Source: Paludibacteraceae bacterium
GTDB taxonomy: Bacteria > Bacteroidota > Bacteroidia > Bacteroidales > Paludibacteraceae
Direction of reading: 5' to 3'
Length of the DNA stretch: 64,000 nucleotides
NCBI GenBank assembly: GCA_034090015.1
Contig: JAXDTJ010000018.1
Coordinates: forward strand, 41,740-105,739
The position numbers were made by a program, and so were the translations under genes. Positions 1 through 64,000 of this stretch are shown one piece after another (the first letter of the stretch is position 1; each line of letters begins with the position of its first letter). The notes beneath the pieces were generated by a model. It made no database searches. It was given only the letters and a program-made list of their open reading frames with translations, and had not been told where the DNA came from.

Positions 1-1
1 G

Positions 2-1633
<1,632 letters not shown>

Positions 1634-1636
1634 CCT

Positions 1637-2164
1637 ATGTCCATCAAAGAAAAGATATACTCTTTTATCGCTCGCAGGCAGCCTCAGCGGGAAGCCAAGT
1701 GGCCGCACTGGGAGAGCGTGAAGCATGTGCTGGTGTTGTATGAAAGCGACTTTGTGGAGAAGAATCCTGCCATTCGCACGATTCGCACCGAGTTACAAAA
1801 ACATCATATCGATGCCGTCTTTTGGGGTTATGTGCCGAAGAAAGAGGTGCAGTCGGCAGTGTTACCACAAAGCCGTATCGTGGGGATGAAGGATTTTACT
1901 ATTCTTGGTTTCCCGTGCAAGGAATTGGTACAGGATTTGCAGCAACAAGAATATGACATAGTGATAGACCTCAACCAAAGCAATGCCCTGCCCTTGCGCT
2001 ACCTATGCCTGCTGGCGGATGCCGGCTTCAAAAGCGGCATGGCGTTTGAAGATGGCATACCCTCACCGCGCGACCTGCTAATCAACACGCAGCCGCAGGA
2101 GACACCCGAGTTCCTTTTCCAACAGATACTTCACTATTTAATCAATATACAAAGCAATGACTAA
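1637..2164 (+). CDS. hypothetical protein (175 aa)
   Basis: The ORF starts 3 nt after the ligA stop and overlaps the dapA ATG by 8 nt. I cannot name a motif. The call rests on coding-like composition and operon position only. Confidence 0.55.
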   Translation: MSIKEKIYSFIARRQPQREAKWPHWESVKHVLVLYESDFVEKNPAIRTIRTELQKHHIDAVFWGYVPKKEVQSAVLPQSRIVGMKDFTILGFPCKELVQDLQQQEYDIVIDLNQSNALPLRYLCLLADAGFKSGMAFEDGIPSPRDLLINTQPQETPEFLFQQILHYLINIQSND

Positions 2165-3074
2165 CCCCTCTCAACATTCAACGCTCAACGCTCAACCTTT
2201 GCTACCCTCTTTGTGTGGTTTAGGTACCGCCCTTATCACGCCTTTCCTACCCGATAAAACGGTAGATTTCAAAGCCCTTGGCACCCTGATAGAGCACCAG
2301 ATTGCAGCGGGAGTGGATTATATTGTGGTCTTCGGCACTACCTCCGAGATGGTTACGCTCAACGAGTTGGAGCGTATCACCGTGCGCGATTTTATTGTTC
2401 GCCGTGTGGCGGGGCGCGTGCCGTTGGTGCTCGGCATTGGCGGTAACTGCACAGAGCATGTCATCTGCGAGATAAAGCAGCAGGCACCCATCCTCACGCA
2501 ACATTTCCGCGCCATCCTCTCCGTCTGCCCTTACTACAACAAACCCAACCAGCAGGGCATGTTCCAACATTTCTGCGCCATCGCAGAAGCCTCGCCGCTG
2601 CCTATCATCTTATATAATGTGCCCGGGCGCACGGGCGTGAACCTGCTGCCGGAGACGGTGGCAAGGCTCTACAAAGCCATGCCGGAGAAGATAGTAGGCA
2701 TCAAGGAGGCAAGCGGGAAACTTGACCAGATAAAAAGCCTGCTGGAGATTATGCCCGAAGAGTTTATGGTGATTTCGGGCGATGATAAGTACGCTTGCGA
2801 ACTGATGGAGGCGGGTGCCAAAGGACTTATCTCCGTGGCAAGCAACGCCTTCCCCGAGGACTTCCGCACCATCGTATATGAGAAAGACGCGGCATTGGCT
2901 GCGCGATACAAGCAACTGGTTCACCTATTGTTTGCCGAAGGTAGCCCCGCAGGCATTAAATGTGTCCTGTCGGAGCAGGGTTTAGTCAGCAACATCCTCC
3001 GCCTCCCCTTAGTCCCCTGCACCCCCCTCCTCCAACAGGAAATCCATGAAGAACTGCTGGCAATTGGCATTTAG
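2157..3074 (+). CDS. dapA: 4-hydroxy-tetrahydrodipicolinate synthase
   Basis: Shows GLGTALITPF, YNVPGRTG and GIKEASG (Schiff-base Lys) motifs of the DapA/NAL family. The first ~18 codons are made of CTCAACG-type repeat words, so an in-frame TTG near 2211 is an alternative start. Confidence 0.9.
   Translation: MTNPSQHSTLNAQPLLPSLCGLGTALITPFLPDKTVDFKALGTLIEHQIAAGVDYIVVFGTTSEMVTLNELERITVRDFIVRRVAGRVPLVLGIGGNCTEHVICEIKQQAPILTQHFRAILSVCPYYNKPNQQGMFQHFCAIAEASPLPIILYNVPGRTGVNLLPETVARLYKAMPEKIVGIKEASGKLDQIKSLLEIMPEEFMVISGDDKYACELMEAGAKGLISVASNAFPEDFRTIVYEKDAALAARYKQLVHLLFAEGSPAGIKCVLSEQGLVSNILRLPLVPCTPLLQQEIHEELLAIGI
2168..2197. repeat. CTCAAC(G/A)-word tract inside the dapA 5' end
   Basis: CTCTCAACATTCAACGCTCAACGCTCAACC, related to the CTCAACT arrays at 62984 and 63646. 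Confidence 0.6.
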
Positions 3075-3107
3075 TATTTTTCACAATAATACTCAAAGTC
3101 GAATGAA

Positions 3108-3146
3108 TAAAAAAGAGTTAGGCCTATGGGCTTAACTCTTTTCTTT
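3108..3146. terminator. bidirectional hairpin between convergent dapA and fbp
   Basis: AAGAGTTAGGCC-TAT-GGGCTTAACTCTT flanked by an A-run and a T-run. The fbp stop codon lies in the stem. Confidence 0.55.
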
Positions 3147-5159
3147 GATGATGCCGGCTTGGTAGGCGGCGAGGAGGTGTTGGAGGTTAGTTATCTGCTG
3201 TTGGAGTTCTTTTCCGCGGTCGGTGTCGCGCACACGGATACGGTGGCGGCTGAAGTCCTCGAGCAGGGTGCGGTTGTGGATGTCGCTGCCGGATAGGATA
3301 GCCTGCTCGCGGCTCTCAAACGACTCATGCTCCACGAGTTGGATTCCGTGGCTGTTGTAGATAAGCGTGTAGCCCGCTATGCCCGTCTTCTCTTGGTAGG
3401 GCTTGCTGAATCCGCCGTCTATCACAAACCGCTTGCCCTCGGCGCGGATAGGGGTCTCGCCCTTGATGGTGCGCACGGGGATATGCCCATTGATGATACG
3501 CCCCGTCTCGGGGTCGAGCCCGAACTCGCGCAGTATCTGCTCGCATATATCGCGGCGGTTTGCCAGTTCGTAGTAGGCTCCTTTCTGCTCTTTCCACAGC
3601 GCTTCATCGTCAATGAAATAGCGTTCGAAAGTGGTCATCTTGTCTTTGTTGTAGAGCGGCGAGTGTGCTCCCTGCCAGAGGTAGAGCATATAGTCCAGCG
3701 CGTTGTCTTTCTCGGAGCCCGTACCGTAGTAGGCGGTGCGCACCACTTCGTCTATGCGCTCCATCAGCGCCCGTCCGCGCACCTGTTCGCCGCAGACATC
3801 CACCGTGGTGAACGACCCGTCGGCGTTCAGTGGGATGGCGGCATGGTAGAGCAGGAAGCCGTTGCGGACAAGGAAAAGCGAGCCATGCTGGTAGAGTCGC
3901 TTCAGGTCGCGCTGCATCTTCTCCGACTTGCGGAACGAGCGCGCCAGTTGCACCATCAGTTCCTCCTCCTCCGCGGAGAGCGCGTAGGGGTGCTTCGCAT
4001 TGATGGTAGGCAGGTTGCGGTCGGTGAGCGGGTAGGTGGCACCCTGTATGCGGATGGTGCCCGCGGCGAGGTCAATCTTATCCAGCAGCAAACGGTCGTC
4101 CATCTCCCACTCGGGATGGCGGAGGATGGTCTGTCCCTCCAACTTAAACTGTATGATAGCCATCGCCTTGTGCATCTTCGCCATGAGTTGTGCGGAGCGC
4201 GTCAGGCGCGGGTTGTTCTCGAAGTCTTTCGTCTGGAAGACGGTGCAAGGGTCGTTGCCGTAGGTCTCCATAGCGAAGTTCGCCAGCGGCAGGAGGTTGA
4301 TACCGTAGCCTTCCTCCAGTGTCTCGATGTTCGCGTAACGGATAGACACGCGGAGCACGGTGGCGATGAGGGCGAGGTTGCCCGCCATAGCGCCCATCCA
4401 CTCGATGTCGTGGTTGCCCCACTGGATGTCGTAGTCGCGCACCCACGAGAGTGTGTCCATAATTTGGCTCGCTCCCGGTCCGCGGTCGAAGATGTCGCCC
4501 ACGATATGCAGCGTGTCGATGGTCAGGCTGTGGATGAGATAGGAGATGGCGATTATGAGTTGCTCGGCGCAGCCCACCTCCACAATGGCGTCGATGATAG
4601 CGTTGTAGTAGGCGGTGCGGTCGTGCTCTATGCTCGACTCGTGAAGCAACTCGTCGATGACGTAGGCGTAGTCCTGCGGCAGCAGTTTGCGCACTTTCGA
4701 GCGGCTGTATTTGATGGTAACCGCTCGCGCTACGAGCACCACTTGGTGCAACCGCCTGCGATACCACTCGTCCATCGTGAACGTGCCCATGCCTTCGTCC
4801 AACTCTCTCCCTTGTAGGGAGGGTAGGGGAGCGTCCTCCTCCAAACTCCGGCGTACCAGTTCAATACGCTCCTCGGGGTAGTAGGTGAGGGCGCAGAGGG
4901 CGCGTTTCTCCGTCTCCGAGAGGGTAAGCCCGTAGATGTCGTCCACCTTGCGGCGGATAACGCCCGAAGCGTTCTTGATGATATGCACAAACGCACCGCT
5001 CTCGCCGTGCAGGTCGCTCACGATATGCTCCGTGCCTTTGGGCAGCGAGATGATGGCTTTCAGGTTGATTAGTTCGGTTACAACCGCCTTGCGCGTGGGA
5101 AACTTCTCGCTCAGCAGGCGCAGGTAACGCTCATCGTTTTTCAGTTCTTCCAAACTCAT
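3132..5159 (-). CDS. fbp: fructose-1,6-bisphosphatase class 3
   Basis: N-terminal LINLKAIISLPKGTEHIVSDLHGE, plus GDIFDRGP and WGNHD metallophosphoesterase motifs. The 675-aa size is typical of Fbp/YydE-type FBPase. Confidence 0.9.
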   Translation of the reverse strand: MSLEELKNDERYLRLLSEKFPTRKAVVTELINLKAIISLPKGTEHIVSDLHGESGAFVHIIKNASGVIRRKVDDIYGLTLSETEKRALCALTYYPEERIELVRRSLEEDAPLPSLQGRELDEGMGTFTMDEWYRRRLHQVVLVARAVTIKYSRSKVRKLLPQDYAYVIDELLHESSIEHDRTAYYNAIIDAIVEVGCAEQLIIAISYLIHSLTIDTLHIVGDIFDRGPGASQIMDTLSWVRDYDIQWGNHDIEWMGAMAGNLALIATVLRVSIRYANIETLEEGYGINLLPLANFAMETYGNDPCTVFQTKDFENNPRLTRSAQLMAKMHKAMAIIQFKLEGQTILRHPEWEMDDRLLLDKIDLAAGTIRIQGATYPLTDRNLPTINAKHPYALSAEEEELMVQLARSFRKSEKMQRDLKRLYQHGSLFLVRNGFLLYHAAIPLNADGSFTTVDVCGEQVRGRALMERIDEVVRTAYYGTGSEKDNALDYMLYLWQGAHSPLYNKDKMTTFERYFIDDEALWKEQKGAYYELANRRDICEQILREFGLDPETGRIINGHIPVRTIKGETPIRAEGKRFVIDGGFSKPYQEKTGIAGYTLIYNSHGIQLVEHESFESREQAILSGSDIHNRTLLEDFSRHRIRVRDTDRGKELQQQITNLQHLLAAYQAGIIKEKS
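4799..4837. repeat. GC-rich palindromic element copy inside fbp
   Basis: CCAACTCTCTCCCTTGTAGGGAGGGTAGGGGAGCGTCCT matches 38672-38710 with 3 mismatches. Confidence 0.8.
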
Positions 5160-5176
5160 AATGCAACAATTTTCCG

Positions 5177-5184
5177 CAAAGGTA
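5177..5184 (-). promoter_or_regulatory. Bacteroidota -7 box TACCTTTG for fbp
   Basis: The reverse complement of CAAAGGTA matches TAnnTTTG, 18 nt upstream of the fbp ATG. Confidence 0.45.
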
Positions 5185-5237
5185 CACTTTTTTTACGATA
5201 CATGCAAGAAAAAGACAGAATTTCCGTAAAAGAGCCA

Positions 5238-5277
5238 CAAAAAACAGCATCCGCCTATCATCTCCCGATGACAGGCG
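5238..5277 (-). terminator. terminator of pectate lyase gene
   Basis: On the minus strand: GCCTGTCATC-GGGA-GATGATAGGC, followed by GGATGCTGTTTTTTG. Confidence 0.55.
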
Positions 5278-5326
5278 AACGCCTAACAAACAATCAAACA
5301 ATTATATCTATTTCTATCTCGTTCTT

Positions 5327-7654
5327 TTATCTCACCACAAAACGCATCGTCTCTCCTTCTGCTACTACTATATACATGCCTTGCGGTAGGTTCATAGTGC
5401 TCATCTCCGTAGCGTTGCCATCGCCTATCGAAACGCCGCTCACGGTGTACAAATGCAGCAATTTGCCTTCGGGGTTGAGTATTGCCGAGCCGTTGAAGGA
5501 GATAGTGGTGGCAGTAGCGTCTTTGACAGCTGTTTCCGGTTCATCTTCCTCTTCCTCCGAGTATAGATTGATATAGAAGAGGTTATAAGAGCCTTTCTTG
5601 GTCAGTTCATGGCTGCCGGTGGCGATATCGTACATAATCACGCTGTTTGCAGCGGTTACTACCACGCCGTCCACTTTGATATTTGCGCTCGTTTCTGTAG
5701 ATGCAAAGCCGAGGTAGAGCGTCATATCTTTCGTTGTCGTGAACTTGACAGACGTAGAGGATTCTATTTTCAAACACTCTGTATAAGTAGTGCCGTTTGG
5801 AGCTGTAAACGACCCCTTGGAATTGCTATAATTTCCTGAAATGGTATAGAAACTATTGCTTGGCGTGAGACCCGTGAAATGGCACTCATACTCGCCCGTG
5901 GAAGTCCCGGGTATAACGGGGTCTGTCGGGTCTGTGGGATCAGTGGGGTCAGTCGGTTCTGTGGGCTCCGTCGGGTCGGTCGGCTCATCGCCGCCACCGG
6001 TGCCGCTGCCGGTTTCTTCGCCGCCAACAATACCTATCAGTGTGGTGGTGTAGTTATCTATCTTATTCCGCAGCGCGTCAATCACTTCGTAGTTGGTGTC
6101 CTCCGTAGCATCGTTGAACGTATATTGGAAGTCGCCGTGCTCGCAGCGTCCTGCCCCTTTGTCGCCCGTTACGATGGCGGGCACTTGGTTGGGGTCGTCG
6201 GGCGTGAGGGAGGGCATGAGCGAAGAGTTGGTGTCGAAGTTACTATACGTGTTCCCGCCGAGCAAAGATTTCACACTCGAGGGCACTTGCTCGCTGCGGC
6301 TACTCACCACGTAGGCATCAAAATGCTGATTATTCGTGCTGCTGTAGGGGATGAACTTACACGAACCTGTCATGACATTGTTGTATGCCTTGATGCTGCC
6401 TCCTGCCTCGCCGGAGAATGTCCCTTTCGTCTGGTCGCTGCTGCCTACGCCGCAGTTCACATCCGAGCCTTGCTTCGAGGTCAGCATCGGGTACTTGCAG
6501 TTGCGGAAGTAGTTACACTCCACGAATACATCGGAGCCCGTAGTGGACCCTACACCGTATTTGGCTACGCCATCGAAATAATTGTTGTAGATATGTACGC
6601 TCATCGTGCGGATACGCGGATGGCGCGAGTCGGAGTGGTCGAACCAGTTGTGGTGGTAGGTAATATAGTTCGGTCCGCTCTCGCTCGTCATACCGCACAT
6701 CGTGGACTTGCCTGTGTCCCAGAAATGGCAGTATGAGATAGTAACATGTTTCGAATCACTTTTCACATCTATCGCTCCGTCGCCTTTCTTTTGGTCGCCG
6801 CCTTTATTCGGACCGTAGAACACATCAATGTGGTGAATCCAGATATGGTCGTTGTCGGTATCCAGCGAGATACCATCGTCCAACCCCGTCATCACGCCGA
6901 GGTTGCGCAACTCTACCGAAGCGGAGTTGCGAACCAAGAAACCGAAGCCTTTGATGGTCGCATCTTTGCCCACACCCTCAATAGTGATGTTCAACTCCGA
7001 GTCGGCGGCTTTACCTTTTATCTGCAAACCTTCCGAGGAACTGCTCAGTGCATCCATGTCTCTTGCTTGAATCGTGCCGATGATGCGGAAGACGATAGGC
7101 GTCTTGTCCTGCCCTTTTTGATAGGCGTTGATGATGGCTTGCATACCCGTGCAGGTCGTCTTGGTGCCGTTAGAACCCGTAACAACATCTGTCGAAATAG
7201 TCTTCGCGGTGTTCTTCGTTACGTAGAACACTTTCGCGCCGGCTTTCAGCGTACCGTCGTTGTTGTACGCGCCCACGCCCTTTGAATAGTTGAAGTGTGC
7301 AAACCCGTTGCGGTCGTGGGCTGCTACGGTCAGCGTGCCGGTTTCTGTGGCTTCCGTTGTAACCTCATTACCGCTGTTGTCCACGGGCACAATCTTCAAT
7401 TGGTAGTTGCCCGCCTTCAGTCCGAGGGCATCTACGCGCATATACGAACCGTAGTTACGCAGCAGCATAGCGTCCAACTGCGTATAGGTGCCACCCGCAG
7501 GGCGGACATACGCATGGTAGTTAGTGTATGACCCCGGTGCCCATTCCGCATAAGCGGTCTCCAGCCATCCGGCAGACTTAGTGATTTCTACGGCAGCCTG
7601 TGAGCTTACCGTGAGGGCTGCAAAAGCAGCAAGAAAGAGTGTACGAATCTTCAT
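5327..7654 (-). CDS. secreted pectate lyase (PL1-like) with T9SS C-terminal sorting domain
   Basis: Signal peptide MKIRTLFLAAFAALTVSSQA. Beta-helix lyase motifs WIHHIDVF, GDGAIDVKSDSKHVTISYCHF and HHNWFDHSDSRHPRIR. A (PTD/PTE)n linker is present. The C-terminus ending LPQGMYIVVAEGETMRFVVR looks like a T9SS type-A CTD. Confidence 0.8.
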   Translation of the reverse strand: MKIRTLFLAAFAALTVSSQAAVEITKSAGWLETAYAEWAPGSYTNYHAYVRPAGGTYTQLDAMLLRNYGSYMRVDALGLKAGNYQLKIVPVDNSGNEVTTEATETGTLTVAAHDRNGFAHFNYSKGVGAYNNDGTLKAGAKVFYVTKNTAKTISTDVVTGSNGTKTTCTGMQAIINAYQKGQDKTPIVFRIIGTIQARDMDALSSSSEGLQIKGKAADSELNITIEGVGKDATIKGFGFLVRNSASVELRNLGVMTGLDDGISLDTDNDHIWIHHIDVFYGPNKGGDQKKGDGAIDVKSDSKHVTISYCHFWDTGKSTMCGMTSESGPNYITYHHNWFDHSDSRHPRIRTMSVHIYNNYFDGVAKYGVGSTTGSDVFVECNYFRNCKYPMLTSKQGSDVNCGVGSSDQTKGTFSGEAGGSIKAYNNVMTGSCKFIPYSSTNNQHFDAYVVSSRSEQVPSSVKSLLGGNTYSNFDTNSSLMPSLTPDDPNQVPAIVTGDKGAGRCEHGDFQYTFNDATEDTNYEVIDALRNKIDNYTTTLIGIVGGEETGSGTGGGDEPTDPTEPTEPTDPTDPTDPTDPVIPGTSTGEYECHFTGLTPSNSFYTISGNYSNSKGSFTAPNGTTYTECLKIESSTSVKFTTTKDMTLYLGFASTETSANIKVDGVVVTAANSVIMYDIATGSHELTKKGSYNLFYINLYSEEEEDEPETAVKDATATTISFNGSAILNPEGKLLHLYTVSGVSIGDGNATEMSTMNLPQGMYIVVAEGETMRFVVR

Positions 7655-7677
7655 GATGTAGAGTTTTTAAGACATGG

Positions 7678-7685
7678 CAAAGGTA
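7678..7685 (-). promoter_or_regulatory. -7 box TACCTTTG for pectate lyase gene
   Basis: TAnnTTTG match 24 nt upstream of the ATG at 7654. Confidence 0.45.
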
Positions 7686-7767
7686 CATTTCTTTTTTTAT
7701 ATAGGCAAATAAAAGACTTATTTTCTACAAAAATCGCCAAAACCTTGCATATCTCGCCAAAAAACAG

Positions 7768-7775
7768 TACTTTTG
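7768..7775 (+). promoter_or_regulatory. -7 box TACTTTTG for sulfhydrylase-lyase operon
   Basis: TAnnTTTG preceded by an A-run, 64 nt before the ATG at 7840. Confidence 0.45.
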
Positions 7776-7797
7776 CAACCGTTTTTTACCCAACACA

Positions 7798-7836
7798 AAT
7801 CGTAATTCGTAAATTCGTAAATCGTAAATCGTAAAT
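7798..7836. repeat. CGTAA(A/T)T word tract in 5' leader
   Basis: AATCGTAATTCGTAAATTCGTAAATCGTAAATCGTAAAT. Confidence 0.85.
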
Positions 7837-7839
7837 ATC

Positions 7840-9018
7840 ATGTTGTCTTCTTCCACTCTCGCTATTCAGACGCCGTACCAACGGCAAGACGCATGGGGAG
7901 CCCTCTCCATGCCTGTGTATCATAGTGTCGCCTTTGAGTTCGACGATGCTGCCACCATGAGCGACGTCTTCTGCGGGCGGGTCATCGCCCCCGACTACTC
8001 GCGCGTGATTAACCCGACCGTTACCTGCCTTGAAGACAAGGTGAAAGCCCTAACGGGTGCCGCCAACGTCATTGCCCTCAACTCGGGCATGGCGGCGATT
8101 TCCGCTACGCTCTTTGCCCTCGCAGGGCAGGGGAAGAACATCGTGTGCTCGCGGCACCTCTTCGGCAACACCTACCAACTCATCGCCGACATGCTGCCCC
8201 GCTTCGGCGTGGAGGCACATATCTGCGACCTGACCAAGCCCGAGGATGTGGAGCAGGCGGTGGATGAGCAGACGGCTTGTCTATTCGTGGAAATCATCAC
8301 TAACCCCCAGTTGGAGGTCGCTGACCTGCGGATGTTGGCAGAGGTATGCCACCGAAAGGGCACCTGCCTTGTAGCGGACACGACGATGATTCCCTTCACG
8401 CAGTTCTCCGCCCACGCGCTCGGCGTGGACATCGAGGTGGTATCGTCCACCAAGTACCTCTCCGGCGGGGCGACGTCGCTCGGCGGGCTGGTGATAGACT
8501 ACGGAACGGTGGGGGACTTCGGCAAGCGCCTGAAGACGGACATGCTATATTGCCTCGGGGCGTACATGACGCCCCACGCGGCGTATATGCAGACGCTGGG
8601 GTTAGAGACGCTCGCCGTGCGCTACCAACGGCAGGCGGCATCGGCACTGACCGTAGCGCAACGACTACACGACGAGGCGGAGGGCGTGAAGGTGAACTAC
8701 ATTGGACTTGCTGACAACCCCTACCACGACCTAGCCGCGGCGCTGTTCGGGCAGACGGCGGGGGCGATGATGACCCTTGAACTGGAGAGCCAAGAGGCAT
8801 GCTTCCGCTTCATCAACCGGCTGCAACTCATCAAACGTGCAACCAACCTCTTTGACAACCGCTCGCTCGCCATCCACCCCGCCAGCACCATCTTCGGACC
8901 TTTCACGCCCGAACGCAGGCGCGAGATGGACGTGCGCGATACCGTGATTCGCCTCTCCATCGGACTCGAAGACCCCGCCGACCTCCTCGCCGACATCCTC
9001 CAAGCGGCAAAAAGATAG
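7840..9018 (+). CDS. PLP-dependent O-acetylhomoserine/O-acetylserine sulfhydrylase family enzyme
   Basis: Cys/Met-metabolism PLP family layout with the SSTKYLSGG PLP-lysine motif. The exact substrate cannot be decided by eye. Confidence 0.8.
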   Translation: MLSSSTLAIQTPYQRQDAWGALSMPVYHSVAFEFDDAATMSDVFCGRVIAPDYSRVINPTVTCLEDKVKALTGAANVIALNSGMAAISATLFALAGQGKNIVCSRHLFGNTYQLIADMLPRFGVEAHICDLTKPEDVEQAVDEQTACLFVEIITNPQLEVADLRMLAEVCHRKGTCLVADTTMIPFTQFSAHALGVDIEVVSSTKYLSGGATSLGGLVIDYGTVGDFGKRLKTDMLYCLGAYMTPHAAYMQTLGLETLAVRYQRQAASALTVAQRLHDEAEGVKVNYIGLADNPYHDLAAALFGQTAGAMMTLELESQEACFRFINRLQLIKRATNLFDNRSLAIHPASTIFGPFTPERRREMDVRDTVIRLSIGLEDPADLLADILQAAKR

Positions 9019-9020
9019 TT

Positions 9021-9090
9021 CCCCCTAAAATCCCTAGAAAATATAGAATCCCTAGAAAATCTAGAAAAACTAGAAAAAAAAATCCCCCCT
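9021..9090. repeat. CCCTAGAAAAT / CTAGAAAAA word tract between sulfhydrylase and lyase genes
   Basis: AATCCCTAGAAAAT x2, then CTAGAAAAA x2, bracketed by C-runs. Confidence 0.8.
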
Positions 9091-10221
9091 ATGCCCTCCA
9101 CCTTTGAAACCCTCATAGACCGCCGCGGTAGTGGTGCGCTGAAGACCGACGCCCTTCGGGAACGATTTCCGATGTATCGGAACGAAGACGGCAGGGACGA
9201 CCTGCTGCCGATGTGGGTCGCCGACATGGACTTCGCGACGCCCGACTTCATCCTCGACGCCATCCGCCAACGGCTGGAACACCCCATCTTGGGGTACACC
9301 ATTGAGCCAGAGGACTATCGCCCCGCTATCATCGACTGGGTTCAATCGCACCATGGATGGGAGATTCAGCCCGAGTGGATTTCGTATATCCCGGGCGTGG
9401 TCAAAGGTATCGGCACCGCCCTTAACCTCTTCACCAAGCCCGGCGACAGCGTGGCAATCATGGAGCCCGTCTATCATATCTTCCGGCAGGTGATAGAAGG
9501 CAACGGGAGAAAAGTGGTAGGAGGAAAAGAAGGCTCGCCTGCCGTCTTTCTCCTCTCCAACCCGCACAATCCGATTGGGATATGTTGGTCGCGGGAGTGG
9601 TTGCAGGCGTTGGCGCACTACTGCTACGAGCACCATATCCTCGTCATCAGCGACGAAATACACGCCGACCTCGCCCTCTTCGGGCATAAACATATCCCCT
9701 TTGCCAGCGTCTCGGAAGAGGCGGCGATGAACAGCATCACCTTCATGGCACCCACCAAGACCTTCAACATGGCAGGTATCATCAGCGCGTACAGCATTAT
9801 CCCCAACCCCGACATCCGCGAACGCTACTACTCTTGGCTTGACACCAACGAACTGAGCGAACCGAACATCTTTGCCCCTATCGCCACCATCGCCGCCTAT
9901 CGCAATGGCGAACCATGGCGGCAGGAACTGATAGCCTATATCGAGCAGAACATCCTCTTCGCCGAGCAGTATTTGGCTCAACACCTGCCACAGGTGAAGG
10001 TCGTTCGCCCCGAGGCGTCGTTCCTTGTGTGGCTCGACTGCCGAGCATTAGGGCTGTCGCATGACGCACTGATAGACCTCTTCGTCAACCGCGCCCGACT
10101 CGCCCTCAACGACGGCGAGATGTTCGGACACGGCGGCGAAGGCTTCATGCGCATGAACGTTGGCTGCCCGCGGGCTGTATTGCAGCAAGCTTTAGAGCGA
10201 CTGCGAGATGCCTGCCAATAA
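9091..10221 (+). CDS. MalY/PatB-type cystathionine beta-lyase / aminotransferase class I-II
   Basis: Motifs WVADMDF, SNPHNPIG, APTKTFNMAG (PLP Lys) and the GFMRMNVGCPR tail. It appears to lack ~20 residues between the NGRKV and LLSNPHNP blocks. Confidence 0.78.
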   Translation: MPSTFETLIDRRGSGALKTDALRERFPMYRNEDGRDDLLPMWVADMDFATPDFILDAIRQRLEHPILGYTIEPEDYRPAIIDWVQSHHGWEIQPEWISYIPGVVKGIGTALNLFTKPGDSVAIMEPVYHIFRQVIEGNGRKVVGGKEGSPAVFLLSNPHNPIGICWSREWLQALAHYCYEHHILVISDEIHADLALFGHKHIPFASVSEEAAMNSITFMAPTKTFNMAGIISAYSIIPNPDIRERYYSWLDTNELSEPNIFAPIATIAAYRNGEPWRQELIAYIEQNILFAEQYLAQHLPQVKVVRPEASFLVWLDCRALGLSHDALIDLFVNRARLALNDGEMFGHGGEGFMRMNVGCPRAVLQQALERLRDACQ

Positions 10222-10240
10222 AAAAAAGACCCATAAAACA

Positions 10241-10276
10241 AAACGCCATCCCGAAATCTCAGGATGGCGTTTTTCT
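10241..10276. terminator. bidirectional terminator between the lyase gene and rluB
   Basis: AAACGCCATCC-loop-GGATGGCGTTTTT, with an A-run upstream. Confidence 0.7.
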
Positions 10277-10296
10277 ATCAATCTGATAATCTATTC

Positions 10297-11499
10297 CTAC
10301 TCAAATGCACCCATCTGGAGCATCGAGACCTCCTTGGGCGTGAGGAAACGGTACTTGCCGCGAGCAACGTTCTTCTTGGTGAGACCGGCGAACGACACGC
10401 GGTCAAGTTGCATCACCTTATAGCCCACTTTCTCGAAGATACGGCGCACCACGCGGTTCTGCCCGGAGTGAATCTCCAAGCCGATATGGCGGCGATCCTC
10501 TTTCGGGAACTCCAAGGCATCGGGCACGATCTTCTCATCGTCCAGCAAGATACCTTCGCGTACAGTGGCTTCGTCCGTCTCGTCTAAATCGCGGTCGAGC
10601 GTTACGGCGTAAATCTTCTTCTTGCCGAACTTCGGATGCGTCAGTTTGGCAGCCAAGTCGCCATCGTTGGTCAGCAGGAGCACGCCCGTGGTGTTGCGAT
10701 CAAGTCTGCCTACGGGGTAGATACGTTCGGAGCAGGCGTTGCGCACGATGTCAATCACCGTGTTGCGCTCTTGAGGGTCATCGGTGGTCGTTACGGTGTT
10801 CTTCGGCTTGTTGAGCAGGATATACACCTTGCGCTCGCGGCGCACAGGCTGGTCGTGGAACTGCACTTTATCGGTCGGCAGCACCTTTGCGCCCAGCGAA
10901 TCAACCACCACGCCGTTCACCGAGATTACGCCTGCCTGTATGAAGTCGTCTGCCTCACGGCGCGAGCAGATGCCCGCATTGGCGAGGTACTTGTTCAAAC
11001 GAATAGGCTTCGTGGGGTCTTCGTATTGCTTCTGATAGGTCTGGCGTTTGCGCTGGCTATAAACGCCGGCATTACGCTGCGGACGCGGACGGAAGGCACG
11101 TTGCTGTCCCTCGCCGTTACCATTGTTATAACCGTTGTTTCTGTTGTTTTCGTAGTTCTCGTTGCTACCGTTGTAGCCGCGATTGTTGTAGCGCGGACGT
11201 TGCTGATAGTCGGATTGGTTCCCGTTGTTGAACCTCGGGCGGGGTTGATACTCGCCCCCCTCGGCATTGTAGCGCGGGCGCGGCGTTACGCGCTCGGCGC
11301 GTTGCTGTCCGTCAGCAGGACGGCTGAAACGCTGACGAGGGCGACCTCCTTCGCGGCGGTTGTTGAATCCGTCAGGAGTACCCGAGTAGCCGTTGTTCTC
11401 ACGGCGGGCATTGTAGCCCCCTTCACGATGGGAATTGTCTGCATTGAAACGCGGGCGACGTGCGCCTTCTGCATTGAAATCTTGATGATCGTTGTACAT
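10297..11499 (-). CDS. rluB: 23S rRNA pseudouridine synthase, RsuA/RluB family, with Arg/Asn/Gly-rich N-terminal extension
   Basis: S4 domain (IRLNKYLANAGICSRREADDFI) and catalytic motif VGRLDRNTTGVLLLTNDG. Confidence 0.85.
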   Translation of the reverse strand: MYNDHQDFNAEGARRPRFNADNSHREGGYNARRENNGYSGTPDGFNNRREGGRPRQRFSRPADGQQRAERVTPRPRYNAEGGEYQPRPRFNNGNQSDYQQRPRYNNRGYNGSNENYENNRNNGYNNGNGEGQQRAFRPRPQRNAGVYSQRKRQTYQKQYEDPTKPIRLNKYLANAGICSRREADDFIQAGVISVNGVVVDSLGAKVLPTDKVQFHDQPVRRERKVYILLNKPKNTVTTTDDPQERNTVIDIVRNACSERIYPVGRLDRNTTGVLLLTNDGDLAAKLTHPKFGKKKIYAVTLDRDLDETDEATVREGILLDDEKIVPDALEFPKEDRRHIGLEIHSGQNRVVRRIFEKVGYKVMQLDRVSFAGLTKKNVARGKYRFLTPKEVSMLQMGAFE

Positions 11500-11583
11500 A
11501 ATCTTTTTGTCCTTTCTCTTTTGATTTAGGTTACGAGTAACCCTCGCGGGCTACGGGTACGCTCACGCGCACGGGAATAAAAT

Positions 11584-11671
11584 AATTAAGAATTATGAAT
11601 TAAGAATTAAGAGCGGCTTACGCCAACGGGATAACCACTGCCTCTTAATTCATAATTCTTAATTCTTAATT
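11584..11671. repeat. TTAAGAATTATGAA-word hairpin between rpmF and rluB
   Basis: Left arm AATTAAGAATTATGAATTAAGAATTAAGAG, 29-nt GC-rich loop, right arm CTCTTAATTCATAATTCTTAATTCTTAATT. Confidence 0.85.
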
Positions 11672-11683
11672 CTCAACATTCAC

Positions 11684-11869
11684 TTACGCTTCTGCTGCCT
11701 GCTCGATAGCCAGTTTGCCACGATAGTAGCCGCAAGAGGGGCATACGGTGTGGTAGATGTAGTGTGCACCACAGTTCGGGCAAATAGCCAATGCAGGTAC
11801 AATCAGTTTGTCATGCGTACGACGTTTCGCTTGTCTGGTGTGCGATTGTCTTCTTTTAGGATGTGCCAT
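11684..11869 (-). CDS. rpmF: 50S ribosomal protein L32
   Basis: MAHPKRRQSHTRQAKRRTHDKL start, CPNCG...CPSCG zinc ribbon, 61 aa. Confidence 0.95.
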   Translation of the reverse strand: MAHPKRRQSHTRQAKRRTHDKLIVPALAICPNCGAHYIYHTVCPSCGYYRGKLAIEQAAEA

Positions 11870-11947
11870 AGTTGTGTTATAATTTTACAGAATAATGTTA
11901 TACGTTTTGACTTGCCGCCTTCAAGTTAGTAGCCACGCAGAATAGCC

Positions 11948-12397
11948 CTATTCCTTGTCCTTCGGTTCGTCTATATCTTCATCCTCCGGCATGGTACAAA
12001 GGTGGTCTTGGAGAAGAGCATCCATTTGCGGATTACAACCACCGGCTTGGTGACTATGCACCAGCGGAAGATTCACAATTACAAGTTCATACGCCAGCCA
12101 CTCCAAGTCGAGCATCTCTGTGCCTTCGTCCATCTCCATATCGTCCTCGGCATCCACTGCCACGTCCATCGGGTCAAGACAACGGTCGCATGTAACTTGC
12201 ACCACACCACAGACTTTGATACGAAGGTCAAAGTCCTGCTCTCGGAGAGCCAACTCCGCTTTTGCCTGCACATTTCCGCCGAGCACTTCACTTTTCTCTA
12301 CACTTTGAAAGTACGCGCTATCTAACTCATAATCAAAGGAATAGTTACCTATTTCCAATTTAGAGAGCTCGATAATATGTGGCTTTTGTATAGGCAT
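11948..12397 (-). CDS. yceD: YceD/DUF177 family protein
   Basis: 149-aa acidic protein with a CDRCL motif directly upstream of rpmF, which is the canonical yceD-rpmF pairing. Confidence 0.8.
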   Translation of the reverse strand: MPIQKPHIIELSKLEIGNYSFDYELDSAYFQSVEKSEVLGGNVQAKAELALREQDFDLRIKVCGVVQVTCDRCLDPMDVAVDAEDDMEMDEGTEMLDLEWLAYELVIVNLPLVHSHQAGGCNPQMDALLQDHLCTMPEDEDIDEPKDKE

Positions 12398-12413
12398 AAC
12401 GCGAAATCGGCTG

Positions 12414-12421
12414 CAAAATTA
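12414..12421 (-). promoter_or_regulatory. -7 box TAATTTTG for yceD-rpmF-rluB
   Basis: TAnnTTTG on the minus strand, 17 nt upstream of the yceD ATG. Confidence 0.4.
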
Positions 12422-12497
12422 CTACTTTTTTTTGAAACTCACAAACTTTTCCGCAAAAAAAAACGCACGGATATTTGCATAGTTCGTTTTTTTTGTG

Positions 12498-12505
12498 TAC
12501 CTTTG
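12498..12505 (+). promoter_or_regulatory. -7 box TACCTTTG for glucokinase-deacetylase
   Basis: TAnnTTTG 81 nt before the ATG at 12587. Confidence 0.45.
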
Positions 12506-12535
12506 CGGGCGTTTTAAGCATTTTTTGGGCAAAAA

Positions 12536-12562
12536 ATCGTAATTCGTAAATCGTAAATCATT
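12536..12562. repeat. CGTAA(A/T)T word tract in glucokinase leader
   Basis: AAATCGTAATTCGTAAATCGTAAATC. Confidence 0.85.
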
Positions 12563-12586
12563 CTAACACTTAATACATTATCATTT

Positions 12587-13546
12587 ATGGAAAAACCTTA
12601 TGTCTTAGGGCTTGATATGGGAGGTACGAACTCCGTATTGGGCATCGTGGATGCCAGGGGACATGTGCTGGCACGTACATCCATCAAAACACAAGCGTAT
12701 GCAAAGATTGAAGATTATGTGAACGCTTTGTATGAAGAGGCGTTGAAAATCATTGAGCCCGTTGGCGGTATTGAGATGTTCCGCGGCATTGGTGCCGGCG
12801 CGCCGAATGCTAACTACTACTCGGGAAATATTGAGTATGCAGCCAACCTGCCATGGAAAGGTATCGTTCCTTTCGCTGAACTGATGACAGCAAAGTTCGG
12901 TATCCCCTGCCGTATTACCAACGATGCCAACGCGGCTGCGATGGGAGAGATGGCGTACGGTGCTGCACGCGGCATGAAGAACTTCATCATGATTACTCTC
13001 GGCACCGGCGTAGGCTCCGGTATTGTGATTGACGGAAAGTTGGTCTATGGACACGATGGTTTTGCCGGTGAGTTAGGGCATACCAAGATCGTTCGCGGCG
13101 AGAACGCACGTCTCTGCGGCTGCGGACACAAAGGCTGCTTGGAGGCGTATGCTTCGGCTACGGGCGTAGCACGCACCGCACGCGAAATAGTGATGAACAC
13201 CAACGAGCCTACACTCCTGCGCAACTTAGAGCCCGAGAGTATCACCTCGAAGGATGTCTTCGACGCCGCTGAGCAAGGCGACGAGGTGGCTAAGCGTATC
13301 TTCGACGAGACGGGCAAGATGCTCGGACAGAAGTTCGCTGACTTCGTGGCATTCTCCGCACCTGAGGCGATTATCCTCTTCGGAGGCATGACCAAGTGCG
13401 GACACTATATCCTCGACCCCATCGTGAAGACGATGAACGAAGATGTGCTCCCCATCTGGCAAAACAAAGTGAAAGTGATGTTCTCTGACTTGAAAGAGGC
13501 AGACGCTGCCGTGCTCGGTGCTTCGGCATTGGCATGGGGGGAATAA
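12587..13546 (+). CDS. ROK family glucokinase
   Basis: LGLDMGGTN ATP-binding N-terminus, GELGH, and Zn motif CGCGHKGCLEAYAS. Confidence 0.85.
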   Translation: MEKPYVLGLDMGGTNSVLGIVDARGHVLARTSIKTQAYAKIEDYVNALYEEALKIIEPVGGIEMFRGIGAGAPNANYYSGNIEYAANLPWKGIVPFAELMTAKFGIPCRITNDANAAAMGEMAYGAARGMKNFIMITLGTGVGSGIVIDGKLVYGHDGFAGELGHTKIVRGENARLCGCGHKGCLEAYASATGVARTAREIVMNTNEPTLLRNLEPESITSKDVFDAAEQGDEVAKRIFDETGKMLGQKFADFVAFSAPEAIILFGGMTKCGHYILDPIVKTMNEDVLPIWQNKVKVMFSDLKEADAAVLGASALAWGE

Positions 13547-13550
13547 GACC

Positions 13551-14189
13551 ATGGTGAGACTGCTTTATCAATTCCCTATGTGGTGGCAGAAGATGTACAG
13601 AACCGCAACATGGCGCATACAGCCTGAGCGCAAAGCCGTCTATCTGACCTTCGACGACGGACCAATACCTGAGGTAACCCCTCGGGTATTGGACGTTTTA
13701 CGCAAGTACCATGTCAAAGCCACCTTCTTCATGGTGGCGGACAACGTGCGCAAACACCCGGAGGTCTATCGGCAAGTGGTAGCAGAAGGGCACTCCGTCG
13801 GCAACCATACTTTCCATCATGTGAAAGGCATGCGTCTCCCCACCTCTGCTTACCTGCGCGAGGTGGATAAAGCAGCCGCCCTCTTGGGCAACACCCGCCT
13901 CTTTCGACCGCCTTATGGCAGGACATGGGTCTGGCAACGCAAAGCCCTGCTGCAACGCGGATACAAGATTTACCTGTGGGACGTGCTCACGCACGATTAC
14001 CACAAGAAATACTCGCCCGAGCGCATGCTTTCTATCATCAAAACTCTCACCCGCAACGGCAGTATCATCAACTTTCACGACTCTTTGAAATCCAACGAGC
14101 GCATGCTCCAAGTCCTTCCTCAAGCCATCGAATGGCTCCAAGCCGAAGGCTACGACATACTGCCGATAACTCCAAAAGACGGTAAGTAA
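13551..14189 (+). CDS. polysaccharide deacetylase (NodB homology domain)
   Basis: YLTFDDGP, GNHTFHH and RPPYG motifs. I prefer the ATG at 13551 over 13518 because it avoids overlap with the upstream gene. Confidence 0.8.
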   Translation: MVRLLYQFPMWWQKMYRTATWRIQPERKAVYLTFDDGPIPEVTPRVLDVLRKYHVKATFFMVADNVRKHPEVYRQVVAEGHSVGNHTFHHVKGMRLPTSAYLREVDKAAALLGNTRLFRPPYGRTWVWQRKALLQRGYKIYLWDVLTHDYHKKYSPERMLSIIKTLTRNGSIINFHDSLKSNERMLQVLPQAIEWLQAEGYDILPITPKDGK

Positions 14190-14223
14190 CTTTTTAACGT
14201 ATCATTCTCACTTGCTTTCCTTT

Positions 14224-14348
14224 CAACATATAATTACCGTATAATTAACCATTAATTTTTCTTTGCTGAATTATTAGGAATACATACACGTAGAAATGTC
14301 CTCAATGAAAATAATTAATGAATAATTACACGTTAATTATATGTTAAA
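14224..14348. repeat. ACATATAATTACCGTATAATTAACC-word hairpin
   Basis: The left arm is ~85 % identical over ~50 nt to 56661-56712. The right arm is an imperfect complement (TTAATTATATGTT). Confidence 0.7.
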
Positions 14349-14464
14349 ATGTAAATTGGCAATTACACGTTAAATGTACTACATTACCTATCATACACGT
14401 CAATTAAACGTGAAATGTATCACACCTTGATTATATGTTAGAAGTTGATTTGCACCGATCTCCA

Positions 14465-16330
14465 ATGCGGCTCATCGCATTCTCCCTGCTGTTGCTGTTT
14501 TTCTCTTCGTGTGCCAACCGAGGGATTGGACCGCAGGGAGGACCCAAAGACACTATCCCCCCGCGGATGGTGAAAGAGCAACCGCTGAACCAGTCCGTCA
14601 ACTTCCACGGAAAGAAGATAGAAATCACCTTCAACGAGTATCTGCAACTCGATAACATCCAGCAGAATCTGCTTGTCTCTCCGCCGCAGCAAGTGTCTCC
14701 TATCGTGAAAGCCGTCGGCAAGAAAGTAACCGTGGAGATGCAGGAAGACCTCATCGACTCCACTACCTACACCCTTGACTTCGGCAACGCTATCTGCGAC
14801 TATACAGAGAAGAACCCCTTGCGCGGCTATGTGTTTGCCTTTTCCACAGGCGACCGCATTGACTCTATGGAGGTCTATGGGCGTGTTGCCAATGCCGAGG
14901 ACCTCAACCCCGTCTCGGGACTGATGGTCGGACTGCAAGCCAACCTCCATGATAGCGCTTTCTCCACCCTGCCTTTCACCCGCGTAGCGCGCTCCGACTC
15001 CTTGGGCGAGTTCGGTATTCAGAACCTGCGCAACGGCGTTTACCGTCTTTATGCCCTCCAAGACCAGAGCCGAGACTTCCTATACCAGCCCGGCGAGGGA
15101 CTGGCGTTCGCCGACTCACTCGTCATACCCGAATACGAGACAGAAATCGTCTTCGACACAATATGGAAAGAACTCGCCGATACCATCGATTCCCTCGCGT
15201 CGGTGCCACAAATCGACACCATCCTGACTATCCAAAACACCTATGTAGGCCCCGCGGACTTGCTGCTCTGGTTCTTCAAGGAAGACAAGCAACGCCACTA
15301 TTTCCAGCGTGTGTACCGCGATGAGCCGCATATCATCAAGTTGCAGTTCTCCGCGCCGCAAGACAGCCTCCCCGCTCTGCGCGCCTTGCCGCCCTCTGCC
15401 ATGGACTCCACGCGCGCCGACAGCCTGTGGACGGACCCGTGGGCATACACCCTCCTCCAAGCCAACCCCACGCGCGACACCCTCGTCTATTGGCTCACCG
15501 ACTCCATCGCCATCCGCCAAGACACCATCTATCTGGAGATGACTTACCTCAAGTCCGACTCCCTATATAACCTCGTGCCGCAGATCGATACCGTCTCCGC
15601 CATCTACCGTGCACCGCGCATGACCCAGAAAGCCAAAGAGGCGCAGGAGAAGAAAGCCCGCGAGCGCAAACTCGATCTCAAGAGCAATGCGAAAGACAAG
15701 TTCGAAGTGTACGACACGCTATGCGTCGTCTCTGCTTTCCCAATCGACTCTATCTACACCGACAGCATTCGCCTCTACGAGAAGCAAGACACCCTGCTCA
15801 TAGACAAGCCCTTCACGCTCTGCCAAAAGGATGTGATGAGTTTCCAAATCATCGCCCCCTTGCAGCAAGGTAAGCAGTATGAGTTGCACCTCGACTCTGC
15901 TGCTGTGCGCGACATCTATGGCGTGGCGAGCGACAAGAAGAAGTTCACGCTCAAACTGAAGACCGCCGAAGACTACTCCACTTTGCTCATCCGCCTGCCG
16001 GACTACGACCCGCGTATCCGCTTGCAGTTGCTCAGCGAGAAAGACCAGCCTGTGCGCGAGTTGCCTGCCCGCGAGGAGGGGACGAAGTTCGAGTACCTCG
16101 CTCCCAAGACCTATTACCTGCGCCTCTATTTCGACTTGAACGGCGACGGCAGGTGGACGACGGGCGACTGGGCGACTAAGCGACAACCCGAGCCGGTCTA
16201 TTATTTCCCTGCTAAACTCAGCCTGCGCGCCAACTGGGACTTCGAGGAGCGTTTCGACTACCTCGCCCGTCCCCAACTGGAAGCCAAGCCCCGCGAACTC
16301 CGCAAAGACGCCACTGCTACGAAGAAATAA
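14465..16330 (+). CDS. Ig-like domain lipoprotein, function unknown
   Basis: Lipoprotein signal MRLIAFSLLLLFFSSC from the ATG at 14465. The N-terminal DTIPP...ITFNEYL pattern is Big_5/SbsA-Ig-like. The rest is unassigned. Confidence 0.6.
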   Translation: MRLIAFSLLLLFFSSCANRGIGPQGGPKDTIPPRMVKEQPLNQSVNFHGKKIEITFNEYLQLDNIQQNLLVSPPQQVSPIVKAVGKKVTVEMQEDLIDSTTYTLDFGNAICDYTEKNPLRGYVFAFSTGDRIDSMEVYGRVANAEDLNPVSGLMVGLQANLHDSAFSTLPFTRVARSDSLGEFGIQNLRNGVYRLYALQDQSRDFLYQPGEGLAFADSLVIPEYETEIVFDTIWKELADTIDSLASVPQIDTILTIQNTYVGPADLLLWFFKEDKQRHYFQRVYRDEPHIIKLQFSAPQDSLPALRALPPSAMDSTRADSLWTDPWAYTLLQANPTRDTLVYWLTDSIAIRQDTIYLEMTYLKSDSLYNLVPQIDTVSAIYRAPRMTQKAKEAQEKKARERKLDLKSNAKDKFEVYDTLCVVSAFPIDSIYTDSIRLYEKQDTLLIDKPFTLCQKDVMSFQIIAPLQQGKQYELHLDSAAVRDIYGVASDKKKFTLKLKTAEDYSTLLIRLPDYDPRIRLQLLSEKDQPVRELPAREEGTKFEYLAPKTYYLRLYFDLNGDGRWTTGDWATKRQPEPVYYFPAKLSLRANWDFEERFDYLARPQLEAKPRELRKDATATKK

Positions 16331-16354
16331 CCTTCAGCCTAATCTGTAATCAAA

Positions 16355-17479
16355 ATGGGGTGGTATCTTTTTATATTATTTCCAGCGGTGGTCGCCATCA
16401 TATGGGCAGTGGTAGTGAAAGTGCGTGCGAGAGCGTGGCGCGACGTGGTGGATATGCTTATCTGCGCCGTGGCGACGCTGGTCAACGCATTTTTTGTTTG
16501 CTACGCTTTCTCACCGAGCAGCCTGCCGCCCTGCGGACTGGTGATTAGGCAACTGCTCTCGGCGGTTATCCTGCCGGTTGCCTATATCTTTTTTGCCCGC
16601 CAACTCTCTATGGGCAAGTGGGACACCGTCATCACCACGCTCCTGTGGTCGTCGCTGCTGCTTTTCATCCTCCCGGGAGGGGTCATCTTCTTGGACGAAA
16701 CGCCCTTGAACACCGGCGTGGTCTGCCGCTGGGTGTACTATTGCGCCTACCATGGGCGTATCCTCTTCCGCTGCGAGACGGCGGATATCGTGCTGTGTTT
16801 GCAGACTTGGCTCGTGGTAATCAGTTATATTGACATCGCGCGAATCCTGCGCAAGTACGGCATGCGTGCCTCGGGGAAGTTGCGCTATTTCATGGTGTGG
16901 TGTACCGCAATGATGTTGTTCATCTTTTCCTGCGCACTGAGCGATATCCTCTATGCAGGCGGTCGCGAGTGGTTGTTCTTCGTGCTCTATTCCCTGCTCC
17001 TCACCTCTATCTACGGCTTGCTGGCACTGAATTTCGACCTGCGCCCCTACCTGCAACAGATGGTGGCGGAGGAAGAAAATGTGAAGGAATACACGGTGCA
17101 AATAGGGCAGCCCGTGGATGCCGAAAAGATGATTATCCAGACCCAATGCTTGGCGGAGCAGGTGCGCGTGCTGATGGAGCAGGAGCAGGTATGGCTCCAC
17201 CCCGGCTACAGTTCCAAAGACGCTATCGCCGCACTGGGCACCAACCGCACGTATTTCGCCCGCATGATGATGACGGAGTTCGGCTGCCGCTTCGGAGACT
17301 TGGTCTTGAAGCGTCGCATGGACGAGGCACGCCGCCTCTTGAGCACCACCGACATGACCATCACCGAGGTGGCAGATAAAAGCGGATTCGGCGACGCGGG
17401 CACTATGACCGCCCGCTTCAAGGAGATAGAGCATATCACGCCCGCTAAGTGGAGACAAAAAGCAAAACGGCAGTATTAG
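16355..17479 (+). CDS. membrane-anchored AraC/XylS family transcriptional regulator
   Basis: The first ~230 aa are a run of hydrophobic helices. The C-terminus is an AraC HTH pair (TYFARMMMTEFG..., ITEVADKSGFGDAGTMTARFKE). Confidence 0.75.
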   Translation: MGWYLFILFPAVVAIIWAVVVKVRARAWRDVVDMLICAVATLVNAFFVCYAFSPSSLPPCGLVIRQLLSAVILPVAYIFFARQLSMGKWDTVITTLLWSSLLLFILPGGVIFLDETPLNTGVVCRWVYYCAYHGRILFRCETADIVLCLQTWLVVISYIDIARILRKYGMRASGKLRYFMVWCTAMMLFIFSCALSDILYAGGREWLFFVLYSLLLTSIYGLLALNFDLRPYLQQMVAEEENVKEYTVQIGQPVDAEKMIIQTQCLAEQVRVLMEQEQVWLHPGYSSKDAIAALGTNRTYFARMMMTEFGCRFGDLVLKRRMDEARRLLSTTDMTITEVADKSGFGDAGTMTARFKEIEHITPAKWRQKAKRQY

Positions 17480-17505
17480 ATTCTGATAATCAGCGTTTTG
17501 TAATA

Positions 17506-17548
17506 AAAACATGGAAATCGTCAATTGACGTTTTCCATGTTTTTTTTG
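17506..17548 (+). terminator. terminator after AraC-like gene
   Basis: AAACATGGAAA-TCGTCAATTGACG-TTTCCATGTTTTTTTT. The 3' half plus T-run is then duplicated (17534-17575). Confidence 0.7.
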
Positions 17549-17603
17549 ATGATTCCCATGTTTTTTTTGATGATTTCTGTGCGATATTTACCAAAAAAAG
17601 TAG

Positions 17604-17611
17604 TATCTTTG
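17604..17611 (+). promoter_or_regulatory. -7 box TATCTTTG for symporter operon
   Basis: AAAAAAAGTAGTATCTTTGC context, 276 nt before the ATG at 17888. Confidence 0.45.
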
Positions 17612-17640
17612 CAGACTTTTTGAGAAAATTAGACCGTCTT

Positions 17641-17880
17641 GCGACTGTCAGACCGCTGTCCGACTGATTTACTGGGGACGCGGGCGGCTCGCCCGCGGGC
17701 CCGTCGGGCCCGAACAGCGGGTGTGGGCCATGTGATATCCTCCACGGCTTGCGCCTTGCCCGGGGGCGAGACGCCCGCGTCCCCAGTAAATCAGTCGTTC
17801 AGCGCAGCGGTCGGACAATGAAATGGTCCCGATAAATCGGGATGCAAGCATCTGACAGCGAAGCGGTCAGAAACATCTGT
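17641..17880. repeat. composite element: CAGACCGC-word palindrome with nested GC-rich MITE-like insert
   Basis: Perfect 25-bp inverted repeat GACTGATTTACTGGGGACGCGGGCG (17662-17686 / 17772-17796), flanked by GACCGC and GCGGTC words. Confidence 0.8.
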
Positions 17881-17887
17881 TAATCCC

Positions 17888-19090
17888 ATGAGAATCCCTC
17901 GTATTCCTCTTTTAGTCCGTGTGCTGATTGCCATTGCCTTGGGTATCGCTTTCGGCTTGTTCATGCCCGCTTGGGGTGTGCGTATCTTCACCACCTTCAA
18001 CGCTCTGTTCGACCAACTGCTGCGGTTCCTTATCCCGCTGATTATTTTGGGCTTGGTAACACCCGCCATCGCCGATTTGGGCAAGGGCGCATCGCGTCTG
18101 CTCCTGCTCACGGTGGGCATTGCTTACGTGGCGACTGTCCTCTCGGGTTTGTTCGGATACGGCTGCAGCATGCTTATCTTCCCGCATATCATCCACGCTT
18201 GCGAAGGCGAGACAACGGCTGCGGGCGCGGTGCCCGCTTTCCCGCCCTATTTCGAGGTGAGCATTCCGCCGCTCTTCGATGTGATGACGGCGCTTGCCAC
18301 GGCGTTTCTGCTCGGCTTGGGCATTGCCTTCCTTGCGGGCAAAGAGTCGGGCACGGAGGCGGAAGGCGGGCTGAAACGTGCCGCCCGCGAGTTCCAGAGT
18401 ATCGTGGTGCTGGCTATCCAAAAAGTCATCATCCCCTTGCTGCCGCTCTATATCTTCGGTGTCTTCATGAGCATGACCGCTTCGGGCGAGGCGGGCACTA
18501 TCTTGGTGAACTTTGCCGAGGTGATAGCCGTCCTCATCGGGCTCACGCTGGTCATCCTGCTCTTGCAGTATCTGGTTGCGGGCGCGGTGGTCAAGCGTAA
18601 TCCGTTCAAACTGCTCTGGACGATGTCCCCCGCCTATTTCACGGCGTTGGGCTGTTGCAGTTCGGCGGCGACCATCCCCGTAACGCTCAGGCAGACGCTC
18701 CAGAACGGTGTGAACGCCGATGTGGCGGGCTTTGTGGTGCCCCTCTGCGCCACCATCCACATGAGCGGCTCTATCGCGAAAATCACGGGTACCGCCATCG
18801 CCATCATGCTTATGCAGGGCGTACCCTTTGACGCATGGCAGATAGTCGGCTTCGTCCTCATGCTCGCCATCACCATGGTGGCAGCCCCGGGCGTGCCGGG
18901 CGGCTGCGTGATGGCGTCGCTGGGCTTGCTCGGCAGCATGCTGGGCTTCACGGGCGAGCAACAGGCACTCATGATAGCCATCTACATCGCCATCGACTCC
19001 TTCGGCACCGCCTGCAACGTAACGGGCGACGGCGCTATCGCCTTAATTATTGACAAAATACAATCCACTAATAAACTAAAACAATTATGA
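17888..19090 (+). CDS. dicarboxylate/amino acid:cation symporter (DAACS/SDF family)
   Basis: Polytopic membrane protein with SSAATIPV and NVTGDG motifs. Confidence 0.85.
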   Translation: MRIPRIPLLVRVLIAIALGIAFGLFMPAWGVRIFTTFNALFDQLLRFLIPLIILGLVTPAIADLGKGASRLLLLTVGIAYVATVLSGLFGYGCSMLIFPHIIHACEGETTAAGAVPAFPPYFEVSIPPLFDVMTALATAFLLGLGIAFLAGKESGTEAEGGLKRAAREFQSIVVLAIQKVIIPLLPLYIFGVFMSMTASGEAGTILVNFAEVIAVLIGLTLVILLLQYLVAGAVVKRNPFKLLWTMSPAYFTALGCCSSAATIPVTLRQTLQNGVNADVAGFVVPLCATIHMSGSIAKITGTAIAIMLMQGVPFDAWQIVGFVLMLAITMVAAPGVPGGCVMASLGLLGSMLGFTGEQQALMIAIYIAIDSFGTACNVTGDGAIALIIDKIQSTNKLKQL

Positions 19091-19524
19091 AAAAACTATG
19101 TTTCATTGCGGCTACCGTAGTAGCCATGGTGCTGGGAATGACTGGCTGTTTCACAACGGAAGTATCTGATGTAAACATCTATTGCCGAGTGAGTTCCAAT
19201 GCGTCCTCCAGCACTACCAAGCCTGTAACGCCGGGACTCGACGACAGTGAGTTGAAAAGCATTTTCAAAAAACACATGCTGACTTTGGGTGAGCCTTTTG
19301 GTGATGATGGTATCATTATCCGCCGCCAAAACAACGAGAAGAATGTGAAGCAAGCCATCCTCGAAGCGGCGCAGGAAGCCGATGCCGAGGTGAAAGAGAA
19401 GTACGGCAACCCCGTTACCGTAAAGGAGAACTACAAAAGCCTCAAAATGTCGGTCTATTACGACTTCGCCGATAACCCCGAAGTAAAAGTGGTAACCTAT
19501 ATCTACAAAGAAGAAACAGAATAA
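19087..19524 (+). CDS. small lipoprotein, unknown function
   Basis: MKKLCFIAATVVAMVLGMTGC lipobox. An ATGA overlap with the symporter stop suggests translational coupling. Confidence 0.6.
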   Translation: MKKLCFIAATVVAMVLGMTGCFTTEVSDVNIYCRVSSNASSSTTKPVTPGLDDSELKSIFKKHMLTLGEPFGDDGIIIRRQNNEKNVKQAILEAAQEADAEVKEKYGNPVTVKENYKSLKMSVYYDFADNPEVKVVTYIYKEETE

Positions 19525-19535
19525 CCGCTTAATTG

Positions 19536-19692
19536 CGACCGCAGACGCTAAAAGACCTTCTATCGACTGCAAGACCGCGCTTTGCACTGTAAGACTGATA
19601 TACAATTAAATACTGAATAAGTCGGACAGTGCACTGTCGTTCAGCGATAGCGGTCGGATAGTGCAACGGTCGTTCAGCGATAGCGGTCGTAA
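19536..19692. repeat. ~155-bp CAGACCGC-word palindrome after lipoprotein gene
   Basis: GACCGC words on the left, GCGGTC words on the right, centre GACTGATATAC...CTGAATAAGTC. Confidence 0.8.
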
Positions 19693-19705
19693 ACCAAAAT
19701 CAACC

Positions 19706-21289
19706 ATGAACATCCACGAAGAATCCCAACGCTGCTTGTTGTGCGAGAACGCCCCTTGCAGTCAAGCGTGTGCCCACGGCGACCCTGCGCGGGCAGTGCG
19801 CGCCATCCGTTTTGATAACCTCCACGCGGCAGGGCAGTGGTTGCTGCCATGCACCGACCGCGACCTCCAAGCCGCTGAGCAGGCGTGTATCCACTACGAC
19901 CGCTCCATCCGCCTGCGCGAACTCCGCGATGCCTACAAGCAGGAATGTAAACAAAGGTTAGATAACCATCTCCCCCGCCCCGCTTCGTTTATCCCAGTTT
20001 ATCCCGACTTGTCGGGAACCAGTCGGGACGGGGAGGAGAATAGGGGGCGGGGAGAAAATACCTTGTTAGCCTCCCTCCCCTCCCTCGCCATCGACTTCTG
20101 CGGTATCCCCTGCGAGAACCCCTTCTTCCTCGCCTCGTCCGCCATCTGCACCAACTACGAGATGGTCGCCCGCGCCTTCGACGCCGGCTGGGCAGGGGTC
20201 TTCTACAAGACAATCAGCCTCCAAGACATCCGCGAGGTCTCGCCCCGCTTCGACGCCATGCACACCAACGCCGCCAAGGGCGATTTCTACACCCTGCGCA
20301 ACATGGAGCAACTCAGCGAGAACCCCGCCGAGGTGGACTTTGACATCCTCGCCCGACTCAAGCAGAACTACCCCTCGAAAGTCATCGTAGCGAGTATCAT
20401 GGGGCAGACCGAGGAGGAGTGGATTACCCTCGCGAAGATGGCGGAGAAGGCGGGAGCCGATGCCGTGGAACTCAATTTCTCTTGCCCGCAGATGCGCCTC
20501 GCGGGGATGGGTAGCGACGTGGGGCAGAACCCCGAACTGGTTACGTTCTACACCGCCTACGTCAAGCGCAACGTCTCCATCCCCGTCATACCCAAGATGA
20601 CGCCCAACATCACCCATATCACCGAACCCGCGATGGGAGCCTTCTTCGCCGGCGCAGACGCTATCTCGGCTATCAACACCATCAAGTCCGTAACCATGAG
20701 TCCCCGCGCGGAGGTCGCCGACCGCCGCACCGTCTCAGGTTTGTCTGGACGCGCCGTCAAGCCCATCGCCCTGCGCTTCATCGTCGAGATGGCGAAGAAC
20801 CCCCTGATGAAGAACATCCAGTTCAGCGGTATCGGAGGCATAGAGACGTGGCGCGACGCGCTGGAATTCATACAGTTAGGCTGCCGCAACGTGCAGGTGT
20901 GCACCGCCGTTATGCAGTACGGCTACCGTATCATCGATGACCTTACCTTAGGCTTACAATTATATATGTCCGCCCGCGGGCTCACGCGCGTGGAGCAACT
21001 CGTTGGCGAGGAACTGCCCTCGTTCGTAACCCCCACAGACCTCGACCGCGAGACGATGGTCTTCCCCAAGATTGACCGCACGCGCTGTGTCGGCTGCGGG
21101 CGTTGTTTCATCTCTTGCGCCGATGGCGGACACCAAGCCATCACCTTCGATGCCGACCGCCGCCCCCATATCGTGGGTATCAAGTGCGTGGGCTGCCACC
21201 TCTGTCGCCTCGTCTGCCCCACGGGCGCCATCGGCGCGGCGCAACGCATGCCCAAGCACCAACTCCCCCGCACCTCCGACCCCACCTAA
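19706..21289 (+). CDS. PreA/dihydropyrimidine-dehydrogenase-B-like flavoprotein (DHOD-like TIM barrel + Fe-S domains)
   Basis: N-terminal CLLCENAPCSQAC. DHOD-like blocks NPFFLASS, ELNFSCPQ and GIGGI. C-terminal CVGCGRCFISC and CVGCHLCRLVCP ferredoxin motifs. I prefer the ATG at 19706 over the track start at 19661. Confidence 0.75.
   Translation: MNIHEESQRCLLCENAPCSQACAHGDPARAVRAIRFDNLHAAGQWLLPCTDRDLQAAEQACIHYDRSIRLRELRDAYKQECKQRLDNHLPRPASFIPVYPDLSGTSRDGEENRGRGENTLLASLPSLAIDFCGIPCENPFFLASSAICTNYEMVARAFDAGWAGVFYKTISLQDIREVSPRFDAMHTNAAKGDFYTLRNMEQLSENPAEVDFDILARLKQNYPSKVIVASIMGQTEEEWITLAKMAEKAGADAVELNFSCPQMRLAGMGSDVGQNPELVTFYTAYVKRNVSIPVIPKMTPNITHITEPAMGAFFAGADAISAINTIKSVTMSPRAEVADRRTVSGLSGRAVKPIALRFIVEMAKNPLMKNIQFSGIGGIETWRDALEFIQLGCRNVQVCTAVMQYGYRIIDDLTLGLQLYMSARGLTRVEQLVGEELPSFVTPTDLDRETMVFPKIDRTRCVGCGRCFISCADGGHQAITFDADRRPHIVGIKCVGCHLCRLVCPTGAIGAAQRMPKHQLPRTSDPT
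19969..20055. repeat. palindromic element inside the PreA-like gene
   Basis: TCTCCCCCGCCCC ... GGGGGCGGGGAGA arms enclosing ATCCCGACTTGTCGGGAACCAGTCGGGAC. Confidence 0.75.
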
Positions 21290-21292
21290 TAC

Positions 21293-21340
21293 CCACTGGG
21301 GACGCCTCACTGGGGACGCCCCGACAGTGTCGCGGGCGGA
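21293..21340. repeat. ACTGGGGACGC words after the PreA-like gene stop
   Basis: CACTGGGGACGCCTCACTGGGGACGCCCCGACAGTGTCGCGGGCGG, related to 17668 and 63388. Confidence 0.7.
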
Positions 21341-21407
21341 TAGTTCGGAACGAACTAATATCAACTAATAGGGGATAATGAGCCGACGATAAGCCGACAA
21401 TTACGGT

Positions 21408-21447
21408 AAAAAGACGGCAAAAGGACGGCAAAAAGACGGCAAAAGGA
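21408..21447. repeat. GACGGCAAAA(A/G) x3 tandem words
   Basis: AAAAGACGGCAAAAGGACGGCAAAAAGACGGCAAAAGGA. Confidence 0.8.
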
Positions 21448-21511
21448 GCCGAGACGAAGCGGAGAATAACGCAAGTTCTTGCTATTATAAAACTAATTAA
21501 AAAACAAAACA

Positions 21512-21829
21512 ATGAAAAAGATTCAGTTAGCACTTATGTGCGCAGTAGTGGCAGTGCTTTTTGCCTGCAAACCCAATGGTGTCAGTGTGAAGGACATGGA
21601 CGCTACCAAGTTAGACAACACCACCCCCAAATGTTGGGCATATACCATCGTTTATTCCGATGGAAAGACCACAGAAGCCTATTTGTGGGGTACAGAGCAG
21701 GAAATCGTGCTCAAGTTGCAAACAGTCATCAAGAACGCGGAACACACCGTTGCCAACGAGCCCAAGGACATCACCTACCGGGCAGACGGCACCAAAGACG
21801 AACAATCCTGCATGGATAAGAATATGTAA
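21512..21829 (+). CDS. small lipoprotein, unknown function
   Basis: MKKIQLALMCAVVAVLFAC lipobox, 105 aa. Confidence 0.6.
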   Translation: MKKIQLALMCAVVAVLFACKPNGVSVKDMDATKLDNTTPKCWAYTIVYSDGKTTEAYLWGTEQEIVLKLQTVIKNAEHTVANEPKDITYRADGTKDEQSCMDKNM

Positions 21830-22023
21830 GACCGCAGCAAGACCGTCTGACGACTGTCAGACCGCGCTTCGCGCTGAAAGACAAAAGATCGCTCACTTCG
21901 TTCGCTGTCAGACTGATATAGTCTCAAATGCTGAATCAGTCTTTCAGCGAAGCGGTCGTACAGTGAAACGGTCAGACAGCGAAGCGGTCGTTCAGCGAAA
22001 GCGGTCTAACAGCACAGCGGTCA
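21830..22023. repeat. ~190-bp CAGACCGC-word palindrome after second lipoprotein gene
   Basis: Same architecture and centre (GACTGATATAG...CTGAATCAGTC) as 19536-19692. Confidence 0.8.
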
Positions 22024-22034
22024 TAATAATCAAT

Positions 22035-23129
22035 ATGCACTCCCGTAATCTCACATACGATGTAGTCAAAGGTCTTGGTATTCTGTTGGTTATCTTTGCT
22101 CATTTCTCTAACCGTTGGCAGATAGAGAACATCTTTTTTTCTTTTCACATGCCGCTATTCATCTTGGTGGCAGGCTTGTTCGATAAGGGCGAAGCGCATA
22201 TCAAGGACTTTGGCAAGCGCACGCGGCAGAACGCGTGGCGGTTGCTGGTACCCTATTTCGGCACACTCATCTATATGTGCCTAATCTCATGGATATGGGA
22301 TGCCTATACAGGAGAAGAGACACTCAATCGCTTGCCGTTGGTGCGTCTTGTCATTAGCACGGGCGATTTCTATGCCACGCCCTACGGAGAGGCATGGTGC
22401 GGACCGCTGTGGTTCCTCTTCGCGCTCTTCATCACGCGCGAACTCTTCTTCTTGCTACGCTGCGGCATTCGGAACCCCTATGTCGTCTTGCTGGTATGCA
22501 CCGCACTCTCTTTCACGGCGAGTGTGCTTTATCCTTTGCTGGCACCTATGGCATGGAATCCCCTGCCGGGAATAGGCATGCTTATCTTCTATGCCATCGG
22601 CTGGTTTGCCCACCAAAGACATATCCCCGCCATTGCTAAGGTGCTGAGTATCATCGCGTGGCTCGCTGTCATCTATTGGTATTTGTGGGGCGGTGCCGCT
22701 GCCCATTTAGACATGCGCACCTGCCATGCCAATGCGCTGGAGGTGCTCGGTGCTTGCGGCGGCTCGCTATTGCTCTACGGCTTCTGCCGCTATCTTCTTT
22801 CGGCGCTCGAGGAACTGCAGACATGGTGCGAACATCGTGGATGGAAGTTCGCCCCTGCCCCTTTCTGGACATGGTGTGGCAGAAACTCCATGCTCATCCT
22901 CTGCGTGCATAGTTTTGACTTGGTAACCAATAAGTTTGCATTTATCATGACTTGGGCAACGGCTCTCTCTCCGTGGTTGGCTACGCTGGACAGCGCATGG
23001 CTTGCACTGCTCCGTGCGGCTATCACCCTGCTGGTGGCGCTGCTCATAGACTTAGGCTTGCACTTGTTCTACCACCTGCGCGACCGCATCTTCCCCAACA
23101 ACTTGGAGCACATGGCGCAAAGCATATAA
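22035..23129 (+). CDS. acyltransferase family 3 (OafA/YrhL-like) membrane protein
   Basis: About 10 hydrophobic helices. The N-terminal DVVKGLGILLVIFAHF pattern fits this family. The upstream 125 codons of track ORF 21660.. run through a palindromic repeat and are rejected. Confidence 0.7.
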   Translation: MHSRNLTYDVVKGLGILLVIFAHFSNRWQIENIFFSFHMPLFILVAGLFDKGEAHIKDFGKRTRQNAWRLLVPYFGTLIYMCLISWIWDAYTGEETLNRLPLVRLVISTGDFYATPYGEAWCGPLWFLFALFITRELFFLLRCGIRNPYVVLLVCTALSFTASVLYPLLAPMAWNPLPGIGMLIFYAIGWFAHQRHIPAIAKVLSIIAWLAVIYWYLWGGAAAHLDMRTCHANALEVLGACGGSLLLYGFCRYLLSALEELQTWCEHRGWKFAPAPFWTWCGRNSMLILCVHSFDLVTNKFAFIMTWATALSPWLATLDSAWLALLRAAITLLVALLIDLGLHLFYHLRDRIFPNNLEHMAQSI

Positions 23130-23161
23130 AACTGCGTGTAGGGAAGCCTCTTCGAGGCTGT

Positions 23162-23257
23162 ACACGAAGCGAAGCGGAGTTAAAAACACGAAGTTGCATA
23201 CACGAAGCGAAGCGAAGTTTCCTACACGAAGTTATAACACGAAGTTAAAACACGAAG
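23162..23257. repeat. six ACACGAAG octamers abutting the giant ORF start
   Basis: Copies at 23162, 23186, 23200, 23224, 23237 and 23250. The last three are 13-bp tandem units ending 6 nt before the ATG. Confidence 0.85.
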
Positions 23258-23263
23258 TTTGAT

Positions 23264-26200
23264 ATGAAAAACCGTTTATTCTTTTTATGCGTTGCCATGC
23301 TGGTGGCATGCGGCGTAACGATGGCTGACAACACTTGGTTTGAGGAGGGTCGTAACTTCTCTGCCTATTCTTTGGGTCAAGGCAAAGTGCATGTGAAGGT
23401 GCTGGTCTTTGCGAGAGGAGGTACGAATAACCACTGGGCAACGACGGGAAACGGCGGAAGCTTCGTCTATGCCTATTCCTCCGGAAATACAGTTTATGCG
23501 TTGCAGTACGAAGGCGATAATAATTACAACTGTGAGAACGACTACAAAGGTTGGGTGAAGTTTCAAGTGAAGAGCGGTACGGTGATTATTACCAATTCCT
23601 ACGGAGGCAACAACAGCACCACATACACTCCGAGCAACGGTTGGGTAAATCTATACCTATCGCGTACAGGAGAGAGCAACACCCCTACTTATTTGGAGTT
23701 CGACTGGTATCCGCCCACAGTCTTGGATAACAGGTCCTTCGACTTGAAAGCGACCATCACCGATACACGAAAGTATGGGGATACATGGACGCACACGTGG
23801 TACTTAGGCTCTTTCTCCGGCCTCTCTTTACAAGCGCCTATGCTCTATCAACCCGTGTTCTATAGCGTTGGAGAAGATGGTCAGCCGGGGCACGGACAAG
23901 TGGCTATTCCGTATGTGGTGTACCAAGAGCCGAAGAGTTACACCACCTCCACCACCGGCAATACTACCTTCATCTGCAAAGAGCGGACAGGTCAACTGCT
24001 GGCAAAGACCACCGACACGGTGCAGTATGGTTTTTCTGCCAACTTCACTGTCGTGCGCGAAGACAAGACCACCACGGTAGTAACTTCCAGCAAGGTGGAC
24101 ATCCCTGCGTTCCACCGTATCTATGATTTTAAAGCAGAACATTATGTACCGGAAGGTATGGATAGTATGTGGTATATAAAAACCAAGACCACCCTCAGTT
24201 GGAAGGTGCGGACACCCTGGGCAACCGATATCATGCCTATGGATATGTTCCAGATTCAGCGCGCCTACCATCCCGACTTCTCCGATGCCGAGACCCTCGC
24301 ACTCATCCCTTACGAGACAGGCAAGGGCACCTACCAGTGGGTGGACGACACAGAAGGGGCGATGAAAAACCTGAGAACGGATACTATTGACATGAATATC
24401 TACTATCGTGTAAACCGCGTCTCTACCACCAACTGGGGCTATGAAGGGCACGAGTGGGTGCGTACTACCGCCATCCGGAAAAACACCAGCTTAACGCATT
24501 TTGACTCCGATTATAGTAACTACCGCAAAGCAGACGATTTTCAAGAAACAAGGCGCGTGTTGTTTACATTAGAAACATTGACTGATCTAAACATGTCATA
24601 CTGTTGGGATGAGAGAGCCTCCATACGCGTACGCCGACTGGCTATCTCTGCCGTGGATACTATCATCACGGAGAGAGTATTCCCCGGCTCTATGGTGCGG
24701 CCCTTGCCCCCAGACCCCAAACGAGGCAACCCTTATTTCAGTACCCTCTACCGGTTTGACTTCGAAGATGTAGCAGACATCCCTTGTTGCCACTATGAGT
24801 ATGAGGTATATATAGACGACAGCCAAAGTCTGCTGAAGTTAGATGACTTGTACCACCGCTATCAAGAACCGCTGAAGTTAACCTCCTTAGACCTTTACTA
24901 CACCGATGCGGCTTCTATTGCTACCTTCCGCGTGTCGGACGGAGTCTATCCCGACCGTATCTTCCTGCAATGGAACCCAACATCAGGCAGCGTAGACTCC
25001 TTCTATGTATATCGGAGCACAGACCAGAGGCAAGGAGGCGAGGAGATTGCCCGCATCGCAGGACAGCACTATTATATAGACACGGATGTCGTCCCGGGCA
25101 CGGTTTACTACTATACCCTAATGGCGTCTTATCTTTGCGGCGGTACGCATCAGACGCAGTTTACCGAGCAAAAGAGAGGCAGTCTGTCGCCCTACGGATG
25201 CATCCGCGGGCGTATCACATACCCCAATGGCACCGGCAACGTCGGCGTAACAGTACGGGCTGAGGGTATAAGTGGAGATGTTGCTTCTATCACCCCCAAC
25301 TACCTCTATGCCGACTCCACACGCGTAGTATATAATAGTACGCAAGACCCCGTTTCCCTGAGCGGCGATTTCTCTATCCAGATGATGGTCAAAGACTCCG
25401 ACCTCACTATCGTTAGCGGTACCGGACACCCATTGCTATATAGCACCGATAGTACTTTCCGCCTCGAACTATCCGGCGAAACTATCCGCTTCACCATGGG
25501 CAACCAGACCAGACTACTCAGCCTACGTAACGAACACAGCCAAAACAACGATAACAACATTTTCTCCCTCACCCTCACCTACTGTGCCCACACCCAAACG
25601 GTAACCCTCTACCGCGATGAGCAACAGACCGCTACCGCCACTATCCCCCTGCACAACATCCATAGCCGCTTGCGCTTCTGCTGCCCCTACTCGCTCGCCC
25701 CCGTCTCTTCCTACGGCGTGGGCATTGATGAAGTGCGTATCTTCCACCGCGTGCTCTCACAAGACAACGTCCGCACATACTCGCGACATGCCTTGGCGGG
25801 AGACGAAAACGGACTGATACTCTACTACAAGTTCGACATGCTATCTTTATCTGATATCGCTATCCCCAATATAGCAAAGATGCAAGCCACGGACGGCAAC
25901 GGAATGATGGCAGCGAACAACGCACTCATTTGGGACAAGGCAAAAAATGATGATGATTACCGATATATCCACCTCCCGGGAGACCTCATCACGCGCTTCG
26001 AGGCACTCACCGACGAGAGCGGCAACTATGTCTTAGCGGGCATACCCTTTGCCAACGGCATTACTTACAGCCTTACCCCCACAGCCCAACACGGCACCTT
26101 CCGCTATAACGGCACATCCTCTGCTTCAGCCACCATCACGATTGGCAACACGCGCCCGGAAGCAACCGCTGTGGACTTCATGAACACCGATGCCGTGCGC

Positions 26201-29200
26201 TTCAGCGGCAGGATACTCTACGAACGCTCCACCATACCGGTGAAGGGCGTGCATTTCTTGGTGAACGGCATACTCGCCACCGATGCCACAGGCAACCCCG
26301 TCGAGACCAACGAGAGCGGTAACTTCCAGTTTGAATTGCCCAAAGCACCGATACGGGTGCAGGCTGTGAAAGACGGACACTGCTTTGCCAACGATGGATA
26401 CCTGATTCTCAACGGAGACACCCTCTTCCAACCTACCGACAACATCGATGCCATTCGCTTCTACGACCGAACGAAGGTACGCCTCATCGGGCGTATTGCC
26501 GGCGGTAACGACCAAGGACTACTCCCCTTAGGCTTCGGACTCAGCCGTAACAACCTCGGCGACCATATCTGCATGGTGCTGGAGTTAGAGGGCGACAACG
26601 CCGCGCAGATAGTCTTCGACCCCTTGGACAAGACCCTCAACCGCCTTGACACCACTATCGTCCATGCCATAGACACCACCCAACATACCGACATTTCCTT
26701 GCAGAGCAAGCGGATAATGATTTACCCCGACCCGGCTTCCGGAGAGTTCTTTGCCGACCTCTTCCCCGTGAAGTACAAAGTAACCCAACTGACCGCACAA
26801 GGCTATAGCACGCTCACCAACGAGAAGACCGCCATGCAGGTCATAGACCTCACCAACAAACTCGACAGCCAATACACCTATTATACTGACACCATTCAAG
26901 GAGGTGCGGTCTCCAGGCCGCACCAAGAGAACTATGACGAAACCATGGTGCGGTTAGGAGACCGCACCTCCTTGGCCTTCCACGACACCTTCCGACATAT
27001 CTACCATAGCCCCATCACCGTAACGCCCGTACAGAGCCTTTACGGCATGGAGGTGGGCTATTTCGGCGTCGAGCGTATCGCTGTGCAACGATGGGACGGA
27101 GAGTCGGAATCCCAGTCGGTAGCACTTGCCAAAGAAGACGGCACCTATGAATACCTCTTCGGAAAACCCATCTTCACCGAAGGCAAATACACCTTCAATA
27201 TCTACGCGCACGAGGACTATTACTATAATGGCGACCGCAACCTCGGCAAGCACGACCGCGTGATGCTCCACGAAGGCGAGGTGAAAATCTATAACGGCAT
27301 GCACTCCAACACAGAAGTGCTGACCGGGACGCTCGATAAAGACGGTGTCTGCCGCAACATGGTCCTCCGCGCGGATTATCCCACCTACACGCGCGTGGAC
27401 GAAGACGCTGCGCGAAACATACAGGTTACTGTAACCTACGAGCGTGAATCCCATACTACCGAGCCTTTGCGGGTGCTGGTATTCGCCGACCGACGAGAGG
27501 GAACAGAGGCAATATCCTCCACCACGGCAGACATCACACTCTACGATATCCTGCGCGACCCGCCCGGCTCCGGCAGTTTCGCTACACTCAGCGCAGGAGC
27601 ATCATACTCCGCATCGAAAACATGGGCGTTATCCGTCAAAGCGGGTGTCACACTCGAGTTCGAAAAAGGAGTAAAATATGCCGGATTTGTGGGAGCGGTT
27701 ACTGCCGTCCCGGGACTGCTATCAGCGCAAAACTATAACATAAACACAACCACACCATTCAGCATTCCGCTGGTGTATAATTATTCCATCAACAAAGATT
27801 ATAGTTATTCCTATTCCACCACCGAGACCATACGAACGGGTAGTGATGCCTACCATGTAGGTGCAAAAGCGGACATATTCATGGGGGCAGTGGAGAATCT
27901 CTATATATCTACTTGCCACGGTATGGCTGTGCTGGACTCGCTGACCTATCTATCGATGGCTGCGCAGAAGGAGAACGGCACCATGCGGCATATCGCTACC
28001 GCACGAAATCTACAAGGTGAACTACGCCACCTCGTGGTAGCGCCTAAACTCACCTTAGACATGGTGCAGGATGCCACTTTCTGCTACACCCAAGAGCACA
28101 TCCTCACCACCGTGATTCCCAAACTGGTAGCCCAACGCAATGCCTTGGTGCTTTGCGTGGACTCAGCGGCGGCAAGAGCAAAAGCCAATCAAGAGAAAAA
28201 GCGTATCTACTACACTACGATGAGCCCTGATAGTGCCGACTTCGCAATAACACGCGGGAAAGGGTACGACTTTGTTGACCCCGTAAATAATACCGATAAT
28301 ACACCCGAGGCGGATAAAGTAGCCGGTATCAACCGTGCCATCCTCGCTTGGACCAACCTGATAAAACAAAACGAGAAGGAGAAGGTCAATGCACAATATA
28401 CCACCGACAAAAAAACATATTCCGTGGCAGGTGGCTCTACGCTTACCTATTCCGAAACGGTAACTTACGGCAGCAAATATAACGAAATACCCTTCAACTT
28501 GGGCGGTTCTGCCGGAGCAAGCAATCTGAGCAATCTATGGGGAAACGCCATCAACAAAACCATACAGACGCTTCTACAGGTAGGTGGAAAGGCTGATTCT
28601 ATCACCATTGAGAGCGAAGCGCCGGGCAGCAAGTTCTCCTTCAGTTTGAAACCCATTGCCAATATAAGCACCCAACCAACTTACGCCGCCTCCGAACAGA
28701 AGTCGCGCACCTATGGTTATACGCTATCCCCAGACCGGTTCGGATATATGGATGTGCAAGTAATGCGCATGAAAGACACGATAAGCGATTTCTACCAAAA
28801 CGCGGAGGATACCCTTGCGTTAACAGGAGAGAAAGCCAATGGTAAACTGCAAAGTTACAGCAGTTTCATCTTCCGCCAGTTGGCAGGTGCCAGCCGCTGC
28901 CCGTGGGAGGATGCCGACTCCACACTCTTCTACCAGCCCGGCACGCCGCTGAGCATTGCCACCGCGCGCTTGGAAAACCCGCAGATAACCATCGCCCAAC
29001 GCGAGATAAGTAATGTGCCTGCCGACCAACGCGCCATCTTCCAAATCGCCCTCAACAACGAGCAGACCTACTACACGGGCATAGGTGCAGCCACCCTGCC
29101 CTTTGAACTGTCGGTTATGCCGGGTAGCAACCCCAACGGACTCAAGATAACCATAGACGGCCAACCCCTCACCTCGGATCCTTTATCCATCACTCTCCCG

Positions 29201-32200
29201 CACGGCACTACGATCCACAAGACCATAGAGGTGGAGCGCGGACAGGGTTACGACTTCGAGGACATCACGCTCCTCCTGCGCTCTACCTGCGATATCATGG
29301 AGTATGCCCTCGCCGCCTTCTCCGTCCATTTCGTACCTGCCGCCACCCCTGTCTCCATGCCTACCCCGCATGACCAATGGGTGCTTAACACGCAGTCCGC
29401 ACGCGACTCCGCAGGCTACTACCTACCCGTCTCCATCGACGGCTTCGACATCCACTCCGACGGCTTCGACCATATCGAGTTGCAGTACAAGCCCCACACC
29501 GCCTCCGATGCTGATTGGGTGAACATCTGCTCCTACTACGTCTCCGACAGCCTCTACGAGCAGGCATCGGGCACCAAGCAGCGTATCGCGGGCAGCAAGA
29601 TAGACAACATCCGTTTCTACGGCGGGCGCGACCCCATGGAGCAGGAGTACGACCTCCGTGCTATGGCGTTCGCACGCTACGGCAACGGCTTCGTTACTCG
29701 CGCCTCGGAGGTGCTCCACGGCGTGAAAGACACACGCCGACCCGAACTCTTCGGCACCCCAACGCCTGCCGACGGCATACTTTCCGTAGGCGATGTGCTC
29801 TCGCTGCGTTTCAGCGAACCCATTGCAGGAAACCTATTGGACGAGGATGTTAATTTCGAGGTGATTGGTACGGATGATGTTCTCTCACTCACCACCTCCC
29901 TCCATTTCACAGGCGAATTCTCTTGCTACGCCCGCACAAAGGTTACCCGCAACATGAACGCCCGACCCTTCACCATTGAGGCAATGATTAAACCTACCGG
30001 AAATGCAGCCTTGCAAACCATCTTCGCGCTGGACAACGAGAAAGAGCCTCTGTGGTTCGCATGGGCGGGAGACCATCTCGAAGCACAGATAGGAAAAGTG
30101 CGACTGCAATCCGCCACCGTAGAGCCTATCCTCGACTTCACACGAGTAGCACTTACCTACAACCTGGAGGACTCTATTGCCCGATTCTTTGTTGGAACAC
30201 AAGAGATTAATTATGAATTAAGAATTAAGAATTATGAGCATTCCGAGCACTCCGATAACTCCGAACACTCCGATTACTCAGCAACCAACGCGAAGCCGTC
30301 GTACCATAGTGCTGCTCAACTGATTTGGGGTAACAATGCTACTTATGATGCTCCCTTCCAAGGGGATATGTTGGAAGCACGACTATGGACGAAAGCACTC
30401 ACGCAAGCCGAGTTGGCGCGGTATAAAGACTGCCATCTGACGGGCTACGAGCGCGAACTGGTGGCATATTACCCGATGAACGAAGGGAAAGGCACTACTT
30501 GCGAGGACAAAGCCAATGGTGCCACCCTCACCCTTAACGGCACCTCGTGGGTACTGCCCGAAGGTATGTCTATCCACTTGAACGGCGCAGAGCCTATCTG
30601 TCTCAACGGCGACCTGCTCAGCCGCTCCGACATCGAAGACCTGACCCTGCTCTTCTCCTTCAAGGCAGACGAAAACCTCGCTGATACATCTGAACTCCTG
30701 CATGCAGGCAAGCATACCATGCACCTTACCTCGGATGCCTTGCTATGGAGAACCGACAGCACCGAACGCCGTGCACCGGGGGCTTTTGCAGATGCTCAGT
30801 GGCACCAGTTGGTGGTGGCTATTGACCGCACGAGGAATATAGCCTCTCTGCTTGTGGATGGCAACACACTGCTTGCCACAGCGGCTGACGACATACCCGC
30901 CTTCGCAGACAGTGTCTGGACACTGGGGCAGTCTTTCCGAGGACATATCGATGCTTTCACGCTCTTCGAACAGGCATTGCCTACCTATGTGATAGAACGC
31001 TACAACAATCTCGCACCGCAAGGAGACGAGATGGGACTTATCGCATATATGCCTTTCGGGCAGTATATCCTCCAACCCAACGGACGCTACGAGTTAGTCT
31101 ATTCGCCGGAGAACGCCCGTATCTTCCGCGATGCCGACGGGAATACGGTAGAGAAGCACCAAAAGCTGGTGATGAACAACCTCACACGCTACACCGATAA
31201 AAAGGATTTTGCACCCTTGCGTAATGGGAATGCCCGAAAGAAACTTAACTTCTCGTGGGCAAGCAATGGCGATGAACTGATGATAAACATCAACATGCCC
31301 GACCATGAGATTAACCATCGCAACCTGCTCCTGACGGTGCAGCGCGTGGAGGACCAACATGGCAACGCCATGCTCAGCCCCCACACATGGGCGGCTTATG
31401 TGCACCGGCAGCAACTGCGTTGGGACAACCCGCAGATTAACTATGAGCAACAGGTTCCTGGTTCCGAGTCTCAGGTTTCAAGTGCGCAGCCTTACACCTT
31501 CACCGCCACCATCCGCAACCACGGTGGTACTACGCGGGAGTATCATCTTAACTCCCTTCCCTCGTGGCTCACGGCGCAGCCGGCTTCCGGATTCCTTGCG
31601 CCGCTGGAGACGCAGACCATCACCTTCACTGTGGACGAAGGGCTGAACATCGGCGAATATACCGAGTATATCTACCTGACCGACGACCAACAGTTGGACG
31701 ACCGCTTGTTGCTCAACCTGCACATAAAAGCCACCTGCCCTTGGACACTCGACCAGACGGAACTCAACCGCTCCATGTCGCTAATCGGGCAGGTACAAAT
31801 ACCCGTCGAGAACGGTACAATACAAATAGATACCGACTCACAGGATATGGTGGCAGCCTTCGTTGGCGAGCAGTGCGTGGCTTTGGCTCCCGTGCGGCTG
31901 AATCAGCAGACAAAGCCGGTTACCTACATGACCATCTACGGTAACGATAGCCATGCAGGCAAGGCGCTACGCTTCCAACTCTGGCATGCCAAGAACGGCA
32001 AGGTCTATATCCTTGCCCCGAGCGAAGACATCCCCTTCCGCGCCAACGAATGTTATGGCTGCGAGGGTACACCCATCACGCTCACCGTGACCGACCGACA
32101 GGTGCAACTGCTCACGCTGCAGCCCGGGTGGAATTGGTTCAGCCTGTATCTCAAGCCCACCTATCGCTCGGACCTCACGCGCCTCTTCTGTTCATCCGAC

Positions 32201-33334
32201 GCATGGACGAACGGCGACATCATCAAGAACCCCGAAGAGCAATACTTCGCAGAATATCAGATGAATACCTCGCCAATTCGATGGTATGGTACCCTATCCA
32301 CGATACGGTACCGCAGCATTTTCTTGGCGCATGTGTCGAATCCTATTCTACTGCAGATTGAGGGCGACCGTTTGGACGATGAGGGACGCACGCTCACGCT
32401 TGAGCAGGGGTGGAACGTAATGCCCTATCTCCTGACAGAGAAGCAGTCGCTCACCGACGCCTTGGCTGACTACTACGACGATGCCTCCGAGGGCGACCTC
32501 ATCAAGAGTCGCGATGCCTTTGCTGTCTTCTCCCACGCAGGCAAGTGGGAAGGCAACCTCACATATATGCAACCCGGGCTGGGGTACATGCTCCGCCGCC
32601 TCGCACCCGACCCCTGTACCTTCACTTACTATACTTATAACCCGTTGGAACAAGGGACAGGAAGCCAGGAGTCAAGAATTAATTATGAATTAAGAATTAA
32701 GAAAAAATCGTTCGAGCGTAGCGGAGATAAGAATTATGAGGGCAACGCAAACAACGTAAACAACGCAAACAACGCAAACAACGCGCAGCCTTACACCTCT
32801 GCCACTACCATGTCGCTCATTGCCACGGTGGAATTGGAGCCGGGAGTCAAGAACCAAGAACAAAGACTAAATGGTTCCAACGATGAGATTGCAGAAACGA
32901 AGGTAATAAGTCTTTCATCCTGTGTCCTTTGTCCTTCATCCAATGAAAGCCTTACCCTCGCTGCTTATATCGGCAACAGGCTTGTGGGGGTCGGTTATCC
33001 GCAGCAGGTAGGGACAACGACAGAAGACGCTATCTTCTTCCTATCTATCGCCGATGGCGCAGAGGTGGCAAGTGGGCAGTGGCCAGTGGCCAGTGGTCAG
33101 GAGGTTAGTGGTCAGATACGCTTTGTCCTTCTCTGCAACGGCGAGCCGGTGGCACACGGCACCCAGACCTTGCCTTATCAACAAGATACGGTGGTGGGTA
33201 CCCTACGCAAACCCTATCGTATCACATTCCATACCATAGACGATATGCAAGACAAGCCGTATAAGATATTGGAAAATCAACAAATATACATTATTCGCAA
33301 TGAAAACAAATATAATATCCTTGGCGTTCATTAG
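23264..33334 (+). CDS. giant (3356 aa) secreted surface protein with FN3-like, carboxypeptidase-regulatory-like and three LamG (laminin-G_3) domains
   Basis: Signal peptide MKNRLFFLCVAMLVACGVTMA. FN3-like FLQWNPTSGSVDSFYVYRS. LamG endings IDEVRIFHRVLSQDNV, LEARLWTKALTQAEL and IDAFTLFEQALP. The frame is uninterrupted for 10 kb. Confidence 0.85.
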   Translation: MKNRLFFLCVAMLVACGVTMADNTWFEEGRNFSAYSLGQGKVHVKVLVFARGGTNNHWATTGNGGSFVYAYSSGNTVYALQYEGDNNYNCENDYKGWVKFQVKSGTVIITNSYGGNNSTTYTPSNGWVNLYLSRTGESNTPTYLEFDWYPPTVLDNRSFDLKATITDTRKYGDTWTHTWYLGSFSGLSLQAPMLYQPVFYSVGEDGQPGHGQVAIPYVVYQEPKSYTTSTTGNTTFICKERTGQLLAKTTDTVQYGFSANFTVVREDKTTTVVTSSKVDIPAFHRIYDFKAEHYVPEGMDSMWYIKTKTTLSWKVRTPWATDIMPMDMFQIQRAYHPDFSDAETLALIPYETGKGTYQWVDDTEGAMKNLRTDTIDMNIYYRVNRVSTTNWGYEGHEWVRTTAIRKNTSLTHFDSDYSNYRKADDFQETRRVLFTLETLTDLNMSYCWDERASIRVRRLAISAVDTIITERVFPGSMVRPLPPDPKRGNPYFSTLYRFDFEDVADIPCCHYEYEVYIDDSQSLLKLDDLYHRYQEPLKLTSLDLYYTDAASIATFRVSDGVYPDRIFLQWNPTSGSVDSFYVYRSTDQRQGGEEIARIAGQHYYIDTDVVPGTVYYYTLMASYLCGGTHQTQFTEQKRGSLSPYGCIRGRITYPNGTGNVGVTVRAEGISGDVASITPNYLYADSTRVVYNSTQDPVSLSGDFSIQMMVKDSDLTIVSGTGHPLLYSTDSTFRLELSGETIRFTMGNQTRLLSLRNEHSQNNDNNIFSLTLTYCAHTQTVTLYRDEQQTATATIPLHNIHSRLRFCCPYSLAPVSSYGVGIDEVRIFHRVLSQDNVRTYSRHALAGDENGLILYYKFDMLSLSDIAIPNIAKMQATDGNGMMAANNALIWDKAKNDDDYRYIHLPGDLITRFEALTDESGNYVLAGIPFANGITYSLTPTAQHGTFRYNGTSSASATITIGNTRPEATAVDFMNTDAVRFSGRILYERSTIPVKGVHFLVNGILATDATGNPVETNESGNFQFELPKAPIRVQAVKDGHCFANDGYLILNGDTLFQPTDNIDAIRFYDRTKVRLIGRIAGGNDQGLLPLGFGLSRNNLGDHICMVLELEGDNAAQIVFDPLDKTLNRLDTTIVHAIDTTQHTDISLQSKRIMIYPDPASGEFFADLFPVKYKVTQLTAQGYSTLTNEKTAMQVIDLTNKLDSQYTYYTDTIQGGAVSRPHQENYDETMVRLGDRTSLAFHDTFRHIYHSPITVTPVQSLYGMEVGYFGVERIAVQRWDGESESQSVALAKEDGTYEYLFGKPIFTEGKYTFNIYAHEDYYYNGDRNLGKHDRVMLHEGEVKIYNGMHSNTEVLTGTLDKDGVCRNMVLRADYPTYTRVDEDAARNIQVTVTYERESHTTEPLRVLVFADRREGTEAISSTTADITLYDILRDPPGSGSFATLSAGASYSASKTWALSVKAGVTLEFEKGVKYAGFVGAVTAVPGLLSAQNYNINTTTPFSIPLVYNYSINKDYSYSYSTTETIRTGSDAYHVGAKADIFMGAVENLYISTCHGMAVLDSLTYLSMAAQKENGTMRHIATARNLQGELRHLVVAPKLTLDMVQDATFCYTQEHILTTVIPKLVAQRNALVLCVDSAAARAKANQEKKRIYYTTMSPDSADFAITRGKGYDFVDPVNNTDNTPEADKVAGINRAILAWTNLIKQNEKEKVNAQYTTDKKTYSVAGGSTLTYSETVTYGSKYNEIPFNLGGSAGASNLSNLWGNAINKTIQTLLQVGGKADSITIESEAPGSKFSFSLKPIANISTQPTYAASEQKSRTYGYTLSPDRFGYMDVQVMRMKDTISDFYQNAEDTLALTGEKANGKLQSYSSFIFRQLAGASRCPWEDADSTLFYQPGTPLSIATARLENPQITIAQREISNVPADQRAIFQIALNNEQTYYTGIGAATLPFELSVMPGSNPNGLKITIDGQPLTSDPLSITLPHGTTIHKTIEVERGQGYDFEDITLLLRSTCDIMEYALAAFSVHFVPAATPVSMPTPHDQWVLNTQSARDSAGYYLPVSIDGFDIHSDGFDHIELQYKPHTASDADWVNICSYYVSDSLYEQASGTKQRIAGSKIDNIRFYGGRDPMEQEYDLRAMAFARYGNGFVTRASEVLHGVKDTRRPELFGTPTPADGILSVGDVLSLRFSEPIAGNLLDEDVNFEVIGTDDVLSLTTSLHFTGEFSCYARTKVTRNMNARPFTIEAMIKPTGNAALQTIFALDNEKEPLWFAWAGDHLEAQIGKVRLQSATVEPILDFTRVALTYNLEDSIARFFVGTQEINYELRIKNYEHSEHSDNSEHSDYSATNAKPSYHSAAQLIWGNNATYDAPFQGDMLEARLWTKALTQAELARYKDCHLTGYERELVAYYPMNEGKGTTCEDKANGATLTLNGTSWVLPEGMSIHLNGAEPICLNGDLLSRSDIEDLTLLFSFKADENLADTSELLHAGKHTMHLTSDALLWRTDSTERRAPGAFADAQWHQLVVAIDRTRNIASLLVDGNTLLATAADDIPAFADSVWTLGQSFRGHIDAFTLFEQALPTYVIERYNNLAPQGDEMGLIAYMPFGQYILQPNGRYELVYSPENARIFRDADGNTVEKHQKLVMNNLTRYTDKKDFAPLRNGNARKKLNFSWASNGDELMININMPDHEINHRNLLLTVQRVEDQHGNAMLSPHTWAAYVHRQQLRWDNPQINYEQQVPGSESQVSSAQPYTFTATIRNHGGTTREYHLNSLPSWLTAQPASGFLAPLETQTITFTVDEGLNIGEYTEYIYLTDDQQLDDRLLLNLHIKATCPWTLDQTELNRSMSLIGQVQIPVENGTIQIDTDSQDMVAAFVGEQCVALAPVRLNQQTKPVTYMTIYGNDSHAGKALRFQLWHAKNGKVYILAPSEDIPFRANECYGCEGTPITLTVTDRQVQLLTLQPGWNWFSLYLKPTYRSDLTRLFCSSDAWTNGDIIKNPEEQYFAEYQMNTSPIRWYGTLSTIRYRSIFLAHVSNPILLQIEGDRLDDEGRTLTLEQGWNVMPYLLTEKQSLTDALADYYDDASEGDLIKSRDAFAVFSHAGKWEGNLTYMQPGLGYMLRRLAPDPCTFTYYTYNPLEQGTGSQESRINYELRIKKKSFERSGDKNYEGNANNVNNANNANNAQPYTSATTMSLIATVELEPGVKNQEQRLNGSNDEIAETKVISLSSCVLCPSSNESLTLAAYIGNRLVGVGYPQQVGTTTEDAIFFLSIADGAEVASGQWPVASGQEVSGQIRFVLLCNGEPVAHGTQTLPYQQDTVVGTLRKPYRITFHTIDDMQDKPYKILENQQIYIIRNENKYNILGVH
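26897..26974. repeat. 78-nt palindromic element in-frame in giant ORF
   Basis: Arms GGAGGTGCGGTCTCCAGGCCGCACC / GGTGCGGTTAGGAGACCGCACCTCC. The left arm is identical to 62935-62959. Confidence 0.85.
30206..30280. repeat. TTAAGAATTATGA words + CACTCCGA words in-frame in giant ORF (LamG domain 2)
   Basis: ATTAATTATGAATTAAGAATTAAGAATTATGAG, then GAGCACTCCGATAACTCCGAACACTCCGATTACTC. Confidence 0.85.
32666..33115. repeat. cluster of five different word-repeat families in-frame in the giant ORF 3' region
   Basis: Five families are present: TTAAGAATT words (32675-32705); CAACGCAAA x~5 (32744-32786); AAGAACC words (32846-32865); the AAGGTAATAAGTCTTTCATCC... copy of the 58204 repeat (32897-32945); and CAGTGGC words (33070-33115). 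Confidence 0.85.
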
Positions 33335-33785
33335 CCTTCTTCTTCTGAGTTCGTGTAAGCGCGAGACGATTTTTCCTACCCACCCGCAGCCGGACTGGCA
33401 GGTGGTGAGCGATGTAGATATGCGTTATAGCATGACATTAGTAGGTGCTCTACCTGAGCACCTACTCGCCGATGCGGACACCGCAGACATCATCGCTGCC
33501 TTCGTAGTAGCCAACTCCGAGAACTCCGACACCCTCTGCTGTGGGCTCACCCATCTCACACCTATCCTCGGCAGCAACGAAAACAACAACGCCACTTACC
33601 TCCGCGCCTTCCTCTATATTACCCTGCCAACGGGGGTGAAGGAAGACTGCCGCATTTTCTTTCGCTACTACGCCACCCGCACACGCTACCTCTACCAAGC
33701 GGAAAGCACCATTCCCTTCCAATCGGATGCCATCATAGGCAACATCTCCGACCCCTACGAGATAGCCTTCGGGGAGCCGAGATGA
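33300..33785 (+). CDS. lipoprotein paralogous to the C-terminal module of the giant protein
   Basis: MKTNIISLAFISLLLLSSC lipobox. The ATG lies 35 nt inside the giant ORF. The sequence pattern SMTLVG...DIIAAFV...IPF...DPYEIAF matches two modules of the giant protein. Confidence 0.65.
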   Translation: MKTNIISLAFISLLLLSSCKRETIFPTHPQPDWQVVSDVDMRYSMTLVGALPEHLLADADTADIIAAFVVANSENSDTLCCGLTHLTPILGSNENNNATYLRAFLYITLPTGVKEDCRIFFRYYATRTRYLYQAESTIPFQSDAIIGNISDPYEIAFGEPR

Positions 33786-33786
33786 A

Positions 33787-33830
33787 AAAAGAGGGTGTGT
33801 CAGAAAGCATGACACACCCTCTTTCTTTGT
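33787..33830 (+). terminator. terminator after giant-ORF/lipoprotein pair
   Basis: Perfect 12-bp stem GAGGGTGTGTCA / TGACACACCCTC followed by TTTCTTTGTT. Confidence 0.75.
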
Positions 33831-33888
33831 TATAGGCGACCTTATAAAAACATGTCTTTATCGTAGATTTTCGTCAAGCCGATAAGCT

Positions 33889-33943
33889 TAGGTGATTCAT
33901 AGGTGATTCTTAGGTGATTCTTAGGTGATTCATAGGTGATTCA
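33889..33943. repeat. TAGGTGATTC(A/T) x5 perfect-register tandem repeat
   Basis: Five 11-bp units. Two inverted copies lie at 56425-56445. Confidence 0.9.
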
Positions 33944-33994
33944 CAGCGAAGCAATCTATCCCGACAAGTCGGGACCAACAGCGAAGCGATCTAT
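33943..33994. repeat. TCCCGAC-AA-GTCGGGA hairpin flanked by direct ACAGCGAAGC(A/G)ATCTAT repeats
   Basis: Same hairpin core as 20001-20029 and 52378-52408. Confidence 0.75.
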
Positions 33995-34053
33995 TTTTAG
34001 GTAGAAAAATACGCGAAAATGTCGTTTTGTTTGCATATATGGGAAAAAAGTGG

Positions 34054-34061
34054 TAACTTTG
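34054..34061 (+). promoter_or_regulatory. -7 box TAACTTTG for polyamine operon
   Basis: AAAAAAGTGGTAACTTTG context, 279 nt before the speB ATG. Confidence 0.45.
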
Positions 34062-34071
34062 TCGCCCCAAT

Positions 34072-34336
34072 AAATTTACGAATTACGATTTACGAATTAC
34101 GATTTTCCGTTAAAGACCATTAAAAGACCATTAAAAGTTTAAGTTATACTCCGTTAATTGCCGTTAATTATTCGTTAATTTTTTTGCCTCCATTAAAGAC
34201 CATTAAAGGTTCATTAAAGGCAAAGTTTTAATGGTTCTTTAATGGGCTTTAACGGAGAAAACAAAAAGAAATTAATGAATAATTAACGGTCATTAACGGA
34301 GAACGAAAATAATTAACGGGCATTAACGGAAAACGA
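34072..34336. repeat. word-repeat leader of polyamine operon (CGTAAAT, CCATTAAAG, CCGTTAAT words) with nested inverted repeats
   Basis: 34150-34182 is a near-perfect complement of 34270-34301. The inner pair is 34190-34220 / 34226-34247. Confidence 0.8.
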
Positions 34337-34340
34337 GATT

Positions 34341-35228
34341 ATGGAGAATTTTGCCGGATTAAGCGGGCGTTGGGCGGACGAAAAGACCGCGCGGATAGTG
34401 GTGTTGCCTGTGCCTTATGACAAGACGAGTTCGTGGGTACACGGTGCGGAGAAGGGACCGGAAGCCTTCTTGGAGGCGAGCGTGCAGTTGGAGTGGCTGG
34501 ACACGGAGACGCGGACGGAGGTCTATCGTCAGGGTATCCATACCGCCGCGCCCGTAACGGAAGACCGCACGCCGGCGTTGCTATGCGAGGCGGTGGAAGA
34601 ACGCATGGGGGCACTATGGGACGCGGGGAAGTTCCCCTGCATGATAGGCGGCAACCACACGGTGTCTATCGGTGCTTGCCGCGCGGCGGCGAAGCGTTTT
34701 GAGGGGCTGACGGTGCTGCAATTAGACGCACACAGCGACCTGCGACCCGAATACGAGGGGTCGGAGTTGAACCACGCCTGCATCATGAAAGAGGCGCAGA
34801 AAGTGGCGAAGACGGTGCAGGTGGGGATCCGCAGCCAGTGCGTAGAAGAGGCGGAGAACGCTGCGAAGAGCACGATTATATGGGCGCGCGAGATATGGGA
34901 AGACGAGACCTTCGGGCAGCGACCTGCCTCGGCGAGCGAGAGTTGGGCGTGGGAGAAGCGGGTATATGATGCGCTGACGGAGAATGTGTATCTGACCATC
35001 GACCTCGATGTGTTCGACCCTGCTTATCTGCCCTCTACGGGTACGCCGGAGCCCGGGGGCATGGGCTACTATCAGGTGCTGCACCTGCTGCGACCTGTGT
35101 TCGAGCGATACAACGTGGTGGGGTTTGATATCGTGGAACTCTGTCCGAGCCCGACCCGCCAAGCGCATGCGTCGCAGTACCTCGCCGCACGGCTGGCATA
35201 TCAGTTGATGACATACAAATTTATTTGA
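34341..35228 (+). CDS. speB: agmatinase (arginase/ureohydrolase family)
   Basis: GGNHTVSIG, LDAHSDL and DLDVFDP Mn-binding motifs, in a polyamine gene context. Confidence 0.85.
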   Translation: MENFAGLSGRWADEKTARIVVLPVPYDKTSSWVHGAEKGPEAFLEASVQLEWLDTETRTEVYRQGIHTAAPVTEDRTPALLCEAVEERMGALWDAGKFPCMIGGNHTVSIGACRAAAKRFEGLTVLQLDAHSDLRPEYEGSELNHACIMKEAQKVAKTVQVGIRSQCVEEAENAAKSTIIWAREIWEDETFGQRPASASESWAWEKRVYDALTENVYLTIDLDVFDPAYLPSTGTPEPGGMGYYQVLHLLRPVFERYNVVGFDIVELCPSPTRQAHASQYLAARLAYQLMTYKFI

Positions 35229-35305
35229 CAATTGGACAATTTACAATTTGACAATTATGCGCCGCATGGCTAATTGTAAAATTGTCAATTGTAAAATTGT
35301 AAAAT
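35224..35305. repeat. GACAATTT-word hairpin between speB and nspC
   Basis: Loop TGCGCCGCATGGC. The speB TGA lies inside the first word. Confidence 0.85.
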
Positions 35306-35311
35306 GATACC

Positions 35312-36553
35312 ATGTTTCCCAATCCTTGCTACATAGTGGAAGAGCGGCTTCTGCACCGTAACCTCGCGCTGATAAAGCGCGTGGCGGATGAGACGGGCGT
35401 GGAGATAATCTTGGCATTCAAGGCGTTTGCGCTTTGGAAGACTTTCCCTATCTTCCGTGAGTATATTCAGCATACCACGGCTTCGAGTGTCTATGAGGCG
35501 CGGCTGGCATACGAGCAATTCGGTGCCCCCGCGCACACCTATAGCCCCGCCTACACGGAGGAGAACTTCCCCGAGTTTCTGCGGTATTCGAGCCATATCA
35601 CGTTCAATAGTTTGAGTCAGTGGGAGAGATTTGGAAGGATCCAAGAACCAAGAACCGAGAACCAAGAGGGGAGAGTCTCTTTCGGCATACGTATTAACCC
35701 TGAGTATTCGGAGATAGAGACCTTGCTCTACAATCCTACGGCGCCCGGGTCGCGGTTTGGCGTGCTGGCGGAGCAGTTGGAGACCTATTGCGAGGCGCGT
35801 GGCGGGAGGCTGCCCGAAGGATTGGAGGGCTTTCATTGCCACTGCCATTGCGAGGATGATTCCTACACTTTCGAGCGGACGCTGCAACACATAGAGGCGA
35901 AGTTCGGCAAGTGGTTCCCGCAGTTGCAATGGCTCAACCTCGGCGGCGGGCACCTGATGACCCGCAAGGACTACGATGTGGAGCATCTGATAGGGTTGCT
36001 CAAAGGACTGCGCAGCCGCTATCCGCACCTGAAGATACTGCTTGAGCCCGGCAGCGCGTTTGCTTGGCAGACGGGTGTGCTGACGAGCAAGGTGGTGGAT
36101 ATCGTGGAGAACCACGGTATACGGACGGCAATACTGAACGTGTCGTTTGCCTGCCACATGCCCGACACGCTGGAGATGCCCTATCAACCGGCAGTGAGGG
36201 GAGCAAGACCCACCCCTCCCCTCCCTGAAGCCACCCCACTACGCGTTGCTTGTGGGGACCCCGGAAAGGGAGGGAGTGAAGACCCCCGCGAGGTAGGGAG
36301 TGAAGAGGGGTATCGGTATCGCCTTGGGGGCAATAGTTGTCTGTCGGGGGACTGGATAGGCGATTGGGTGTTTGACCACGAGTTGCAGATTGGGGAGGAG
36401 ATAATCTTTGAGGATATGATTCACTACACCACGGTGAAGACGCACATGTTCAACGGCATTGCTCATCCCTCGCTGGGAATACGCCGCGAAGACGGCACGG
36501 AGGAAGTGCTCCGCACATTTGATTACGAAGATTACTTGAATAGGATGGACTGA
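35312..36553 (+). CDS. nspC: carboxynorspermidine/carboxyspermidine decarboxylase
   Basis: N-terminus PCYIVEERLLHRNLALIK...ILAFKAF (PLP Lys), then LGG.SCLSGD and HYTTVKTHMFNG blocks. It carries two repeat-derived in-frame inserts. Confidence 0.85.
   Translation: MFPNPCYIVEERLLHRNLALIKRVADETGVEIILAFKAFALWKTFPIFREYIQHTTASSVYEARLAYEQFGAPAHTYSPAYTEENFPEFLRYSSHITFNSLSQWERFGRIQEPRTENQEGRVSFGIRINPEYSEIETLLYNPTAPGSRFGVLAEQLETYCEARGGRLPEGLEGFHCHCHCEDDSYTFERTLQHIEAKFGKWFPQLQWLNLGGGHLMTRKDYDVEHLIGLLKGLRSRYPHLKILLEPGSAFAWQTGVLTSKVVDIVENHGIRTAILNVSFACHMPDTLEMPYQPAVRGARPTPPLPEATPLRVACGDPGKGGSEDPREVGSEEGYRYRLGGNSCLSGDWIGDWVFDHELQIGEEIIFEDMIHYTTVKTHMFNGIAHPSLGIRREDGTEEVLRTFDYEDYLNRMD
35637..35671. repeat. 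AAGAACC words in-frame in nspC
   Basis: GGATCCAAGAACCAAGAACCGAGAACCAAGAGGGG. The same word occurs at 32846. Confidence 0.75.
36205..36312. repeat. GC-rich repeat block in-frame in nspC
   Basis: Contains CACCCCACTACGCGTTGCTTGTGGGGACCCCGG, which matches 38593-38630 (CACCCCACTGCGCGTTGCTTGCGGGGACCCCGC). Confidence 0.8.
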
Positions 36554-36560
36554 TATTAAA

Positions 36561-36645
36561 CTTGTAATTTGTAATTTTTAATTTGTAATTTTTAATTGCC
36601 ATTCGGCGAAAATAATTACAAATTAAAAATTAAACATTAAAAATT
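36561..36645. repeat. TGTAATTT-word hairpin between nspC and speA
   Basis: Left arm CTTGTAATTTGTAATTTTTAATTTGTAATTTTTAATT, loop GCCATTCGGCGAAA, complementary right arm. Confidence 0.85.
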
Positions 36646-36647
36646 GC

Positions 36648-38546
36648 ATGAAACGCTGGCATATAAAAGATAGTGCAGAACTGTACAACCTGCAGGGTTG
36701 GGGCGTGAACTATTTCGATATCAACGAGAAAGGGCACATGGTGGTTACCCCCAAGAAAGATGACAATCAGATAGATATCCGCGAACTGATTGACGAGTTG
36801 GCATTGCGCGACATTCAGCCGCCCGTGCTGCTGCGTTTCTCGGATATCATCGAGAACCGTATCGAGCGCATGAACGAATGCTACGAGCATGCCGCGAAAG
36901 AGTACGGCTACAAGGGCGAATGCTTCTTGGTGTATCCTATCAAGGTCAACCAGATGCAGCCCGTGGTGCACGAGATAGTGAGCCACGGCAAGAAGTTCAA
37001 TATCGGGCTGGAGGCAGGCAGTAAGCCGGAGTTGCACGCCGTGATAGCCGTCAATCAGGAGCCCGACTCCATCATCATCTGCAACGGCTACAAAGACGAG
37101 GCGTATATTGAGTTGGCTTTGCTCGCGCAGAAGATGGGCAAGCATATCTATATCGTTGCTGAGAAACTGAACGAGTTGGAACTCATTGCAAAAGTGTCGG
37201 AGCGGCTGGGTGTGCGCCCGAACATCGGCATCCGCATCAAGTTAGCGTCGGTAGGCTCGGGCAAGTGGGAAGAGTCGGGCGGCGATGCGTCGAAGTTCGG
37301 ACTGACCAGCAGCGAGTTGCTGGAAGCCCTCGAGACGCTGGACGCGCACCGGATGCACGACTGTCTGAAACTGATACACTTCCATATCGGCAGCCAAATC
37401 ACCAACATCCGCAACGTGAAGACGGCTATCCGCGAGGCGGCGCAGTACTACGTGCAACTGCACAAATTAGGTTTCCCCGTGGAGTTTGTGGATGCCGGCG
37501 GCGGGCTGGGCGTGGACTACGACGGCACGCGGTCGAGCAACTCAGAGTCGTCGGTCAACTACTCTATCCAAGAGTACGTCAACGATATCATGTACGGGCT
37601 GATAGAGGCGGCGGACAAGAACAACCTGCCGCACCCGAATATCATCACCGAGTCGGGGCGCTCGCTCAGTGCCCACCACACGGTGCTCATCATGGAGGTG
37701 CTGGAGACGGCGCACCTACCCGAGATGCCCGAAGAATGGGAGGTAGGCGAAGGCGACCACCAGTTGGTGAAAGACCTGTACGAGATTTGGGACAACCTCA
37801 CGCAACGGTCTGCGTTGGAGAGTTGGCACGATGCGGAGCAGATACGCGACGAGGTGGTGGAACTGTTCAGCCACGGGCTCATTGACCTGCGCACCCGCGC
37901 ACAGATAGAGAAACTCTATTGGTCGGTAACGCGCGAGATAGCCTCGCTCGCCAACCAGATGCGGCGCGTGCCCGAGGAGTTGGAGAAAGTGAATAAACTA
38001 TTGGCAGACAAGTACTTCTGCAATTTCTCGCTCTTCCAATCCATGCCCGACACATGGGCTATCGACCAAGTGTTCCCCATCATGCCTATCCAACGGCTCG
38101 ATGAGATGCCCGACCGCCATGCGACGATACAAGACATCACCTGCGACTCCGATGGCAAGGTGCAGAAATATGTCTCGGAGGGGACGCTGACGAAATCGCT
38201 GCCCGTGCATTCGTTGCGCAAAGGCGAGCCCTACTACATTGGTGTCTTCCTCGTGGGGGCGTACCAGGAAATCTTGGGAACTATCCACAACCTCTTCGGC
38301 GATGTTACCGCCGTGCATATCGCGATGAAAGACGAGGGCTACTCCATCGAGCAGACCATCGATGGCGAGAGCGTGCAGGATGTGCTGCGCTGGACGGAGT
38401 ACGATGTGAAGAAGATGGTGCGCACGCTGGAGACTTGGGTAACGAAGTCGGTGAAAGCAGGGAAAATCACCCTCGCCGAGGGCAAAGAGTTCCTCTCCAA
38501 CTACCGCTCCGGATTGTACGGATATACCTATTTGGAAAGGGAATAA
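36648..38546 (+). CDS. speA: biosynthetic arginine decarboxylase
   Basis: 632 aa. WGVNYFDINEKGH start, YPIKVNQ PLP-lysine block, HFHIGSQ, and C-terminal GYTYLE. Confidence 0.9.
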   Translation: MKRWHIKDSAELYNLQGWGVNYFDINEKGHMVVTPKKDDNQIDIRELIDELALRDIQPPVLLRFSDIIENRIERMNECYEHAAKEYGYKGECFLVYPIKVNQMQPVVHEIVSHGKKFNIGLEAGSKPELHAVIAVNQEPDSIIICNGYKDEAYIELALLAQKMGKHIYIVAEKLNELELIAKVSERLGVRPNIGIRIKLASVGSGKWEESGGDASKFGLTSSELLEALETLDAHRMHDCLKLIHFHIGSQITNIRNVKTAIREAAQYYVQLHKLGFPVEFVDAGGGLGVDYDGTRSSNSESSVNYSIQEYVNDIMYGLIEAADKNNLPHPNIITESGRSLSAHHTVLIMEVLETAHLPEMPEEWEVGEGDHQLVKDLYEIWDNLTQRSALESWHDAEQIRDEVVELFSHGLIDLRTRAQIEKLYWSVTREIASLANQMRRVPEELEKVNKLLADKYFCNFSLFQSMPDTWAIDQVFPIMPIQRLDEMPDRHATIQDITCDSDGKVQKYVSEGTLTKSLPVHSLRKGEPYYIGVFLVGAYQEILGTIHNLFGDVTAVHIAMKDEGYSIEQTIDGESVQDVLRWTEYDVKKMVRTLETWVTKSVKAGKITLAEGKEFLSNYRSGLYGYTYLERE

Positions 38547-38560
38547 AAGCCCCTGCGAGG

Positions 38561-38710
38561 CCCAGGACCCCCTCCTACTCCCCCTACAAGAGCACCCCAC
38601 TGCGCGTTGCTTGCGGGGACCCCGCGAGGGGGAGAGTATAAAATAACTATTGTATAACTAAAACTAATTTCCCAACTCCCTCCCTTGTAGGGAGGGTTGG
38701 GGAGAGTCCT
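38561..38710. repeat. GC-rich composite palindrome between speA and the dehydrogenase gene
   Basis: CCCCTACAAGAG on the left and CTCCCTTGTAGGGAGGG on the right. It ends at the ATG at 38711. Confidence 0.75.
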
Positions 38711-39964
38711 ATGAATCGAGTATTATTGATTGGCTGTGGAGGTGTAGGCACCGTGGCAGCCCACAAGTTGGCTCAGAATCCCGATGTGTTCGGTGAGATT
38801 TGTATCGCGAGCCGCACCAAGTCGAAATGTGATGCGACGGCGGAGGCTATCCGCGCGAAGCACTACACGAAGAACGGCTTGCAGTCTGTCATCACCACCG
38901 CGCAAGTGGATGCCGACGATGTGGCAGCGCTGGTGGCGCTGATGAAGGAGTACAAGCCCGCACTGTGTATCAACCTTGCACTTCCCTACCAAGACCTGAC
39001 CATCATGGACGCTTGTCTGGAAGCAGGGGTGCACTACATGGACACCGCCAACTACGAGCCGAAAGATGAGGCGCACTTTGAGTATTCATGGCAGTGGGCT
39101 TATCGCGAGCGTTTTGAGAAAGCAGGGCTCTGCGCGCTGCTCGGCTGCGGCTTCGACCCGGGCGTAACCTCCATCTTCACTGCCTATGCGGCGAAGCACT
39201 ACTTCAAGGAGATTCACTACCTCGACATCGTGGACTGCAACGCGGGCAACCATCACAAAGCATTCGCCACCAACTTCAACCCCGAAATCAACATCCGCGA
39301 GATTACCCAAAAGGGACTCTACTGGGAGAACGGCGCTTACCACGAGACGGAGCCGATGGAGATTCACAAGACGCTCCACTATCCGAATATCGGTCCGAAG
39401 GAGAGTTACCTGCTCCACCACGAGGAGATAGAGTCGCTCGTCATCAACTACCCGACCATCAAGCGTGCGCGCTTCTGGATGACCTTCGGACAGCAGTATC
39501 TGAACTACCTCGACGTGATTCAGAACATCGGCATGGCGCGTATCGATGAGATAGAGTACAAAGCGCCGAAAGCCGATGGCACGGGCGATGAAGTGGTGAA
39601 GATAGTGCCCTTGCAGTTCCTGAAAGCCGTGCTGCCGAACCCCAAGGAGTTGGGCGAGAACTACGACGGCGAGACCTCTATCGGTTGCCGTATCCGCGGC
39701 ATCGGCAACGACGGGCAGGAGCACACCTACTATGTCTGGAACAACTGCTCCCACCGTGCTGCTTACGAGGAGACGGGCATGCAGGGCGTCAGTTACACCA
39801 CGGGCGTGCCGGCGATGATTGGCGCGATGATGATGCTCACGGGCAAGTGGCTCCGCGCGGGTGTGCACAACGTGGAAGAGTTCGACCCCGATCCCTTCAT
39901 GGAGATGCTCAACGTCCACGGACTGCCCTGGCACGAGGAGCACGACGGAGATTTGGAACTGTAA
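38711..39964 (+). CDS. carboxynorspermidine/carboxyspermidine dehydrogenase (saccharopine dehydrogenase family)
   Basis: VLLIGCGGVGTVAAHKL Rossmann start, ~415 aa, clustered with nspC/speA/speB. Confidence 0.85.
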   Translation: MNRVLLIGCGGVGTVAAHKLAQNPDVFGEICIASRTKSKCDATAEAIRAKHYTKNGLQSVITTAQVDADDVAALVALMKEYKPALCINLALPYQDLTIMDACLEAGVHYMDTANYEPKDEAHFEYSWQWAYRERFEKAGLCALLGCGFDPGVTSIFTAYAAKHYFKEIHYLDIVDCNAGNHHKAFATNFNPEINIREITQKGLYWENGAYHETEPMEIHKTLHYPNIGPKESYLLHHEEIESLVINYPTIKRARFWMTFGQQYLNYLDVIQNIGMARIDEIEYKAPKADGTGDEVVKIVPLQFLKAVLPNPKELGENYDGETSIGCRIRGIGNDGQEHTYYVWNNCSHRAAYEETGMQGVSYTTGVPAMIGAMMMLTGKWLRAGVHNVEEFDPDPFMEMLNVHGLPWHEEHDGDLEL

Positions 39965-39966
39965 AA

Positions 39967-40063
39967 ACAATTTGAAAGTTAACAATTTGAAAATTTGAAA
40001 ATGACGATGCAGAATTAATCATTTTCAAATTTTCAAATTTACAAATTTACAAATTTTCAAATT
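39967..40063. repeat. TTTGAAAA-word hairpin between dehydrogenase and GT2 genes
   Basis: TTTGAAAATTTGAAAATGA - loop - TCATTTTCAAATTTTCAAA... Confidence 0.85.
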
Positions 40064-40071
40064 AAGACTTT

Positions 40072-41028
40072 ATGGATATATCAATTATTGTTCCCTTGTA
40101 CAACGAGGCAGAGTCGCTGCCGAAACTCTATGAATGGATAGTGCGCGTGATGAAAGAGCACGGGTACACCTATGAGATACTGTTTGTGAACGATGGCAGT
40201 ACGGATGCGTCGTGGCAAGTGATAGAAGACCTCGCCAAATCAGCAGCGGAAGGCACTGTGCACGGTATCTCTTTCCGCCGCAATTACGGCAAGTCGGCTG
40301 CTCTCTACTGCGGCTTCCAAGCCGCACAAGGCGAGGTCGTCATCACGATGGATGCCGACCTGCAAGACTCGCCCGACGAGATACCCGAACTCTATCGCAT
40401 GATTACCGAGGACGGTTTCGACCTCGTGAGCGGCTGGAAACAAAAACGCTATGATAACAAACTGACCAAGAACTTGCCGAGCAAACTCTTCAACGCGACG
40501 GCTCGGCGGGTTACCGGTATTGCGCTCCACGACATGAACTGCGGGCTGAAAGCCTATCGGCAGGAGGTAGTGAAGAACATCGAGGTCTTCTCGGAGATGC
40601 ACCGCTATATCCCGTACCTCGCTAAGAATGCGGGATTCACCAAGATTGGCGAGAAAGTGGTGCAACATCGCAAGCGTGAGTTCGGGGTATCGAAGTTCGG
40701 GTTGAGCCGCTTCGTGAACGGCTACCTCGACCTACTCACGCTGTGGTTCCTCAATAAGTTCGGCAAGCAGCCCATGCACTTCTTCGGGCTAATTGGCAGC
40801 CTGATGTTCTTCATCGGACTGGTGGCGGTGATAGTGGTAGCGGGAATGAAAGTGCATGCGCTGGCAAACGGTATTCCCGCCATGCTGATAGGCGTCAATC
40901 CCTACTTCCACATCGCCATCCTGATGATGATTCTCGGCTGCATGCTCTTCCTCGCAGGTTTCTTAGGCGAACTCATCATCCGCAACTCCGGCGAACGCAA
41001 CAACTACCTGATTGGGAAAAGAATATAA
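40072..41028 (+). CDS. family 2 glycosyltransferase (polyprenyl-phosphate sugar transferase-like, two C-terminal TM helices)
   Basis: ISIIVPLYNE, VNDGSTD and TMDADLQD motifs. The C-terminus is hydrophobic. Confidence 0.85.
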   Translation: MDISIIVPLYNEAESLPKLYEWIVRVMKEHGYTYEILFVNDGSTDASWQVIEDLAKSAAEGTVHGISFRRNYGKSAALYCGFQAAQGEVVITMDADLQDSPDEIPELYRMITEDGFDLVSGWKQKRYDNKLTKNLPSKLFNATARRVTGIALHDMNCGLKAYRQEVVKNIEVFSEMHRYIPYLAKNAGFTKIGEKVVQHRKREFGVSKFGLSRFVNGYLDLLTLWFLNKFGKQPMHFFGLIGSLMFFIGLVAVIVVAGMKVHALANGIPAMLIGVNPYFHIAILMMILGCMLFLAGFLGELIIRNSGERNNYLIGKRI

Positions 41029-41128
41029 CATTTGACAATTTGACAATTTACTATTTTACAATTAACCATGCGGCGCATAGTTGTCAAATTGTAAATTGTC
41101 AAATAGTCAAATAGTAAATTGTCAAATA
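41029..41128. repeat. GACAATTT-word hairpin between GT2 and hypothetical gene (inverted copy of the 35224 family)
   Basis: The loop CCATGCGGCGCATAG is the reverse complement of the 35258 loop. Confidence 0.85.
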
Positions 41129-42334
41129 ATGAAGCTTTCCGAGCAAGTAAATACCGTAGAGAGGGCATTGGGTGAACGCATGATTACCCATGCGATGGTG
41201 ATTGTGCGCCAATGGGCAAATGAGTTGGGCGATGAACTGTGTACAGGGCGGATTGACCAACTGGAGCAGAACTATCGCTATGTCTTCGATTATTACCTCT
41301 CTACCGAAGACCCCGATAGAGACGCTTTGCTCGACAAGATGACCGGCGAGGCTTATCGCATCACCGATGAGGTCTATGCCGCCCTGCGCGTGAAGCGCGG
41401 CATGTCGCCCGATATGCACGGCTTCAACCCCCGCAACCCCCAGAGCGTGATGCACTATTTCAGTTCCTGCGTGCAACTGAAGCCGGAGGACCTGCAATGG
41501 TTGCAGCAAGCAGCGCAGTATGAGCACTCTGCCGCCATCGCTATTGCCGCCTCTGCGGCGTTGGCACAGAACCTGCGCGAGTGCTTCAACGAAGCGGCGA
41601 TGCTGGCACTCATCGATGTGGCAAACGCCGACAACGGGCTGGTGGCTGACCAAGCGCTCGCTAACCTCATCCTGCTGCTTGCACACTACGATGTGCGTAT
41701 TGACTTTTTCCCCAATATACAAGACGCTTTTATGGAGCCGTTGGGCGATGGCACACGCGCTTTTGAAACGATGTGCGCCATCATACGCTCCACCAAGATG
41801 AATCTCCGCGATGTGCTGGCGTCAGGACAACTCTCTTTCGACGACCTGCCCGACGCACTCAAAGACTTGCTTGGCAGCACCGGCGACACTCCCGACATAG
41901 AGTCCATCGAGTCGTGGATGCCTGCATCGGAGAACGAGTATATGGCAGGGATTACCTCCATCCTGCCCGACACATGGGTGTATGCCGTCATCGTAGGGGA
42001 CAACGCGGAGCGCGAAGAGAAAGTAGCACTCACCTACTTGACAGTCGGAAAGATGGATATGCTGTGGGACAACCTCGAACCGGCGGAAGGCTGGCTCACT
42101 CAGCGTCTCTGCTCCGAGCAAGCCGCGCCTATCGACTATATCAACTACGGGCATTGCTGCTTCGTACGAGGCGACCGCATGATGGCGTATGAGAACTACC
42201 GCGAGGCGCGCAGCCGCTGCAAATCCGCCAAAGAGTTCTTCGCCCTCTTCCGCCCCGACAGACATTTCCTATTAGAGAAAGGCATACCCGTAGAGCAAAT
42301 CTACCTGATGGAAGACCAATTGCTGCGGTCGTAA
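41129..42334 (+). CDS. hypothetical protein (401 aa)
   Basis: Long ORF with host-like composition. The ATG at 41129 is chosen because the track start at 41081 lies inside a word repeat. I recognise no motif. Confidence 0.55.
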   Translation: MKLSEQVNTVERALGERMITHAMVIVRQWANELGDELCTGRIDQLEQNYRYVFDYYLSTEDPDRDALLDKMTGEAYRITDEVYAALRVKRGMSPDMHGFNPRNPQSVMHYFSSCVQLKPEDLQWLQQAAQYEHSAAIAIAASAALAQNLRECFNEAAMLALIDVANADNGLVADQALANLILLLAHYDVRIDFFPNIQDAFMEPLGDGTRAFETMCAIIRSTKMNLRDVLASGQLSFDDLPDALKDLLGSTGDTPDIESIESWMPASENEYMAGITSILPDTWVYAVIVGDNAEREEKVALTYLTVGKMDMLWDNLEPAEGWLTQRLCSEQAAPIDYINYGHCCFVRGDRMMAYENYREARSRCKSAKEFFALFRPDRHFLLEKGIPVEQIYLMEDQLLRS

Positions 42335-42348
42335 AAAGACAAATCAAT

Positions 42349-42392
42349 AAAGAGGCGGTCTAACAACTCCAAATTAGGCAGTCTCTTTTTTC
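42349..42392 (+). terminator. degenerate terminator-like hairpin after hypothetical gene (left copy of island-flanking repeat)
   Basis: AAAGAGGCGGTCTAACAACTCCAAATTAGGCAGTCTCTTTTTT. The stem is imperfect and a T-run is present. Confidence 0.4.
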
Positions 42393-42454
42393 TTGATTTA
42401 TTACATTTTTTGTGAAAAAGTGTATATTTATTTGCAAATATAAAAAATAAGCAG

Positions 42455-42462
42455 TATCTTTG
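42455..42462 (+). promoter_or_regulatory. -7 box TATCTTTG for LRR surface-protein operon
   Basis: AATAAGCAGTATCTTTGC context, 266 nt before the ATG at 42729. Confidence 0.45.
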
Positions 42463-42496
42463 CATTATAATTTAGTAGCACTTCGCTATTTCCGTA

Positions 42497-42538
42497 GTGT
42501 ATCAGTTTAGACGTTCGTCTAAACTGATACACTTTTTT
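42497..42538 (+). promoter_or_regulatory. leader hairpin 1 + T6 (terminator/attenuator-like) downstream of the LRR operon promoter
   Basis: Perfect 16-bp stem GTGTATCAGTTTAGAC-GTTC-GTCTAAACTGATACAC followed by TTTTTT. Confidence 0.6.
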
Positions 42539-42570
42539 ATGCCTTTTTCATTCTATTTTTCGGTCTTTTA

Positions 42571-42613
42571 GTGTGTAAGTTTAGACGTTCCTCTAAACTA
42601 TCTCACTTTTTTG
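42571..42613 (+). promoter_or_regulatory. leader hairpin 2 + T6, diverged copy of hairpin 1
   Basis: GTGTGTAAGTTTAGACGTTCCTCTAAACTATCTCAC followed by TTTTTT. Confidence 0.5.
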
Positions 42614-42728
42614 TTTAACCTCTTTGTTTTCATCCTAATACATAAAACTATTTAGTCATCAAAAAAAACGATAGAGACACTATTGAGTATAATCATTTTT
42701 TTTAACCATAATAAATCAAATTAAAATT

Positions 42729-45700
42729 ATGAAAAAGCTATTTACAGTATGCGTTGCCTTGGTGGTTGCCATGACCATGACGGCAGAAAACATGACTTGC
42801 TCGGATGCTGCTACAGCAGCACTTGCTTTGGGCGGGGGAGTAACAGCTACTGACTCTGTTACGGTTACAGGCTATGTCTCTGTGCTTAAAGGAGATGTCT
42901 CTACCAAGTATGAAACCCCTCAACAGCAATTTTGCATGGATGACACTAAAGGCTCAAATGCAGAAACATTGCTAATTTATTGGGCGAACATTCCCGAAGA
43001 GTTTCGTGAGTCATTAACCTCCCTCAACGTTGGAGATAAAGTCTCTGTTACGGGGCTATTATGCCATTATGTAAAAAGCGGTGTTTCTATTCCGGAATTG
43101 GTGAACGGCAATGTAAAAATGCTGGAACGTAACGAAGTAGAGATTGACACGCTTGATATGACCACTTGTGAAGTCATTGCAGCGGCAGAAGCGCTGAATG
43201 CCGACGAGTATTTAGATGAGGTGATAATAGTAAGTGGTTTGGTGAGTGCGGTATCCAGTACAAGCGAAAGACAACAGACTTTTGAAATGACTTGTGACGA
43301 TAATAACAAAATTTTTCAAGCGTATAATGTTGCCGTTACAGAGCCTGTTTTTGTAGGTGATTCCGTCATTGTTGTAGGGAAAGTAAAGAACTATAATGGG
43401 ATAATAGAAGCTCACGGAGGAAAAGCATATATCACCAAAAAGGGAGAGGTGAAGCATGGACCAATCGTTGTAACCTCCAATTCGTCCTCCGGCATTTCGA
43501 ATGCATGTTTCACCGCCACTCTTGAGGACGGAACTATTTTAGGATTTTATTCCTATTTCCCTGATTTAGGTTATGACGATGATTTTGTTTTCTGTGGTGC
43601 TATTTCACAACGAACAGAACTAACCATTCCGGATAGTGTTATTTTTAACTCTATTTCTTATCCGGTGACGAAGATAGGATGCTATAATAACGGTAATCGT
43701 GCTTATCAATGTGATTTGAGCAATGCTACAAGTGTAAAATCTGTTATATTACCCTCTACGATAGCTTATATATATGATTTGCCTTCCACAGTTGAAGACC
43801 TCCATATAAATAGTGATGTAAGTTGGTATAATGGAACAAAAACACTACAAAACCTATCCAAACTCTATGTGCCTGCAGACTTGTACAATCCCATTATGGG
43901 GAATGCGAATATGAGAAACTATGTCATTATCCTCGAAGAAGGGCAAGAGCCTATCCGCATCACCATCAATATGACCACTGCCGGCGAATTTGCACAACTG
44001 CTCTTGCAACAGACCGACAATAACTGGTATCATGTGCATGAATTAACCGTAACCGGACCGCTCAATGCTAATGACCTGAATGTATTCAAACGGATGAAGC
44101 AACTACAGAAGTTGGATTTGTCTAATGCGGTGATTGCAGACATACCGAATAATTTTAATGGTGCAACCGGTTATAGAGGTAATAGTTCCGATATGAACCT
44201 ATTGGAGGAATTGTCTTTACCGAGCATAAATAACATAGGCAATTATGCATTCTCCGGATGTAAAAAACTAAAAAGCATCAGTCTTACATCGGTGAATAGC
44301 ATAGGTCAATATGCTTTCTCTTACCTTGGCGCACCGCATATTTCTTTGCCGGAAGGAACAACATCAATAGGGACCAATGCTTTTTACTACAGCAACATCA
44401 CCGGAATCGACCTACCCTCTACGCTTACTTCGATTGGGGATTATGCTTTCGCATATAGTGAATTAAAAAGCATAGAAATTCCATCACCAATTACAGATGT
44501 TAGTGCATATTGTTTTTATGAGTGCGATAGCCTGGTTTCTGTATCGTTACCGATATCCACACAACAAATCAAGTCGTATGCATTCAGCAATTGTGAAAAT
44601 TTGACTGCAATCAATCTTCAAGAACTAATCAACCTAAAGAGCATTGAGAGTTATGCGTTTAACGGATGTTATGCCTTGAAAGAGATAGAATTAGCCGGTT
44701 CCCTTCGTAACATAAATTCCGGAACTTTTGGCGGATGTTATAATATCAAGTCTGTCAAAAGCTACGCTGTAATTCCGCCTTCCGGTAATTCTACCTATTC
44801 TCTATTGGACGGATGTGATTATACGGGAGTAACCCTATATGTCCCTGCCATGTCTATTGCTGCTTATCGTGCAGCAGCCGGATGGAGTGATTTCTATACC
44901 GTACTTCCTTTGGAGGAACAAATAAACAACTTGTATATCTATGATTTTGCGACTATTGCAGATGTCTCTGAGTTTTCGACAGATTGCAATGTAACGTTGG
45001 GCTGGGAATACTTGTCGCGCAACGGTTATTCGAGTATGTTCTATGGTGCATTAACGTACAACGATACCGCTACCTTCTCTATGCACAACTATCGGCAATA
45101 TCAAGATTTAGGAAGTTCTTCGTCTTCTTATCCTTATGCCGTTAATCCTATATTTACTTCGCTCGTGGCGAATGGCCCGATGCGTGCAGATAGTGTACAA
45201 ACAACGCTTATCACAAAATCAACATACGATTGGTACTTCATTTCCTTGCCTTACGATGTGCAGGTGGCGGATATTACTTATTCCGAGGGTGCGCAGTTTG
45301 TTATTCGCAAATACTCCGGCTACAACCGTGCGCAACAGGCAGGAGCTACGTGGCAGAATCTGACGACCGATAGCGTGATGCATGCATACGAGGGGTATAT
45401 CTTGAAATGTAATTTGCAAGATGCTTCGTTTACTTTCCCTGCCATCAACAATGCCCATAAAAACAATATGTTCCAAAAGGGCGATGCCGTAGTGCCGTTG
45501 AATGAATATCTGAGCGAGTTTGAGCATAACCGCTCATGGAACTTGATAGGTAACCCATATCCATGCTGGTACGACTCGCGCTATATGGACTTCTCGGCAC
45601 CTATCAGTGTATGGAATAGGTACTATGATCGTTACGATGCATTCTCTCCCGTTGACGATTCCTTTATCTTGCAACCCTCGCAGGCATTCTTTGTACAATG

Positions 45701-46379
45701 CCCCGTTGACCAATCTTCTATTACTTTCGACCAAGAAGGTCGTCAAGATTGTTGGTACACGCGCGTAAAATCGGATAAGGCTCCCATGCGTGTGGCAGCA
45801 AACGCAAACCGAAAAGTATTCAATATCGTTATGACAAGAGATTCGATAGAGGATCATACGCGTATAGTGCTCAACGATGATGCTTTGCTCGCATACGAGT
45901 TGGATAAAGATGCTTCCAAATTGATGGCTGATAATAATGCTGCTATGTTGCTCTATAGTGTTCACGATGGTGTACGCTATGCCATCAACGAGCGTCCTAT
46001 GGACAACGGAAAGGTAAGTTTAGGTTTCTTTGCACCTGAGGAAGGAGATTTCGAACTCTCTCTCAACACAACAGAAAGTGGCAATGTTATCTTGATGGAT
46101 AGTCTCACCAATACTATGACTACTCTGACCGGCAGTTACCGTTTCCATTCCGTAGCAGGTTACCACAATACCCGTTTAACCCTTGTATTCGAAACACCCA
46201 CCGAACTCAATCGCGCGGTTATCGGCAGCGATGGAAGTCTGTTGCATCAATCGGCTCAAATCTATTCAGTGGATGGTCGATGGATAGGGAATTATTATGA
46301 TGGCTGCATCAACAACTTGAATGCAGGTATTTACCTCATTATCGGACAGGATGTTAAACGCAAAATAATTGTGAAATAA
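42729..46379 (+). CDS. BspA-type leucine-rich-repeat surface protein with T9SS type-A C-terminal domain (1216 aa)
   Basis: Signal peptide. Two N-terminal OB-like modules. LRR units of the form IGNYAFSGCKKLKSISL and IGQYAFS. The C-terminus NLNAGIYLIIGQDVKRKIIVK looks like a T9SS CTD. Confidence 0.8.
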   Translation: MKKLFTVCVALVVAMTMTAENMTCSDAATAALALGGGVTATDSVTVTGYVSVLKGDVSTKYETPQQQFCMDDTKGSNAETLLIYWANIPEEFRESLTSLNVGDKVSVTGLLCHYVKSGVSIPELVNGNVKMLERNEVEIDTLDMTTCEVIAAAEALNADEYLDEVIIVSGLVSAVSSTSERQQTFEMTCDDNNKIFQAYNVAVTEPVFVGDSVIVVGKVKNYNGIIEAHGGKAYITKKGEVKHGPIVVTSNSSSGISNACFTATLEDGTILGFYSYFPDLGYDDDFVFCGAISQRTELTIPDSVIFNSISYPVTKIGCYNNGNRAYQCDLSNATSVKSVILPSTIAYIYDLPSTVEDLHINSDVSWYNGTKTLQNLSKLYVPADLYNPIMGNANMRNYVIILEEGQEPIRITINMTTAGEFAQLLLQQTDNNWYHVHELTVTGPLNANDLNVFKRMKQLQKLDLSNAVIADIPNNFNGATGYRGNSSDMNLLEELSLPSINNIGNYAFSGCKKLKSISLTSVNSIGQYAFSYLGAPHISLPEGTTSIGTNAFYYSNITGIDLPSTLTSIGDYAFAYSELKSIEIPSPITDVSAYCFYECDSLVSVSLPISTQQIKSYAFSNCENLTAINLQELINLKSIESYAFNGCYALKEIELAGSLRNINSGTFGGCYNIKSVKSYAVIPPSGNSTYSLLDGCDYTGVTLYVPAMSIAAYRAAAGWSDFYTVLPLEEQINNLYIYDFATIADVSEFSTDCNVTLGWEYLSRNGYSSMFYGALTYNDTATFSMHNYRQYQDLGSSSSSYPYAVNPIFTSLVANGPMRADSVQTTLITKSTYDWYFISLPYDVQVADITYSEGAQFVIRKYSGYNRAQQAGATWQNLTTDSVMHAYEGYILKCNLQDASFTFPAINNAHKNNMFQKGDAVVPLNEYLSEFEHNRSWNLIGNPYPCWYDSRYMDFSAPISVWNRYYDRYDAFSPVDDSFILQPSQAFFVQCPVDQSSITFDQEGRQDCWYTRVKSDKAPMRVAANANRKVFNIVMTRDSIEDHTRIVLNDDALLAYELDKDASKLMADNNAAMLLYSVHDGVRYAINERPMDNGKVSLGFFAPEEGDFELSLNTTESGNVILMDSLTNTMTTLTGSYRFHSVAGYHNTRLTLVFETPTELNRAVIGSDGSLLHQSAQIYSVDGRWIGNYYDGCINNLNAGIYLIIGQDVKRKIIVK

Positions 46380-49300
46380 TGAAAAAGGTATTTATTGCAC
46401 TATGTCTTCTATGCCTTTATGTAGTTGCATGGGGACAGATTGGTGGCGACTACGATCCCGAGAGTCCTTCCGACCCCGGCACACCGGTGAAGACATACGC
46501 GCTGACGCTCAATGCCACTCCCTCCAACGGCGGTAGTTTCAACACTACTGCAGTCCGTCTGGAAAGCGGAGAAACATACACGATACGAGCATATCCCAAC
46601 ACTGACTATAGGTTCATAGCATGGTTGTGCGAGGGGGATACGCTGTCGAAATCAACAGGCTACACCTACACTATGCCGGCGCACGATGTAAGAATTACCG
46701 GCGTGTTTGAGTATCATCCTGTCTCACCCTCAGACCCGCAACAGCCCGATACCACACGAAAATATCAGTTATTCATAAGCGCCAGTCCCGCGAATGGCGG
46801 TAGTTTCAATATCAGCAACGCCAAAGTGGCAGAAGGCAGTCATAACCAATTGCAGGCGTATTCCAATACAGACTTTGTGTTCAAACATTGGATAATGGGT
46901 GATTCCGTACTATCCACAGCCCAAAGTCTCGATTTCGTGATGCCGAAGCATGATGTACGGTTGGCGGGGGTATTTGAATACAATCCCGGTAACCCGGGAG
47001 ATCCCAATACCAATCCGTGGAATGCAGCAACGGGGGAAGTGATTATAGATGATTTTGTCCCGGGCTATCTACGCAACGCCATCTCTTCCGCTACTGGCAA
47101 CAACAGCAGTGCGGTGCTATCCATTATGGTGGTGGGTATCATGAATAGTTATGATTTTGAAGCCTTTAGCCGCTATAGCAACTGCGCGAACTTGGACTTA
47201 AGTCGTGTGTCGGGCATCACGACGGTACCTTCAAACGCGTTCTCAGCTTCTAACTTCAACCGTGTGGTACTGCCGGCTACCATTGAGTCGTTGGGTTACC
47301 GCTCTTTTGCCAATTGCGCCAACCTCACAAGCATTGTGCTGTATGCTATGACTCCGCCTACGCTCAACACAGACGTATTCAGCGGTGTCTCCGATGGGTT
47401 GCTTGTATATGTGCCGGCAGCGGCGATCCCGCAGTATCAAAATGAAACAGCATGGAGCGGCTTCACCCTATTGCCTATACAAGAAGATATTCTCAATCTG
47501 GAGGTTTCGTTACCGGAAGATGCCGACATTGCCGATTTCACCAATATGTGGTTGGAACTCACCAATACGAAGAACGGTCAGCGGATACATTACGTGATGA
47601 CAGATCGACGCTCCTACACCTTTGCCAACATCATCCGAAATACCACATGGAATGTTACCCTTCGAAACGAAAGGGGGGATGTCTTCGGACAAATACTCAA
47701 TGTGCAGGCACAAGATGAGGATATCAGTGTTTCGTTTACCTCATTATTGAAGCCGCAAAACCTGTCGTTGCGGGTGCTTACTCCCGACAGCGTGGATATT
47801 ACGGAGCAAGTCCAAGTGGTATGGACGGATAGCAAGGGCAATTATCTGGCACAAGCCCGTTCGCTGGTAGGTTTGCCGACGGGATATAGTGCTACCTACA
47901 CGGTTTCTCTGCCGCAACGTCTTGCCATGGTGTATGCTACGCCGCCTTCGGCTACCTGCGTCTTGACTGATGAGAGCAATGAGGTATTTTGTCGGCTATG
48001 CGCCATTCCAAATGTGCATATCTCGGGAACGGTTACCGATGCTTCAACGGGGCTGCCTATGTGCAATGCCACGGTGAGTGCATCGCAAACTTTCGCGGGC
48101 AAGTATAGCAAGACGTTAGGGACGCAAACGGATGCTAAGGGTGTTTACACGCTGGATATAGCCAATGTCCCCACGTCGTTATCGGTTTCCGCATCCAACT
48201 ATGTCAGCCAATCGTGCCGATGCGACTCACTGCTGTCGGGGCAGGATACCGTTGCTATACCCGTTTTTGCGCTACGAACAATCTCGGGTGCTACTATCGC
48301 ACTCGGATTTACCTACACCGATTTAGATGGCAACAGCCAAAACTGGTATCGCGACTACAACAATATAGACTACTCTATCTTCAATCTCACTACCGGAAAA
48401 GCAATTGACCGCTACACGCTGCAGTATCCCCAGATAGTGATTACGGAAGAGGTTGCCGATGGAGACCTGTTGCGCCTGACTGTCACGAGCAGAACCGGCT
48501 CTTTCATGCCGGTTAGTGTGGTGGATACTCTTGCCGACCAAAAAGCAACTGCCACGTTTGATATAGTGGCGTTGGGACGCATCGAATCGTCCTTTGCTTC
48601 TTCCAAAAACTCTACCGTAGCGGGCATTCTGTACGACAGCAACGGGAAATGGATGAATACATACGAATATACCTCCGGCAAGTTGTCGGTCAGCAATCTT
48701 CCCGATGGGCGTTATATCTTGGTAAGCATGGGCAGTAGCCGATTCTTCAATACGATTTATGATTTGGCGAAACTGCCACAAACAGGGCTGGTAAAGGGAG
48801 TGGATTACGTGGAGGACACAGCTGTGGTACGTAGCGGGGAGATAACCACGATTGCAATTAGCGAAGTGCCGACATTGGACGAAAGCAAACTATACTACAC
48901 AGGGGACAAAACCCAGTTCTCTGTGAACAAACCCAGCATTGTGGTGGGCAACTATCTCACCCTCTCGGGTACGATTGATTTCAAGCCGACCTATTCCCAA
49001 AGTGTCAGCAATGTACAGATGATAATAGACCTGCCCGAATCCTGTGAGTTTGTCAGCAACTCTGTGATGATCGGTACGAGTATCGGCAACTATACACTTA
49101 ATGGAAGTCAACTCACCATTCCGCTGATGCACTATACGGATCGGGTGCGTTTCTGCGTTATCCCCACCGAGGGAGGCGACTGTGCGCCGACGGCTTTTGT
49201 ACAGTTTGATCTACAGGGAACATCTATTATGCAACCCATTGGTTCGGCACACGTATCGGTGCAAGATTTGTCTGTTTCCGTTCCTTCTACGGTTGCCAAT

Positions 49301-52300
49301 CCCAGCATTCCGGTAAGCGGAACGGCGGTAGGCGTTTGCGATATCGAGATATTCGATGGCAATGTGTTAATAGGGCAAACCAAGTCATTAGCCAATGGTA
49401 CATGGGCAACCACCTATGAACTGTCTGATGCTTCAAATTTGTCCGTACATGCTATTCATGCTAAGGTGACAACTCAGACAGGAGTTCAATTGATCTCCGA
49501 AAGTAAAAATTGCGTTTATGATATGAACGCCATTGAGTTGATAAAAGTTACTATGTATCATATGAATCCTGAAAAGAATATGCAGACAGCTGTGTATAAT
49601 TTTCAAAATCCTTCTGTCACCCCCAATAAGTGGACAGTATATTACCCAAATAAAGCATTTACATATACAATAGAGTTCACCAACAATTCGCCGACCAAAG
49701 TTTCAAATGTGGTTTTATATGTTCATACTGCCGATAATGAAAAATTACCATTTGCAGCCACATACAACTCAGAGAAAGATTTTTGGTATGTTAATTGCAA
49801 TTTAGGGAATAAATCGGATCAGCACTACCCGATTAATGTGTCTGTCAGTTATACAGCTATTACAGAATTAGACTCTATGGCTACTCTTTCAATTTTTGAG
49901 GAAACTATAAAAAAACAAGACGATTATAATATAGAAATCACAAATGTTTCCGCCGATGAAGATTATTACTATACAGACTATATACATAATGGTTCCAACG
50001 TGGGATTAATTAGCAACTTTTCTACAATTGATACATTACCATGTAGCATTACGCCAATGGTAGATACGGTATTCGACAATTTTAGCATTTATTCAGACAT
50101 TGATTATGTTTCAAATACACTAAACGTATATATTCCAAAACTATCATTGACATATCTTTCAGACATAACAGACACGATTTTAATACAATATCTTGAATGG
50201 GCAGATGAGATTTGTACCTCCAACTTTTTGCGCTTCGCAATCAAAGTAGAAAACCGAAGTACATCTACAAACAACATTAGATTCCGTGCTCCCCTTCAAA
50301 ACTATTTGAGACGCTCACTCTACTTTACAGAACAGATTCTAGGAGCATATGATTCGTACCTAATGGAGAGAGAGGTTAGGGAACGTCTTGAACAGTTAGC
50401 AGATTTGTCAAATAGATTGGATAAGTTGGATTGTATGGACGAAAGCATAAAGGACGACATACGAGATAATATTAATAGATTATTTGAACAATACTTTGAT
50501 ATTAAAGAAACTTCCAACTTAATGCAGGATATGGATAATGAGTTTACTTCTCCGCTATATGCTATAAATTTTGCAGGTGGTTGGCTGGAATTTGCAGCTG
50601 AAATAGGATTTGCAACCCGAAGAAGACAAATATCAAACTTTATCGCAGTATTTGAGAATGCCTGTCCGCCTCCTTTTGAAGGTAATGATGGCGGAGATTA
50701 TACGCCTTACAATCCTGACGATGAAGTACAAATTGACCCCTCCGGCTATGTATATGAAGGGGTGTCGTCCAATCGGTTGGAAGGCGTAACTGCCACTATT
50801 TACTACAAAGAGATGGTGGAAGATATGTATGGTGATTTGCACGAGAACATTGTGAAATGGGATGCAGAAGCGTATGCACAGGAAAATCCGCTCTTTACGG
50901 ATGAGAACGGTTTGTATGCTTGGGATGTACCACAGGGACTATGGCAAGTGAAGTTTGAGAAACAAGGATATGAGACCACCCACTCCGATTGGCTTCCTGT
51001 ACCTCCACCGCAATTAGACGTGAATGTCGCTATGAAGCAGAACGTGCAACCTATGGTGAGAAAAGCCGGAGCTTATGAGGATGCTGTAGAGGTGGAGTTT
51101 GACAAGTATATGCTGCCGGAACAGTTGAACACCGACAATATCATCGTGATGCAAGGCGACAGCATGGTGGCGGGTACCATTCAATTGCTGGACGAGGAAG
51201 TAAGTTATGCGCAAAGCGATATCTCGTATGCATCCAAAGTGCGTTTTCAAGCCGCCGCTCCTTTCTCAGAGCCGATCGTTACGCTTATTGTGAGCAATCG
51301 GGTAAAGAGTTACGCGGGGGTTCGCATGCAAGACAACTACTCACAAACATTCGCTGTAGAGCAGGAAATCAAACAAATCCTCTGCGACTCTGTTAAGAAA
51401 GTGGGGTACTGCAAATCCACTACGCTTAGCGTTCAGGTATTGCCCGCAACAGCGGCGGCAAGAAAAGTGCTGAGGGCGCAATCCTCGTCAGACATGATGG
51501 TCAGCTTGCAAACGACGGAAGCGACTATCGACAACAACGGTCGGGCGGTGTTTACTCTCTCCGGCAATCTACCCGGTACTGCCGCTATCTTATTCGACAT
51601 TGAGGGTACGGATAAAACGGCGCAGACGATGGTCAATGTCGTTCCCGTTGCACAATTGATTCCTACCATCACTGTGGTTTCTGCCGATACGCTGCGGGGT
51701 ACGGTGCATATCGACCAAAAGGTGAATGAGGATAGCATTGCCGTCATCTCTGCTACACCGCTGTTCGGTTACCATTTCACACACTGGAACGATGGCAATA
51801 CCGATAATCCACGTACTATCAAACTGGCGGGCGACAGCACGCTGGTTGCCTCTTTTGACTTGACACGTTTCGGTTTGTGCGGCGATGCACTCTATTGGGA
51901 GTACAGCGACTCGGTAGTGATGGTTACCGGCGCAGGCGAGATGTATCATTTCACCGCCACCACCATGCCATGGCTGCTTCTGCGCGACAGTATCACCACT
52001 ATATCCATCAGCAGGGAGGCAACAACGATTGGAGAAGCCGCATTCTATGGCAGCAACAAGGTGGATACCATCTTCAGTTATGCGCTTGTACCGCCGATAT
52101 GTGGGGATTCCTGTTTCTATCTTGTGCCGCAGGAGGCACAGGTATTCGTACCGAATGGCTCATTGGAAGCGTACAAAGCCGCGGAAGGTTGGAGGTACTT
52201 CTTCCATATCAGCGAAATGGAGAAAATGCCGGAGACAGAGTTGGAACAAACAGAATTTTACCAATGCATCACAAAGTACGTCCGCAATGGAGTGCTGTAT

Positions 52301-52351
52301 ATCCGGAAGGGAAATAGAACCTATAATCTATTGGGAAATGAAGTTAGGTAA
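46379..52351 (+). CDS. giant (1990 aa) surface protein: Listeria-Bacteroides-type repeats, BspA-LRR blocks, carboxypeptidase-regulatory-like domains
   Basis: The start overlaps the upstream stop (TAATG). Signal peptide MKKVFIALCLLCLYVVAWGQ. Two N-terminal GGSFN...F.HW...V.GVFEY repeats and a third, divergent copy near the C-terminus. LRR blocks at both ends. Confidence 0.8.
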   Translation: MKKVFIALCLLCLYVVAWGQIGGDYDPESPSDPGTPVKTYALTLNATPSNGGSFNTTAVRLESGETYTIRAYPNTDYRFIAWLCEGDTLSKSTGYTYTMPAHDVRITGVFEYHPVSPSDPQQPDTTRKYQLFISASPANGGSFNISNAKVAEGSHNQLQAYSNTDFVFKHWIMGDSVLSTAQSLDFVMPKHDVRLAGVFEYNPGNPGDPNTNPWNAATGEVIIDDFVPGYLRNAISSATGNNSSAVLSIMVVGIMNSYDFEAFSRYSNCANLDLSRVSGITTVPSNAFSASNFNRVVLPATIESLGYRSFANCANLTSIVLYAMTPPTLNTDVFSGVSDGLLVYVPAAAIPQYQNETAWSGFTLLPIQEDILNLEVSLPEDADIADFTNMWLELTNTKNGQRIHYVMTDRRSYTFANIIRNTTWNVTLRNERGDVFGQILNVQAQDEDISVSFTSLLKPQNLSLRVLTPDSVDITEQVQVVWTDSKGNYLAQARSLVGLPTGYSATYTVSLPQRLAMVYATPPSATCVLTDESNEVFCRLCAIPNVHISGTVTDASTGLPMCNATVSASQTFAGKYSKTLGTQTDAKGVYTLDIANVPTSLSVSASNYVSQSCRCDSLLSGQDTVAIPVFALRTISGATIALGFTYTDLDGNSQNWYRDYNNIDYSIFNLTTGKAIDRYTLQYPQIVITEEVADGDLLRLTVTSRTGSFMPVSVVDTLADQKATATFDIVALGRIESSFASSKNSTVAGILYDSNGKWMNTYEYTSGKLSVSNLPDGRYILVSMGSSRFFNTIYDLAKLPQTGLVKGVDYVEDTAVVRSGEITTIAISEVPTLDESKLYYTGDKTQFSVNKPSIVVGNYLTLSGTIDFKPTYSQSVSNVQMIIDLPESCEFVSNSVMIGTSIGNYTLNGSQLTIPLMHYTDRVRFCVIPTEGGDCAPTAFVQFDLQGTSIMQPIGSAHVSVQDLSVSVPSTVANPSIPVSGTAVGVCDIEIFDGNVLIGQTKSLANGTWATTYELSDASNLSVHAIHAKVTTQTGVQLISESKNCVYDMNAIELIKVTMYHMNPEKNMQTAVYNFQNPSVTPNKWTVYYPNKAFTYTIEFTNNSPTKVSNVVLYVHTADNEKLPFAATYNSEKDFWYVNCNLGNKSDQHYPINVSVSYTAITELDSMATLSIFEETIKKQDDYNIEITNVSADEDYYYTDYIHNGSNVGLISNFSTIDTLPCSITPMVDTVFDNFSIYSDIDYVSNTLNVYIPKLSLTYLSDITDTILIQYLEWADEICTSNFLRFAIKVENRSTSTNNIRFRAPLQNYLRRSLYFTEQILGAYDSYLMEREVRERLEQLADLSNRLDKLDCMDESIKDDIRDNINRLFEQYFDIKETSNLMQDMDNEFTSPLYAINFAGGWLEFAAEIGFATRRRQISNFIAVFENACPPPFEGNDGGDYTPYNPDDEVQIDPSGYVYEGVSSNRLEGVTATIYYKEMVEDMYGDLHENIVKWDAEAYAQENPLFTDENGLYAWDVPQGLWQVKFEKQGYETTHSDWLPVPPPQLDVNVAMKQNVQPMVRKAGAYEDAVEVEFDKYMLPEQLNTDNIIVMQGDSMVAGTIQLLDEEVSYAQSDISYASKVRFQAAAPFSEPIVTLIVSNRVKSYAGVRMQDNYSQTFAVEQEIKQILCDSVKKVGYCKSTTLSVQVLPATAAARKVLRAQSSSDMMVSLQTTEATIDNNGRAVFTLSGNLPGTAAILFDIEGTDKTAQTMVNVVPVAQLIPTITVVSADTLRGTVHIDQKVNEDSIAVISATPLFGYHFTHWNDGNTDNPRTIKLAGDSTLVASFDLTRFGLCGDALYWEYSDSVVMVTGAGEMYHFTATTMPWLLLRDSITTISISREATTIGEAAFYGSNKVDTIFSYALVPPICGDSCFYLVPQEAQVFVPNGSLEAYKAAEGWRYFFHISEMEKMPETELEQTEFYQCITKYVRNGVLYIRKGNRTYNLLGNEVR

Positions 52352-52377
52352 GCCAAGCGATAACTCATAGAGGCGCG

Positions 52378-52408
52378 GTTCCCGACAAGTCGGGAACTGG
52401 TCGGGAGC
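52378..52408. repeat. TCCCGAC-AA-GTCGGGA hairpin between the 1990-aa and 802-aa genes
   Basis: GTTCCCGACAAGTCGGGAACTGGTCGGGAGC. Confidence 0.75.
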
Positions 52409-52463
52409 CGCACCAAAAGAAATAATGTATCAACAAATTTATTAACCTTTTCATCAAAAAAGT

Positions 52464-54872
52464 ATGAGAAAAAGAGTTTTTTCACTTTTTGTGGCACTGG
52501 GTACCACATTGAGTCTTCTCGCCTACGACTTCCAATCGGGCGACTTGTACTACACAATCACGAGTAGTACGGACCCATTAACTGTCAGCGTGGCAGCCGA
52601 TGCAGGCGGCAGTTATGCCTCGCTGACCACCGTAACCATCCCCGAGACGGTAACCAACAATGATGTAACCTACAGCGTAACGGGTATCGAAACCAACGCG
52701 TTCAGCGGTTGCACGAACCTTACAAGCGTGGTATGGAACGCCAAGAACTGCCAAAGTTGGGGTTCCTACAAAACGGCTCCGTTTCATAGCATTGCCGCAC
52801 AGATAACTTCGTTCACTTTCGGCGAGGGAGTAGAACTCATCCCCTACGCCATCTGTGACGATATGACGGCTCTCACCAACGTAACCTTACCCGAGAGCAC
52901 GAAAATAATCAAGGGCAGTGTTTTCTACGGTTGCACGGGGCTTACATCCATCAGCATCCCAACCAATGTGGATACGATTGGACTGGATGCGTTCAAGAAT
53001 TGCAGCCAACTGACTTCCGTAACATGGAACGCCAAGAACTGCCGCCCAAACTACTACCAAGGGGCTCTTAGCACGCCTTTCTATGCTATTGTGTCGCAGA
53101 TGACTTCGTTCACTTTCGGCGATTCGGTAGAGTGCATCCCTGATGGACTGATGATGGGGATGTCAAATATCTCCGCCATCACCATTCCCCTTCATGTAGA
53201 TTCCATTGGCGGATGTGATGCGTTTAGTGGTTGCAGCAGTTTGAACTCAGTAGTATGGAATGCGAAGCATTGCAAAACAGTCAAAGTACTAAATAGGACG
53301 TATGACTATGAAATAGGCGAATACAAATACTACTATGATAGTCAAAGTCCCTTCTACGGAGCCGCAGAGCAAATTACTTCTTTCACCTTTGGCGATCAAG
53401 TGGAGAGTTTGCCGGATAGGTTATGTGAAGGTATGAAAAATCTTAGTTCTATCTTGCTACCCGATGGTATCACTGCTATCGGAGAGAGAATGTTCTATGA
53501 TTGCTATGCCTTGTCTGCCATCACAATCCCTGAAAGCGTGCAAAGTATAGGAGAGAGTGCCTTTTCTTCTTGTAGAGGGCTAACCTCTATCACCATACCC
53601 AATAGTGTGAAAAGTATTGGAGGGTGGGCATTTAGTGGTTGCTATGGTATCAAAAAGACCAATTTTATAGGTACGCTTAGCGAATGGTGCCAAATAAATA
53701 CCGGAAGTACGCCGGTAGAGTATTCTCACAATTTGTACCTCAACGATGTCTTACTCACCCACGCAGATATACCGGATGGTGTTACAACCATTCATGATGA
53801 TGCTTTTAATGGAGACACCTGTTTGGTTTCCATCACAATTCCCAATAGTGTAACTTATATAGGAAAGGATGCTTTCGATGGTTGCTACAATGTAGAAACC
53901 GTAATGGTCGGTAATGGCGTAGAAACAATAGATGAGTATGCATTCTATGATTGCAGCGCACTGAAGAAATTCGTTTATGAGAGCCCGCTTGCAGCACCTT
54001 TGGATGTGATTTCTTACAAAGCAGACTTAGACACACTGATAGCACCTGCAACAGTACTAAACACTTATTATATGTCACCTTCTACACATGTCCGTTATAT
54101 CAAGATACATAGCGGAGAGATTACTGAACGGGGTTTTGCTGCATTGCTGGGCAGTTACAAGACTCTGGGCACCATAGACCTTGCCGGAGCAAGCAACACC
54201 GGCATGGCAGACAGGACGTTCTACGAGTGCTACAACCTGACGCAACTCAGCCTGCCCGCACAGTTGGAGGCCATTCCTTACAAGATGATAGCCGACTGCT
54301 ACATGCTGCAGTCTATCACCATCCCTGCTACGGTAACCGAAATCGACAACAATGCTTTTGAGAACTGCCGTAGCCTGCAAACGGTAAACTTTGCAGCGAA
54401 CAATGCACTGCAACGCATCGGCAACTGGGCATTCTACAACTGCCATGCTTTGCAGACCATCAGCATACCCGAGGGCGTAACATACGTGGGCGATGGTGCT
54501 TTCTACGGATGCACCTACCTGACCAACATCACGCTGCCGAGCACTATGCTCGCTATGGGGGACAACAGTTTCGCGCTCTGCTCGAAATTGCAGCAGATGA
54601 ATGTGCGTGCCAACATCCCGCCCACTATCGCAAGCAAGACCTTCTACAACGTGCTCCGCACTATACCCGTATATGTTCCTATGGATGCCGTAGCGCAGTA
54701 CAAAGCCGATACCTACTGGCGCGAGTTTAATATCATCGGTAGCGATGCCCCGTCCGATACGGAGAACGTACTCACCGATGCCGCTACACCCACGCGTATT
54801 GTTCGAGACGGGAAAGTGCTTGTCTATAGCAATGGCAAATGGTACGATATGTTAGGAAATATCGTGGAATAA
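52464..54872 (+). CDS. BspA-type leucine-rich-repeat surface protein (802 aa)
   Basis: Signal peptide MRKRVFSLFVALGTTLSLLA. There are over 15 LRR units (IETNAFSGCTNLTSV, IGESAFSSCRGLTSITIPNSV...). Confidence 0.8.
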   Translation: MRKRVFSLFVALGTTLSLLAYDFQSGDLYYTITSSTDPLTVSVAADAGGSYASLTTVTIPETVTNNDVTYSVTGIETNAFSGCTNLTSVVWNAKNCQSWGSYKTAPFHSIAAQITSFTFGEGVELIPYAICDDMTALTNVTLPESTKIIKGSVFYGCTGLTSISIPTNVDTIGLDAFKNCSQLTSVTWNAKNCRPNYYQGALSTPFYAIVSQMTSFTFGDSVECIPDGLMMGMSNISAITIPLHVDSIGGCDAFSGCSSLNSVVWNAKHCKTVKVLNRTYDYEIGEYKYYYDSQSPFYGAAEQITSFTFGDQVESLPDRLCEGMKNLSSILLPDGITAIGERMFYDCYALSAITIPESVQSIGESAFSSCRGLTSITIPNSVKSIGGWAFSGCYGIKKTNFIGTLSEWCQINTGSTPVEYSHNLYLNDVLLTHADIPDGVTTIHDDAFNGDTCLVSITIPNSVTYIGKDAFDGCYNVETVMVGNGVETIDEYAFYDCSALKKFVYESPLAAPLDVISYKADLDTLIAPATVLNTYYMSPSTHVRYIKIHSGEITERGFAALLGSYKTLGTIDLAGASNTGMADRTFYECYNLTQLSLPAQLEAIPYKMIADCYMLQSITIPATVTEIDNNAFENCRSLQTVNFAANNALQRIGNWAFYNCHALQTISIPEGVTYVGDGAFYGCTYLTNITLPSTMLAMGDNSFALCSKLQQMNVRANIPPTIASKTFYNVLRTIPVYVPMDAVAQYKADTYWREFNIIGSDAPSDTENVLTDAATPTRIVRDGKVLVYSNGKWYDMLGNIVE

Positions 54873-54912
54873 CCGCCGATTCCGAGAGCAATTGTTAAGT
54901 TATACATGGCGG

Positions 54913-54952
54913 AAAGGGACTGTCTAACAAGTCAAGTAGGCAGTCCCTTTTA
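54913..54952. terminator. bidirectional terminator between 802-aa LRR gene and DUF4301 gene (right copy of island-flanking repeat)
   Basis: AAAGGGACTGTC...GGCAGTCCCTTTT, stem 8 of 9 paired. Confidence 0.6.
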
Positions 54953-54978
54953 TTTGTTGTTTCAGGCAGATGTGTTGT

Positions 54979-56328
54979 TTAGCCTTGGTGTTGGGGGCGG
55001 AGGAGGTCGTTGACCATCTTGACGGGGTTGAAGGTGCTGACGGGCACTTCTACGAAGAGGGTGTTCCACTTCGCCATCGCGCCGTTCCACAAGCCCGGTA
55101 ACTCAAGTGCGAGCAGTTCTTTGCCATCCTTCGATTTCTGGGAGATGAAGCCCGTCTGCGGGTCCACATAGTCGGGGAGATGGAAGGGCTTGCCGTTGAC
55201 ATCGCGGGTAGCGCATACGAGGTCCACGGGGTTGAAGTGGGTAGCCTGCGCCATGAGAGCGGGGTCGGCTATCTGCGAGGACTCGAGGATTTGTCGGCTG
55301 ATAGTGCCGTCAGCGTCGCGCACGAGGAAGGGTCCGCCGCCGGGCTCGCCCGTGTTCTTCACTACGCCGCAGACGCGGATAGGACGGTTGAGGCGCTCGC
55401 GCTCTTCGTCCGTGATAGTGGGGTCTTGCAGGCGCGCGAACACACGCTTCTGCTCTGCCACGAGTACGCCGGCGAGAATCTGCTTGTAGCGCACGGTGTC
55501 TTTCTTCAGTCGGTCGGGCACTACATTGTCAATGTTCTTCACGAAGATAATGTCAGCATCCTGTGCGTTGAGGTTTTCAATGAGTGCTCCGTGTCCTCCC
55601 GGGCGGAAGAGGAGTTTGCCCTCTTTGTCGCGGAAGGGGGTGCCGTCGGGGTTAGCAGCGAGCGTATCGGTGCTGGGCAGTTGCTCGGAGAAGGAGATGT
55701 CGAAACGCACGCCGTACTTGGTCTCGAAGGCTTGCAGGTGGTCGGCAATGTGCTGACGGAAGAGGGGCAGGTGCTGGTGGGAGACGGTGAAATGGAGGTG
55801 CACCTGTCCGTTGCTGGCTGCGTAGAGTGCGCCTTCTACCATGTGCTCCAAGGCGGGGGTGCGGGGACCGTCTTTGTATTTATGAAAGAGGAGCAATCCC
55901 TTGGGCAGGTCGCCATAGTGCATGTCTTCGAGGAGGAAGCGCACGGCGTCTTGCCCGCTCTTGCCTGCGAGTTGGTCGCCGAAAGCAAAATCATCGATAT
56001 GGGTGAGGAACTCCTGTATGAATGCCGTCTCTTCGCCGTCTTCGAGGTACTGGAAGAGGTTCTTGAACATACGGCTGGCAGCGCCGCTGGCGGGGACGAA
56101 CTTCAAGATTTTGTGTCCCTCGGCGAGGTAGTCCTCCCAGATGCGGATGTACTCGTCCTGCTCTTTCTTGGTGGGGGCGAGGATACCGTCTTTGGTGGAG
56201 GCGGCGGCTACGATGTCTAATGCGGGGAAGCCTGTGCGAAAATGCTCCAGTTGTTCTTCGGCTTTCGCCACACTGATGCCTCGGGCTTCTAACTGCTCAA
56301 GGTCTTGGGGAGTGAAGACTGTGTTCAT
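54979..56328 (-). CDS. DUF4301 family protein
   Basis: N-terminus FTPQDLEQLEARGISVAKAEEQLEHFRTGFP and the KFVPASGAASRMFK block match my memory of DUF4301. This was not checked against a database. Confidence 0.6.
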   Translation of the reverse strand: MNTVFTPQDLEQLEARGISVAKAEEQLEHFRTGFPALDIVAAASTKDGILAPTKKEQDEYIRIWEDYLAEGHKILKFVPASGAASRMFKNLFQYLEDGEETAFIQEFLTHIDDFAFGDQLAGKSGQDAVRFLLEDMHYGDLPKGLLLFHKYKDGPRTPALEHMVEGALYAASNGQVHLHFTVSHQHLPLFRQHIADHLQAFETKYGVRFDISFSEQLPSTDTLAANPDGTPFRDKEGKLLFRPGGHGALIENLNAQDADIIFVKNIDNVVPDRLKKDTVRYKQILAGVLVAEQKRVFARLQDPTITDEERERLNRPIRVCGVVKNTGEPGGGPFLVRDADGTISRQILESSQIADPALMAQATHFNPVDLVCATRDVNGKPFHLPDYVDPQTGFISQKSKDGKELLALELPGLWNGAMAKWNTLFVEVPVSTFNPVKMVNDLLRPQHQG

Positions 56329-56334
56329 GATGTT

Positions 56335-56445
56335 GATTAAGAATTAAGAATTATGAATTAAGAGTGCATTTTTGGGTCGTTATCGGTTCGGTATCGTCTC
56401 GTCATCGTCTCACTATTCTCTCGTGAATCACCCACGAATCACCTA
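56335..56445. repeat. three word families in the DUF4301 leader
   Basis: GATTAAGAATTAAGAATTATGAATTAAGAG, TCGT(T/C)ATCG words, and GAATCACC(C/T)A x2. Confidence 0.8.
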
Positions 56446-56500
56446 CGATTGACGGCTTGCAGACCGCTTTGGATAATGGAGCATACCCGATACCTGCACG

Positions 56501-56508
56501 CAAAGGTA
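56501..56508 (-). promoter_or_regulatory. -7 box TACCTTTG for DUF4301 gene
   Basis: TAnnTTTG on the minus strand, 172 nt upstream of the ATG at 56328. Confidence 0.4.
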
Positions 56509-56612
56509 ACACTTTTTCTTTATTTGGACAAATAAATTTCTGTTTTGACGGCTTATTTGCCCTATTTTCTGATAAAATAGGGGTGAGTCTTGCATATGTC
56601 AAAAAAAAGTAG

Positions 56613-56620
56613 TAAATTTG
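56613..56620 (+). promoter_or_regulatory. -7 box TAAATTTG for lipid kinase-dut operon
   Basis: AAAAAAAAGTAGTAAATTTGC context, 150 nt before the ATG at 56771. Confidence 0.45.
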
Positions 56621-56660
56621 CAACGGAATTTTTGGGCACTTCTTTTTGTGCTGACCTTCT

Positions 56661-56745
56661 TTAACATATAATTATCGTATAATTAACCATTAATTCTTTC
56701 ATTGCGGAATTATACGGGCAATTATATGGCAATTAATGTTTATAA
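56661..56745. repeat. ACATATAATTATCGTATAATTAACC-word element in lipid-kinase leader
   Basis: Homologous to 14224-14275. Confidence 0.75.
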
Positions 56746-56770
56746 TAGTACGAGAAACAACCCTTAGAAA

Positions 56771-57652
56771 ATGAAAAACATCGCCTTTATCATCAACCCT
56801 ATATCGGGTACGCAGAATAAGCGGAAACTGCCGAAGTTGATTCAGCAGACGCTGGACAGTGAGCAATGGTTGCCGAACATCGTCTATACGGAGCGTCAGG
56901 GGCACGCCACGGAGTTGGCGCAGCAGTTCGCCCGCATGGGTTTTGATGCGGTGGTTGCTGTGGGCGGCGACGGTACGGTGAACGAGGTGGCAAGCGGCTT
57001 GCGGCACACTCAGACGGCAATGGGGATTCTGCCGATGGGCAGCGGCAACGGCTTCGCAAGGCATATAGGCGTGCCGGTGCATGTGAATCGGGCGATAGAG
57101 ATGCTGAACCGCTGTGAGCCTATCACGGTGGACTACGGTTTGGCAAACGACCGTTTCTTCGTCAGCACTTGCGGCACGGGTTTTGACGCGCTGATAGCCG
57201 ACCACTTTGCCGTGGCAGGCAAGCGCGGGATGAAGACCTACATTGAGAACATCCTGAGAGACGCGTTCACCTACAAGTCGCAGACCTATCATATCACGGG
57301 CGACGGGCTGGATATCACCCACAAAGCATTCCTCATCACTTTTGCCAACGCGGGGCAGTGGGGTAACGACGCTTATATCGCGCCCAAAGCGAGTATCCAG
57401 GACGGGAAGATGGATATCTGCATGATGTCATCTTCGGCGCTGATAGGGGCAGCAGGGCTGGCGCTCAGGCTCTTCACGAAGAGCATAGACAACAGCCTGT
57501 TTATGGACACTGTGCGGGCGAAGGAAGTACTATTAGAGCGCGAAGAGGCGGCACCCTTCCATGTGGACGGCGACCCCGTGGAGATGCCCAAAGATATACG
57601 GATAAAGATAGTACCCGACGGGCTGAAGGTGCTGGTGGAGAAAAGGTTTTGA
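56771..57652 (+). CDS. diacylglycerol/lipid kinase family protein (YegS/BmrU-like)
   Basis: VVAVGGDGTVNEV and PMGSGNGFAR motifs of DAGK_cat. Confidence 0.8.
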   Translation: MKNIAFIINPISGTQNKRKLPKLIQQTLDSEQWLPNIVYTERQGHATELAQQFARMGFDAVVAVGGDGTVNEVASGLRHTQTAMGILPMGSGNGFARHIGVPVHVNRAIEMLNRCEPITVDYGLANDRFFVSTCGTGFDALIADHFAVAGKRGMKTYIENILRDAFTYKSQTYHITGDGLDITHKAFLITFANAGQWGNDAYIAPKASIQDGKMDICMMSSSALIGAAGLALRLFTKSIDNSLFMDTVRAKEVLLEREEAAPFHVDGDPVEMPKDIRIKIVPDGLKVLVEKRF

Positions 57653-57655
57653 GAG

Positions 57656-57730
57656 GACCGCTCACTGCGTTCGCTGACAGACCGCTACGCTGACAGACCG
57701 CTTTGCTGTCTGACCGCTACGCTGACAGAC
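57656..57730. repeat. GCTGACAGACCGCT words x3-4 between lipid kinase and dut
   Basis: GACCGCTCACTGCGTTCGCTGACAGACCGCTACGCTGACAGACCGCTTTGCTGTCTGACCGCTACGCTGACAGAC. Confidence 0.8.
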
Positions 57731-57760
57731 ATTGGAATAATCGGAATAAATAGTATTTCT

Positions 57761-58195
57761 ATGGAACTGAAAATCATTAACAAAAGCAATAACCCTTTGC
57801 CGCGGTATGAGAGTGAGCAGGCGGCGGGTATGGATATACGGTGCAACCTCAGCGAGGAGGTAACGTTGCAGCCTATGGAGCGGCGACTGCTTCCTACGGG
57901 TTTGTTCATCGAACTGCCGCAGGGCTACGAGGCGCAGATTCGTCCGCGTAGCGGTTTGGCACTCAAACGCGGACTCACCGTACTGAACAGCCCGGGGACT
58001 ATTGATGCCGACTACCGCGGCGAGGTGGGGATTATCCTTATCAACCTGAGCAATGAGCCGCAGACCATCGCCCCCGGGGAGCGTATCTGTCAGATGGTCA
58101 TCGCGCGACATGAGCAGCCCGAGGTGGTGGAAGTAGAGGTGCTGAGCGACACCGAACGGGGAGCAGGAGGTTTCGGGCACTCGGGGGTGAAGTGA
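57761..58195 (+). CDS. dut: dUTP diphosphatase
   Basis: [28 protein letters not shown] and [11 protein letters not shown] motifs. Confidence 0.95.
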
Positions 58196-58203
58196 ATATG
58201 TTA

Positions 58204-58404
58204 GATGAAGGATAAAGGATTAAGGATAAAAGACTTATTACCTTTGTCTCTGAATATTCATAGTTGAAACTATTTCGTCTTTCATCCTGTATCCTTAATC
58301 TTTTATCCAAATAGTGTCTCTAATCCTTTATCCAAATAGAGTCCTTAATCCTTTATCCAATAAACTATTTAGTCTTTAATCCTGTGTCTTTAATCCTTCA
58401 TCCA
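58204..58404. repeat. GGATAAAGGATTAAGG-word hairpin plus tandem tail, overlapping the TPR gene start
   Basis: Left arm GATGAAGGATAAAGGATTAAGGATAAAAGAC, right arm GTCTTTCATCCTGTATCCTTAATC, then 3 more TAATCCTTTATCC units. Confidence 0.85.
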
Positions 58405-59361
58405 AAATGGCTTTTGGCGGTTCTTCTGTTTGTTGGGCAGGGGGCGTGGGCGGTGGAGTACGGGCTCTCGACGGAGCGTGAGCAGCAGTTTATGTACCAT
58501 TGGGTAGCGGCGCGCGATGCACTTGACCATAGCCAATACGATGCCGCGCTTGCACAACTGCTCTTCTGCGAGCAACTGAACCCGCAAGATGCCCTTACCA
58601 AGGAGTATTTAGGGGTGCTCTACAACGCTATCAACCAAAAAGAGAAAGCCTTTGATTACCTGCAGCAAGCCTACCGATTAGACCCCGCCAAGCGGTGGTA
58701 TCTCTACTCGGCTGCCCTATATAAATCGGGCGACAAGAAGCAGCATAAGACCCTGCTGCAAGTGGCGAAACGGGTGGTGAAACTGCAACCCAAAGACGAG
58801 GATGCGTGGAATAACCTGCGGCAGGCGGCATTGGCGAACGATGACTATAAACAGGCGCTCAAAGCGCAAGACGAATTGGACCAACTGCGCGGCTACGACG
58901 GGCTGAGTGCGCTCAACCGTTACCGCGTGTATGTGATGGCAGGCAAGCCGAAGAAAGCGCTGGCGGAGATAGAGCGATACCTCGCGCAAGACTCGCTGAA
59001 CCTGCAGTTTTGGCTCTTCAAGGTGCAGATACAAGAGGCGATGCACGCGCCTTTCCGCGACTGCGAGGCAACCTATCGGCAGATACTGCGCCTTGACCCG
59101 AACCACCTTTCCGCACTGAACAACTACGCCTACCTGCTCGCTATCCATGGCGGCGACCTACGGCTGGCGGAGAGCATGAGCCAACGCACCATTCAGGCGC
59201 AGCCTGACAACGCCACTTTCCTCGATACCTATGCGTGGATACTCCACCTGCAAGGACAAGACTACCTCGCGGCGTTCTATATCCAAAAAGCCCTCCGCAA
59301 TGCTGCCGAAGAGGAGAAAGCAGAGATAGTGAAACACTATAAGATAATTATGAAGGAATGA
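58384..59361 (+). CDS. TPR-repeat protein with signal peptide
   Basis: KWLLAVLLFVGQGAWA signal followed by TPR-like helices. There is no in-frame ATG before the signal peptide, so a GTG (58384) or TTG start inside the repeat block is implied. Confidence 0.65.
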   Translation: MSLILHPKWLLAVLLFVGQGAWAVEYGLSTEREQQFMYHWVAARDALDHSQYDAALAQLLFCEQLNPQDALTKEYLGVLYNAINQKEKAFDYLQQAYRLDPAKRWYLYSAALYKSGDKKQHKTLLQVAKRVVKLQPKDEDAWNNLRQAALANDDYKQALKAQDELDQLRGYDGLSALNRYRVYVMAGKPKKALAEIERYLAQDSLNLQFWLFKVQIQEAMHAPFRDCEATYRQILRLDPNHLSALNNYAYLLAIHGGDLRLAESMSQRTIQAQPDNATFLDTYAWILHLQGQDYLAAFYIQKALRNAAEEEKAEIVKHYKIIMKE

Positions 59362-59444
59362 GAATGTTGCGGTTTATCATACGGATGTTGCAAAACAGTA
59401 TAGCCCGCGGAATGCGGGGCATTGCGAGGTTGGCTGTGCGCACT

Positions 59445-60014
59445 ATGGCATATTGTGGCATTGAAATCATCACTATGTTGGCGCTTGGTACGGGTTTTGC
59501 GATAGGGCTGACGGGTTGCCACACACAGCAAGTAGCCGTACAACCACAGCCGACTGAAACGGCGACTGAAGAAGAAAAACCGTGGCATACCTGCTTGATG
59601 CAGGGGGCGAAAGCTACACTCACCATGGATGGGCAGACTATCACTGCCAACTGTACGATGCAGGTTGTGCGCGACTCCATGCTGGTGATTAGCGTCATGC
59701 CCATGCTCGGCATAGAGGTCTATCGACTTGAAGCCACGCCCGAAGAACTGATTGCGATTGATAAACTCAACCACCAATACTTGAAAACGGACTACGCGCG
59801 GATAAACCGATATGTAACCCCCTCGCTGACGTGGGAAGACCTGCAGCAGATAGCGAGCAACGAGGTGCAAGGGGGACCGTTCATAGGTTATGCCATCGGA
59901 GAGAAAACCATTGCACTCAAGATAACGTATCCCGAGAAACAGACGGATGTCGCTGTGCGCATGCTGCATATCGACCTATCGCGCTACAAGCAAGTGGTAG
60001 TAGAGAACTTATAG
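59445..60014 (+). CDS. DUF4292-like (LolB-like) lipoprotein
   Basis: Lipobox FAIGLTGC after the ATG at 59445. Position after dut-TPR and before M23 is as usual in Bacteroidota. The start is uncertain (59358 in the track). Confidence 0.55.
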   Translation: MAYCGIEIITMLALGTGFAIGLTGCHTQQVAVQPQPTETATEEEKPWHTCLMQGAKATLTMDGQTITANCTMQVVRDSMLVISVMPMLGIEVYRLEATPEELIAIDKLNHQYLKTDYARINRYVTPSLTWEDLQQIASNEVQGGPFIGYAIGEKTIALKITYPEKQTDVAVRMLHIDLSRYKQVVVENL

Positions 60015-60017
60015 ACA

Positions 60018-61184
60018 ATGAAACGCATCGGAATATACATATTGCTTTGCCTGCTGAGCCTCGCCGCGTCGGCAGATACTGTCAAGCAACTGCAGCAGAA
60101 GCAGAAGCAGCTGCAGCAGGAGATAGAGCAGACCAACAAGATGCTGCAGCAGACGAAGAAAGACGAGACCTCCACGCTGAATAAACTGCAACTACTGAGC
60201 AAGAACATCAGCACACAAAAGCAGTTGATTCGCACCCTTGGTAGCGAGATAACAGCCCTCGATGATGAAATGTTGCTGCTCGGTTTACAGCGCGACTCGC
60301 TGCAAGGGGAGTTGGAGCGTTGCAAAGCCGACTATGCGCGGTTGGTCCGCGAGACGCACCACACGAGTATGCAGCAGTCGCCGCTACTCTTCATCCTCTC
60401 GGCGGACGACTTCCAGCAGATGGTGCGCCGTGTGCGCTACATGCAGGAATTCGCCCGTTATCGGCAGGAGCAGGCAGCGCGTATCGAGCAGCTACAGGCG
60501 GAGATAGATGCACGCAACGATGCCTTGCAGACCAACCGCAAGGACAAGGAGCAGGCGTTGCAGTCGCGCAAACGGCAGCAAGAGAGCCTTGCCCGCGACG
60601 AGAAGAAGCACAAGAGTATGCTCAATAACCTCAAGAAGAAAGAGAAAGACCTCACTGCGCAACTCAAGAAACAGCAGAAGAAAGCCGCAGAACTCAACAA
60701 AAAGATAGACGATGCCATCCGCAAGCAGACGGCTACCAAGACCACGCTCACCAAAGAGCAGCAACTCGTGGCAGGAGGCTTCGAGCAGAACAAAGGCAAA
60801 CTACCGTGGCCCGTGGAGAAAGGGTATATCAGCGGCAAGTTCGGCAAGCAGCAACACCCCGTCTATGAGCATGTGGTAACCGACAACAAAGGTATCTATA
60901 TCCAGACCACCGCGGGCATGCAGGCGCGGGCGATATACAAGGGCGAGGTAACGAGTTGCTTCCTCGTGGGCAACACCTACGCCGTTATCGTGCAGCATGG
61001 TAACTACCGCTCGGTCTATTCCAATCTGAGCAAACTCAATGTGAAGCAGGGCGACAAGATAGAGACCAAGCAGACACTCGGCACCATCTATTCCGACCCC
61101 GAGCAAGACAATAAGACGGAACTCTATTTCCAGATATACCAAGACCGCAATATCCTAAACCCCGCCTCGTGGATATGTCAATAG
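60018..61184 (+). CDS. EnvC-like coiled-coil protein with degenerate M23/LytM domain
   Basis: Signal peptide, then ~230 aa Q/K/E-rich coiled coil, then a C-terminal LytM fold in which the Zn ligands are replaced (NKGIYI, YSNL, ELYFQIY). Confidence 0.8.
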   Translation: MKRIGIYILLCLLSLAASADTVKQLQQKQKQLQQEIEQTNKMLQQTKKDETSTLNKLQLLSKNISTQKQLIRTLGSEITALDDEMLLLGLQRDSLQGELERCKADYARLVRETHHTSMQQSPLLFILSADDFQQMVRRVRYMQEFARYRQEQAARIEQLQAEIDARNDALQTNRKDKEQALQSRKRQQESLARDEKKHKSMLNNLKKKEKDLTAQLKKQQKKAAELNKKIDDAIRKQTATKTTLTKEQQLVAGGFEQNKGKLPWPVEKGYISGKFGKQQHPVYEHVVTDNKGIYIQTTAGMQARAIYKGEVTSCFLVGNTYAVIVQHGNYRSVYSNLSKLNVKQGDKIETKQTLGTIYSDPEQDNKTELYFQIYQDRNILNPASWICQ

Positions 61185-61413
61185 CGGCGAAAGGCACGAT
61201 TTTTGTAATTTACTTTTATGCACAAAAACTATCAATAATACTTTACAAGAATAACCAAGAACTTTTTTTGAACAAATATTTTTCAAATATTGTCCAAATA
61301 TTCGTATCTTTAGCATATATTTCTCATTTCTTCATTATCAAAAACTCAATTACTATTTGACTGCTGAACAAGATACTTTCATTAATGGATAATTATACGA
61401 CAATTAATGTTTC

Positions 61414-61914
61414 ATGAAACACTATCTTTTTATATTTCTCGCTTTGGCGGCGGTGATGCTGTCGGGCTGCAAAGAGAATAACTGGATGGACTGGAAGGCA
61501 CAGAACGACCTTTGGCTGGCGCAGAACGCCAAACGGGACAGCGTGGTAACCACCTCCACAGGCCTGCAGTATAAGATTATCTATCAGGGGAACCCCACCG
61601 ATGCCCGACCGGATAACAGCAAGACCGTATTGGTAACCTACGAAGGTTACCTGATTAACGGTTGCCGATTCGATGGCGGCACGGCGTCCTTCGCATTGTC
61701 AAGCGTAGTGAGCGGTTTTGCGGAGGGACTGCGCAAGATTAACAACAAAGGCGTGATAGAGATTTATGTGCCGTATTACTTGGGTTACGACGAGGAAAAA
61801 TACACCAGCGATGATATTTACGAAGCCGAAGGTAACGGCACGGAGGGGACAAGCAGTTACATTCCGCCTTACTCGGTACTGATTTTCAAAGTGAACTTAG
61901 ATGCGGTGTATTAG
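61414..61914 (+). CDS. FKBP-type peptidyl-prolyl isomerase lipoprotein
   Basis: Lipobox AVMLSGC. GLQYKIIYQG...VLVTYEGYLINGCRFD...VSGFAEGL...YVPYYLGYD. Confidence 0.85.
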   Translation: MKHYLFIFLALAAVMLSGCKENNWMDWKAQNDLWLAQNAKRDSVVTTSTGLQYKIIYQGNPTDARPDNSKTVLVTYEGYLINGCRFDGGTASFALSSVVSGFAEGLRKINNKGVIEIYVPYYLGYDEEKYTSDDIYEAEGNGTEGTSSYIPPYSVLIFKVNLDAVY

Positions 61915-62410
61915 TATTCTACAACTCCCCGCTTTCAAGGGACTGACCTTTCTTCTCTTTCTCCTTGCACTTTGCGCCTGCGATACGCATACCACGTACC
62001 GCAGTTCGGTGCCGTCGTATCCCGTGAACATTCGCATCAACACCAATGAGGGTGTTTATGTGCATTTCGTGCCAGAGAACACCACTTTGTATATGATAGT
62101 GGACAAGGACGGCTACCATTTTAACGGGCAGACCATGCCCCGCAAGGAGACTGACCGATTTGGCTATGCCGGAGTAGTGGTATATATAGATATTTTCGGC
62201 AGTTACAGCGCTTACGACATGGCGTGTCCGCATTGCGTGAAGCAGGACAAGCCTGTGGAGGTGGACGGCATGCTTGCTACCTGCCCTATTTGCGGCGAAG
62301 AGTACGACCTCGGCACCGGCTATGCCACGCCGCAAAAAGGGATTAGCAACGAGGCACTGAGGCGCTACGATTTGATAGTTTCCAACGGAGTAATCACCAT
62401 ACGCAACTGA
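61901..62410 (+). CDS. lipoprotein with CPHC...CPICG metal-binding-like motif, unknown function
   Basis: Lipobox LLALCAC. Overlaps the FKBP gene by 14 nt. Two CxxC pairs. Confidence 0.55.
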   Translation: MRCISILQLPAFKGLTFLLFLLALCACDTHTTYRSSVPSYPVNIRINTNEGVYVHFVPENTTLYMIVDKDGYHFNGQTMPRKETDRFGYAGVVVYIDIFGSYSAYDMACPHCVKQDKPVEVDGMLATCPICGEEYDLGTGYATPQKGISNEALRRYDLIVSNGVITIRN

Positions 62411-62412
62411 TT

Positions 62413-62913
62413 ATGATTCAAGCCAACGAACTCATACGAATCGGCACGATGCGACGCCCGCACGGCAAAAGCGGGGAACTGCAATGCCAAATGGACAACG
62501 ACTACTGGGACGAAGCCGATGCCGACTTCCTTATCCTGCTCTTGGACGGCATCTTCGTGCCTTTCCGCGTGGAAGACTGGCGAGGGAAGGGAGCAGATAG
62601 CCTTATCTTTCGGTTGAAAGGGGTAGATTCGGAAATCAAAGCGCTGCGGTTAGTGAACGCGGAGGCGTACATGCTCCGCCGCGACCTTGCCGAGGAGGCG
62701 GAGGAGATGATGACTTGGCAGGACTTGACAGGTTATGAGGTGCTGAATGGCAATCGTGTGGTGCAGGGTAGGGTAGCAGCCGTGGATGAATCCACTATCA
62801 ACACCTTATTAGAATTGGAAGACGGACGCCTCTTGCCGGTGCACGAAGATTTGATAATAGAGATAGACGAACCGCAGAAACGCATTATCCTCGACCTGCC
62901 AGAAGGACTGTAA
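62413..62913 (+). CDS. rimM: 16S rRNA processing protein RimM
   Basis: IGTMRRPHGKSGEL N-terminal motif and PRC-barrel-like C-terminus, 166 aa. Confidence 0.8.
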   Translation: MIQANELIRIGTMRRPHGKSGELQCQMDNDYWDEADADFLILLLDGIFVPFRVEDWRGKGADSLIFRLKGVDSEIKALRLVNAEAYMLRRDLAEEAEEMMTWQDLTGYEVLNGNRVVQGRVAAVDESTINTLLELEDGRLLPVHEDLIIEIDEPQKRIILDLPEGL

Positions 62914-62934
62914 ACTCAATTCCCCCGCCATCAT

Positions 62935-62959
62935 GGAGGTGCGGTCTCCAGGCCGCACC
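62935..62959. repeat. solo arm of the GGAGGTGCGGTCTCC palindromic element
   Basis: 25 of 25 nt identical to 26900-26924. Confidence 0.85.
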
Positions 62960-62983
62960 ATCGGAGAAAAGGGCGCGGACTAT

Positions 62984-63017
62984 CTCAACACTCAACTCTC
63001 AACCCTCAACTCTAAAC
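62984..63017. repeat. CTCAACT 7-mer array upstream of trmH-family gene
   Basis: CTCAACACTCAACTCTCAACCCTCAACTCTAAAC. Confidence 0.85.
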
Positions 63018-63020
63018 TAC

Positions 63021-63613
63021 ATGCAGAAACTGACCATACAAGAGATGAATCGCCTATCTGCGGAGGCCTTCCGCGAGGCGGAGAAATTGCCGCTGGTGGT
63101 GGTGCTGGATAATGTCCGCAGCCAACATAATGTAGGTGCTGTGTTCCGTACAGCCGATGCGTTCTTGTTGGAGGGCTTGTACCTCTGCGGCATCACGCCG
63201 AAGCCCGACACGCTGAGTACCAACAACGACCTGCACAAGACGGCGCTCGGCGCAGAGCTGACAGTGGCGTGGCAGGCGTTTGCAGAGACGATGGAGGCGG
63301 TGAAGACACTGCAAGCGAGAGGCTATAAGGTCTATGCTGTAGAGCAGGCGCACCACTCCATCACCCTCGAGCAGGCTGCGCAAGAAATCACTGGGGACGC
63401 GGGCGTCTCGCCCGCGGTGGGGCTGTCCCTCCCCGTCTGCACTAACGGCATCGCCATCGTTCTCGGGCATGAGGTCTTCGGTGTGGCGCAGGAAGTGGTG
63501 GATGCTTGCGACGGCTGCATAGAGATTCCGCAGTATGGCACCAAACACTCGCTGAACGTCAGCGTAACAGCAGGCATCGTCATGTATGCTCTCGCCACCG
63601 CCATGCGGGGTTC

Positions 63614-63620
<7 letters not shown>
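63021..63620 (+). CDS. TrmH/SpoU family RNA 2'-O-methyltransferase
   Basis: VVVLDNVRSQHNVGAVFRTADAF, VLGHEVFGV and IPQYGTKHSLNVSVTAGIVMY motifs. It carries a 16-codon repeat-derived insert. Confidence 0.85.
63388..63435. repeat. GC-rich MITE-arm sequence in-frame in trmH-family gene
   Basis: CTGGGGACGCGGGCGTCTCGCCC (63391-63413) is identical to the reverse complement of 17768-17790. Confidence 0.8.
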
Positions 63621-63734
<114 letters not shown>

Positions 63735-64000
63735 ATGCACTTAAACAGATGGATTTTCGGTGGATTGGGCTTTGCGTTGCGCGGTCCTATGGGTGCCCTG
63801 ATTGGGGTTACCATTGCCATACTATTGGAGGAGAAACTTGACAGTTTAGACAAAGAACGCCCTGCGGAGGATGAAAAGGCGGAAAACGACCGTCGTTTTG
63901 TAGGCGGGGAGTCCACGAACTACCGTCGCGCCACCGTGGGCGACATCCGCGTGTCGCTCATCGTGCTCATCGCCTGCGTGATGAAAGCAGACGGGCAGGT
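63735..64000 (+). CDS. TerB/DjlA-like membrane protein, 3' end cut by window edge
   Basis: ATG at 63735 opens a frame to the window end. N-terminal TM (WIFGGLGFALRGPMGALIGVTIAIL) is followed by a ...IVLIACVMKADGQ TerB-like start. It is absent from the ORF track because no stop is reached. Confidence 0.45.
   Translation, partial: MHLNRWIFGGLGFALRGPMGALIGVTIAILLEEKLDSLDKERPAEDEKAENDRRFVGGESTNYRRATVGDIRVSLIVLIACVMKADGQ

Follow-up and report, generated by a model that had tools for sequence, protein, structure and literature searches.

The giant secreted proteins of Bacteroidota are, to our knowledge, mostly uncharacterised, and the means by which the cell retains them is known for only a few, through anionic LPS (A-LPS) or PorP-like partners. 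For SprB/SprF and PG1035/PorP, the partner genes are adjacent. In anchors of the FimB/Mfa2 type, a lipoprotein shares the fold of the shaft subunit, and its gene follows that of the shaft subunit. SusE and SusF are surface glycan-binding lipoproteins composed of one or several beta-sandwich modules. Mechanistically, SprB and PG1035 are described in an account of T9SS cargo as type B proteins that a PorP-like outer-membrane protein retains at the surface of the cell, and the same account has type A cargo anchored to anionic LPS following removal of the CTD (PMC9143113). In the type V pilus of Porphyromonas gingivalis, a basal component anchors the long surface structure formed by the main shaft protein (PMC8512630).

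The locus described here lies in a window of 64,000 nt, the whole stretch of Paludibacteraceae DNA that was analysed. Like SprB/SprF and PG1035/PorP, it would combine a very large secreted surface protein with a proposed, dedicated outer-membrane partner that would retain it on the cell. However, PorP and SprF are outer-membrane beta-barrels, whereas the partner in the window is a 161-aa lipoprotein with a predicted beta-sandwich homologous to a cargo domain. Likewise, SprB and PG1035 carry a type B CTD, whereas the window giant ends in a short, unclassified tag and its orthologues in a type A CTD or a tag; the window pair has neither the PorP-family barrel nor the type B CTD cargo of a PorP/SprF-type partnership. 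The orthologues do resemble T9SS type A cargo in carrying Por_Secre_tail or FlgD_ig, but the window giant has a tail of ~32 aa without a recognisable CTD, and the type A pathway, as far as PMC9143113 describes it, includes no lipoprotein partner with a cargo-like domain. The pair also differs from type V pili: Pfam assigns the window proteins to no FimA- or Mfa-type family, polymerising subunits or strand exchange are not in evidence, and the giant is a single chain of ~3,350 aa. A fimbrillin domain was found neither as a Pfam family nor as a significant fold match in the PDB. Finally, the lipoprotein family shares with SusE and SusF the use of one or several beta-sandwich modules, but differs in lacking a polysaccharide-utilisation locus context, a canonical export signal, and a sequence or fold match to those proteins.

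The giant protein, the lipoprotein and their shared domain

The giant ORF (positions 23264-33334, forward strand) encodes 3,356 aa from an ATG start, according to the ORF list and its translation. It begins with what reads by eye as a Sec-type signal peptide, MKNRLFFLCVAMLVACGVTMA, continues through LamG-type domains, and closes in a C-terminal region with the order X-(GWNW)2-X-tag. Pfam returned Laminin_G_3 in three stretches together with weak Ig-like matches, and nothing else; the best Laminin_G_3 stretch (PF13385, a concanavalin-like lectin domain; E 8.2e-15) spans aa 700-836 (25361-25771, forward strand). Profile matches place the inner copy of domain X, X_N, at aa 2827-2943 (31742-32092, forward) and the terminal copy, X_C, which carries low-complexity loop insertions, at aa ~3173-3324 (32780-33235, forward). 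Between them, at approximate boundaries of 32111-32758 on the same strand, are two “GWNW/GWNV” units and a variable low-complexity linker, and the X-(GWNW)2-X order is repeated in P0044-P0049 and P0051-P0052.

Translation of 33236-33334 (forward) yields the short C-terminal tag, HTIDDMQDKPYKILENQQIYIIRNENKYNILGVH, and the stop codon. This tail occupies the position of the T9SS type A sorting domain in many orthologues, where the sorting domains are Por_Secre_tail or FlgD_ig; orthologous giants end in ...KTIRLIKQK or carry Por_Secre_tail. No T9SS model from Pfam or NCBIfam matches the tag within the last 100 aa of the window giant, even at E values up to 10. Specifically, the type A domain of ~70-100 aa (Por_Secre_tail PF18962 / TIGR04183) is absent, and neither database identified a type B CTD. 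Two further ORFs in the window bear a tag of this kind. For an LRR protein encoded nearby (42693-46379), the Por_Secre_tail match is sub-threshold, at 13.5 bits versus a cut-off of 23.

The lipoprotein ORF (33300-33785, forward strand; 161 aa, ATG start, from the ORF list and translation) opens with a signal peptide (33300-33356, forward) that reads MKTNIISLAFISLLLLSS before the lipobox cysteine. Its charged n-region, hydrophobic core and lipobox (LLSS followed by Cys19) make the protein a predicted substrate of signal peptidase II. Cys19 does not vary in any of three alignments (22, 22 and 52 sequences), a lipobox-type Cys is visible by eye in 32/32 sequences fetched from the large search, whether stand-alone or tandem-copy, and the ORF is conserved as a lipoprotein across 27-97% identity. 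A single domain X (aa ~28-157; 33381-33770, forward) makes up the mature part of the lipoprotein, which has no Pfam or NCBIfam match and is identical to MDY2942472.1, a “hypothetical protein” from a Paludibacteraceae MAG. The ATG at 33300 is the sole one upstream of Cys19, and the only alternative start, a TTG at codon 8 that still lies within the giant ORF, would by its sequence yield a signal peptide without a charged n-region.

A first-pass annotation of this DNA had aligned the lipoprotein by eye with two stretches of the giant, 31735-32095 and 32786-33229. Profiles independently single out the same three segments, and those coordinates agree with the modules at 31742-32092 and 32780-33235. 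Compared directly by BLASTP, the two proteins match weakly (giant aa 3298-3322, 25 aa, E 3e-4; aa 2829-2867, E 0.072), and a narrow lipoprotein-family profile (at least 57% identity) reaches only 9 bits against the giant. The homology became clear once a distant orthologous lipoprotein had been found 3' of a 37%-identical giant and the family had been widened. The lipoprotein of locus L003 provides a bridge, since it matches both the window lipoprotein (33% identity, E 3e-21) and the giant's X_N (28% identity over 121 aa, E 1e-6). When all 441 ORFs of the window were searched with a profile built from 52 stand-alone lipoproteins and no giant sequence, X_N scored 44.8 bits (i-E 2.2e-13) and aa 3221-3324 of X_C scored 15.4 bits (2.8e-4). 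In the other direction, a profile of 14 giant modules, with no lipoprotein included, scored 24.5 bits (E 1.9e-7) on the lipoprotein, matched no other window ORF besides the giant, and reached 86.3 bits on X_C; the A2 profile scored 23.3 bits on X_N. Alignment of the lipoprotein family with the modules by hhalign covered the whole domain (98.0% probability, E 2e-13, 114 aligned columns). Profile comparison, which the annotation had named as one of two decisive tests, is significant both ways and, judged by these profiles, the lipoprotein is homologous to both giant modules.

The lipoprotein had also been taken for a free-standing copy of the giant's C-terminal module. Reciprocal profiles bear out the homology in that proposal but not a recent copying event, the family being old and numbering 2,348 representatives, and by profile scores the lipoprotein is nearer to X_N (aa 2827-2943) than to X_C. 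An origin of the lipoprotein by recent tandem duplication of a module of the giant next to it was rejected, both on the size and age of the stand-alone family and because other lipoproteins give it far higher scores than the modules of the neighbouring giant do.

Neither Pfam nor NCBIfam has a model that covers domain X, and searching the PDB by profile and by sequence found no match to it. AlphaFold2 returned a beta-sandwich for the lipoprotein with the 52-sequence alignment (pLDDT 90.3, versus 60.6 with a narrow alignment). A fold search of the PDB with this model retrieved nothing at E <=0.001, the best match being the transthyretin-like TTR-52 (E 0.042), and a search of BFVD gave one match, an uncharacterised marine-virus protein. 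Literature searches found no account of the gene pair or of the domain. Domain X is, as modelled, a previously undescribed beta-sandwich domain common to giant and lipoprotein. The lipoprotein profile found 2,348 cluster representatives in the library, among them small lipoproteins, lipoproteins with 2-5 X copies, and giants, the last reached at E down to 1e-41 and several of them carrying T9SS sorting domains. By its profile matches, the window lipoprotein is a member of an old and large X-lipoprotein family with 1-5 copies of the domain.

Conservation of the pair and its overlapping junction

A giant gene and an X-lipoprotein gene occur together at all 21 parsed genome loci, at 37 of 47 metagenome loci, and at 7/7 distant look-ups. 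In each of the 21 parsed loci, the lipoprotein follows an open ORF of >1,250 aa with two X copies, which ends between -35 and +48 nt relative to the lipoprotein ATG. The 47 metagenome loci represent a separate lipoprotein subfamily (~27-30% identical), scanned with a subfamily alignment; here, the genes are directly adjacent at 19 loci and separated by 0.9-1.6 kb at 18, a gap filled by a single gene at L040, the one gapped locus that was read. The remaining ten have no X-bearing gene upstream, and four of these ten have ~6 kb of upstream sequence. Five of the seven distant lipoproteins stand directly downstream of a LamG giant of 3,179-3,238 aa, collinear with the window giant at 26-29% identity over ~2,650 aa; the other two are on short contigs, where just the end of an upstream ORF is visible. 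At one distant locus, an OmpA-family protein and an outer-membrane beta-barrel are encoded immediately 3' of the pair, an arrangement that would fit an envelope-anchoring assembly.

Pairing is maintained when the sorting tail is exchanged between a type A CTD and the short tag. A pairing of the lipoprotein with the tag itself, and not with the giant family, was rejected on two grounds: the two other tag-bearing genes of the window have no X-lipoprotein, and CTD-bearing orthologues retain theirs. A giant homologue at L001/L002 has no X-lipoprotein within 15 kb, and lipoproteins carry anywhere between 1 and 5 X copies with no parallel change in the giant. Synteny, the second test named in the annotation, is conserved well past close relatives; on these comparisons, the pairing is old, reaching far beyond them. 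This conservation across many Bacteroidota-type genomes and metagenome contigs suggests that the two proteins work together, probably at the outer membrane. The functional link first proposed from the window alone thereby gains support from both the two-way profile similarity and the breadth of the pairing.

The giant and lipoprotein ORFs overlap by 35 nt in different frames, as the annotation had reported and the ORF list confirms. The dual-coded stretch (33300-33334, forward strand) gives the end of the tag, NENKYNILGVH and stop, in the giant frame (...IIRNENKYNILGVH), and the start of the signal peptide, MKTNIISLAFI, in the lipoprotein frame (MKTNIISLAFIS...). The lipoprotein ATG spans the Asn-Glu codons, AAT GAA, of the tag, and its position there is shared by two diverged clades, where the overlaps measure -32, -35 or -38 nt. 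Where the orthologous giant carries a T9SS sorting domain, the genes are separated by 2-48 nt or overlap by 4 nt; the overlap therefore tracks the tag and not the partnership, and at the compared loci the 35-nt form is confined to clades in which the giant terminates in the short tag. It would arise because the tag's conserved Asn-Glu codons supply an ATG, and would serve co-expression of the two proteins, with translational coupling across the junction as a possible consequence. A terminator scan located a terminator-like hairpin with a 15-bp stem and T-rich tail (33788-33834, forward) that begins 3 nt past the lipoprotein stop and closes the two-gene unit. Because the start lies inside the tag, no intergenic room is left for a promoter or terminator, and the hairpin follows the pair, both proteins are very probably made from one mRNA.

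A possible partnership at the outer membrane and its alternatives

The reading put forward here, tentatively but as one that may well hold, is that of a conserved two-gene operon in which the lipoprotein is the giant's dedicated outer-membrane partner and binds its X-containing C-terminal region. Held in the outer membrane by its lipid, the lipoprotein would contact that region through like-with-like beta-sandwich interactions and so keep the giant's C-terminal end at the membrane, as an anchor or assembly platform; its role could be that of an outer-membrane anchor or of an export helper. Partners encoded beside their cargo have precedents in SprF, which binds SprB, and PorP, which binds PG1035, as related in the account of T9SS cargo (PMC9143113), and in FimB and Mfa2, the basal anchors of type V pili (PMC8512630). 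In that same account, type A cargo is already anchored via anionic LPS (PMC9143113), so that orthologues with a type A CTD would have no obvious need of an extra anchor. Counted against the partnership were the missing export signal, the 10/47 unlinked loci, the absence of a lipoprotein at L001/L002, and the unmatched variation in copy number. The more specific proposal, that the X-lipoprotein is a dedicated outer-membrane receptor for the conserved giant of ~3,200-3,400 aa through homotypic X pairing, is doubtful.

Much depends on the side of the membrane that the lipoprotein faces, including the cell-surface docking of the giant that the annotation had suggested. Export of Bacteroidota lipoproteins to the surface is signalled by K-(D/E)2 or Q-A-(D/E)2 directly after the Cys (PMC5080379). 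The window lipoprotein reads C-K-R-E-T, without the K-(D/E)2 signal, and may therefore face the periplasm; with at least two acidic residues at +2 to +6 in only 16 of 71 distinct family contexts, its exposure at the surface is doubtful. These observations favour an unlikely but credible alternative, in which the lipoprotein would be located at the inner side of the outer membrane and encounter the giant only during its passage, holding or presenting the X region beside the translocon as a cargo-specific chaperone or targeting factor and not a surface anchor. Where orthologous giants bear T9SS type A sorting domains, cargo of very great size has to pass through the periplasm, and tight operon linkage would suit a dedicated helper, although it fits an anchor equally well. 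No likeness to any known T9SS component was found, however, and lipoproteins with four to five tandem copies resemble extended surface or structural proteins more than chaperones.

The wide distribution of domain X bears on a further explanation. The domain occurs in many unrelated architectures, with cadherin, FG-GAP, Big_5 and InlB B-repeat domains, a spread usually seen for general-purpose binding or spacer modules; lipoproteins that carry 2-5 X copies in tandem, and X-lipoproteins unlinked to any giant gene, point the same way. Each protein might then use domain X separately, as a beta-sandwich that binds a ligand (a glycan, a host surface or another cell), the genes being co-regulated because of a shared target and not protein contact, much as for SusE/SusF. 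This is improbable: co-regulation does not usually call for so tight a pairing with one collinear family of giants across deep divergence, the canonical surface-export signal is missing, and no SusC/SusD or glycan-use genes were found near the pair, whose flanks in the window are housekeeping genes (dihydroorotate dehydrogenase, an acyltransferase and polyamine synthesis genes). That the small ORF is spurious or mis-started, and its similarity and overlap accidental, is almost certainly wrong: the weak BLASTP matches and 9-bit narrow profile that might suggest so are outweighed by the conserved ORF with its invariant Cys over 27-97% identity, the reciprocal profile matches and 2,348 library matches, the confident model (pLDDT 90.3) and the recurring synteny.

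Implications for giant proteins of Bacteroidota

The analysis defines a collinear family of giants that recurs across deeply diverged contigs, an unannotated beta-sandwich domain (2,348 cluster representatives), and a near-obligate small lipoprotein partner of the giants. The lipoprotein start that recurs within the giant's tag offers a clear natural example of a conserved dual-coding junction, in which one change, silent in the giant protein, would abolish that start. The partnership hypothesis is directly open to genetics in any cultured carrier. If the receptor reading were true, it would add a third way to retain T9SS-type cargo, besides A-LPS attachment and PorP-like barrels, and would provide a first function for a domain family with >2,000 cluster representatives.

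An overlapping gene pair in the window

The giant, a secreted-type protein of 3,356 aa, is encoded by the ORF at 23264-33334 (+), and the 161-aa lipoprotein by the ORF at 33300-33785 (+). The two share 35 nt in different frames in the ORF list, bearing out the dual coding claimed by the first-pass annotation. This stretch reads ...IIRNENKYNILGVH-stop, the giant's short C-terminal tag, in the giant frame and MKTNIISLAFIS... in the other. The lipoprotein has a typical lipoprotein signal peptide (lipobox LLSS↓C, Cys19); the ATG at 33300 is the only one upstream of Cys19, and the only alternative start, a TTG at codon 8, likewise lies within the giant ORF. A terminator scan placed a hairpin with a 15-bp stem and T-rich tail (about 33788-33824) 3 nt past the lipoprotein ORF, and both flanks are housekeeping, with dihydroorotate dehydrogenase and acyltransferase genes upstream and agmatinase-type and polyamine genes downstream. 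The two genes very probably form one transcription unit. The lipoprotein is identical in sequence to MDY2942472.1, annotated as "hypothetical protein" in a Paludibacteraceae MAG.

The general O-glycosylation site motif of Bacteroidetes is D-(S/T)-(A/I/L/V/M/T), which is matched by a conserved ADTAD at lipoprotein aa 58-62 (33471-33485) and a DTL at aa 76-78 (33525-33533); Ser/Asn/Gly-rich variable loop insertions of lipoprotein relatives adjoin both stretches. A repeat of AT-rich heptamers, (AATTA[AT]G)n, runs in frame twice through the giant's variable linkers (30209-30238 and 32681-32703), translated as NYELRIK, forms an inverted repeat at 11584-11671 and recurs near 56.3 kb (56335-56364), with nine matches in the window against zero expected from shuffles.

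A beta-sandwich domain common to lipoprotein and giant

At the level of sequence comparison, homology between the lipoprotein and the giant's modules is established. Pairwise BLASTP gave a weak match (E 3e-4 over 25 aa), and a profile of close lipoprotein relatives only (at least 57% identity) scored 9 bits on the giant, with an hhalign probability of 80%. The link was made through locus L003, which encodes P0045, a protein 37% identical to the giant's C-terminal region, followed by a gene for a 157-aa lipoprotein. The latter shares 33% identity with the window lipoprotein (E 3e-21), and its alignment to giant aa 2827-2945 spans the full domain (28% identity, 121 aa, E 1e-6). The widened lipoprotein-family profile reached 23.3 bits on giant aa 2827-2943, and a profile of 52 stand-alone lipoproteins matched both the inner (44.8 bits, 2.2e-13) and the terminal copy (15.4 bits, 2.8e-4). 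Reciprocally, the lipoprotein was the only one of the 441 window ORFs matched by the giant-module profile (24.5 bits, E 1.9e-7). With matches in both directions, and an hhalign probability of 98.0% (E 2e-13, 114 columns) between the widened family and 14 giant-protein modules, the earlier proposal that the lipoprotein is a free-standing module of the giant holds. The module common to both proteins is here named domain X. The giant's C-terminal order, namely domain X, two "GWNW" units, domain X and tail, is also that of distant proteins.

A lipoprotein-family profile search of 1.84 billion cluster representatives returned 2,348 domain X proteins at E<=0.001, 654 at <=1e-10 and 32 at <=1e-30. 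They form three groups: stand-alone proteins are 140-180 aa long, tandem-copy proteins contain 2-5 copies in about 270-500 aa, and the remaining proteins, which reach 4,752 aa, match the profile over 2-7 stretches. By eye, a lipobox-type Cys was present in all 32 stand-alone or tandem-copy proteins fetched; sorting domains in the large carriers are Por_Secre_tail, FlgD_ig or CHU_C. AlphaFold2, run on a 52-sequence alignment, predicts a confident beta-sandwich for the lipoprotein (pLDDT 90.3, pTM 0.80). No model in Pfam (carriers scanned) or NCBIfam covers domain X, PDB sequence searches gave no match, and Foldseek returned no close solved structure (best E 0.042, a transthyretin-like protein).

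Conservation of the pair and its junction

Gene-order comparisons establish deep conservation of the pair. A genome scan returned 24 loci, of which 21 were parsed automatically. At each of these, the open ORF upstream of the lipoprotein exceeds 1,250 aa, contains two X copies and ends at -35 to +48 nt relative to the lipoprotein start codon. A metagenome scan for a different lipoprotein subfamily, which shares about 27-30% identity with the window lipoprotein, returned 80 loci. Upstream sequence extends for at least 1.5 kb at 47 of them: 19 of these show direct adjacency (-38 to +43 nt), 18 have a 0.9-1.6 kb gap, and 10 show no X-bearing ORF upstream. Synteny of the pair thus recurs at 21/21 genome and 37/47 metagenome loci, with L001/L002 as an exception on the giant's side: there, the giant has C-terminal X copies and no X-lipoprotein was found within 15 kb. 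The L057 lipoprotein is truly unlinked, with translation genes upstream on the opposite strand. Among seven distant X-lipoproteins, two- and four-copy forms included, five lie 4-92 nt 3' of a LamG giant (3,179-3,238 aa), and two, on short contigs, lie directly past the end of an upstream ORF. Four of the five giants align collinearly with that of the window along about 2,650 aa, at 26-29% identity, and every distant upstream ORF long enough for testing contains X copies.

Several loci show further peculiarities. At L119 (641-1270) and L120 (6423-7121), unannotated signal-peptide proteins of 209 and 232 aa lie directly 3' of the X-lipoprotein; these extra genes, like those at L110, occupy the position of the window's terminator. 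The L003 giant homologue (6772-9386) is frameshifted just before its T9SS sorting domain, resumes frame at 9174-9386 (ending ...TVKLIKQ) and is called further upstream as several separate genes; a pseudogene or a misassembly may explain this. Seven Bacteroidales-type loci (L011, L013, L015, L018, L019, L023 and L028) come from bins titled Azospirillum, Acutalibacteraceae, Firmicutes, Flexilinea, Mycobacteriaceae, Dialister or Clostridium, which are probably mislabelled or contaminated.

Short-tag giants occur in the window clade (L006-L008, L010, L122) and a diverged rumen-type clade, ending in ...IIRNENKYNILGVH or ...IIRNNEKYDVTGKKL. In both, the tag's Asn-Glu codons form the downstream ATG, with overlaps of 32, 35 or 38 nt; where the orthologue bears a T9SS sorting domain, the genes are instead separated by a short gap or overlap by 4 nt. 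When the window and L122 are compared, the tag frame differs by silent changes (Tyr TAT to TAC, Gly GGC to GGT) and a conservative one (Val to Ile), whereas the signal-peptide frame has Ile-to-Thr and Ala-to-Val replacements, so the tag looks the more constrained reading. At L040, the same ATG starts a gene other than the X-lipoprotein; the junction belongs to the tag rather than to the lipoprotein. The gap there is filled by a gene for a 417-aa secreted LRR protein (4583-5836), which bears the same tag, and where the giant ORF ends at L039 and L044, the ATG likewise starts a different gene. The junction behaves like a reusable cassette.

Two other large secreted-type proteins of the window end in giant-like tags, ...KYVRNGVLYIRKGNRTYNLLGNEVR and ...RIVRDGKVLVYSNGKWYDMLGNIVE, respectively: a 1,997-aa protein with InlB B-repeat, LRR_5 and CarbopepD_reg_2 domains (46358-52351) and an 808-aa BspA-type LRR protein (52446-54872). 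The tag matches no Pfam or NCBIfam T9SS model and may therefore be an unclassified sorting signal. A 1,228-aa BspA-type LRR protein (42693-46379), whose stop codon shares 1 nt with the ATG of the following gene (TAATG) at 46379, ends in a weak, sub-threshold match to Por_Secre_tail (13.5 bits; cut-off 23), so CTD-like and short-tag tails coexist in one gene array.

A possible role for the lipoprotein

The lipoprotein may be the giant's dedicated outer-membrane partner, and we tentatively favour, at somewhat short of even odds, a role as anchor or assembly platform acting through X-X contacts. Partners dedicated to surface cargo have precedents in SprF for SprB and PorP for PG1035 (PMC9143113), and in the pilus anchors FimB and Mfa2 (PMC8512630). 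Anchoring would also fit the genes for an OmpA-family protein and an OMP_b-brl_2 outer-membrane beta-barrel directly 3' of the X-lipoprotein at L110 (9499-11647). Against this role, the window lipoprotein is without K-(D/E)2, the lipoprotein export signal (PMC5080379), orthologues with a type A CTD should already have an anchoring route, and some X-lipoproteins are unlinked. That the lipoprotein is instead a periplasmic export helper seems unlikely, and that domain X is an independent binding module slightly more so.

No description of domain X, the giant family or their pairing was found in the curated families, solved structures or literature searched. As a general idea, a partner dedicated to surface cargo is already known. 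The candidate partner here is a lipoprotein with a domain common to its cargo, and it is this sharing of a domain between a putative lipoprotein partner and its cargo that would be new.

Follow-up and report, generated by a model that had tools for sequence, protein, structure and literature searches.

The 3′ end of a giant gene in an uncultured gut Bacteroidales bacterium of the Paludibacteraceae carries, within 450 nt, repeat-derived inserts that keep the reading frame, differ between closely related strains and have relatives in intergenic spacers. We consider it likely that they stem from genome-wide tiny repeat elements that are copied into the DNA and remodelled by slippage and hairpins, with frame-preserving copies kept in tolerant loops. 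The best reading, by analogy, is a phenomenon in the Paludibacteraceae that may work like the Rickettsia palindromic elements (RPEs), which does not imply membership in that family. The window, i.e., the whole 64-kb stretch of DNA that was analysed, contains the host gene and the modules discussed below:

23264–33334, forward strand: giant ORF of 3,356 aa, the insert host, with a signal-peptide or lipobox-like N-terminus (LVAC) and Laminin_G_3 domains
31733–32098, forward strand: module 1, an uninterrupted paralog of module 2
32786–33244, forward strand: module 2, the last β-sandwich module of the giant ORF, holding inserts B and C
33300–33785, forward strand: downstream lipoprotein with a third module copy, its start overlapping the end of the giant ORF

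The dN/dS of 0.18–0.41 against its orthologs indicates that the giant ORF is a functional gene, and its giant product is secreted or lipoprotein-like and probably surface-exposed. The preliminary description had reported five word families stacked in-frame between 32666 and 33115, and Tandem Repeats Finder (TRF) recovered all five as short tandem arrays in frame 1 of this ORF, compared with a mean of 0.04 and a maximum of 1 in 200 dinucleotide shuffles of the zone. Of the nine TRF arrays in the 10-kb ORF, five are found in this 450-nt stretch:

32681–32703, forward strand: family 1, AATTAAG ×3.3, read INYELRIK
32743–32784, forward strand: family 2, CAACGCAAA ×4.7, read (NAN)n
32848–32866, forward strand: family 3, CAAGAAC ×2.7, the left arm of the site B element
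32918–32936, forward strand: family 4, TCCTTTG ×2.7, within the right arm of site B
33065–33100, forward strand: family 5, GTGGCCA ×5.1, i.e., (GTGGSCA)n

The frame-1 readings are, in order, INYELRIKKK, NANNVNNANNANNA, VKNQEQ, ETKVISLSSCVLCPSSN and SGQWPVASGQEVSGQ, and the 9-nt period of family 2 keeps the reading frame. The five families had been taken to be unrelated; they instead constitute three composite inserts, A (families 1 and 2, which move together), B (families 3 and 4, the two arms of one ~100-nt element) and C (family 5):

32640–32799, forward strand: site A, a variable inter-domain linker with a composite insert of AATTAAG heptamers and CAACGCAAA nonamers
32839–32945, forward strand: site B, a single element of ~100 nt in the loop that joins strands 1 and 2 of module 2
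33060–33115, forward strand: site C, a (GTGGSCA)n array in a loop connecting two module 2 strands, DNA fold z −4.2

Site A consists of GSQES, an AATTAAG/AATTATG array, a 30-nt inner piece, NYEG and the CAACGCAAA array ending in AQPYT, and the right arm of site B is GTCTTTCATCCTGTGTCCTTTGTCCTTCATCC at 32899–32943. The ~110-aa module was confirmed in three copies by profile–profile alignment with hhalign (module 1 against module 2, probability 97.5%, E 7.7e-12; lipoprotein against module 1, probability 95.3%, E 2e-8), and inserts B and C correspond exactly to gaps in the alignment to the two paralogous modules. In an AlphaFold (AF2) model, low pLDDT (<50) was observed at the inserts only, with confident β-strands on both sides (site A, model residues 328–374, <50; site B, residues 393–430, low; site C, residues 469–481, <50). 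The predicted positions are thus fold-compatible, A being an inter-domain linker and B and C strand-connecting loops. The claim that all five families interrupt the module has to be amended, as families 1 and 2 belong to the linker upstream of its first strand.

We compared the window with five orthologous metagenome loci (L001–L005) whose flanks are 95–98% identical to it, and the suspected hotspot indeed proved hypervariable between strains, with inserts at all three sites that were different, shorter, longer, nested or missing. At site A, L001 has exactly one 9-nt nonamer unit fewer, L002, L003 and L004 carry another block of ~110 nt, and the linker is short in L005 and in distant homologs. 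Relative to the window, site B is shorter by 99 nt in L005 and by 78 nt in L002 and L004, and longer by 18 nt in L001 and by 54 nt in L003, where a 57-nt GC hairpin is nested in it, and site C is 18 nt shorter and of other sequence in both L004 and L005. The L003 ortholog of the lipoprotein carries in-frame inserts of +27 and +36 nt. Further variable sites were located upstream in the giant ORF:

26897–26974, forward strand: site G, a 78-nt perfect-stem hairpin element in-frame (GGAVSRPHQENYDETMVRLGDRTS), fold z −9.4
30201–30282, forward strand: site E, another AATTAAG array inside the ORF, then a GAGCACTCC nonamer array (INYELRIKNYEHSEHSDNSEHSDYS)
31455–31500, forward strand: site D, where the window reads INYEQQVPGSESQVSSAQPYT

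Each indel of at least 6 nt between the window and the five orthologs falls at an element site, and sites A, B, C, D, E and G have two to five alleles each, at a window–L001 dS of only 0.06. Site E is 42 nt shorter in L002 and L005; site G is occupied by a different N-rich array in L001 and L002 and by none in L005. Unit numbers of tandem arrays in the coding sequence vary between strains by one nonamer or one heptamer, and the whole-unit differences amount to −9 nt, +18 nt and −7 nt. Approximately 20 length alleles are multiples of 3 versus a single one out of frame, and for inserts A and E just one of the six frames is open, the one in use. The exception is L004, which at site D has one heptamer fewer (−7 nt) than L003, leading to a frameshift and a stop that truncate the ORF, with the downstream coding sequence otherwise intact. 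Because ~35 distant homologs and the two paralogous modules lack the inserts, the polarity of change is insertion, not deletion. Scaffold N-gaps of L001, L002 and L005 are located at element sites E, G and D.

The element families occupy nearly every intergenic spacer of the Paludibacteraceae genome, and 37 of the 70 arrays of the window fall within its 10% non-coding part. Copies outside the giant ORF include the following:

11584–11673, no strand assigned: intergenic AATTAAG/CTTAATT hairpin, a family 1 relative, fold z −8.2
35641–35667, forward strand: in-frame CCAAGAA array of nspC, giving 4 aa more than the closest solved structure
36205–36310, forward strand: GC-rich in-frame nspC insert of ~30 aa (PTPPLPEATPLRVACGDPGKGGSEDPREVGS)
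58198–58300, reverse strand: intergenic homolog of the site B element in the dut/TPR spacer, still hairpin-forming, fold z −2.0
62932–62961, forward strand: lone intergenic arm of the hairpin element found at site G, a 25/25 exact match to site G

Family 4 had been recognized as the reverse complement of the dut/TPR spacer repeat, and this relationship turned out to extend over ~100 nt in colinear order, including the non-repetitive centre: positions 32844–32943, with the whole of family 4, are 76% reverse-complementary to 58201–58300. The L001 copy of site B matches 58204–58282 in blastn with an E of 1.4e-14, and, as had been read before, the mechanical ORF 58098–58310 on the reverse strand translates the spacer as ETKVISLLSLILYPSSN. 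The 78-nt hairpin, whose stem is unique, is present at three sites in the window and was found at several unrelated sites, among them another site in L003. AATTAAG arrays gave 10 matches in the window versus 0 expected, distributed over six loci in 64 kb, with intergenic family 1 relatives at 11584–11673, 56336–56363 and 63614–63634. Since AATTAWG arrays occur across many phyla, including Bacteroidota and cyanobacteria, sharing this word alone is no proof of common descent. The composite of AATTAAG and CAACGCAAA words from window site A was found at site D in L003 and L004, and the L004 copy is identical in 48/48 positions to window 32728–32775. Within the window, we found no intergenic array copy of the family 2 nonamers and no clear intergenic array copies of family 5, so part of the insert material may have arisen in place.

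The phenomenon is not confined to the giant gene. NspC of the window has in-frame inserts relative to PDB 36gy, and the AAGAACC words previously noticed in its gene are there, as AAGAACCAAGAAC at 35643. The LRVACGDPGKGGS peptide of this NspC sits at the other NspC loop in the relative P0056, and close relatives, with lengths of 385–454 aa, carry differing inserts at the same two loops. Furthermore, the hairpin element was detected on 13 contigs of one metagenome (SAMEA3663036), which is tied to the lineage only via the shared element families. On these contigs it is in-frame in MurI (+49 aa relative to 1zuw), in a XerD-like recombinase (+30 aa), and in an HlyD-like adaptor, an LptD-like protein and a HAD hydrolase.

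Sites A–C each hold one in-frame copy of an element of 20–110 nt; the elements are arrays of 7–9-nt words, some of them palindromic. In the mechanism that we propose, element DNA would first be copied to new sites, which is suggested by the identical segments at differing sites and the differing elements at one site; candidate routes are ectopic gene conversion, template switching or an enzyme acting in trans. Copies would then be remodelled locally by whole-unit replication slippage, hairpin-mediated internal deletion and nested insertion. Purifying selection on the host protein would purge those that shift the frame, add a stop or disturb the fold, and the survivors would therefore gather at a small number of positions where additional disordered peptide is tolerated. 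There the inserts would be translated along with the host as loop expansions of low complexity, and they would be stacked because the site tolerates them, not because they serve a dedicated function. Neutrality is an assumption here; in a surface protein, variable loops could be useful. For the inserts, we detected neither a mobilising enzyme nor a target-site duplication, nor could element ends be defined; there is no transposase in the 64-kb window, and Rfam gave no match for the elements. A stronger version is conceivable, though less likely than not: at least 10 families of ultra-small elements of 20–110 nt might be actively propagating by an undescribed mechanism, continually writing peptide into the loops of surface and housekeeping proteins, as an independent, denser and faster-evolving analogue of the RPEs. 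Their spread would then proceed, for example, by insertion or templated repair aimed at hairpins or existing arrays.

Alternatively, the giant gene could be an adaptive contingency locus, in which arrays are kept since slippage quickly alters exposed loops for antigenic or phage-receptor variation and 7-nt changes bring about C-terminal phase variation. The secreted or lipoprotein-like nature of the host, the unit-number polymorphism and the L004 truncation with its intact downstream sequence would be consistent with this, as would the known enrichment of microdiversity in surface proteins (PMC2884548). We nevertheless regard it as unlikely. The same families form multi-allele loops in NspC, MurI and the XerD-like recombinase, for which surface variation cannot be the benefit, as these are cytoplasmic housekeeping enzymes; moreover, the arrays are short (3–5 units), only one of ~21 length alleles is out of frame, and alleles differ mostly by replacement with other elements and not by unit count.

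A purely local origin, by in-place replication slippage and with the spacer similarity due to shared mutational bias rather than copying, is very improbable. In its favour, heptamer simple sequence repeats are the commonest prokaryotic class and born from slippage (Mrazek 2007, via PMC4679880), AATTAWG arrays occur independently in many phyla, and the nonamer arrays lack spacer counterparts in the window. Slippage would not explain that non-repetitive parts are shared as well (site B with its spacer copy), nor the 25/25 hairpin arm, the unique hairpin stem at unrelated sites including the other L003 site, the 48/48 composite at a different site, or the different elements at one site in strains 95–98% identical, which together largely refute this idea. 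Still less credible are intragenic invertons, for which the inverted arms of sites B and G would serve as recombinase targets and a flip would recode or truncate the protein. There are inverted repeats inside the coding sequence, intragenic inversions are known in Bacteroidales (bioRxiv 10.1101/2023.03.11.532203) and the reversed 78-nt hairpin has a stop in the frame that would apply after inversion; yet all four full in-ORF copies (window, L003, L126 and L134) have the same spacer orientation relative to the ORF, the arms of window site B have decayed (fold z +1.0) and no invertase gene is nearby. That a short-read metagenome assembler misjoined spacer repeats to the ORF can practically be dismissed: the N-gaps show that assemblers struggle at element sites, but independent assemblies from other samples reproduce inserts A, B and C nearly base for base (L001, 97%), the inserts are in-frame and stop-free, and an identical NspC is present on a 151-kb contig of an NCBI MAG.

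For comparison of the repeat elements favoured here with known systems, the closest precedent is the RPEs (Ogata et al. 2000, Science 290:347, via PMC10969869). RPEs are likewise short, repeated, partly palindromic sequences, both intergenic and in-frame in unrelated genes including housekeeping enzymes, and they are read through as extra peptide at fold-compatible positions, as translation of the inserts here would imply. Correspondingly, we observed dispersed multi-copy families (the hairpin on 13 contigs and at three window sites, AATTAAG at six loci), stop-free in-frame copies in the giant ORF, the L003 lipoprotein, NspC, MurI and others, and fold-compatible positions by AF2 pLDDT and profile-alignment gaps. 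Site G and the L003 and intergenic copies of site B are palindromic, whereas window site B and the site A array (DNA fold z 0.0) are not. No sequence relationship to RPEs is expected. Differences are the size (20–110 nt versus ~100–150 nt for RPEs), the tandem 7–9-nt words in many elements in place of one conserved palindrome, the stacking or nesting of several families in one loop, the turnover between 95–98% identical strains and the host, a free-living gut Bacteroidales versus an obligate intracellular alphaproteobacterium.

Heptamer arrays and other long repeats (Mrazek et al. 2007; TAACTGA repeats, PMC4679880; cyanobacterial STRR) share the abundance in spacers, often abutting start codons, the sporadic taxonomy including Bacteroidota and cyanobacteria, and the alteration of unit number by slippage. 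They are described there as essentially intergenic (PMC4679880), whereas the arrays here are in-frame in coding sequences, joined to non-repetitive flanks and recurring as composites elsewhere. The intragenic microdiversity of PMC2884548 resembles our observations in its variable segments of 20–500 bp, often in-frame, several per gene and surface-enriched, but is a pattern without an assigned segment source, while the segments here trace to dispersed repeat families. REP/REPIN elements are also very small dispersed hairpins, with inverted doublets (compare the 78-nt hairpin) and nesting; REPs lie outside genes, bear a GTAG or CGTC tag and require a RAYT transposase (PMC3116915, PMC3733652). 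Many copies here are intragenic, which does not fit a 20–40-nt tagged extragenic palindrome, and on inspection the hairpin arms, which hold a 7-bp stem-loop, showed no GTAG or CGTC head. The small dispersed repeats of Nostoc, reportedly treated by Elhai et al. in 2008, are said to show hairpins and nesting as well. MITEs do not fit either: in the sole clean filled/empty comparison, site F, ~14 nt were replaced, which is not a simple insertion, with no target-site duplication, and no consistent element ends were found at sites A and B. BrickBuilt is said to be a larger MITE with a ~23-bp minisatellite, and is not known to occur in-frame as translated inserts in loops. This Porphyromonas gingivalis element is likewise a Bacteroidales repeat with an internal tandem array (PMC4596501).

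For practical work, such inserts break short-read assemblies, with scaffold gaps on them, split gene calls and make protein divergence in metagenome catalogues look inflated. In-frame colonisation of coding genes by repeat elements has been regarded as an oddity of Rickettsia. If it is true for gut Bacteroidales, the process would be more general, with many tiny families, cytoplasmic as well as surface proteins and turnover between strains a few percent apart, and strain comparison could serve the study of the insertion mechanism and of loop tolerance. Should the elements be actively propagating, they would provide a natural system for watching new protein segments being born.

In the genome of an uncultured member of the Paludibacteraceae (Bacteroidales), the stretch 32666-33115, within the final ~220 codons of a giant ORF (23264-33334; 3,356 aa), is a real, strain-hypervariable stack of three repeat-element inserts, predicted to be translated with their host protein. 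The giant ORF encodes Laminin_G_3 domains and has an N-terminus that is signal-peptide-like or lipobox-like; its protein is most closely related to sequences of gut metagenomes and of a Paludibacteraceae MAG.

Features of the giant gene and its downstream neighbor
23264-33334, plus strand: giant ORF, host gene of the inserts
26897-26974: site G, multi-allele
29995: insertion of a 78-nt hairpin element, in locus L003 only
30201-30282: site E, multi-allele
31455-31500: site D, multi-allele
31733-32098: module 1
32666-33115: zone with inserts A (families 1 and 2), B (families 3 and 4) and C (family 5)
Family 1 array, in the zone: AATTAAG, 3.3 copies
Family 2 array, in the zone: CAACGCAAA, 4.7 copies
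Family 3 array, in the zone: CAAGAAC, 2.7 copies
Family 4 array, in the zone: TCCTTTG, 2.7 copies
Family 5 array, in the zone: GTGGCCA, 5.1 copies
32786-33244: module 2
33300-33785, plus strand: lipoprotein gene with a third module copy

The arrays were called with Tandem Repeats Finder (TRF), and five of the nine arrays of the 10-kb ORF are concentrated in this 450-nt zone, compared with a mean of 0.04 in the shuffled zone. All five are in-frame, and their translations agree with those given in the preliminary description; the predicted insert peptides include INYELR, SGDKNYEGNANNVNNANNANNAQPYTSATTMSLIATVELEPGVK and VISLSSCVLCPSSNESLTLAAYIGNR. The same description had taken the arrays for five unrelated families, but they make up three composite inserts rather than five independent units. 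Families 1 and 2 form a single composite segment, ATTAATTATGAATTAAG...AATTATGAGGGCAACGCAAAC...GCGCAGCCTTACACC, which is also present at site D, ~1.2 kb upstream, in two orthologous metagenome loci (L003 and L004); the L004 copy is identical to window positions 32728-32775 (48/48), and the window copy contains an extra 30-nt piece. A single ~100-nt element accounts for families 3 and 4, its left and right arm respectively; as had been proposed for family 4, it matches the dut/TPR spacer (58198-58300) in reverse complement, here over its full length at 76% identity and including the non-repetitive centre. The left arm is still AAGGATG at site B of L003, where it pairs with the right one; the window copy has CAAGAAC in its place and has lost its hairpin potential (fold z-score +1.0, versus -2.0 for the spacer copy). 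The mechanically called ORF 58098-58310 on the minus strand had been cited for the translation of the spacer element, which does read as ETKVISLLSLILYPSSN in it, but the ORF itself is non-coding. The heptamer array of family 5 is self-complementary in part (fold z -4.2) and has a related array at the stop of ligA (1617-1635).

The ~110-aa module was expected in three copies, and profile-profile comparison supports this (module 1 versus module 2, probability 97.5%, E 7.7e-12; lipoprotein versus module 1, probability 95.3%, E 2e-8); such a comparison was required since pairwise BLASTP of the three copies yielded hardly any information (E 3.2, 2e-6 and 1e-3, short stretches only). The copies can be aligned around the inserts, with gaps coinciding exactly with B and C, and the loops of ~35 distant homologs (22-43% identity) are short at each of the three insert positions. 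An AlphaFold model of the final 557 residues of the giant protein (mean pLDDT 77.8) has pLDDT <50 at the inserts (model residues 328-374, 397-411, remaining low to ~430, and 469-481) and elsewhere only in short stretches of the C-terminal tail (532-541, 555-557). As the low-confidence insert segments are flanked by confidently predicted β-strands, the model places insert A in a linker ahead of module 2 and inserts B and C in strand-connecting loops. All five families had been thought to interrupt the module, which thus holds for families 3-5 and not for families 1 and 2. A Foldseek search of the model against the PDB returned only generic Ig-like multi-domain matches (E >0.01), so no fold could be assigned. 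The lipoprotein gene starts 35 nt upstream of the stop of the giant ORF in a different frame (overlap 33300-33334), and the module common to both suggests a duplicated, split C-terminal unit.

Length polymorphism between strains, the main prediction of the preliminary description, was borne out by comparison with five orthologous loci from other metagenomes (L001-L005), the flanks of which are 95-98% identical to the window (78% in L003).

Alleles at sites A, B and C relative to the window
Site A, L001: one nonamer fewer
Site A, L002, L003 and L004: different ~110-nt block with an arm of another element
Site A, L005: short, unrelated linker
Site B, L001: +18 nt
Site B, L003: +54 nt, owing to a 57-nt GC hairpin nested in the element
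Site B, L002 and L004: -78 nt, minimal hairpin left
Site B, L005: -99 nt
Site C, L004 and L005: two shorter alleles, -18 nt each

Throughout the giant gene, all indels of ≥6 nt fall at element sites. Against its orthologs, the giant ORF shows a dN/dS of 0.18-0.41; the window and L001 differ at three element sites although their dS is just 0.06. Insert turnover is therefore fast compared with point substitution, and the reading frame is under selection. Three of the seven 100-N scaffold gaps in the orthologous contigs (L001 2193-2292, 4767-4866 and 6410-6509; L002 3646-3745 and 5734-5833; L005 2796-2895 and 4297-4396) coincide with sites E, G and D; the inserts therefore cause breaks in short-read assemblies and fragment gene calls. 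An assembly artefact as the source of the inserts was excluded, since independent assemblies reproduce them.

About 20 length alleles are multiples of 3, with one exception: at site D of L004 (199-260, corresponding to ~31455-31500), the array is one AATTAAG unit shorter than in L003, which leads to a frameshift and truncation (ending in INYELRIMRATQTT and a stop), and the 1.6 kb downstream remain intact at 95% identity. The allele may represent a recent inactivation or a phase-variant, or result from a consensus error. The frameshift fits an adaptive contingency locus in a surface protein, which is a plausible reading, but cytoplasmic enzymes behave alike, which argues that the variability is a by-product.

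Compared with its closest solved structure, the NspC of the window, for which a 100% identical protein exists in an NCBI MAG labelled Paludibacteraceae, has in-frame extras at three positions: 4 aa where a CCAAGAA array lies, and 7 aa and ~30 aa at two others. Close relatives of this NspC, which share 77-92% identity with it, vary in length between 385 and 454 aa and carry differing inserts at the same two loops, among them MVRPGDRTS, the peptide encoded by the 78-nt hairpin element; the segment LRVACGDPGKGGS occupies loop 1 in one relative (P0056) versus loop 2 in the window NspC. In a metagenome scan, the hairpin core was found on 14 contigs (13 from a single sample), partly in-frame and otherwise in spacers beside other element families.

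In-frame copies of the hairpin element
Glutamate racemase: +49 aa versus PDB 1zuw
XerD-like recombinase: ~+30 aa
HlyD-like adaptor, LptD-like protein and HAD hydrolase: further host genes

The window is full of 7-16-nt word arrays, 37 of 70 in its non-coding 10%, and many are hairpin pairs abutting start or stop codons. They occupy almost all intergenic spacers (7797-7836, 12534-12559, 23161-23259, 34074-34336, 35223-35305, 36562-36645, 39969-40063, 41030-41128, 63646-63733), often as inverted pairs that fold into AT-rich hairpins with a short GC loop and stop a few bases away from the next start codon. Such an arrangement suggests a role as terminator or in the 5′-UTR or translation, like the one put forward for the Beggiatoaceae TAACTGA repeats. 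Both junctions of the polyamine operon (34341-38546; agmatinase, NspC, arginine decarboxylase) are filled by such hairpins (35223-35305, 36562-36645). No Rfam family reached the gathering threshold across the window, and sub-threshold matches to plant miRNA precursors (34149-34301) reflect only the long hairpin. The block 42000-54900 is low in GC (41-46% versus 51-57% elsewhere), nearly without word arrays, and probably a horizontally acquired surface-protein island.

Large BspA-type leucine-rich-repeat proteins of the low-GC block
42729-46379
46379-52351
52464-54872

Further dispersed families were observed. One is GC-rich, contains ACTGGGGACGCGGGCG and is also present beside the hairpin element in contig L136; its inverted arms of 47 nt (17654-17804) are 91% complementary, a further copy (63390-63417) shows 96% complementarity, and the 14-nt word CACTGGGGACGCCT is repeated in tandem at 21294-21320. 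Words of 16 nt, namely CAGCGAAGCGGTCAGA and its variants, form a family that occupies at least five spacers in both orientations.

Copies of the 16-nt word family
17787-17874
19621-19690
21945-22023
33944-33995
57672-57730

The third of these falls within the 5′ end assigned mechanically to an acyltransferase ORF, the true start of which is probably downstream; the last is intergenic, as the real gene is dut (dUTPase, 57761-58195, plus strand) and the ORF 57662-58180 on the minus strand is an antisense artefact. A GC hairpin family, CTCCCCCGCCCCGC...GGGGAGGGGG(T/C)(A/T)GGGGGCGGGG, is nested within the site B element of L003, with a related hairpin, CTCAACTCCCCCTCACCCTCGGGGGAGGGGGCAGGG, in-frame in the L003 lipoprotein (L003 3105-3180 and 3877-3912; also contigs L128, L136 and L137). 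Several SAMEA3663036 contigs carry the family as well, next to the 78-nt hairpin element. Exact AATTAWG x3 arrays, several with plus/minus hairpin pairs, were found at >119 loci in a genome-contig scan (L006-L085) from many phyla (Bacteroidales, Prevotellaceae, Chitinophagales, cyanobacteria, Lentisphaeria, Ignavibacteria, Treponema, Chloroflexia), without a context particular to the Paludibacteraceae lineage; the heptamer is therefore reused far outside the lineage and is ruled out as a lineage marker.

In the best-supported model, small repeat elements would be copied into new places, as suggested by one segment at different sites and different elements at one site. The copies would then be remodelled by unit slippage (steps of -9, +18 and -7 nt), hairpin-mediated deletion and nested insertion, and selection on the host protein would retain only stop-free, frame-preserving copies where a disordered peptide is tolerated. 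Such a filter is indicated by the ~20:1 ratio of in-frame to out-of-frame alleles and by inserts A and E being open in one of six frames, the frame used. Openness in all six frames was rejected as a design feature, since in-ORF copies are open in 1-3 of six, no better than shuffles. No target-site duplication was seen at site F, the one clean filled/empty pair, where ~14 nt are replaced, and no transposase is encoded within the 64-kb window. Purely local slippage as the origin of the arrays cannot explain why non-repetitive sequence is shared as well, and intragenic inversion is opposed by the single orientation of all full in-ORF hairpin copies. A diversity-generating retroelement was rejected, as the variation consists of indels and replacements instead of adenine-specific substitutions and no reverse transcriptase lies nearby.

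By analogy, the elements work most like the Rickettsia palindromic elements, repeat families found between genes and in-frame in unrelated genes at fold-compatible positions (PMC10969869), and we do not claim membership of any RPE family. They differ in size, in their word-array construction, in their many stacked and nested families, in their rapid strain-level turnover and in host biology, and overlap with heptamer simple-sequence repeats (PMC4679880), REPIN-like hairpin doublets (PMC3116915) and intragenic microdiversity (PMC2884548). Of the features that define other elements, the target-site duplication of MITEs and the GTAG/CGTC tag of REPs were sought and are absent, and the extragenic location of REPs does not apply, many copies lying inside genes. 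The literature searched contained nothing specific on such elements in Bacteroidetes, Bacteroidales or Paludibacteraceae, which is no proof of novelty. The giant gene is a single instance of a process at work across the genome.

Follow-up and report, generated by a model that had tools for sequence, protein, structure and literature searches.

Carboxy(nor)spermidine decarboxylase (CASDC) is encoded by nspC, which is flanked by genes for polyamine metabolism (agmatinase, speA, and CASDH) in the window, i.e., the whole 64,000-nt stretch of DNA that was analysed. The NspC protein gives a full-length profile match to TIGR01047 (460.2 bits, with a curated equivalog cutoff of 409.05; residues 3-411 covered), its closest CASDC structure is PDB 36gy_A (E 1.8e-178), and it is 100% identical to a protein of an NCBI Paludibacteraceae MAG. 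Judged by these matches, the identity of NspC is secure. The dN/dS values of 0.07-0.15 against relatives indicate an intact gene under purifying selection, the product of which is presumably active. An AF2 model of NspC has the two-domain beta/alpha-barrel and beta-barrel fold of the solved enzymes, and matches 9eaf (TM 0.82-0.83, normalised on target) and 3n29 (0.80). The AFK lysine, GGGH, EPGS, and the NSCLSGD cysteine loop are invariant columns in the alignment of NspC homologues, and their assignment as catalytic residues relies in part on general properties of the fold. The published assignment for CASDC was also followed (PMC11866407). All sequences come from metagenome assemblies (MAGs), and the analysis is computational throughout. 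Two segments of nspC, insert 1 and insert 2, are the subject of this work (Table 1).

Table 1. Features of the nspC-speA region, in window coordinates
Feature	Position	Strand	Description
nspC CDS	35312-36553	+	413 aa; carboxy(nor)spermidine decarboxylase; holds both inserts; supported by TIGR01047, PDB, protein match, dN/dS
Insert 1	35637-35671	+	variable loop between SQWERF helix and SFGIRIN strand; (CCAAGAA)x3.9 at 35641-35667
Insert 2, whole	36206-36310	+	codons 299-333 of nspC; alpha9/beta12 loop
C-tract left arm, type-A outer element	36209-36226	+	CCCACCCCTCCCCTCCCT; last 8 nt are the left stem
32-nt core module	36232-36263	+	CACCCCACTACGCGTTGCTTGTGGGGACCCCG; nested in hairpin loop; inner stem CCCCAC/GTGGGG
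24-nt tandem duplication, x2.1	36257-36306	+	TRF; second unit GACCCCCGCGAGGTAGGGAGTGAA
Outer-hairpin right stem	36267-36274	+	AGGGAGGG; pairs with 36219-36226, 40-nt loop between
speA	36648-38546	+	887 bits to NF003763; stop at 38546
Spurious ORF	38435-38641	+	reads through the spacer copy (...STPLRVACGDP...)
Second core copy, non-coding	38578-38634	+	speA/CASDH spacer; type-B hairpin CTCCCCCT/AGGGGGAG; core 38593-38624 in loop
"Empty" type-A hairpin	38678-38696	+	speA/CASDH spacer; CCCTCCCT-TGT-AGGGAGGG

The original prediction placed insert 2 (translation RPTPPLPEATPLRVACGDPGKGGSEDPREVGSEEG) between two conserved blocks of the enzyme, ...VRGA and YRLGGNSC, and both its translation and its position are correct. 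The structures 36gy_A and Clostridium leptum 9eaf run straight through at this point, HMMER matches to solved CASDC structures split at query residues 298/329 around the insert, and the insert is missing from a 91%-identical relative, the Bacteroides-type structure, and the C. leptum structure. The further statement that the two blocks are nearly contiguous across the family is true of 36gy_A and 9eaf, but not of C. jejuni 3n29, which has about 11 residues more than 36gy_A in this loop, or of the Akkermansia CASDC, where 27 residues are inserted in this alpha9/beta12 loop (PMC11866407). The published comparison gives 6 additional amino acids for C. jejuni, and describes the loop as a variable site outside the dimer interface (PMC11866407). 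Extra segments do exist at the insert-2 loop in two CASDCs that have been characterised or modelled, which goes part of the way towards refuting the original prediction in its own terms, and the position of insert 2 is therefore not special; the origin of its DNA is. The Akkermansia and C. jejuni insertions occupy the same loop, lie off the dimer interface, and are tolerated by active enzymes, with no reported tie to repeat DNA. Insert 2, in contrast, differs from one near-identical orthologue to the next, and its DNA can be traced to dispersed elements.

At the DNA level, insert 2 is a nested composite. An outer hairpin (CCCTCCCT/AGGGAGGG) holds a 32-nt core, CACCCCACTRCGCGTTGCTTGYGGGGACCCCG, in its loop, and a decayed duplicate follows. 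The second unit of the tandem duplication resembles the 3' half of a core-plus-type-B element (compare 38615-38636 and site 2 of L008). The prediction that insert 2 is repeat-derived is borne out and can be extended: the insert is built from nested, dispersed palindromic modules that are found in non-coding DNA and in other genes as well. Its predicted recurrence in the speA/CASDH spacer was confirmed, with the 30-mer CCCCACTRCGCGTTGCTTGYGGGGACCCCG present twice in the window (36234 and 38595) and in none of 100 shuffles. The spacer copy has orthologues in L064 and L076. The ORF that reads through it does contain PLRVACGDP, as had been noted, but since it runs over the 3' end of speA in a different frame, it is not a gene.

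How widely is the core dispersed? There are 79 exact copies at 73 loci in about 14 MAGs, nearly all Paludibacteraceae/Bacteroidales, with up to 16 copies per MAG; the search pattern was exact, which in part guarantees that the core looks nearly invariant. Viral contigs gave 0 matches, and hence no sign of a phage origin. The core occurs in either orientation, and 59 of its 79 copies lie between arms that are perfectly complementary over 7 nt or more and that represent at least five outer-hairpin families. The same outer hairpins also hold a second core variant, CACCCC-AAAAATC-NNN-GATTTTTC-GGGGACCCCG. According to crude gene calls, about 72% of copies are intergenic and 22 of 78 are intragenic, and roughly a quarter lie in frame within real genes. 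Pfam confirmed ten host ORFs as members of real families (Metallophos, SSF, alpha-amylase, HAD+APH, PLD, HemN-like radical SAM, methyltransferase, Mur-ligase/FolC type, CCA-adding/HD, and Maf), and all six frames of the core are used across hosts. Literature searches on palindromic repeats within coding genes of Paludibacteraceae or Bacteroidetes gave no account of this family.

One possibility is that the hairpins function in RNA, for example by stabilising the polyamine-operon transcript, marking where it is processed, or making translation pause. Many copies lie directly downstream of genes, and position 7 of the inner stem (A-T in 36 copies, A.C in 36, and G-C in 6) would form a standard pair, counting G.U, on the complementary strand in all copies but one. 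The same argument has been applied to transcribed REPs (PMC3733652). However, the strand with all-standard pairs is antisense to nspC, and the orientation of the core relative to genes is random, with 12 sense and 10 antisense copies within genes and 14 ++ versus 11 -- copies between them. Moreover, an Rfam search over 35200-38800 at a permissive E-value returned only noise, and the fold z-scores are modest (-1.0 to -2.6). A role in RNA is therefore improbable. The simpler reading of the core as a terminator or mRNA element was rejected because there is no orientation bias relative to genes.

Filled and empty alleles occur at orthologous positions in several genes. For nspC, we refer to the loops that hold insert 1 and insert 2 as site 1 and site 2. 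Site 2 is empty in L004 nspC (KRGEGKGFV); in L003 nspC the loop of the outer hairpin is 4 nt long, and the window has the same hairpin with a further 36 nt (the core). In L001 nspC this core lies in a hairpin of the same kind, but at site 1; in L005 and in L006 nspC, a single element family occupies both sites. Similarly, in a pair of SSF transporter genes with identical flanks, the hairpin loop is ACAA in L027 and contains the core in L069. In an APH-family gene, a bare 39-nt insertion is present in L075 and L084 and not in L082 and L083, at 91-94% protein identity. The existence of filled and empty orthologous alleles, this bare insertion among them, shows that the core is a module by itself. 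The same repeat is thus found in frame in several unrelated conserved genes, with empty orthologues for nspC, the SSF transporter gene, and the APH-family gene. That these patterns are an artefact of assembly or binning is a notion with almost nothing to commend it, even though every sequence is from a MAG and two core copies are in a bin labelled Azospirillum sp. CAG:239: the window insert recurs in independent assemblies (P0001 and P0062), orthologous copies are found in several MAGs, and reading frames are intact throughout.

Could insert 2 instead be an adaptive protein feature, with the residues that follow the specificity helix alpha9 selected for substrate choice, regulation, or protein contact? 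The insert lies directly after alpha9, a helix thought to select substrate length, and the authors of the Akkermansia study suggest that the 27-residue insertion may tune this helix (PMC11866407). The window's insert 2 is also retained in P0062, an independent assembly with 95% identity. On the other hand, nspC relatives at 84-92% identity have unrelated sequence or nothing at this site, what is conserved is the DNA palindrome rather than the peptide, and the same DNA is also present in non-coding spacers, with all six of its frames read among unrelated proteins. In addition, insert 2 is predicted to be disordered, with pLDDT <50 and no secondary structure at residues 304-330 of the AF2 model. 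An adaptive origin is accordingly hard to sustain, and slightly more so than a role in RNA.

Insert 1 differs from insert 2 in the nature of its repeat. It has the predicted sequence, GGATCCAAGAACCAAGAACCGAGAACCAAGAGGGG from 35637, and translates to IQEPRTENQEG as proposed. The proposal that it is repeat-derived survives in a weak sense, since it consists of a local heptamer tandem repeat (TRF; 90% matches); no further copy turned up in the rest of the window or at 81 related loci, and the loop is just 4 residues longer than in 36gy_A. This loop varies in all homologues, and residues 113-116 of the AF2 model have pLDDT <50 and no secondary structure. The same loop in close relatives does host dispersed elements, for example, the same core in P0011/L001. 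The passenger status of insert 1 rests on these neighbours' elements at site 1, since insert 1 itself has no dispersed relative in the window or the related loci. Tandem copies within a CDS whose unit length is not a multiple of three could also suggest a phase-variation switch, in which 7-nt slippage shifts the frame and turns nspC off and on. This is very unlikely: the copies are few and imperfect, L004 and L007 have the same length with degenerated sequence, and frameshifted alleles are not seen among homologues.

Both inserts are probably selfish REP/RPE-like palindromic DNA, i.e., passengers tolerated in disordered loops rather than evolved protein features. Several families of very small hairpin-forming repeats fill the intergenic spacers of this Paludibacteraceae lineage, and have also landed, in frame and free of stops, in loops of many housekeeping proteins. 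In nspC they are tolerated in two loops, namely site 1, which precedes strand beta6, and site 2, the alpha9/beta12 loop. At site 2 of the window genome, the outer C-tract/G-tract hairpin may have arrived first, and its loop may later have acquired the 32-nt core, a putative separate mobile unit that is also seen bare and in the loops of four or more further types of hairpin. Adjoining the core is an element end that has been partially duplicated. The resulting Pro/Gly/Ser/Glu-rich peptide would form a disordered surface loop on a still functional enzyme. Once present, a hairpin could turn its site into a hot spot at which other elements take its place, which would explain why close relatives differ, with different repeat elements, at exactly these two nspC loops.

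What moves the elements? Spread may involve a hairpin-recognising single-stranded DNA enzyme (a RAYT/TnpA_REP-like HUH transposase), copy-choice between copies, or both. TnpA_REP subclasses 2.4 and 2.6 are known in Bacteroidetes, and for subclass 2.6, atypical secondary structures that flank the gene recur elsewhere in the genome (PMC6006769). A search of 619 kb of sampled loci (~2% of these genomes) gave no match to a Y1 HUH transposase/RAYT, using phmmer with IS200/IS608 TnpA queries and an HUH/Y-motif regular expression (subclass 2.4/2.6, PMC6006769). Models of a clean target-site duplication of 3, 5, or 8 nt were compared with the filled/empty pairs, and none fits all of them. Compared with MITE criteria, the outer hairpins are inverted repeats, and the nested copies lack a consistent duplication. 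Orthologous element copies have been inherited across species-level divergence (92-100% identity in the elements versus 73-99% in the flanks), and because they are this stable, the activity of the elements is not demonstrably recent.

Alternatively, the elements may have spread by recombination without a dedicated enzyme: hairpins and G-tracts would stall replication, and dispersed copies would then exchange sequence by gene conversion or template switching, which would write or swap it in place. Between L027 and L069, the 4-nt loop has been replaced rather than simply split, so gene conversion or copy-choice fits as well as transposition does. Such replacement in place, between identical flanks and with no target duplication, is consistent with recombination, as are the mosaic combinations seen at the two sites of nspC (P0002 has the window's insert 1 and not its insert 2), the ability of one element family to occupy both sites of one gene, the partial tandem duplications, and two 5-nt direct repeats, ACCTT in L075 and TATCG in L066, that lie close to bare copies and could serve as microhomologies. 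A further point for recombination is that G-quadruplex-type (G4) motifs are found on the minus strand of the C-tract arm and of both copies in the window; however, the window has 4 such motifs versus 2.6 expected, and G4 enrichment was dropped as a general feature. Recombination also leaves unexplained the first arrivals at non-homologous sites, such as the bare 39-nt insertion, and the fact that the core keeps sharp and constant ends across five different contexts. It has an appreciable but minor chance of being the whole explanation. Returning to enzymatic spread, a more specific and still speculative proposal, with slightly better prospects, is that the core, with its 32 nt (39 nt as inserted), is among the smallest known independently mobile DNA modules, prefers the single-stranded loops of hairpins that are already present, and is moved by an uncharacterised HUH/RAYT-like enzyme of Bacteroidota; together with its host hairpins, it would form a nested "repeat within repeat" system under which the surface loops of core enzymes in a gut lineage are continuously remodelled.

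What are the implications of these repeats? First, the range of selfish palindromic DNA in protein genes is widened, from Rickettsia and a few REP-rich Proteobacteria/Verrucomicrobia to abundant gut Bacteroidales. Second, the natural filled/empty pairs, whether a bare 39-nt insertion or a hairpin loop with or without the core, provide material for studying how tiny modules move. Third, MAG protein loops of the PLRVACGDP, GVPASNAQWG, PTPSLP...KGGS, and NSPLKGEN types, and spurious spacer ORFs, stem from repeat DNA, and such low-complexity loops should not be taken as functional motifs in annotation. Fourth, for enzymology, two CASDC loops are marked as accepting 10-50 extra residues.

Several known systems resemble the one described here. 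Like REPs sensu Di Nocera 2013, the core is a short palindrome with many copies that are mostly intergenic. REP/REPIN/BIME systems with their RAYT (TnpA_REP) likewise consist of 20-40 nt palindromes, with several families per genome and mosaics (PMC3733652, PMC3116915, PMC6006769). Further common features are a location mostly downstream of genes, the addition of 20-30 residues to some proteins (sometimes twice per ORF), G.T pairs in stems, and the existence of related Y1 HUH enzymes in Bacteroidetes. GTAG REPs were previously unreported in Bacteroidetes (PMC3733652). The core ends in CACCCC... and ...GGGGACCCCG and lacks the GTAG/CGTC tetranucleotide at the canonical terminal position; GTAG is confined to the point where loop meets stem on the minus strand of type-B outer hairpins and of empty type-A ones. 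The conserved part is the loop-resident core and not the stem, and no RAYT was located in the sampled 619 kb. Insertion sequences of the IS1397/ISKpn1 type insert into the loops of REP palindromic units and thus share the targeting of a pre-existing hairpin loop by mobile DNA; they are full-length elements that encode a transposase. Cyanobacteria have nested small dispersed repeats (about 20-30 nt) and genome-wide heptamer STRR repeats, which parallel the very small nested repeats and the heptamer tandem repeat seen here, with unrelated sequences. The cyanobacterial repeats are not known to insert systematically in frame into enzymes. Rickettsia palindromic elements (RPE; Ogata et al. 2000, summarised in PMC10969869) are palindromic repeats in frame in many unrelated metabolic and housekeeping genes whose proteins still function, with several families per genome and copies in non-coding DNA, all of which applies here too. 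Homology of the core to RPE families is unlikely because the core is 32 nt, versus about 150 bp. RPEs are about 100-150 bp, with a conserved one-frame peptide per family, whereas the Paludibacteraceae modules are 20-75 nt, are read in all six frames, are nested within one another, and belong to free-living gut Bacteroidota.

The product of nspC, the carboxynorspermidine decarboxylase (CASDC) gene of a polyamine cluster, has 413 aa and is 100% identical to the NCBI entry [quoted passage not shown]. It scores 460 bits against the TIGR01047 nspC profile (cutoff 409). The catalytic motifs are all invariant in an alignment of NspC homologues, and a dN/dS of 0.07-0.15 indicates strong purifying selection. 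Re-reading the window bore out every sequence, coordinate and translation in the original prediction of two inserts in this gene.

Is the location of the inserts unusual? HMMER alignments to 36gy_A, the closest solved structure (E 1.8e-178), and to the C. leptum structure 9eaf split at query residues 298/329, leaving about 30 residues of insert 2 without a counterpart in either; insert 1 exceeds 36gy_A by only 4 residues. The conserved blocks around insert 2, predicted to be nearly contiguous in the family, are so in these two structures but not in C. jejuni 3n29, which has about 11 residues there in addition to those of 36gy_A, or in Akkermansia (PMC11866407). The C. leptum structure paper assigns the position to the alpha9/beta12 loop, directly past the specificity helix, and describes insertions there, away from the dimer interface, of 27 residues in Akkermansia and 6 in C. 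jejuni (PMC11866407). Because these enzymes carry insertions there, the site is a known permissive loop of CASDC, and segments comparable to the predicted inserts do exist in part among characterised enzymes, at the insert-2 loop. The location of insert 2 is ordinary for the family, but its DNA is not. An AlphaFold2 model (mean pLDDT 72.8) superposes on 9eaf and 3n29 with target-normalised TM scores of 0.80-0.83, and residues 113-116 and 304-330 fall below pLDDT 50, without secondary structure. Site 1 is the helix-to-strand loop preceding beta6 and, judged by barrel topology, would lie on the face pointing away from the active site. At a third variable spot (see table), the more distant Bacteroidales homologues P0034 and P0037 have about 25 extra residues.

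Among NspC homologues that are 84-92% identical outside the inserts, lengths run from 385 to 454 aa, with nearly all differences confined to sites 1 and 2. DNA at these sites was compared for seven of them, every sequence coming from a metagenome-assembled genome (MAG), the window's from one of Paludibacteraceae; the table lists the alleles, with L- and P-numbers for related loci and homologous proteins from other MAGs.

Features of the window, alleles at the nspC insert sites, and outer hairpins of the core
Feature	Location	Description
agmatinase	34341-35228	polyamine cluster
nspC	35312-36553 (+)	polyamine cluster
insert 1 (site 1)	35637-35671	(CCAAGAA)x3.9
third variable spot	35777-35806	residues about 156-165 (ETYCEARGG), +7 aa vs 36gy_A
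insert 2 (site 2)	36206-36310	L003's hairpin, loop 40 nt vs 4: GAAGC + CACCCCACTACGCGTTGCTTGTGGGGACCCCG + GAA
core in insert 2	36232-36263	32 nt
speA	36648-38546	polyamine cluster, after nspC
core in speA/CASDH spacer	38593-38624	inside type-B hairpin
carboxynorspermidine synthase (CASDH)	38711-39964	polyamine cluster
AT-rich spacer hairpins, heptamer-repeat arms	35223-35305, 36559-36648, 39966-40057, 41022-41127	
other AT-rich spacer hairpins	11581-11676, 14216-14354, 34179-34301	
divergent speA-CASDH spacers	L001 7255-7420, L005 7347-7682, L006 7258-7520, L007 7252-7626	
divergent nspC-speA spacers	L001, L004-L008	
3356-aa ORF, Laminin_G_3 domain	23264-33334 (+)	in-frame repeat DNA at 26900-26980, 30206-30280, 32648-32788, 33056-33115
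very long ORFs	42729-46379, 46379-52351	1216 aa, 1990 aa
allele	L004, site 2	empty: AAGCGAGGAGAAGGCAAAGGCTTTGTG, coding KRGEGKGFV; length as in Bacteroides
allele	L003, site 2	simple hairpin CCCTCCCT-ACAA-AGGGAGGG
allele	L001, site 1	window's core in like hairpin; hairpin empty at site 1 in L003, L008
allele	L005, sites 1 and 2	one composite, about 75 nt, at both
allele	L006, sites 1 and 2	GGTGCGG…GGAGACCGCACCTCC element at both
allele	L008	second core variant within CTCCCCCT/AGGGGGAG hairpin
allele	P0002	insert 1 as in window; insert 2 different
allele	P0062	independent assembly, 95% identity; insert 2 as in window
outer hairpin A		CCCTCCCT/AGGGAGGG
outer hairpin B		CTCCCCCT/AGGGGGAG
outer hairpin C		CCCCGCCCC…/GCGGGGCGGGGGAG
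outer hairpin D		CCCGC/GCGGG
outer hairpin E		CCCTTCCCT/…AGGGAG

What is the DNA of insert 2? Its predicted recurrence in the speA/CASDH spacer is real: a 30-mer occurs twice in the window and in none of 100 shuffles. The ORF noted there (38435-38641) does read PLRVACGDP, but it is not a gene: it runs over the end of speA in a different frame. When one genome from each GTDB species was scanned for the exact pattern, the core turned up at 73 loci in about 14 assemblies; viral contigs were scanned too, with no match. Nearly all of these assemblies are MAGs of Paludibacteraceae/Bacteroidales from the gut of pigs, humans, goats and sheep, and a single MAG holds as many as 16 copies. Across 79 copies the core is constant, an invariance inflated by the exact search pattern, and its surroundings vary; outer hairpins of at least five types enclose it in their loops. 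Of the 79, 59 lie between arms of 7 nt or more that are perfectly complementary, and four have no arms. A second variant keeps the ends (CACCCC…GGGGACCCCG) around a perfect AAAAATC-NNN-GATTTTT hairpin with a variable loop. In the single variable pair of the core's inner stem, 36 copies have A-T, 36 A.C, six G-C and one C.C. On the complementary strand this pair is standard (counting G.T) in all copies but one, which hints that the minus strand is the one that folds. Rfam has no match for the core/hairpin region, and z-scores for folding stay modest (-1.0 to -2.6), as C/G-tract sequence folds well even when shuffled. At about 3290-3450 in L078, a tandem array with a period of 42 (core + CAGAGAG) holds at least four cores and reads HPTARCLRGHRRE over and over. 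The module is also capable of tandem amplification. Copies with differing flanks in a bin labelled "Azospirillum sp. CAG:239" (L017 7959-7983, L059 3092-3116) could reflect mis-binning or a broader host range. A conserved AT-rich module, about ATTAGTTTTAGTTAGACAATAGTTAT, regularly follows type-B elements in either orientation (L010-L012, L019, L023, L032, L043, L049, L052, L060, L064, L073, L076, window 38636-38670).

The core also lies inside other genes. Crude gene calling puts 22 of 78 copies within genes, defined as 45 nt or more inside an ORF of 150 aa or longer; 12 of them are sense and 10 antisense. By the same crude calls, the orientation of intergenic copies is unbiased (14 co-directional, 11 opposite, eight convergent, three divergent). 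Ten host ORFs that were checked are real families, with the domain flanking the insert on either side: Metallophos, SSF, alpha-amylase, HAD+APH, PLD, HemN-type radical SAM, methyltransferase, Mur-ligase/FolC type, CCA-adding/HD and Maf. Taken together, the hosts translate all six frames of the core (TPLRVACGDP, PHCALLAGTP, HPTARCLRGP, GVPASNAQWG, GSPQATRSGV, GPRKQRAVG). It is the DNA, not the peptide, that stays conserved. Separately, the 3356-aa ORF contains a GGTGCGG…GGAGACCGCACCTCC palindrome, whose family is found also at the nspC sites of L001 and L006, together with AACGCAAAC and GGCCAGT runs. Its AATTATG/AATTAAG heptamer runs read INYELRIKNYE, a repeat shared with the intergenic hairpin at 11581-11676.

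How do copies arrive? First, in an SSF transporter gene, L027 has an empty hairpin (…CCCTACCCTCCCT-ACAA-AGGGAGGGAGAAAAT…), and L069, with identical flanks, has GAAGC+core+GAA as its loop, a gain of 36 nt; the loop is replaced, with no target duplication at the filled loop. At another site in this gene, where L069 has a GGTGCGG-family element, L027 has the core within a type-C hairpin. Second, L082 and L083 (91-94% protein identity) lack a bare 39-nt insertion that an APH-family gene of L075 and L084 has between GGTGAT and TATTGG; it codes V/F-GVPASNAQGGEG and holds the core on the minus strand. The 5-nt direct repeat ACCTT lies close to both its ends, and TATCG flanks another bare copy, in L066, on both sides. 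By these filled/empty pairs, the core is therefore a unit able to arrive alone, and the outer hairpins are separate units. As to how copies spread, recombination or copy-choice is a serious alternative to transposition by an enzyme; the loop swapped in place in the SSF pair, the mosaic alleles and microhomologies all speak for it. Where orthologous sites are filled in more than one species-level MAG, the elements are 92-100% identical against 73-99% for their flanks; many copies are thus old and stably inherited.

The original prediction called both inserts repeat-derived. This holds for insert 2 and only weakly for insert 1, a local heptamer tandem of which neither the window nor 81 related loci hold another copy; L004 and L007 have an insert of equal length in a degenerate version. 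This genome's spacers are typified by heptamer tandem repeats, which build the arms of spacer hairpins, so kinship with insert 1 is plausible but unproven. Almost every intergenic spacer contains a long AT-rich hairpin with arms of tandem 7-8-nt repeats (TTGTAAT, AATTGTC, AATTTGA and similar), and stems of 8 bp or more number 84 in the window, where shuffles predict 33. Polyamine-cluster spacers differ wholly among close relatives; some consist of arrays in which small GC hairpins (GCCC-NNNN-GGGC) alternate with TGTAAAAAACTTCGTGTAG, and then of the inverted counterparts. The ORF listed at 41081-42334 (+) begins MSNCKLSNSQIVNCQIMKL, a translation of the upstream hairpin repeat (41078-41127), so its true start is probably further downstream. 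The block at 42000-54000, with two very long ORFs, has a G+C of 0.41-0.46 versus about 0.53 and is possibly foreign DNA.

The account of the inserts with the best support is that they are REP/RPE-like palindromic DNA, either selfish or neutral. Such DNA would be tolerated where it codes a stop-free disordered loop, and its hairpins would serve as hot spots for nesting and replacement. A TnpA_REP-type enzyme is a plausible candidate mobiliser, and no gene of this type was found in 619 kb of sampled loci. Bacteroidetes have TnpA_REP subclasses 2.4 and 2.6; atypical secondary structures, repeated elsewhere in the genome, border the latter (PMC6006769). The phenomenon itself is already known; what is new is the nested architecture, the loop-resident invariant core (an invariance partly built in by the exact-pattern search) and the phylum. 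The RPEs of Rickettsia are the classic precedent for palindromic DNA in genes (review PMC10969869), and intragenic REPs coding 20-30 residues, at times twice per ORF, are described in Opitutus, Thauera, Xanthomonas and Rickettsia (PMC3733652).
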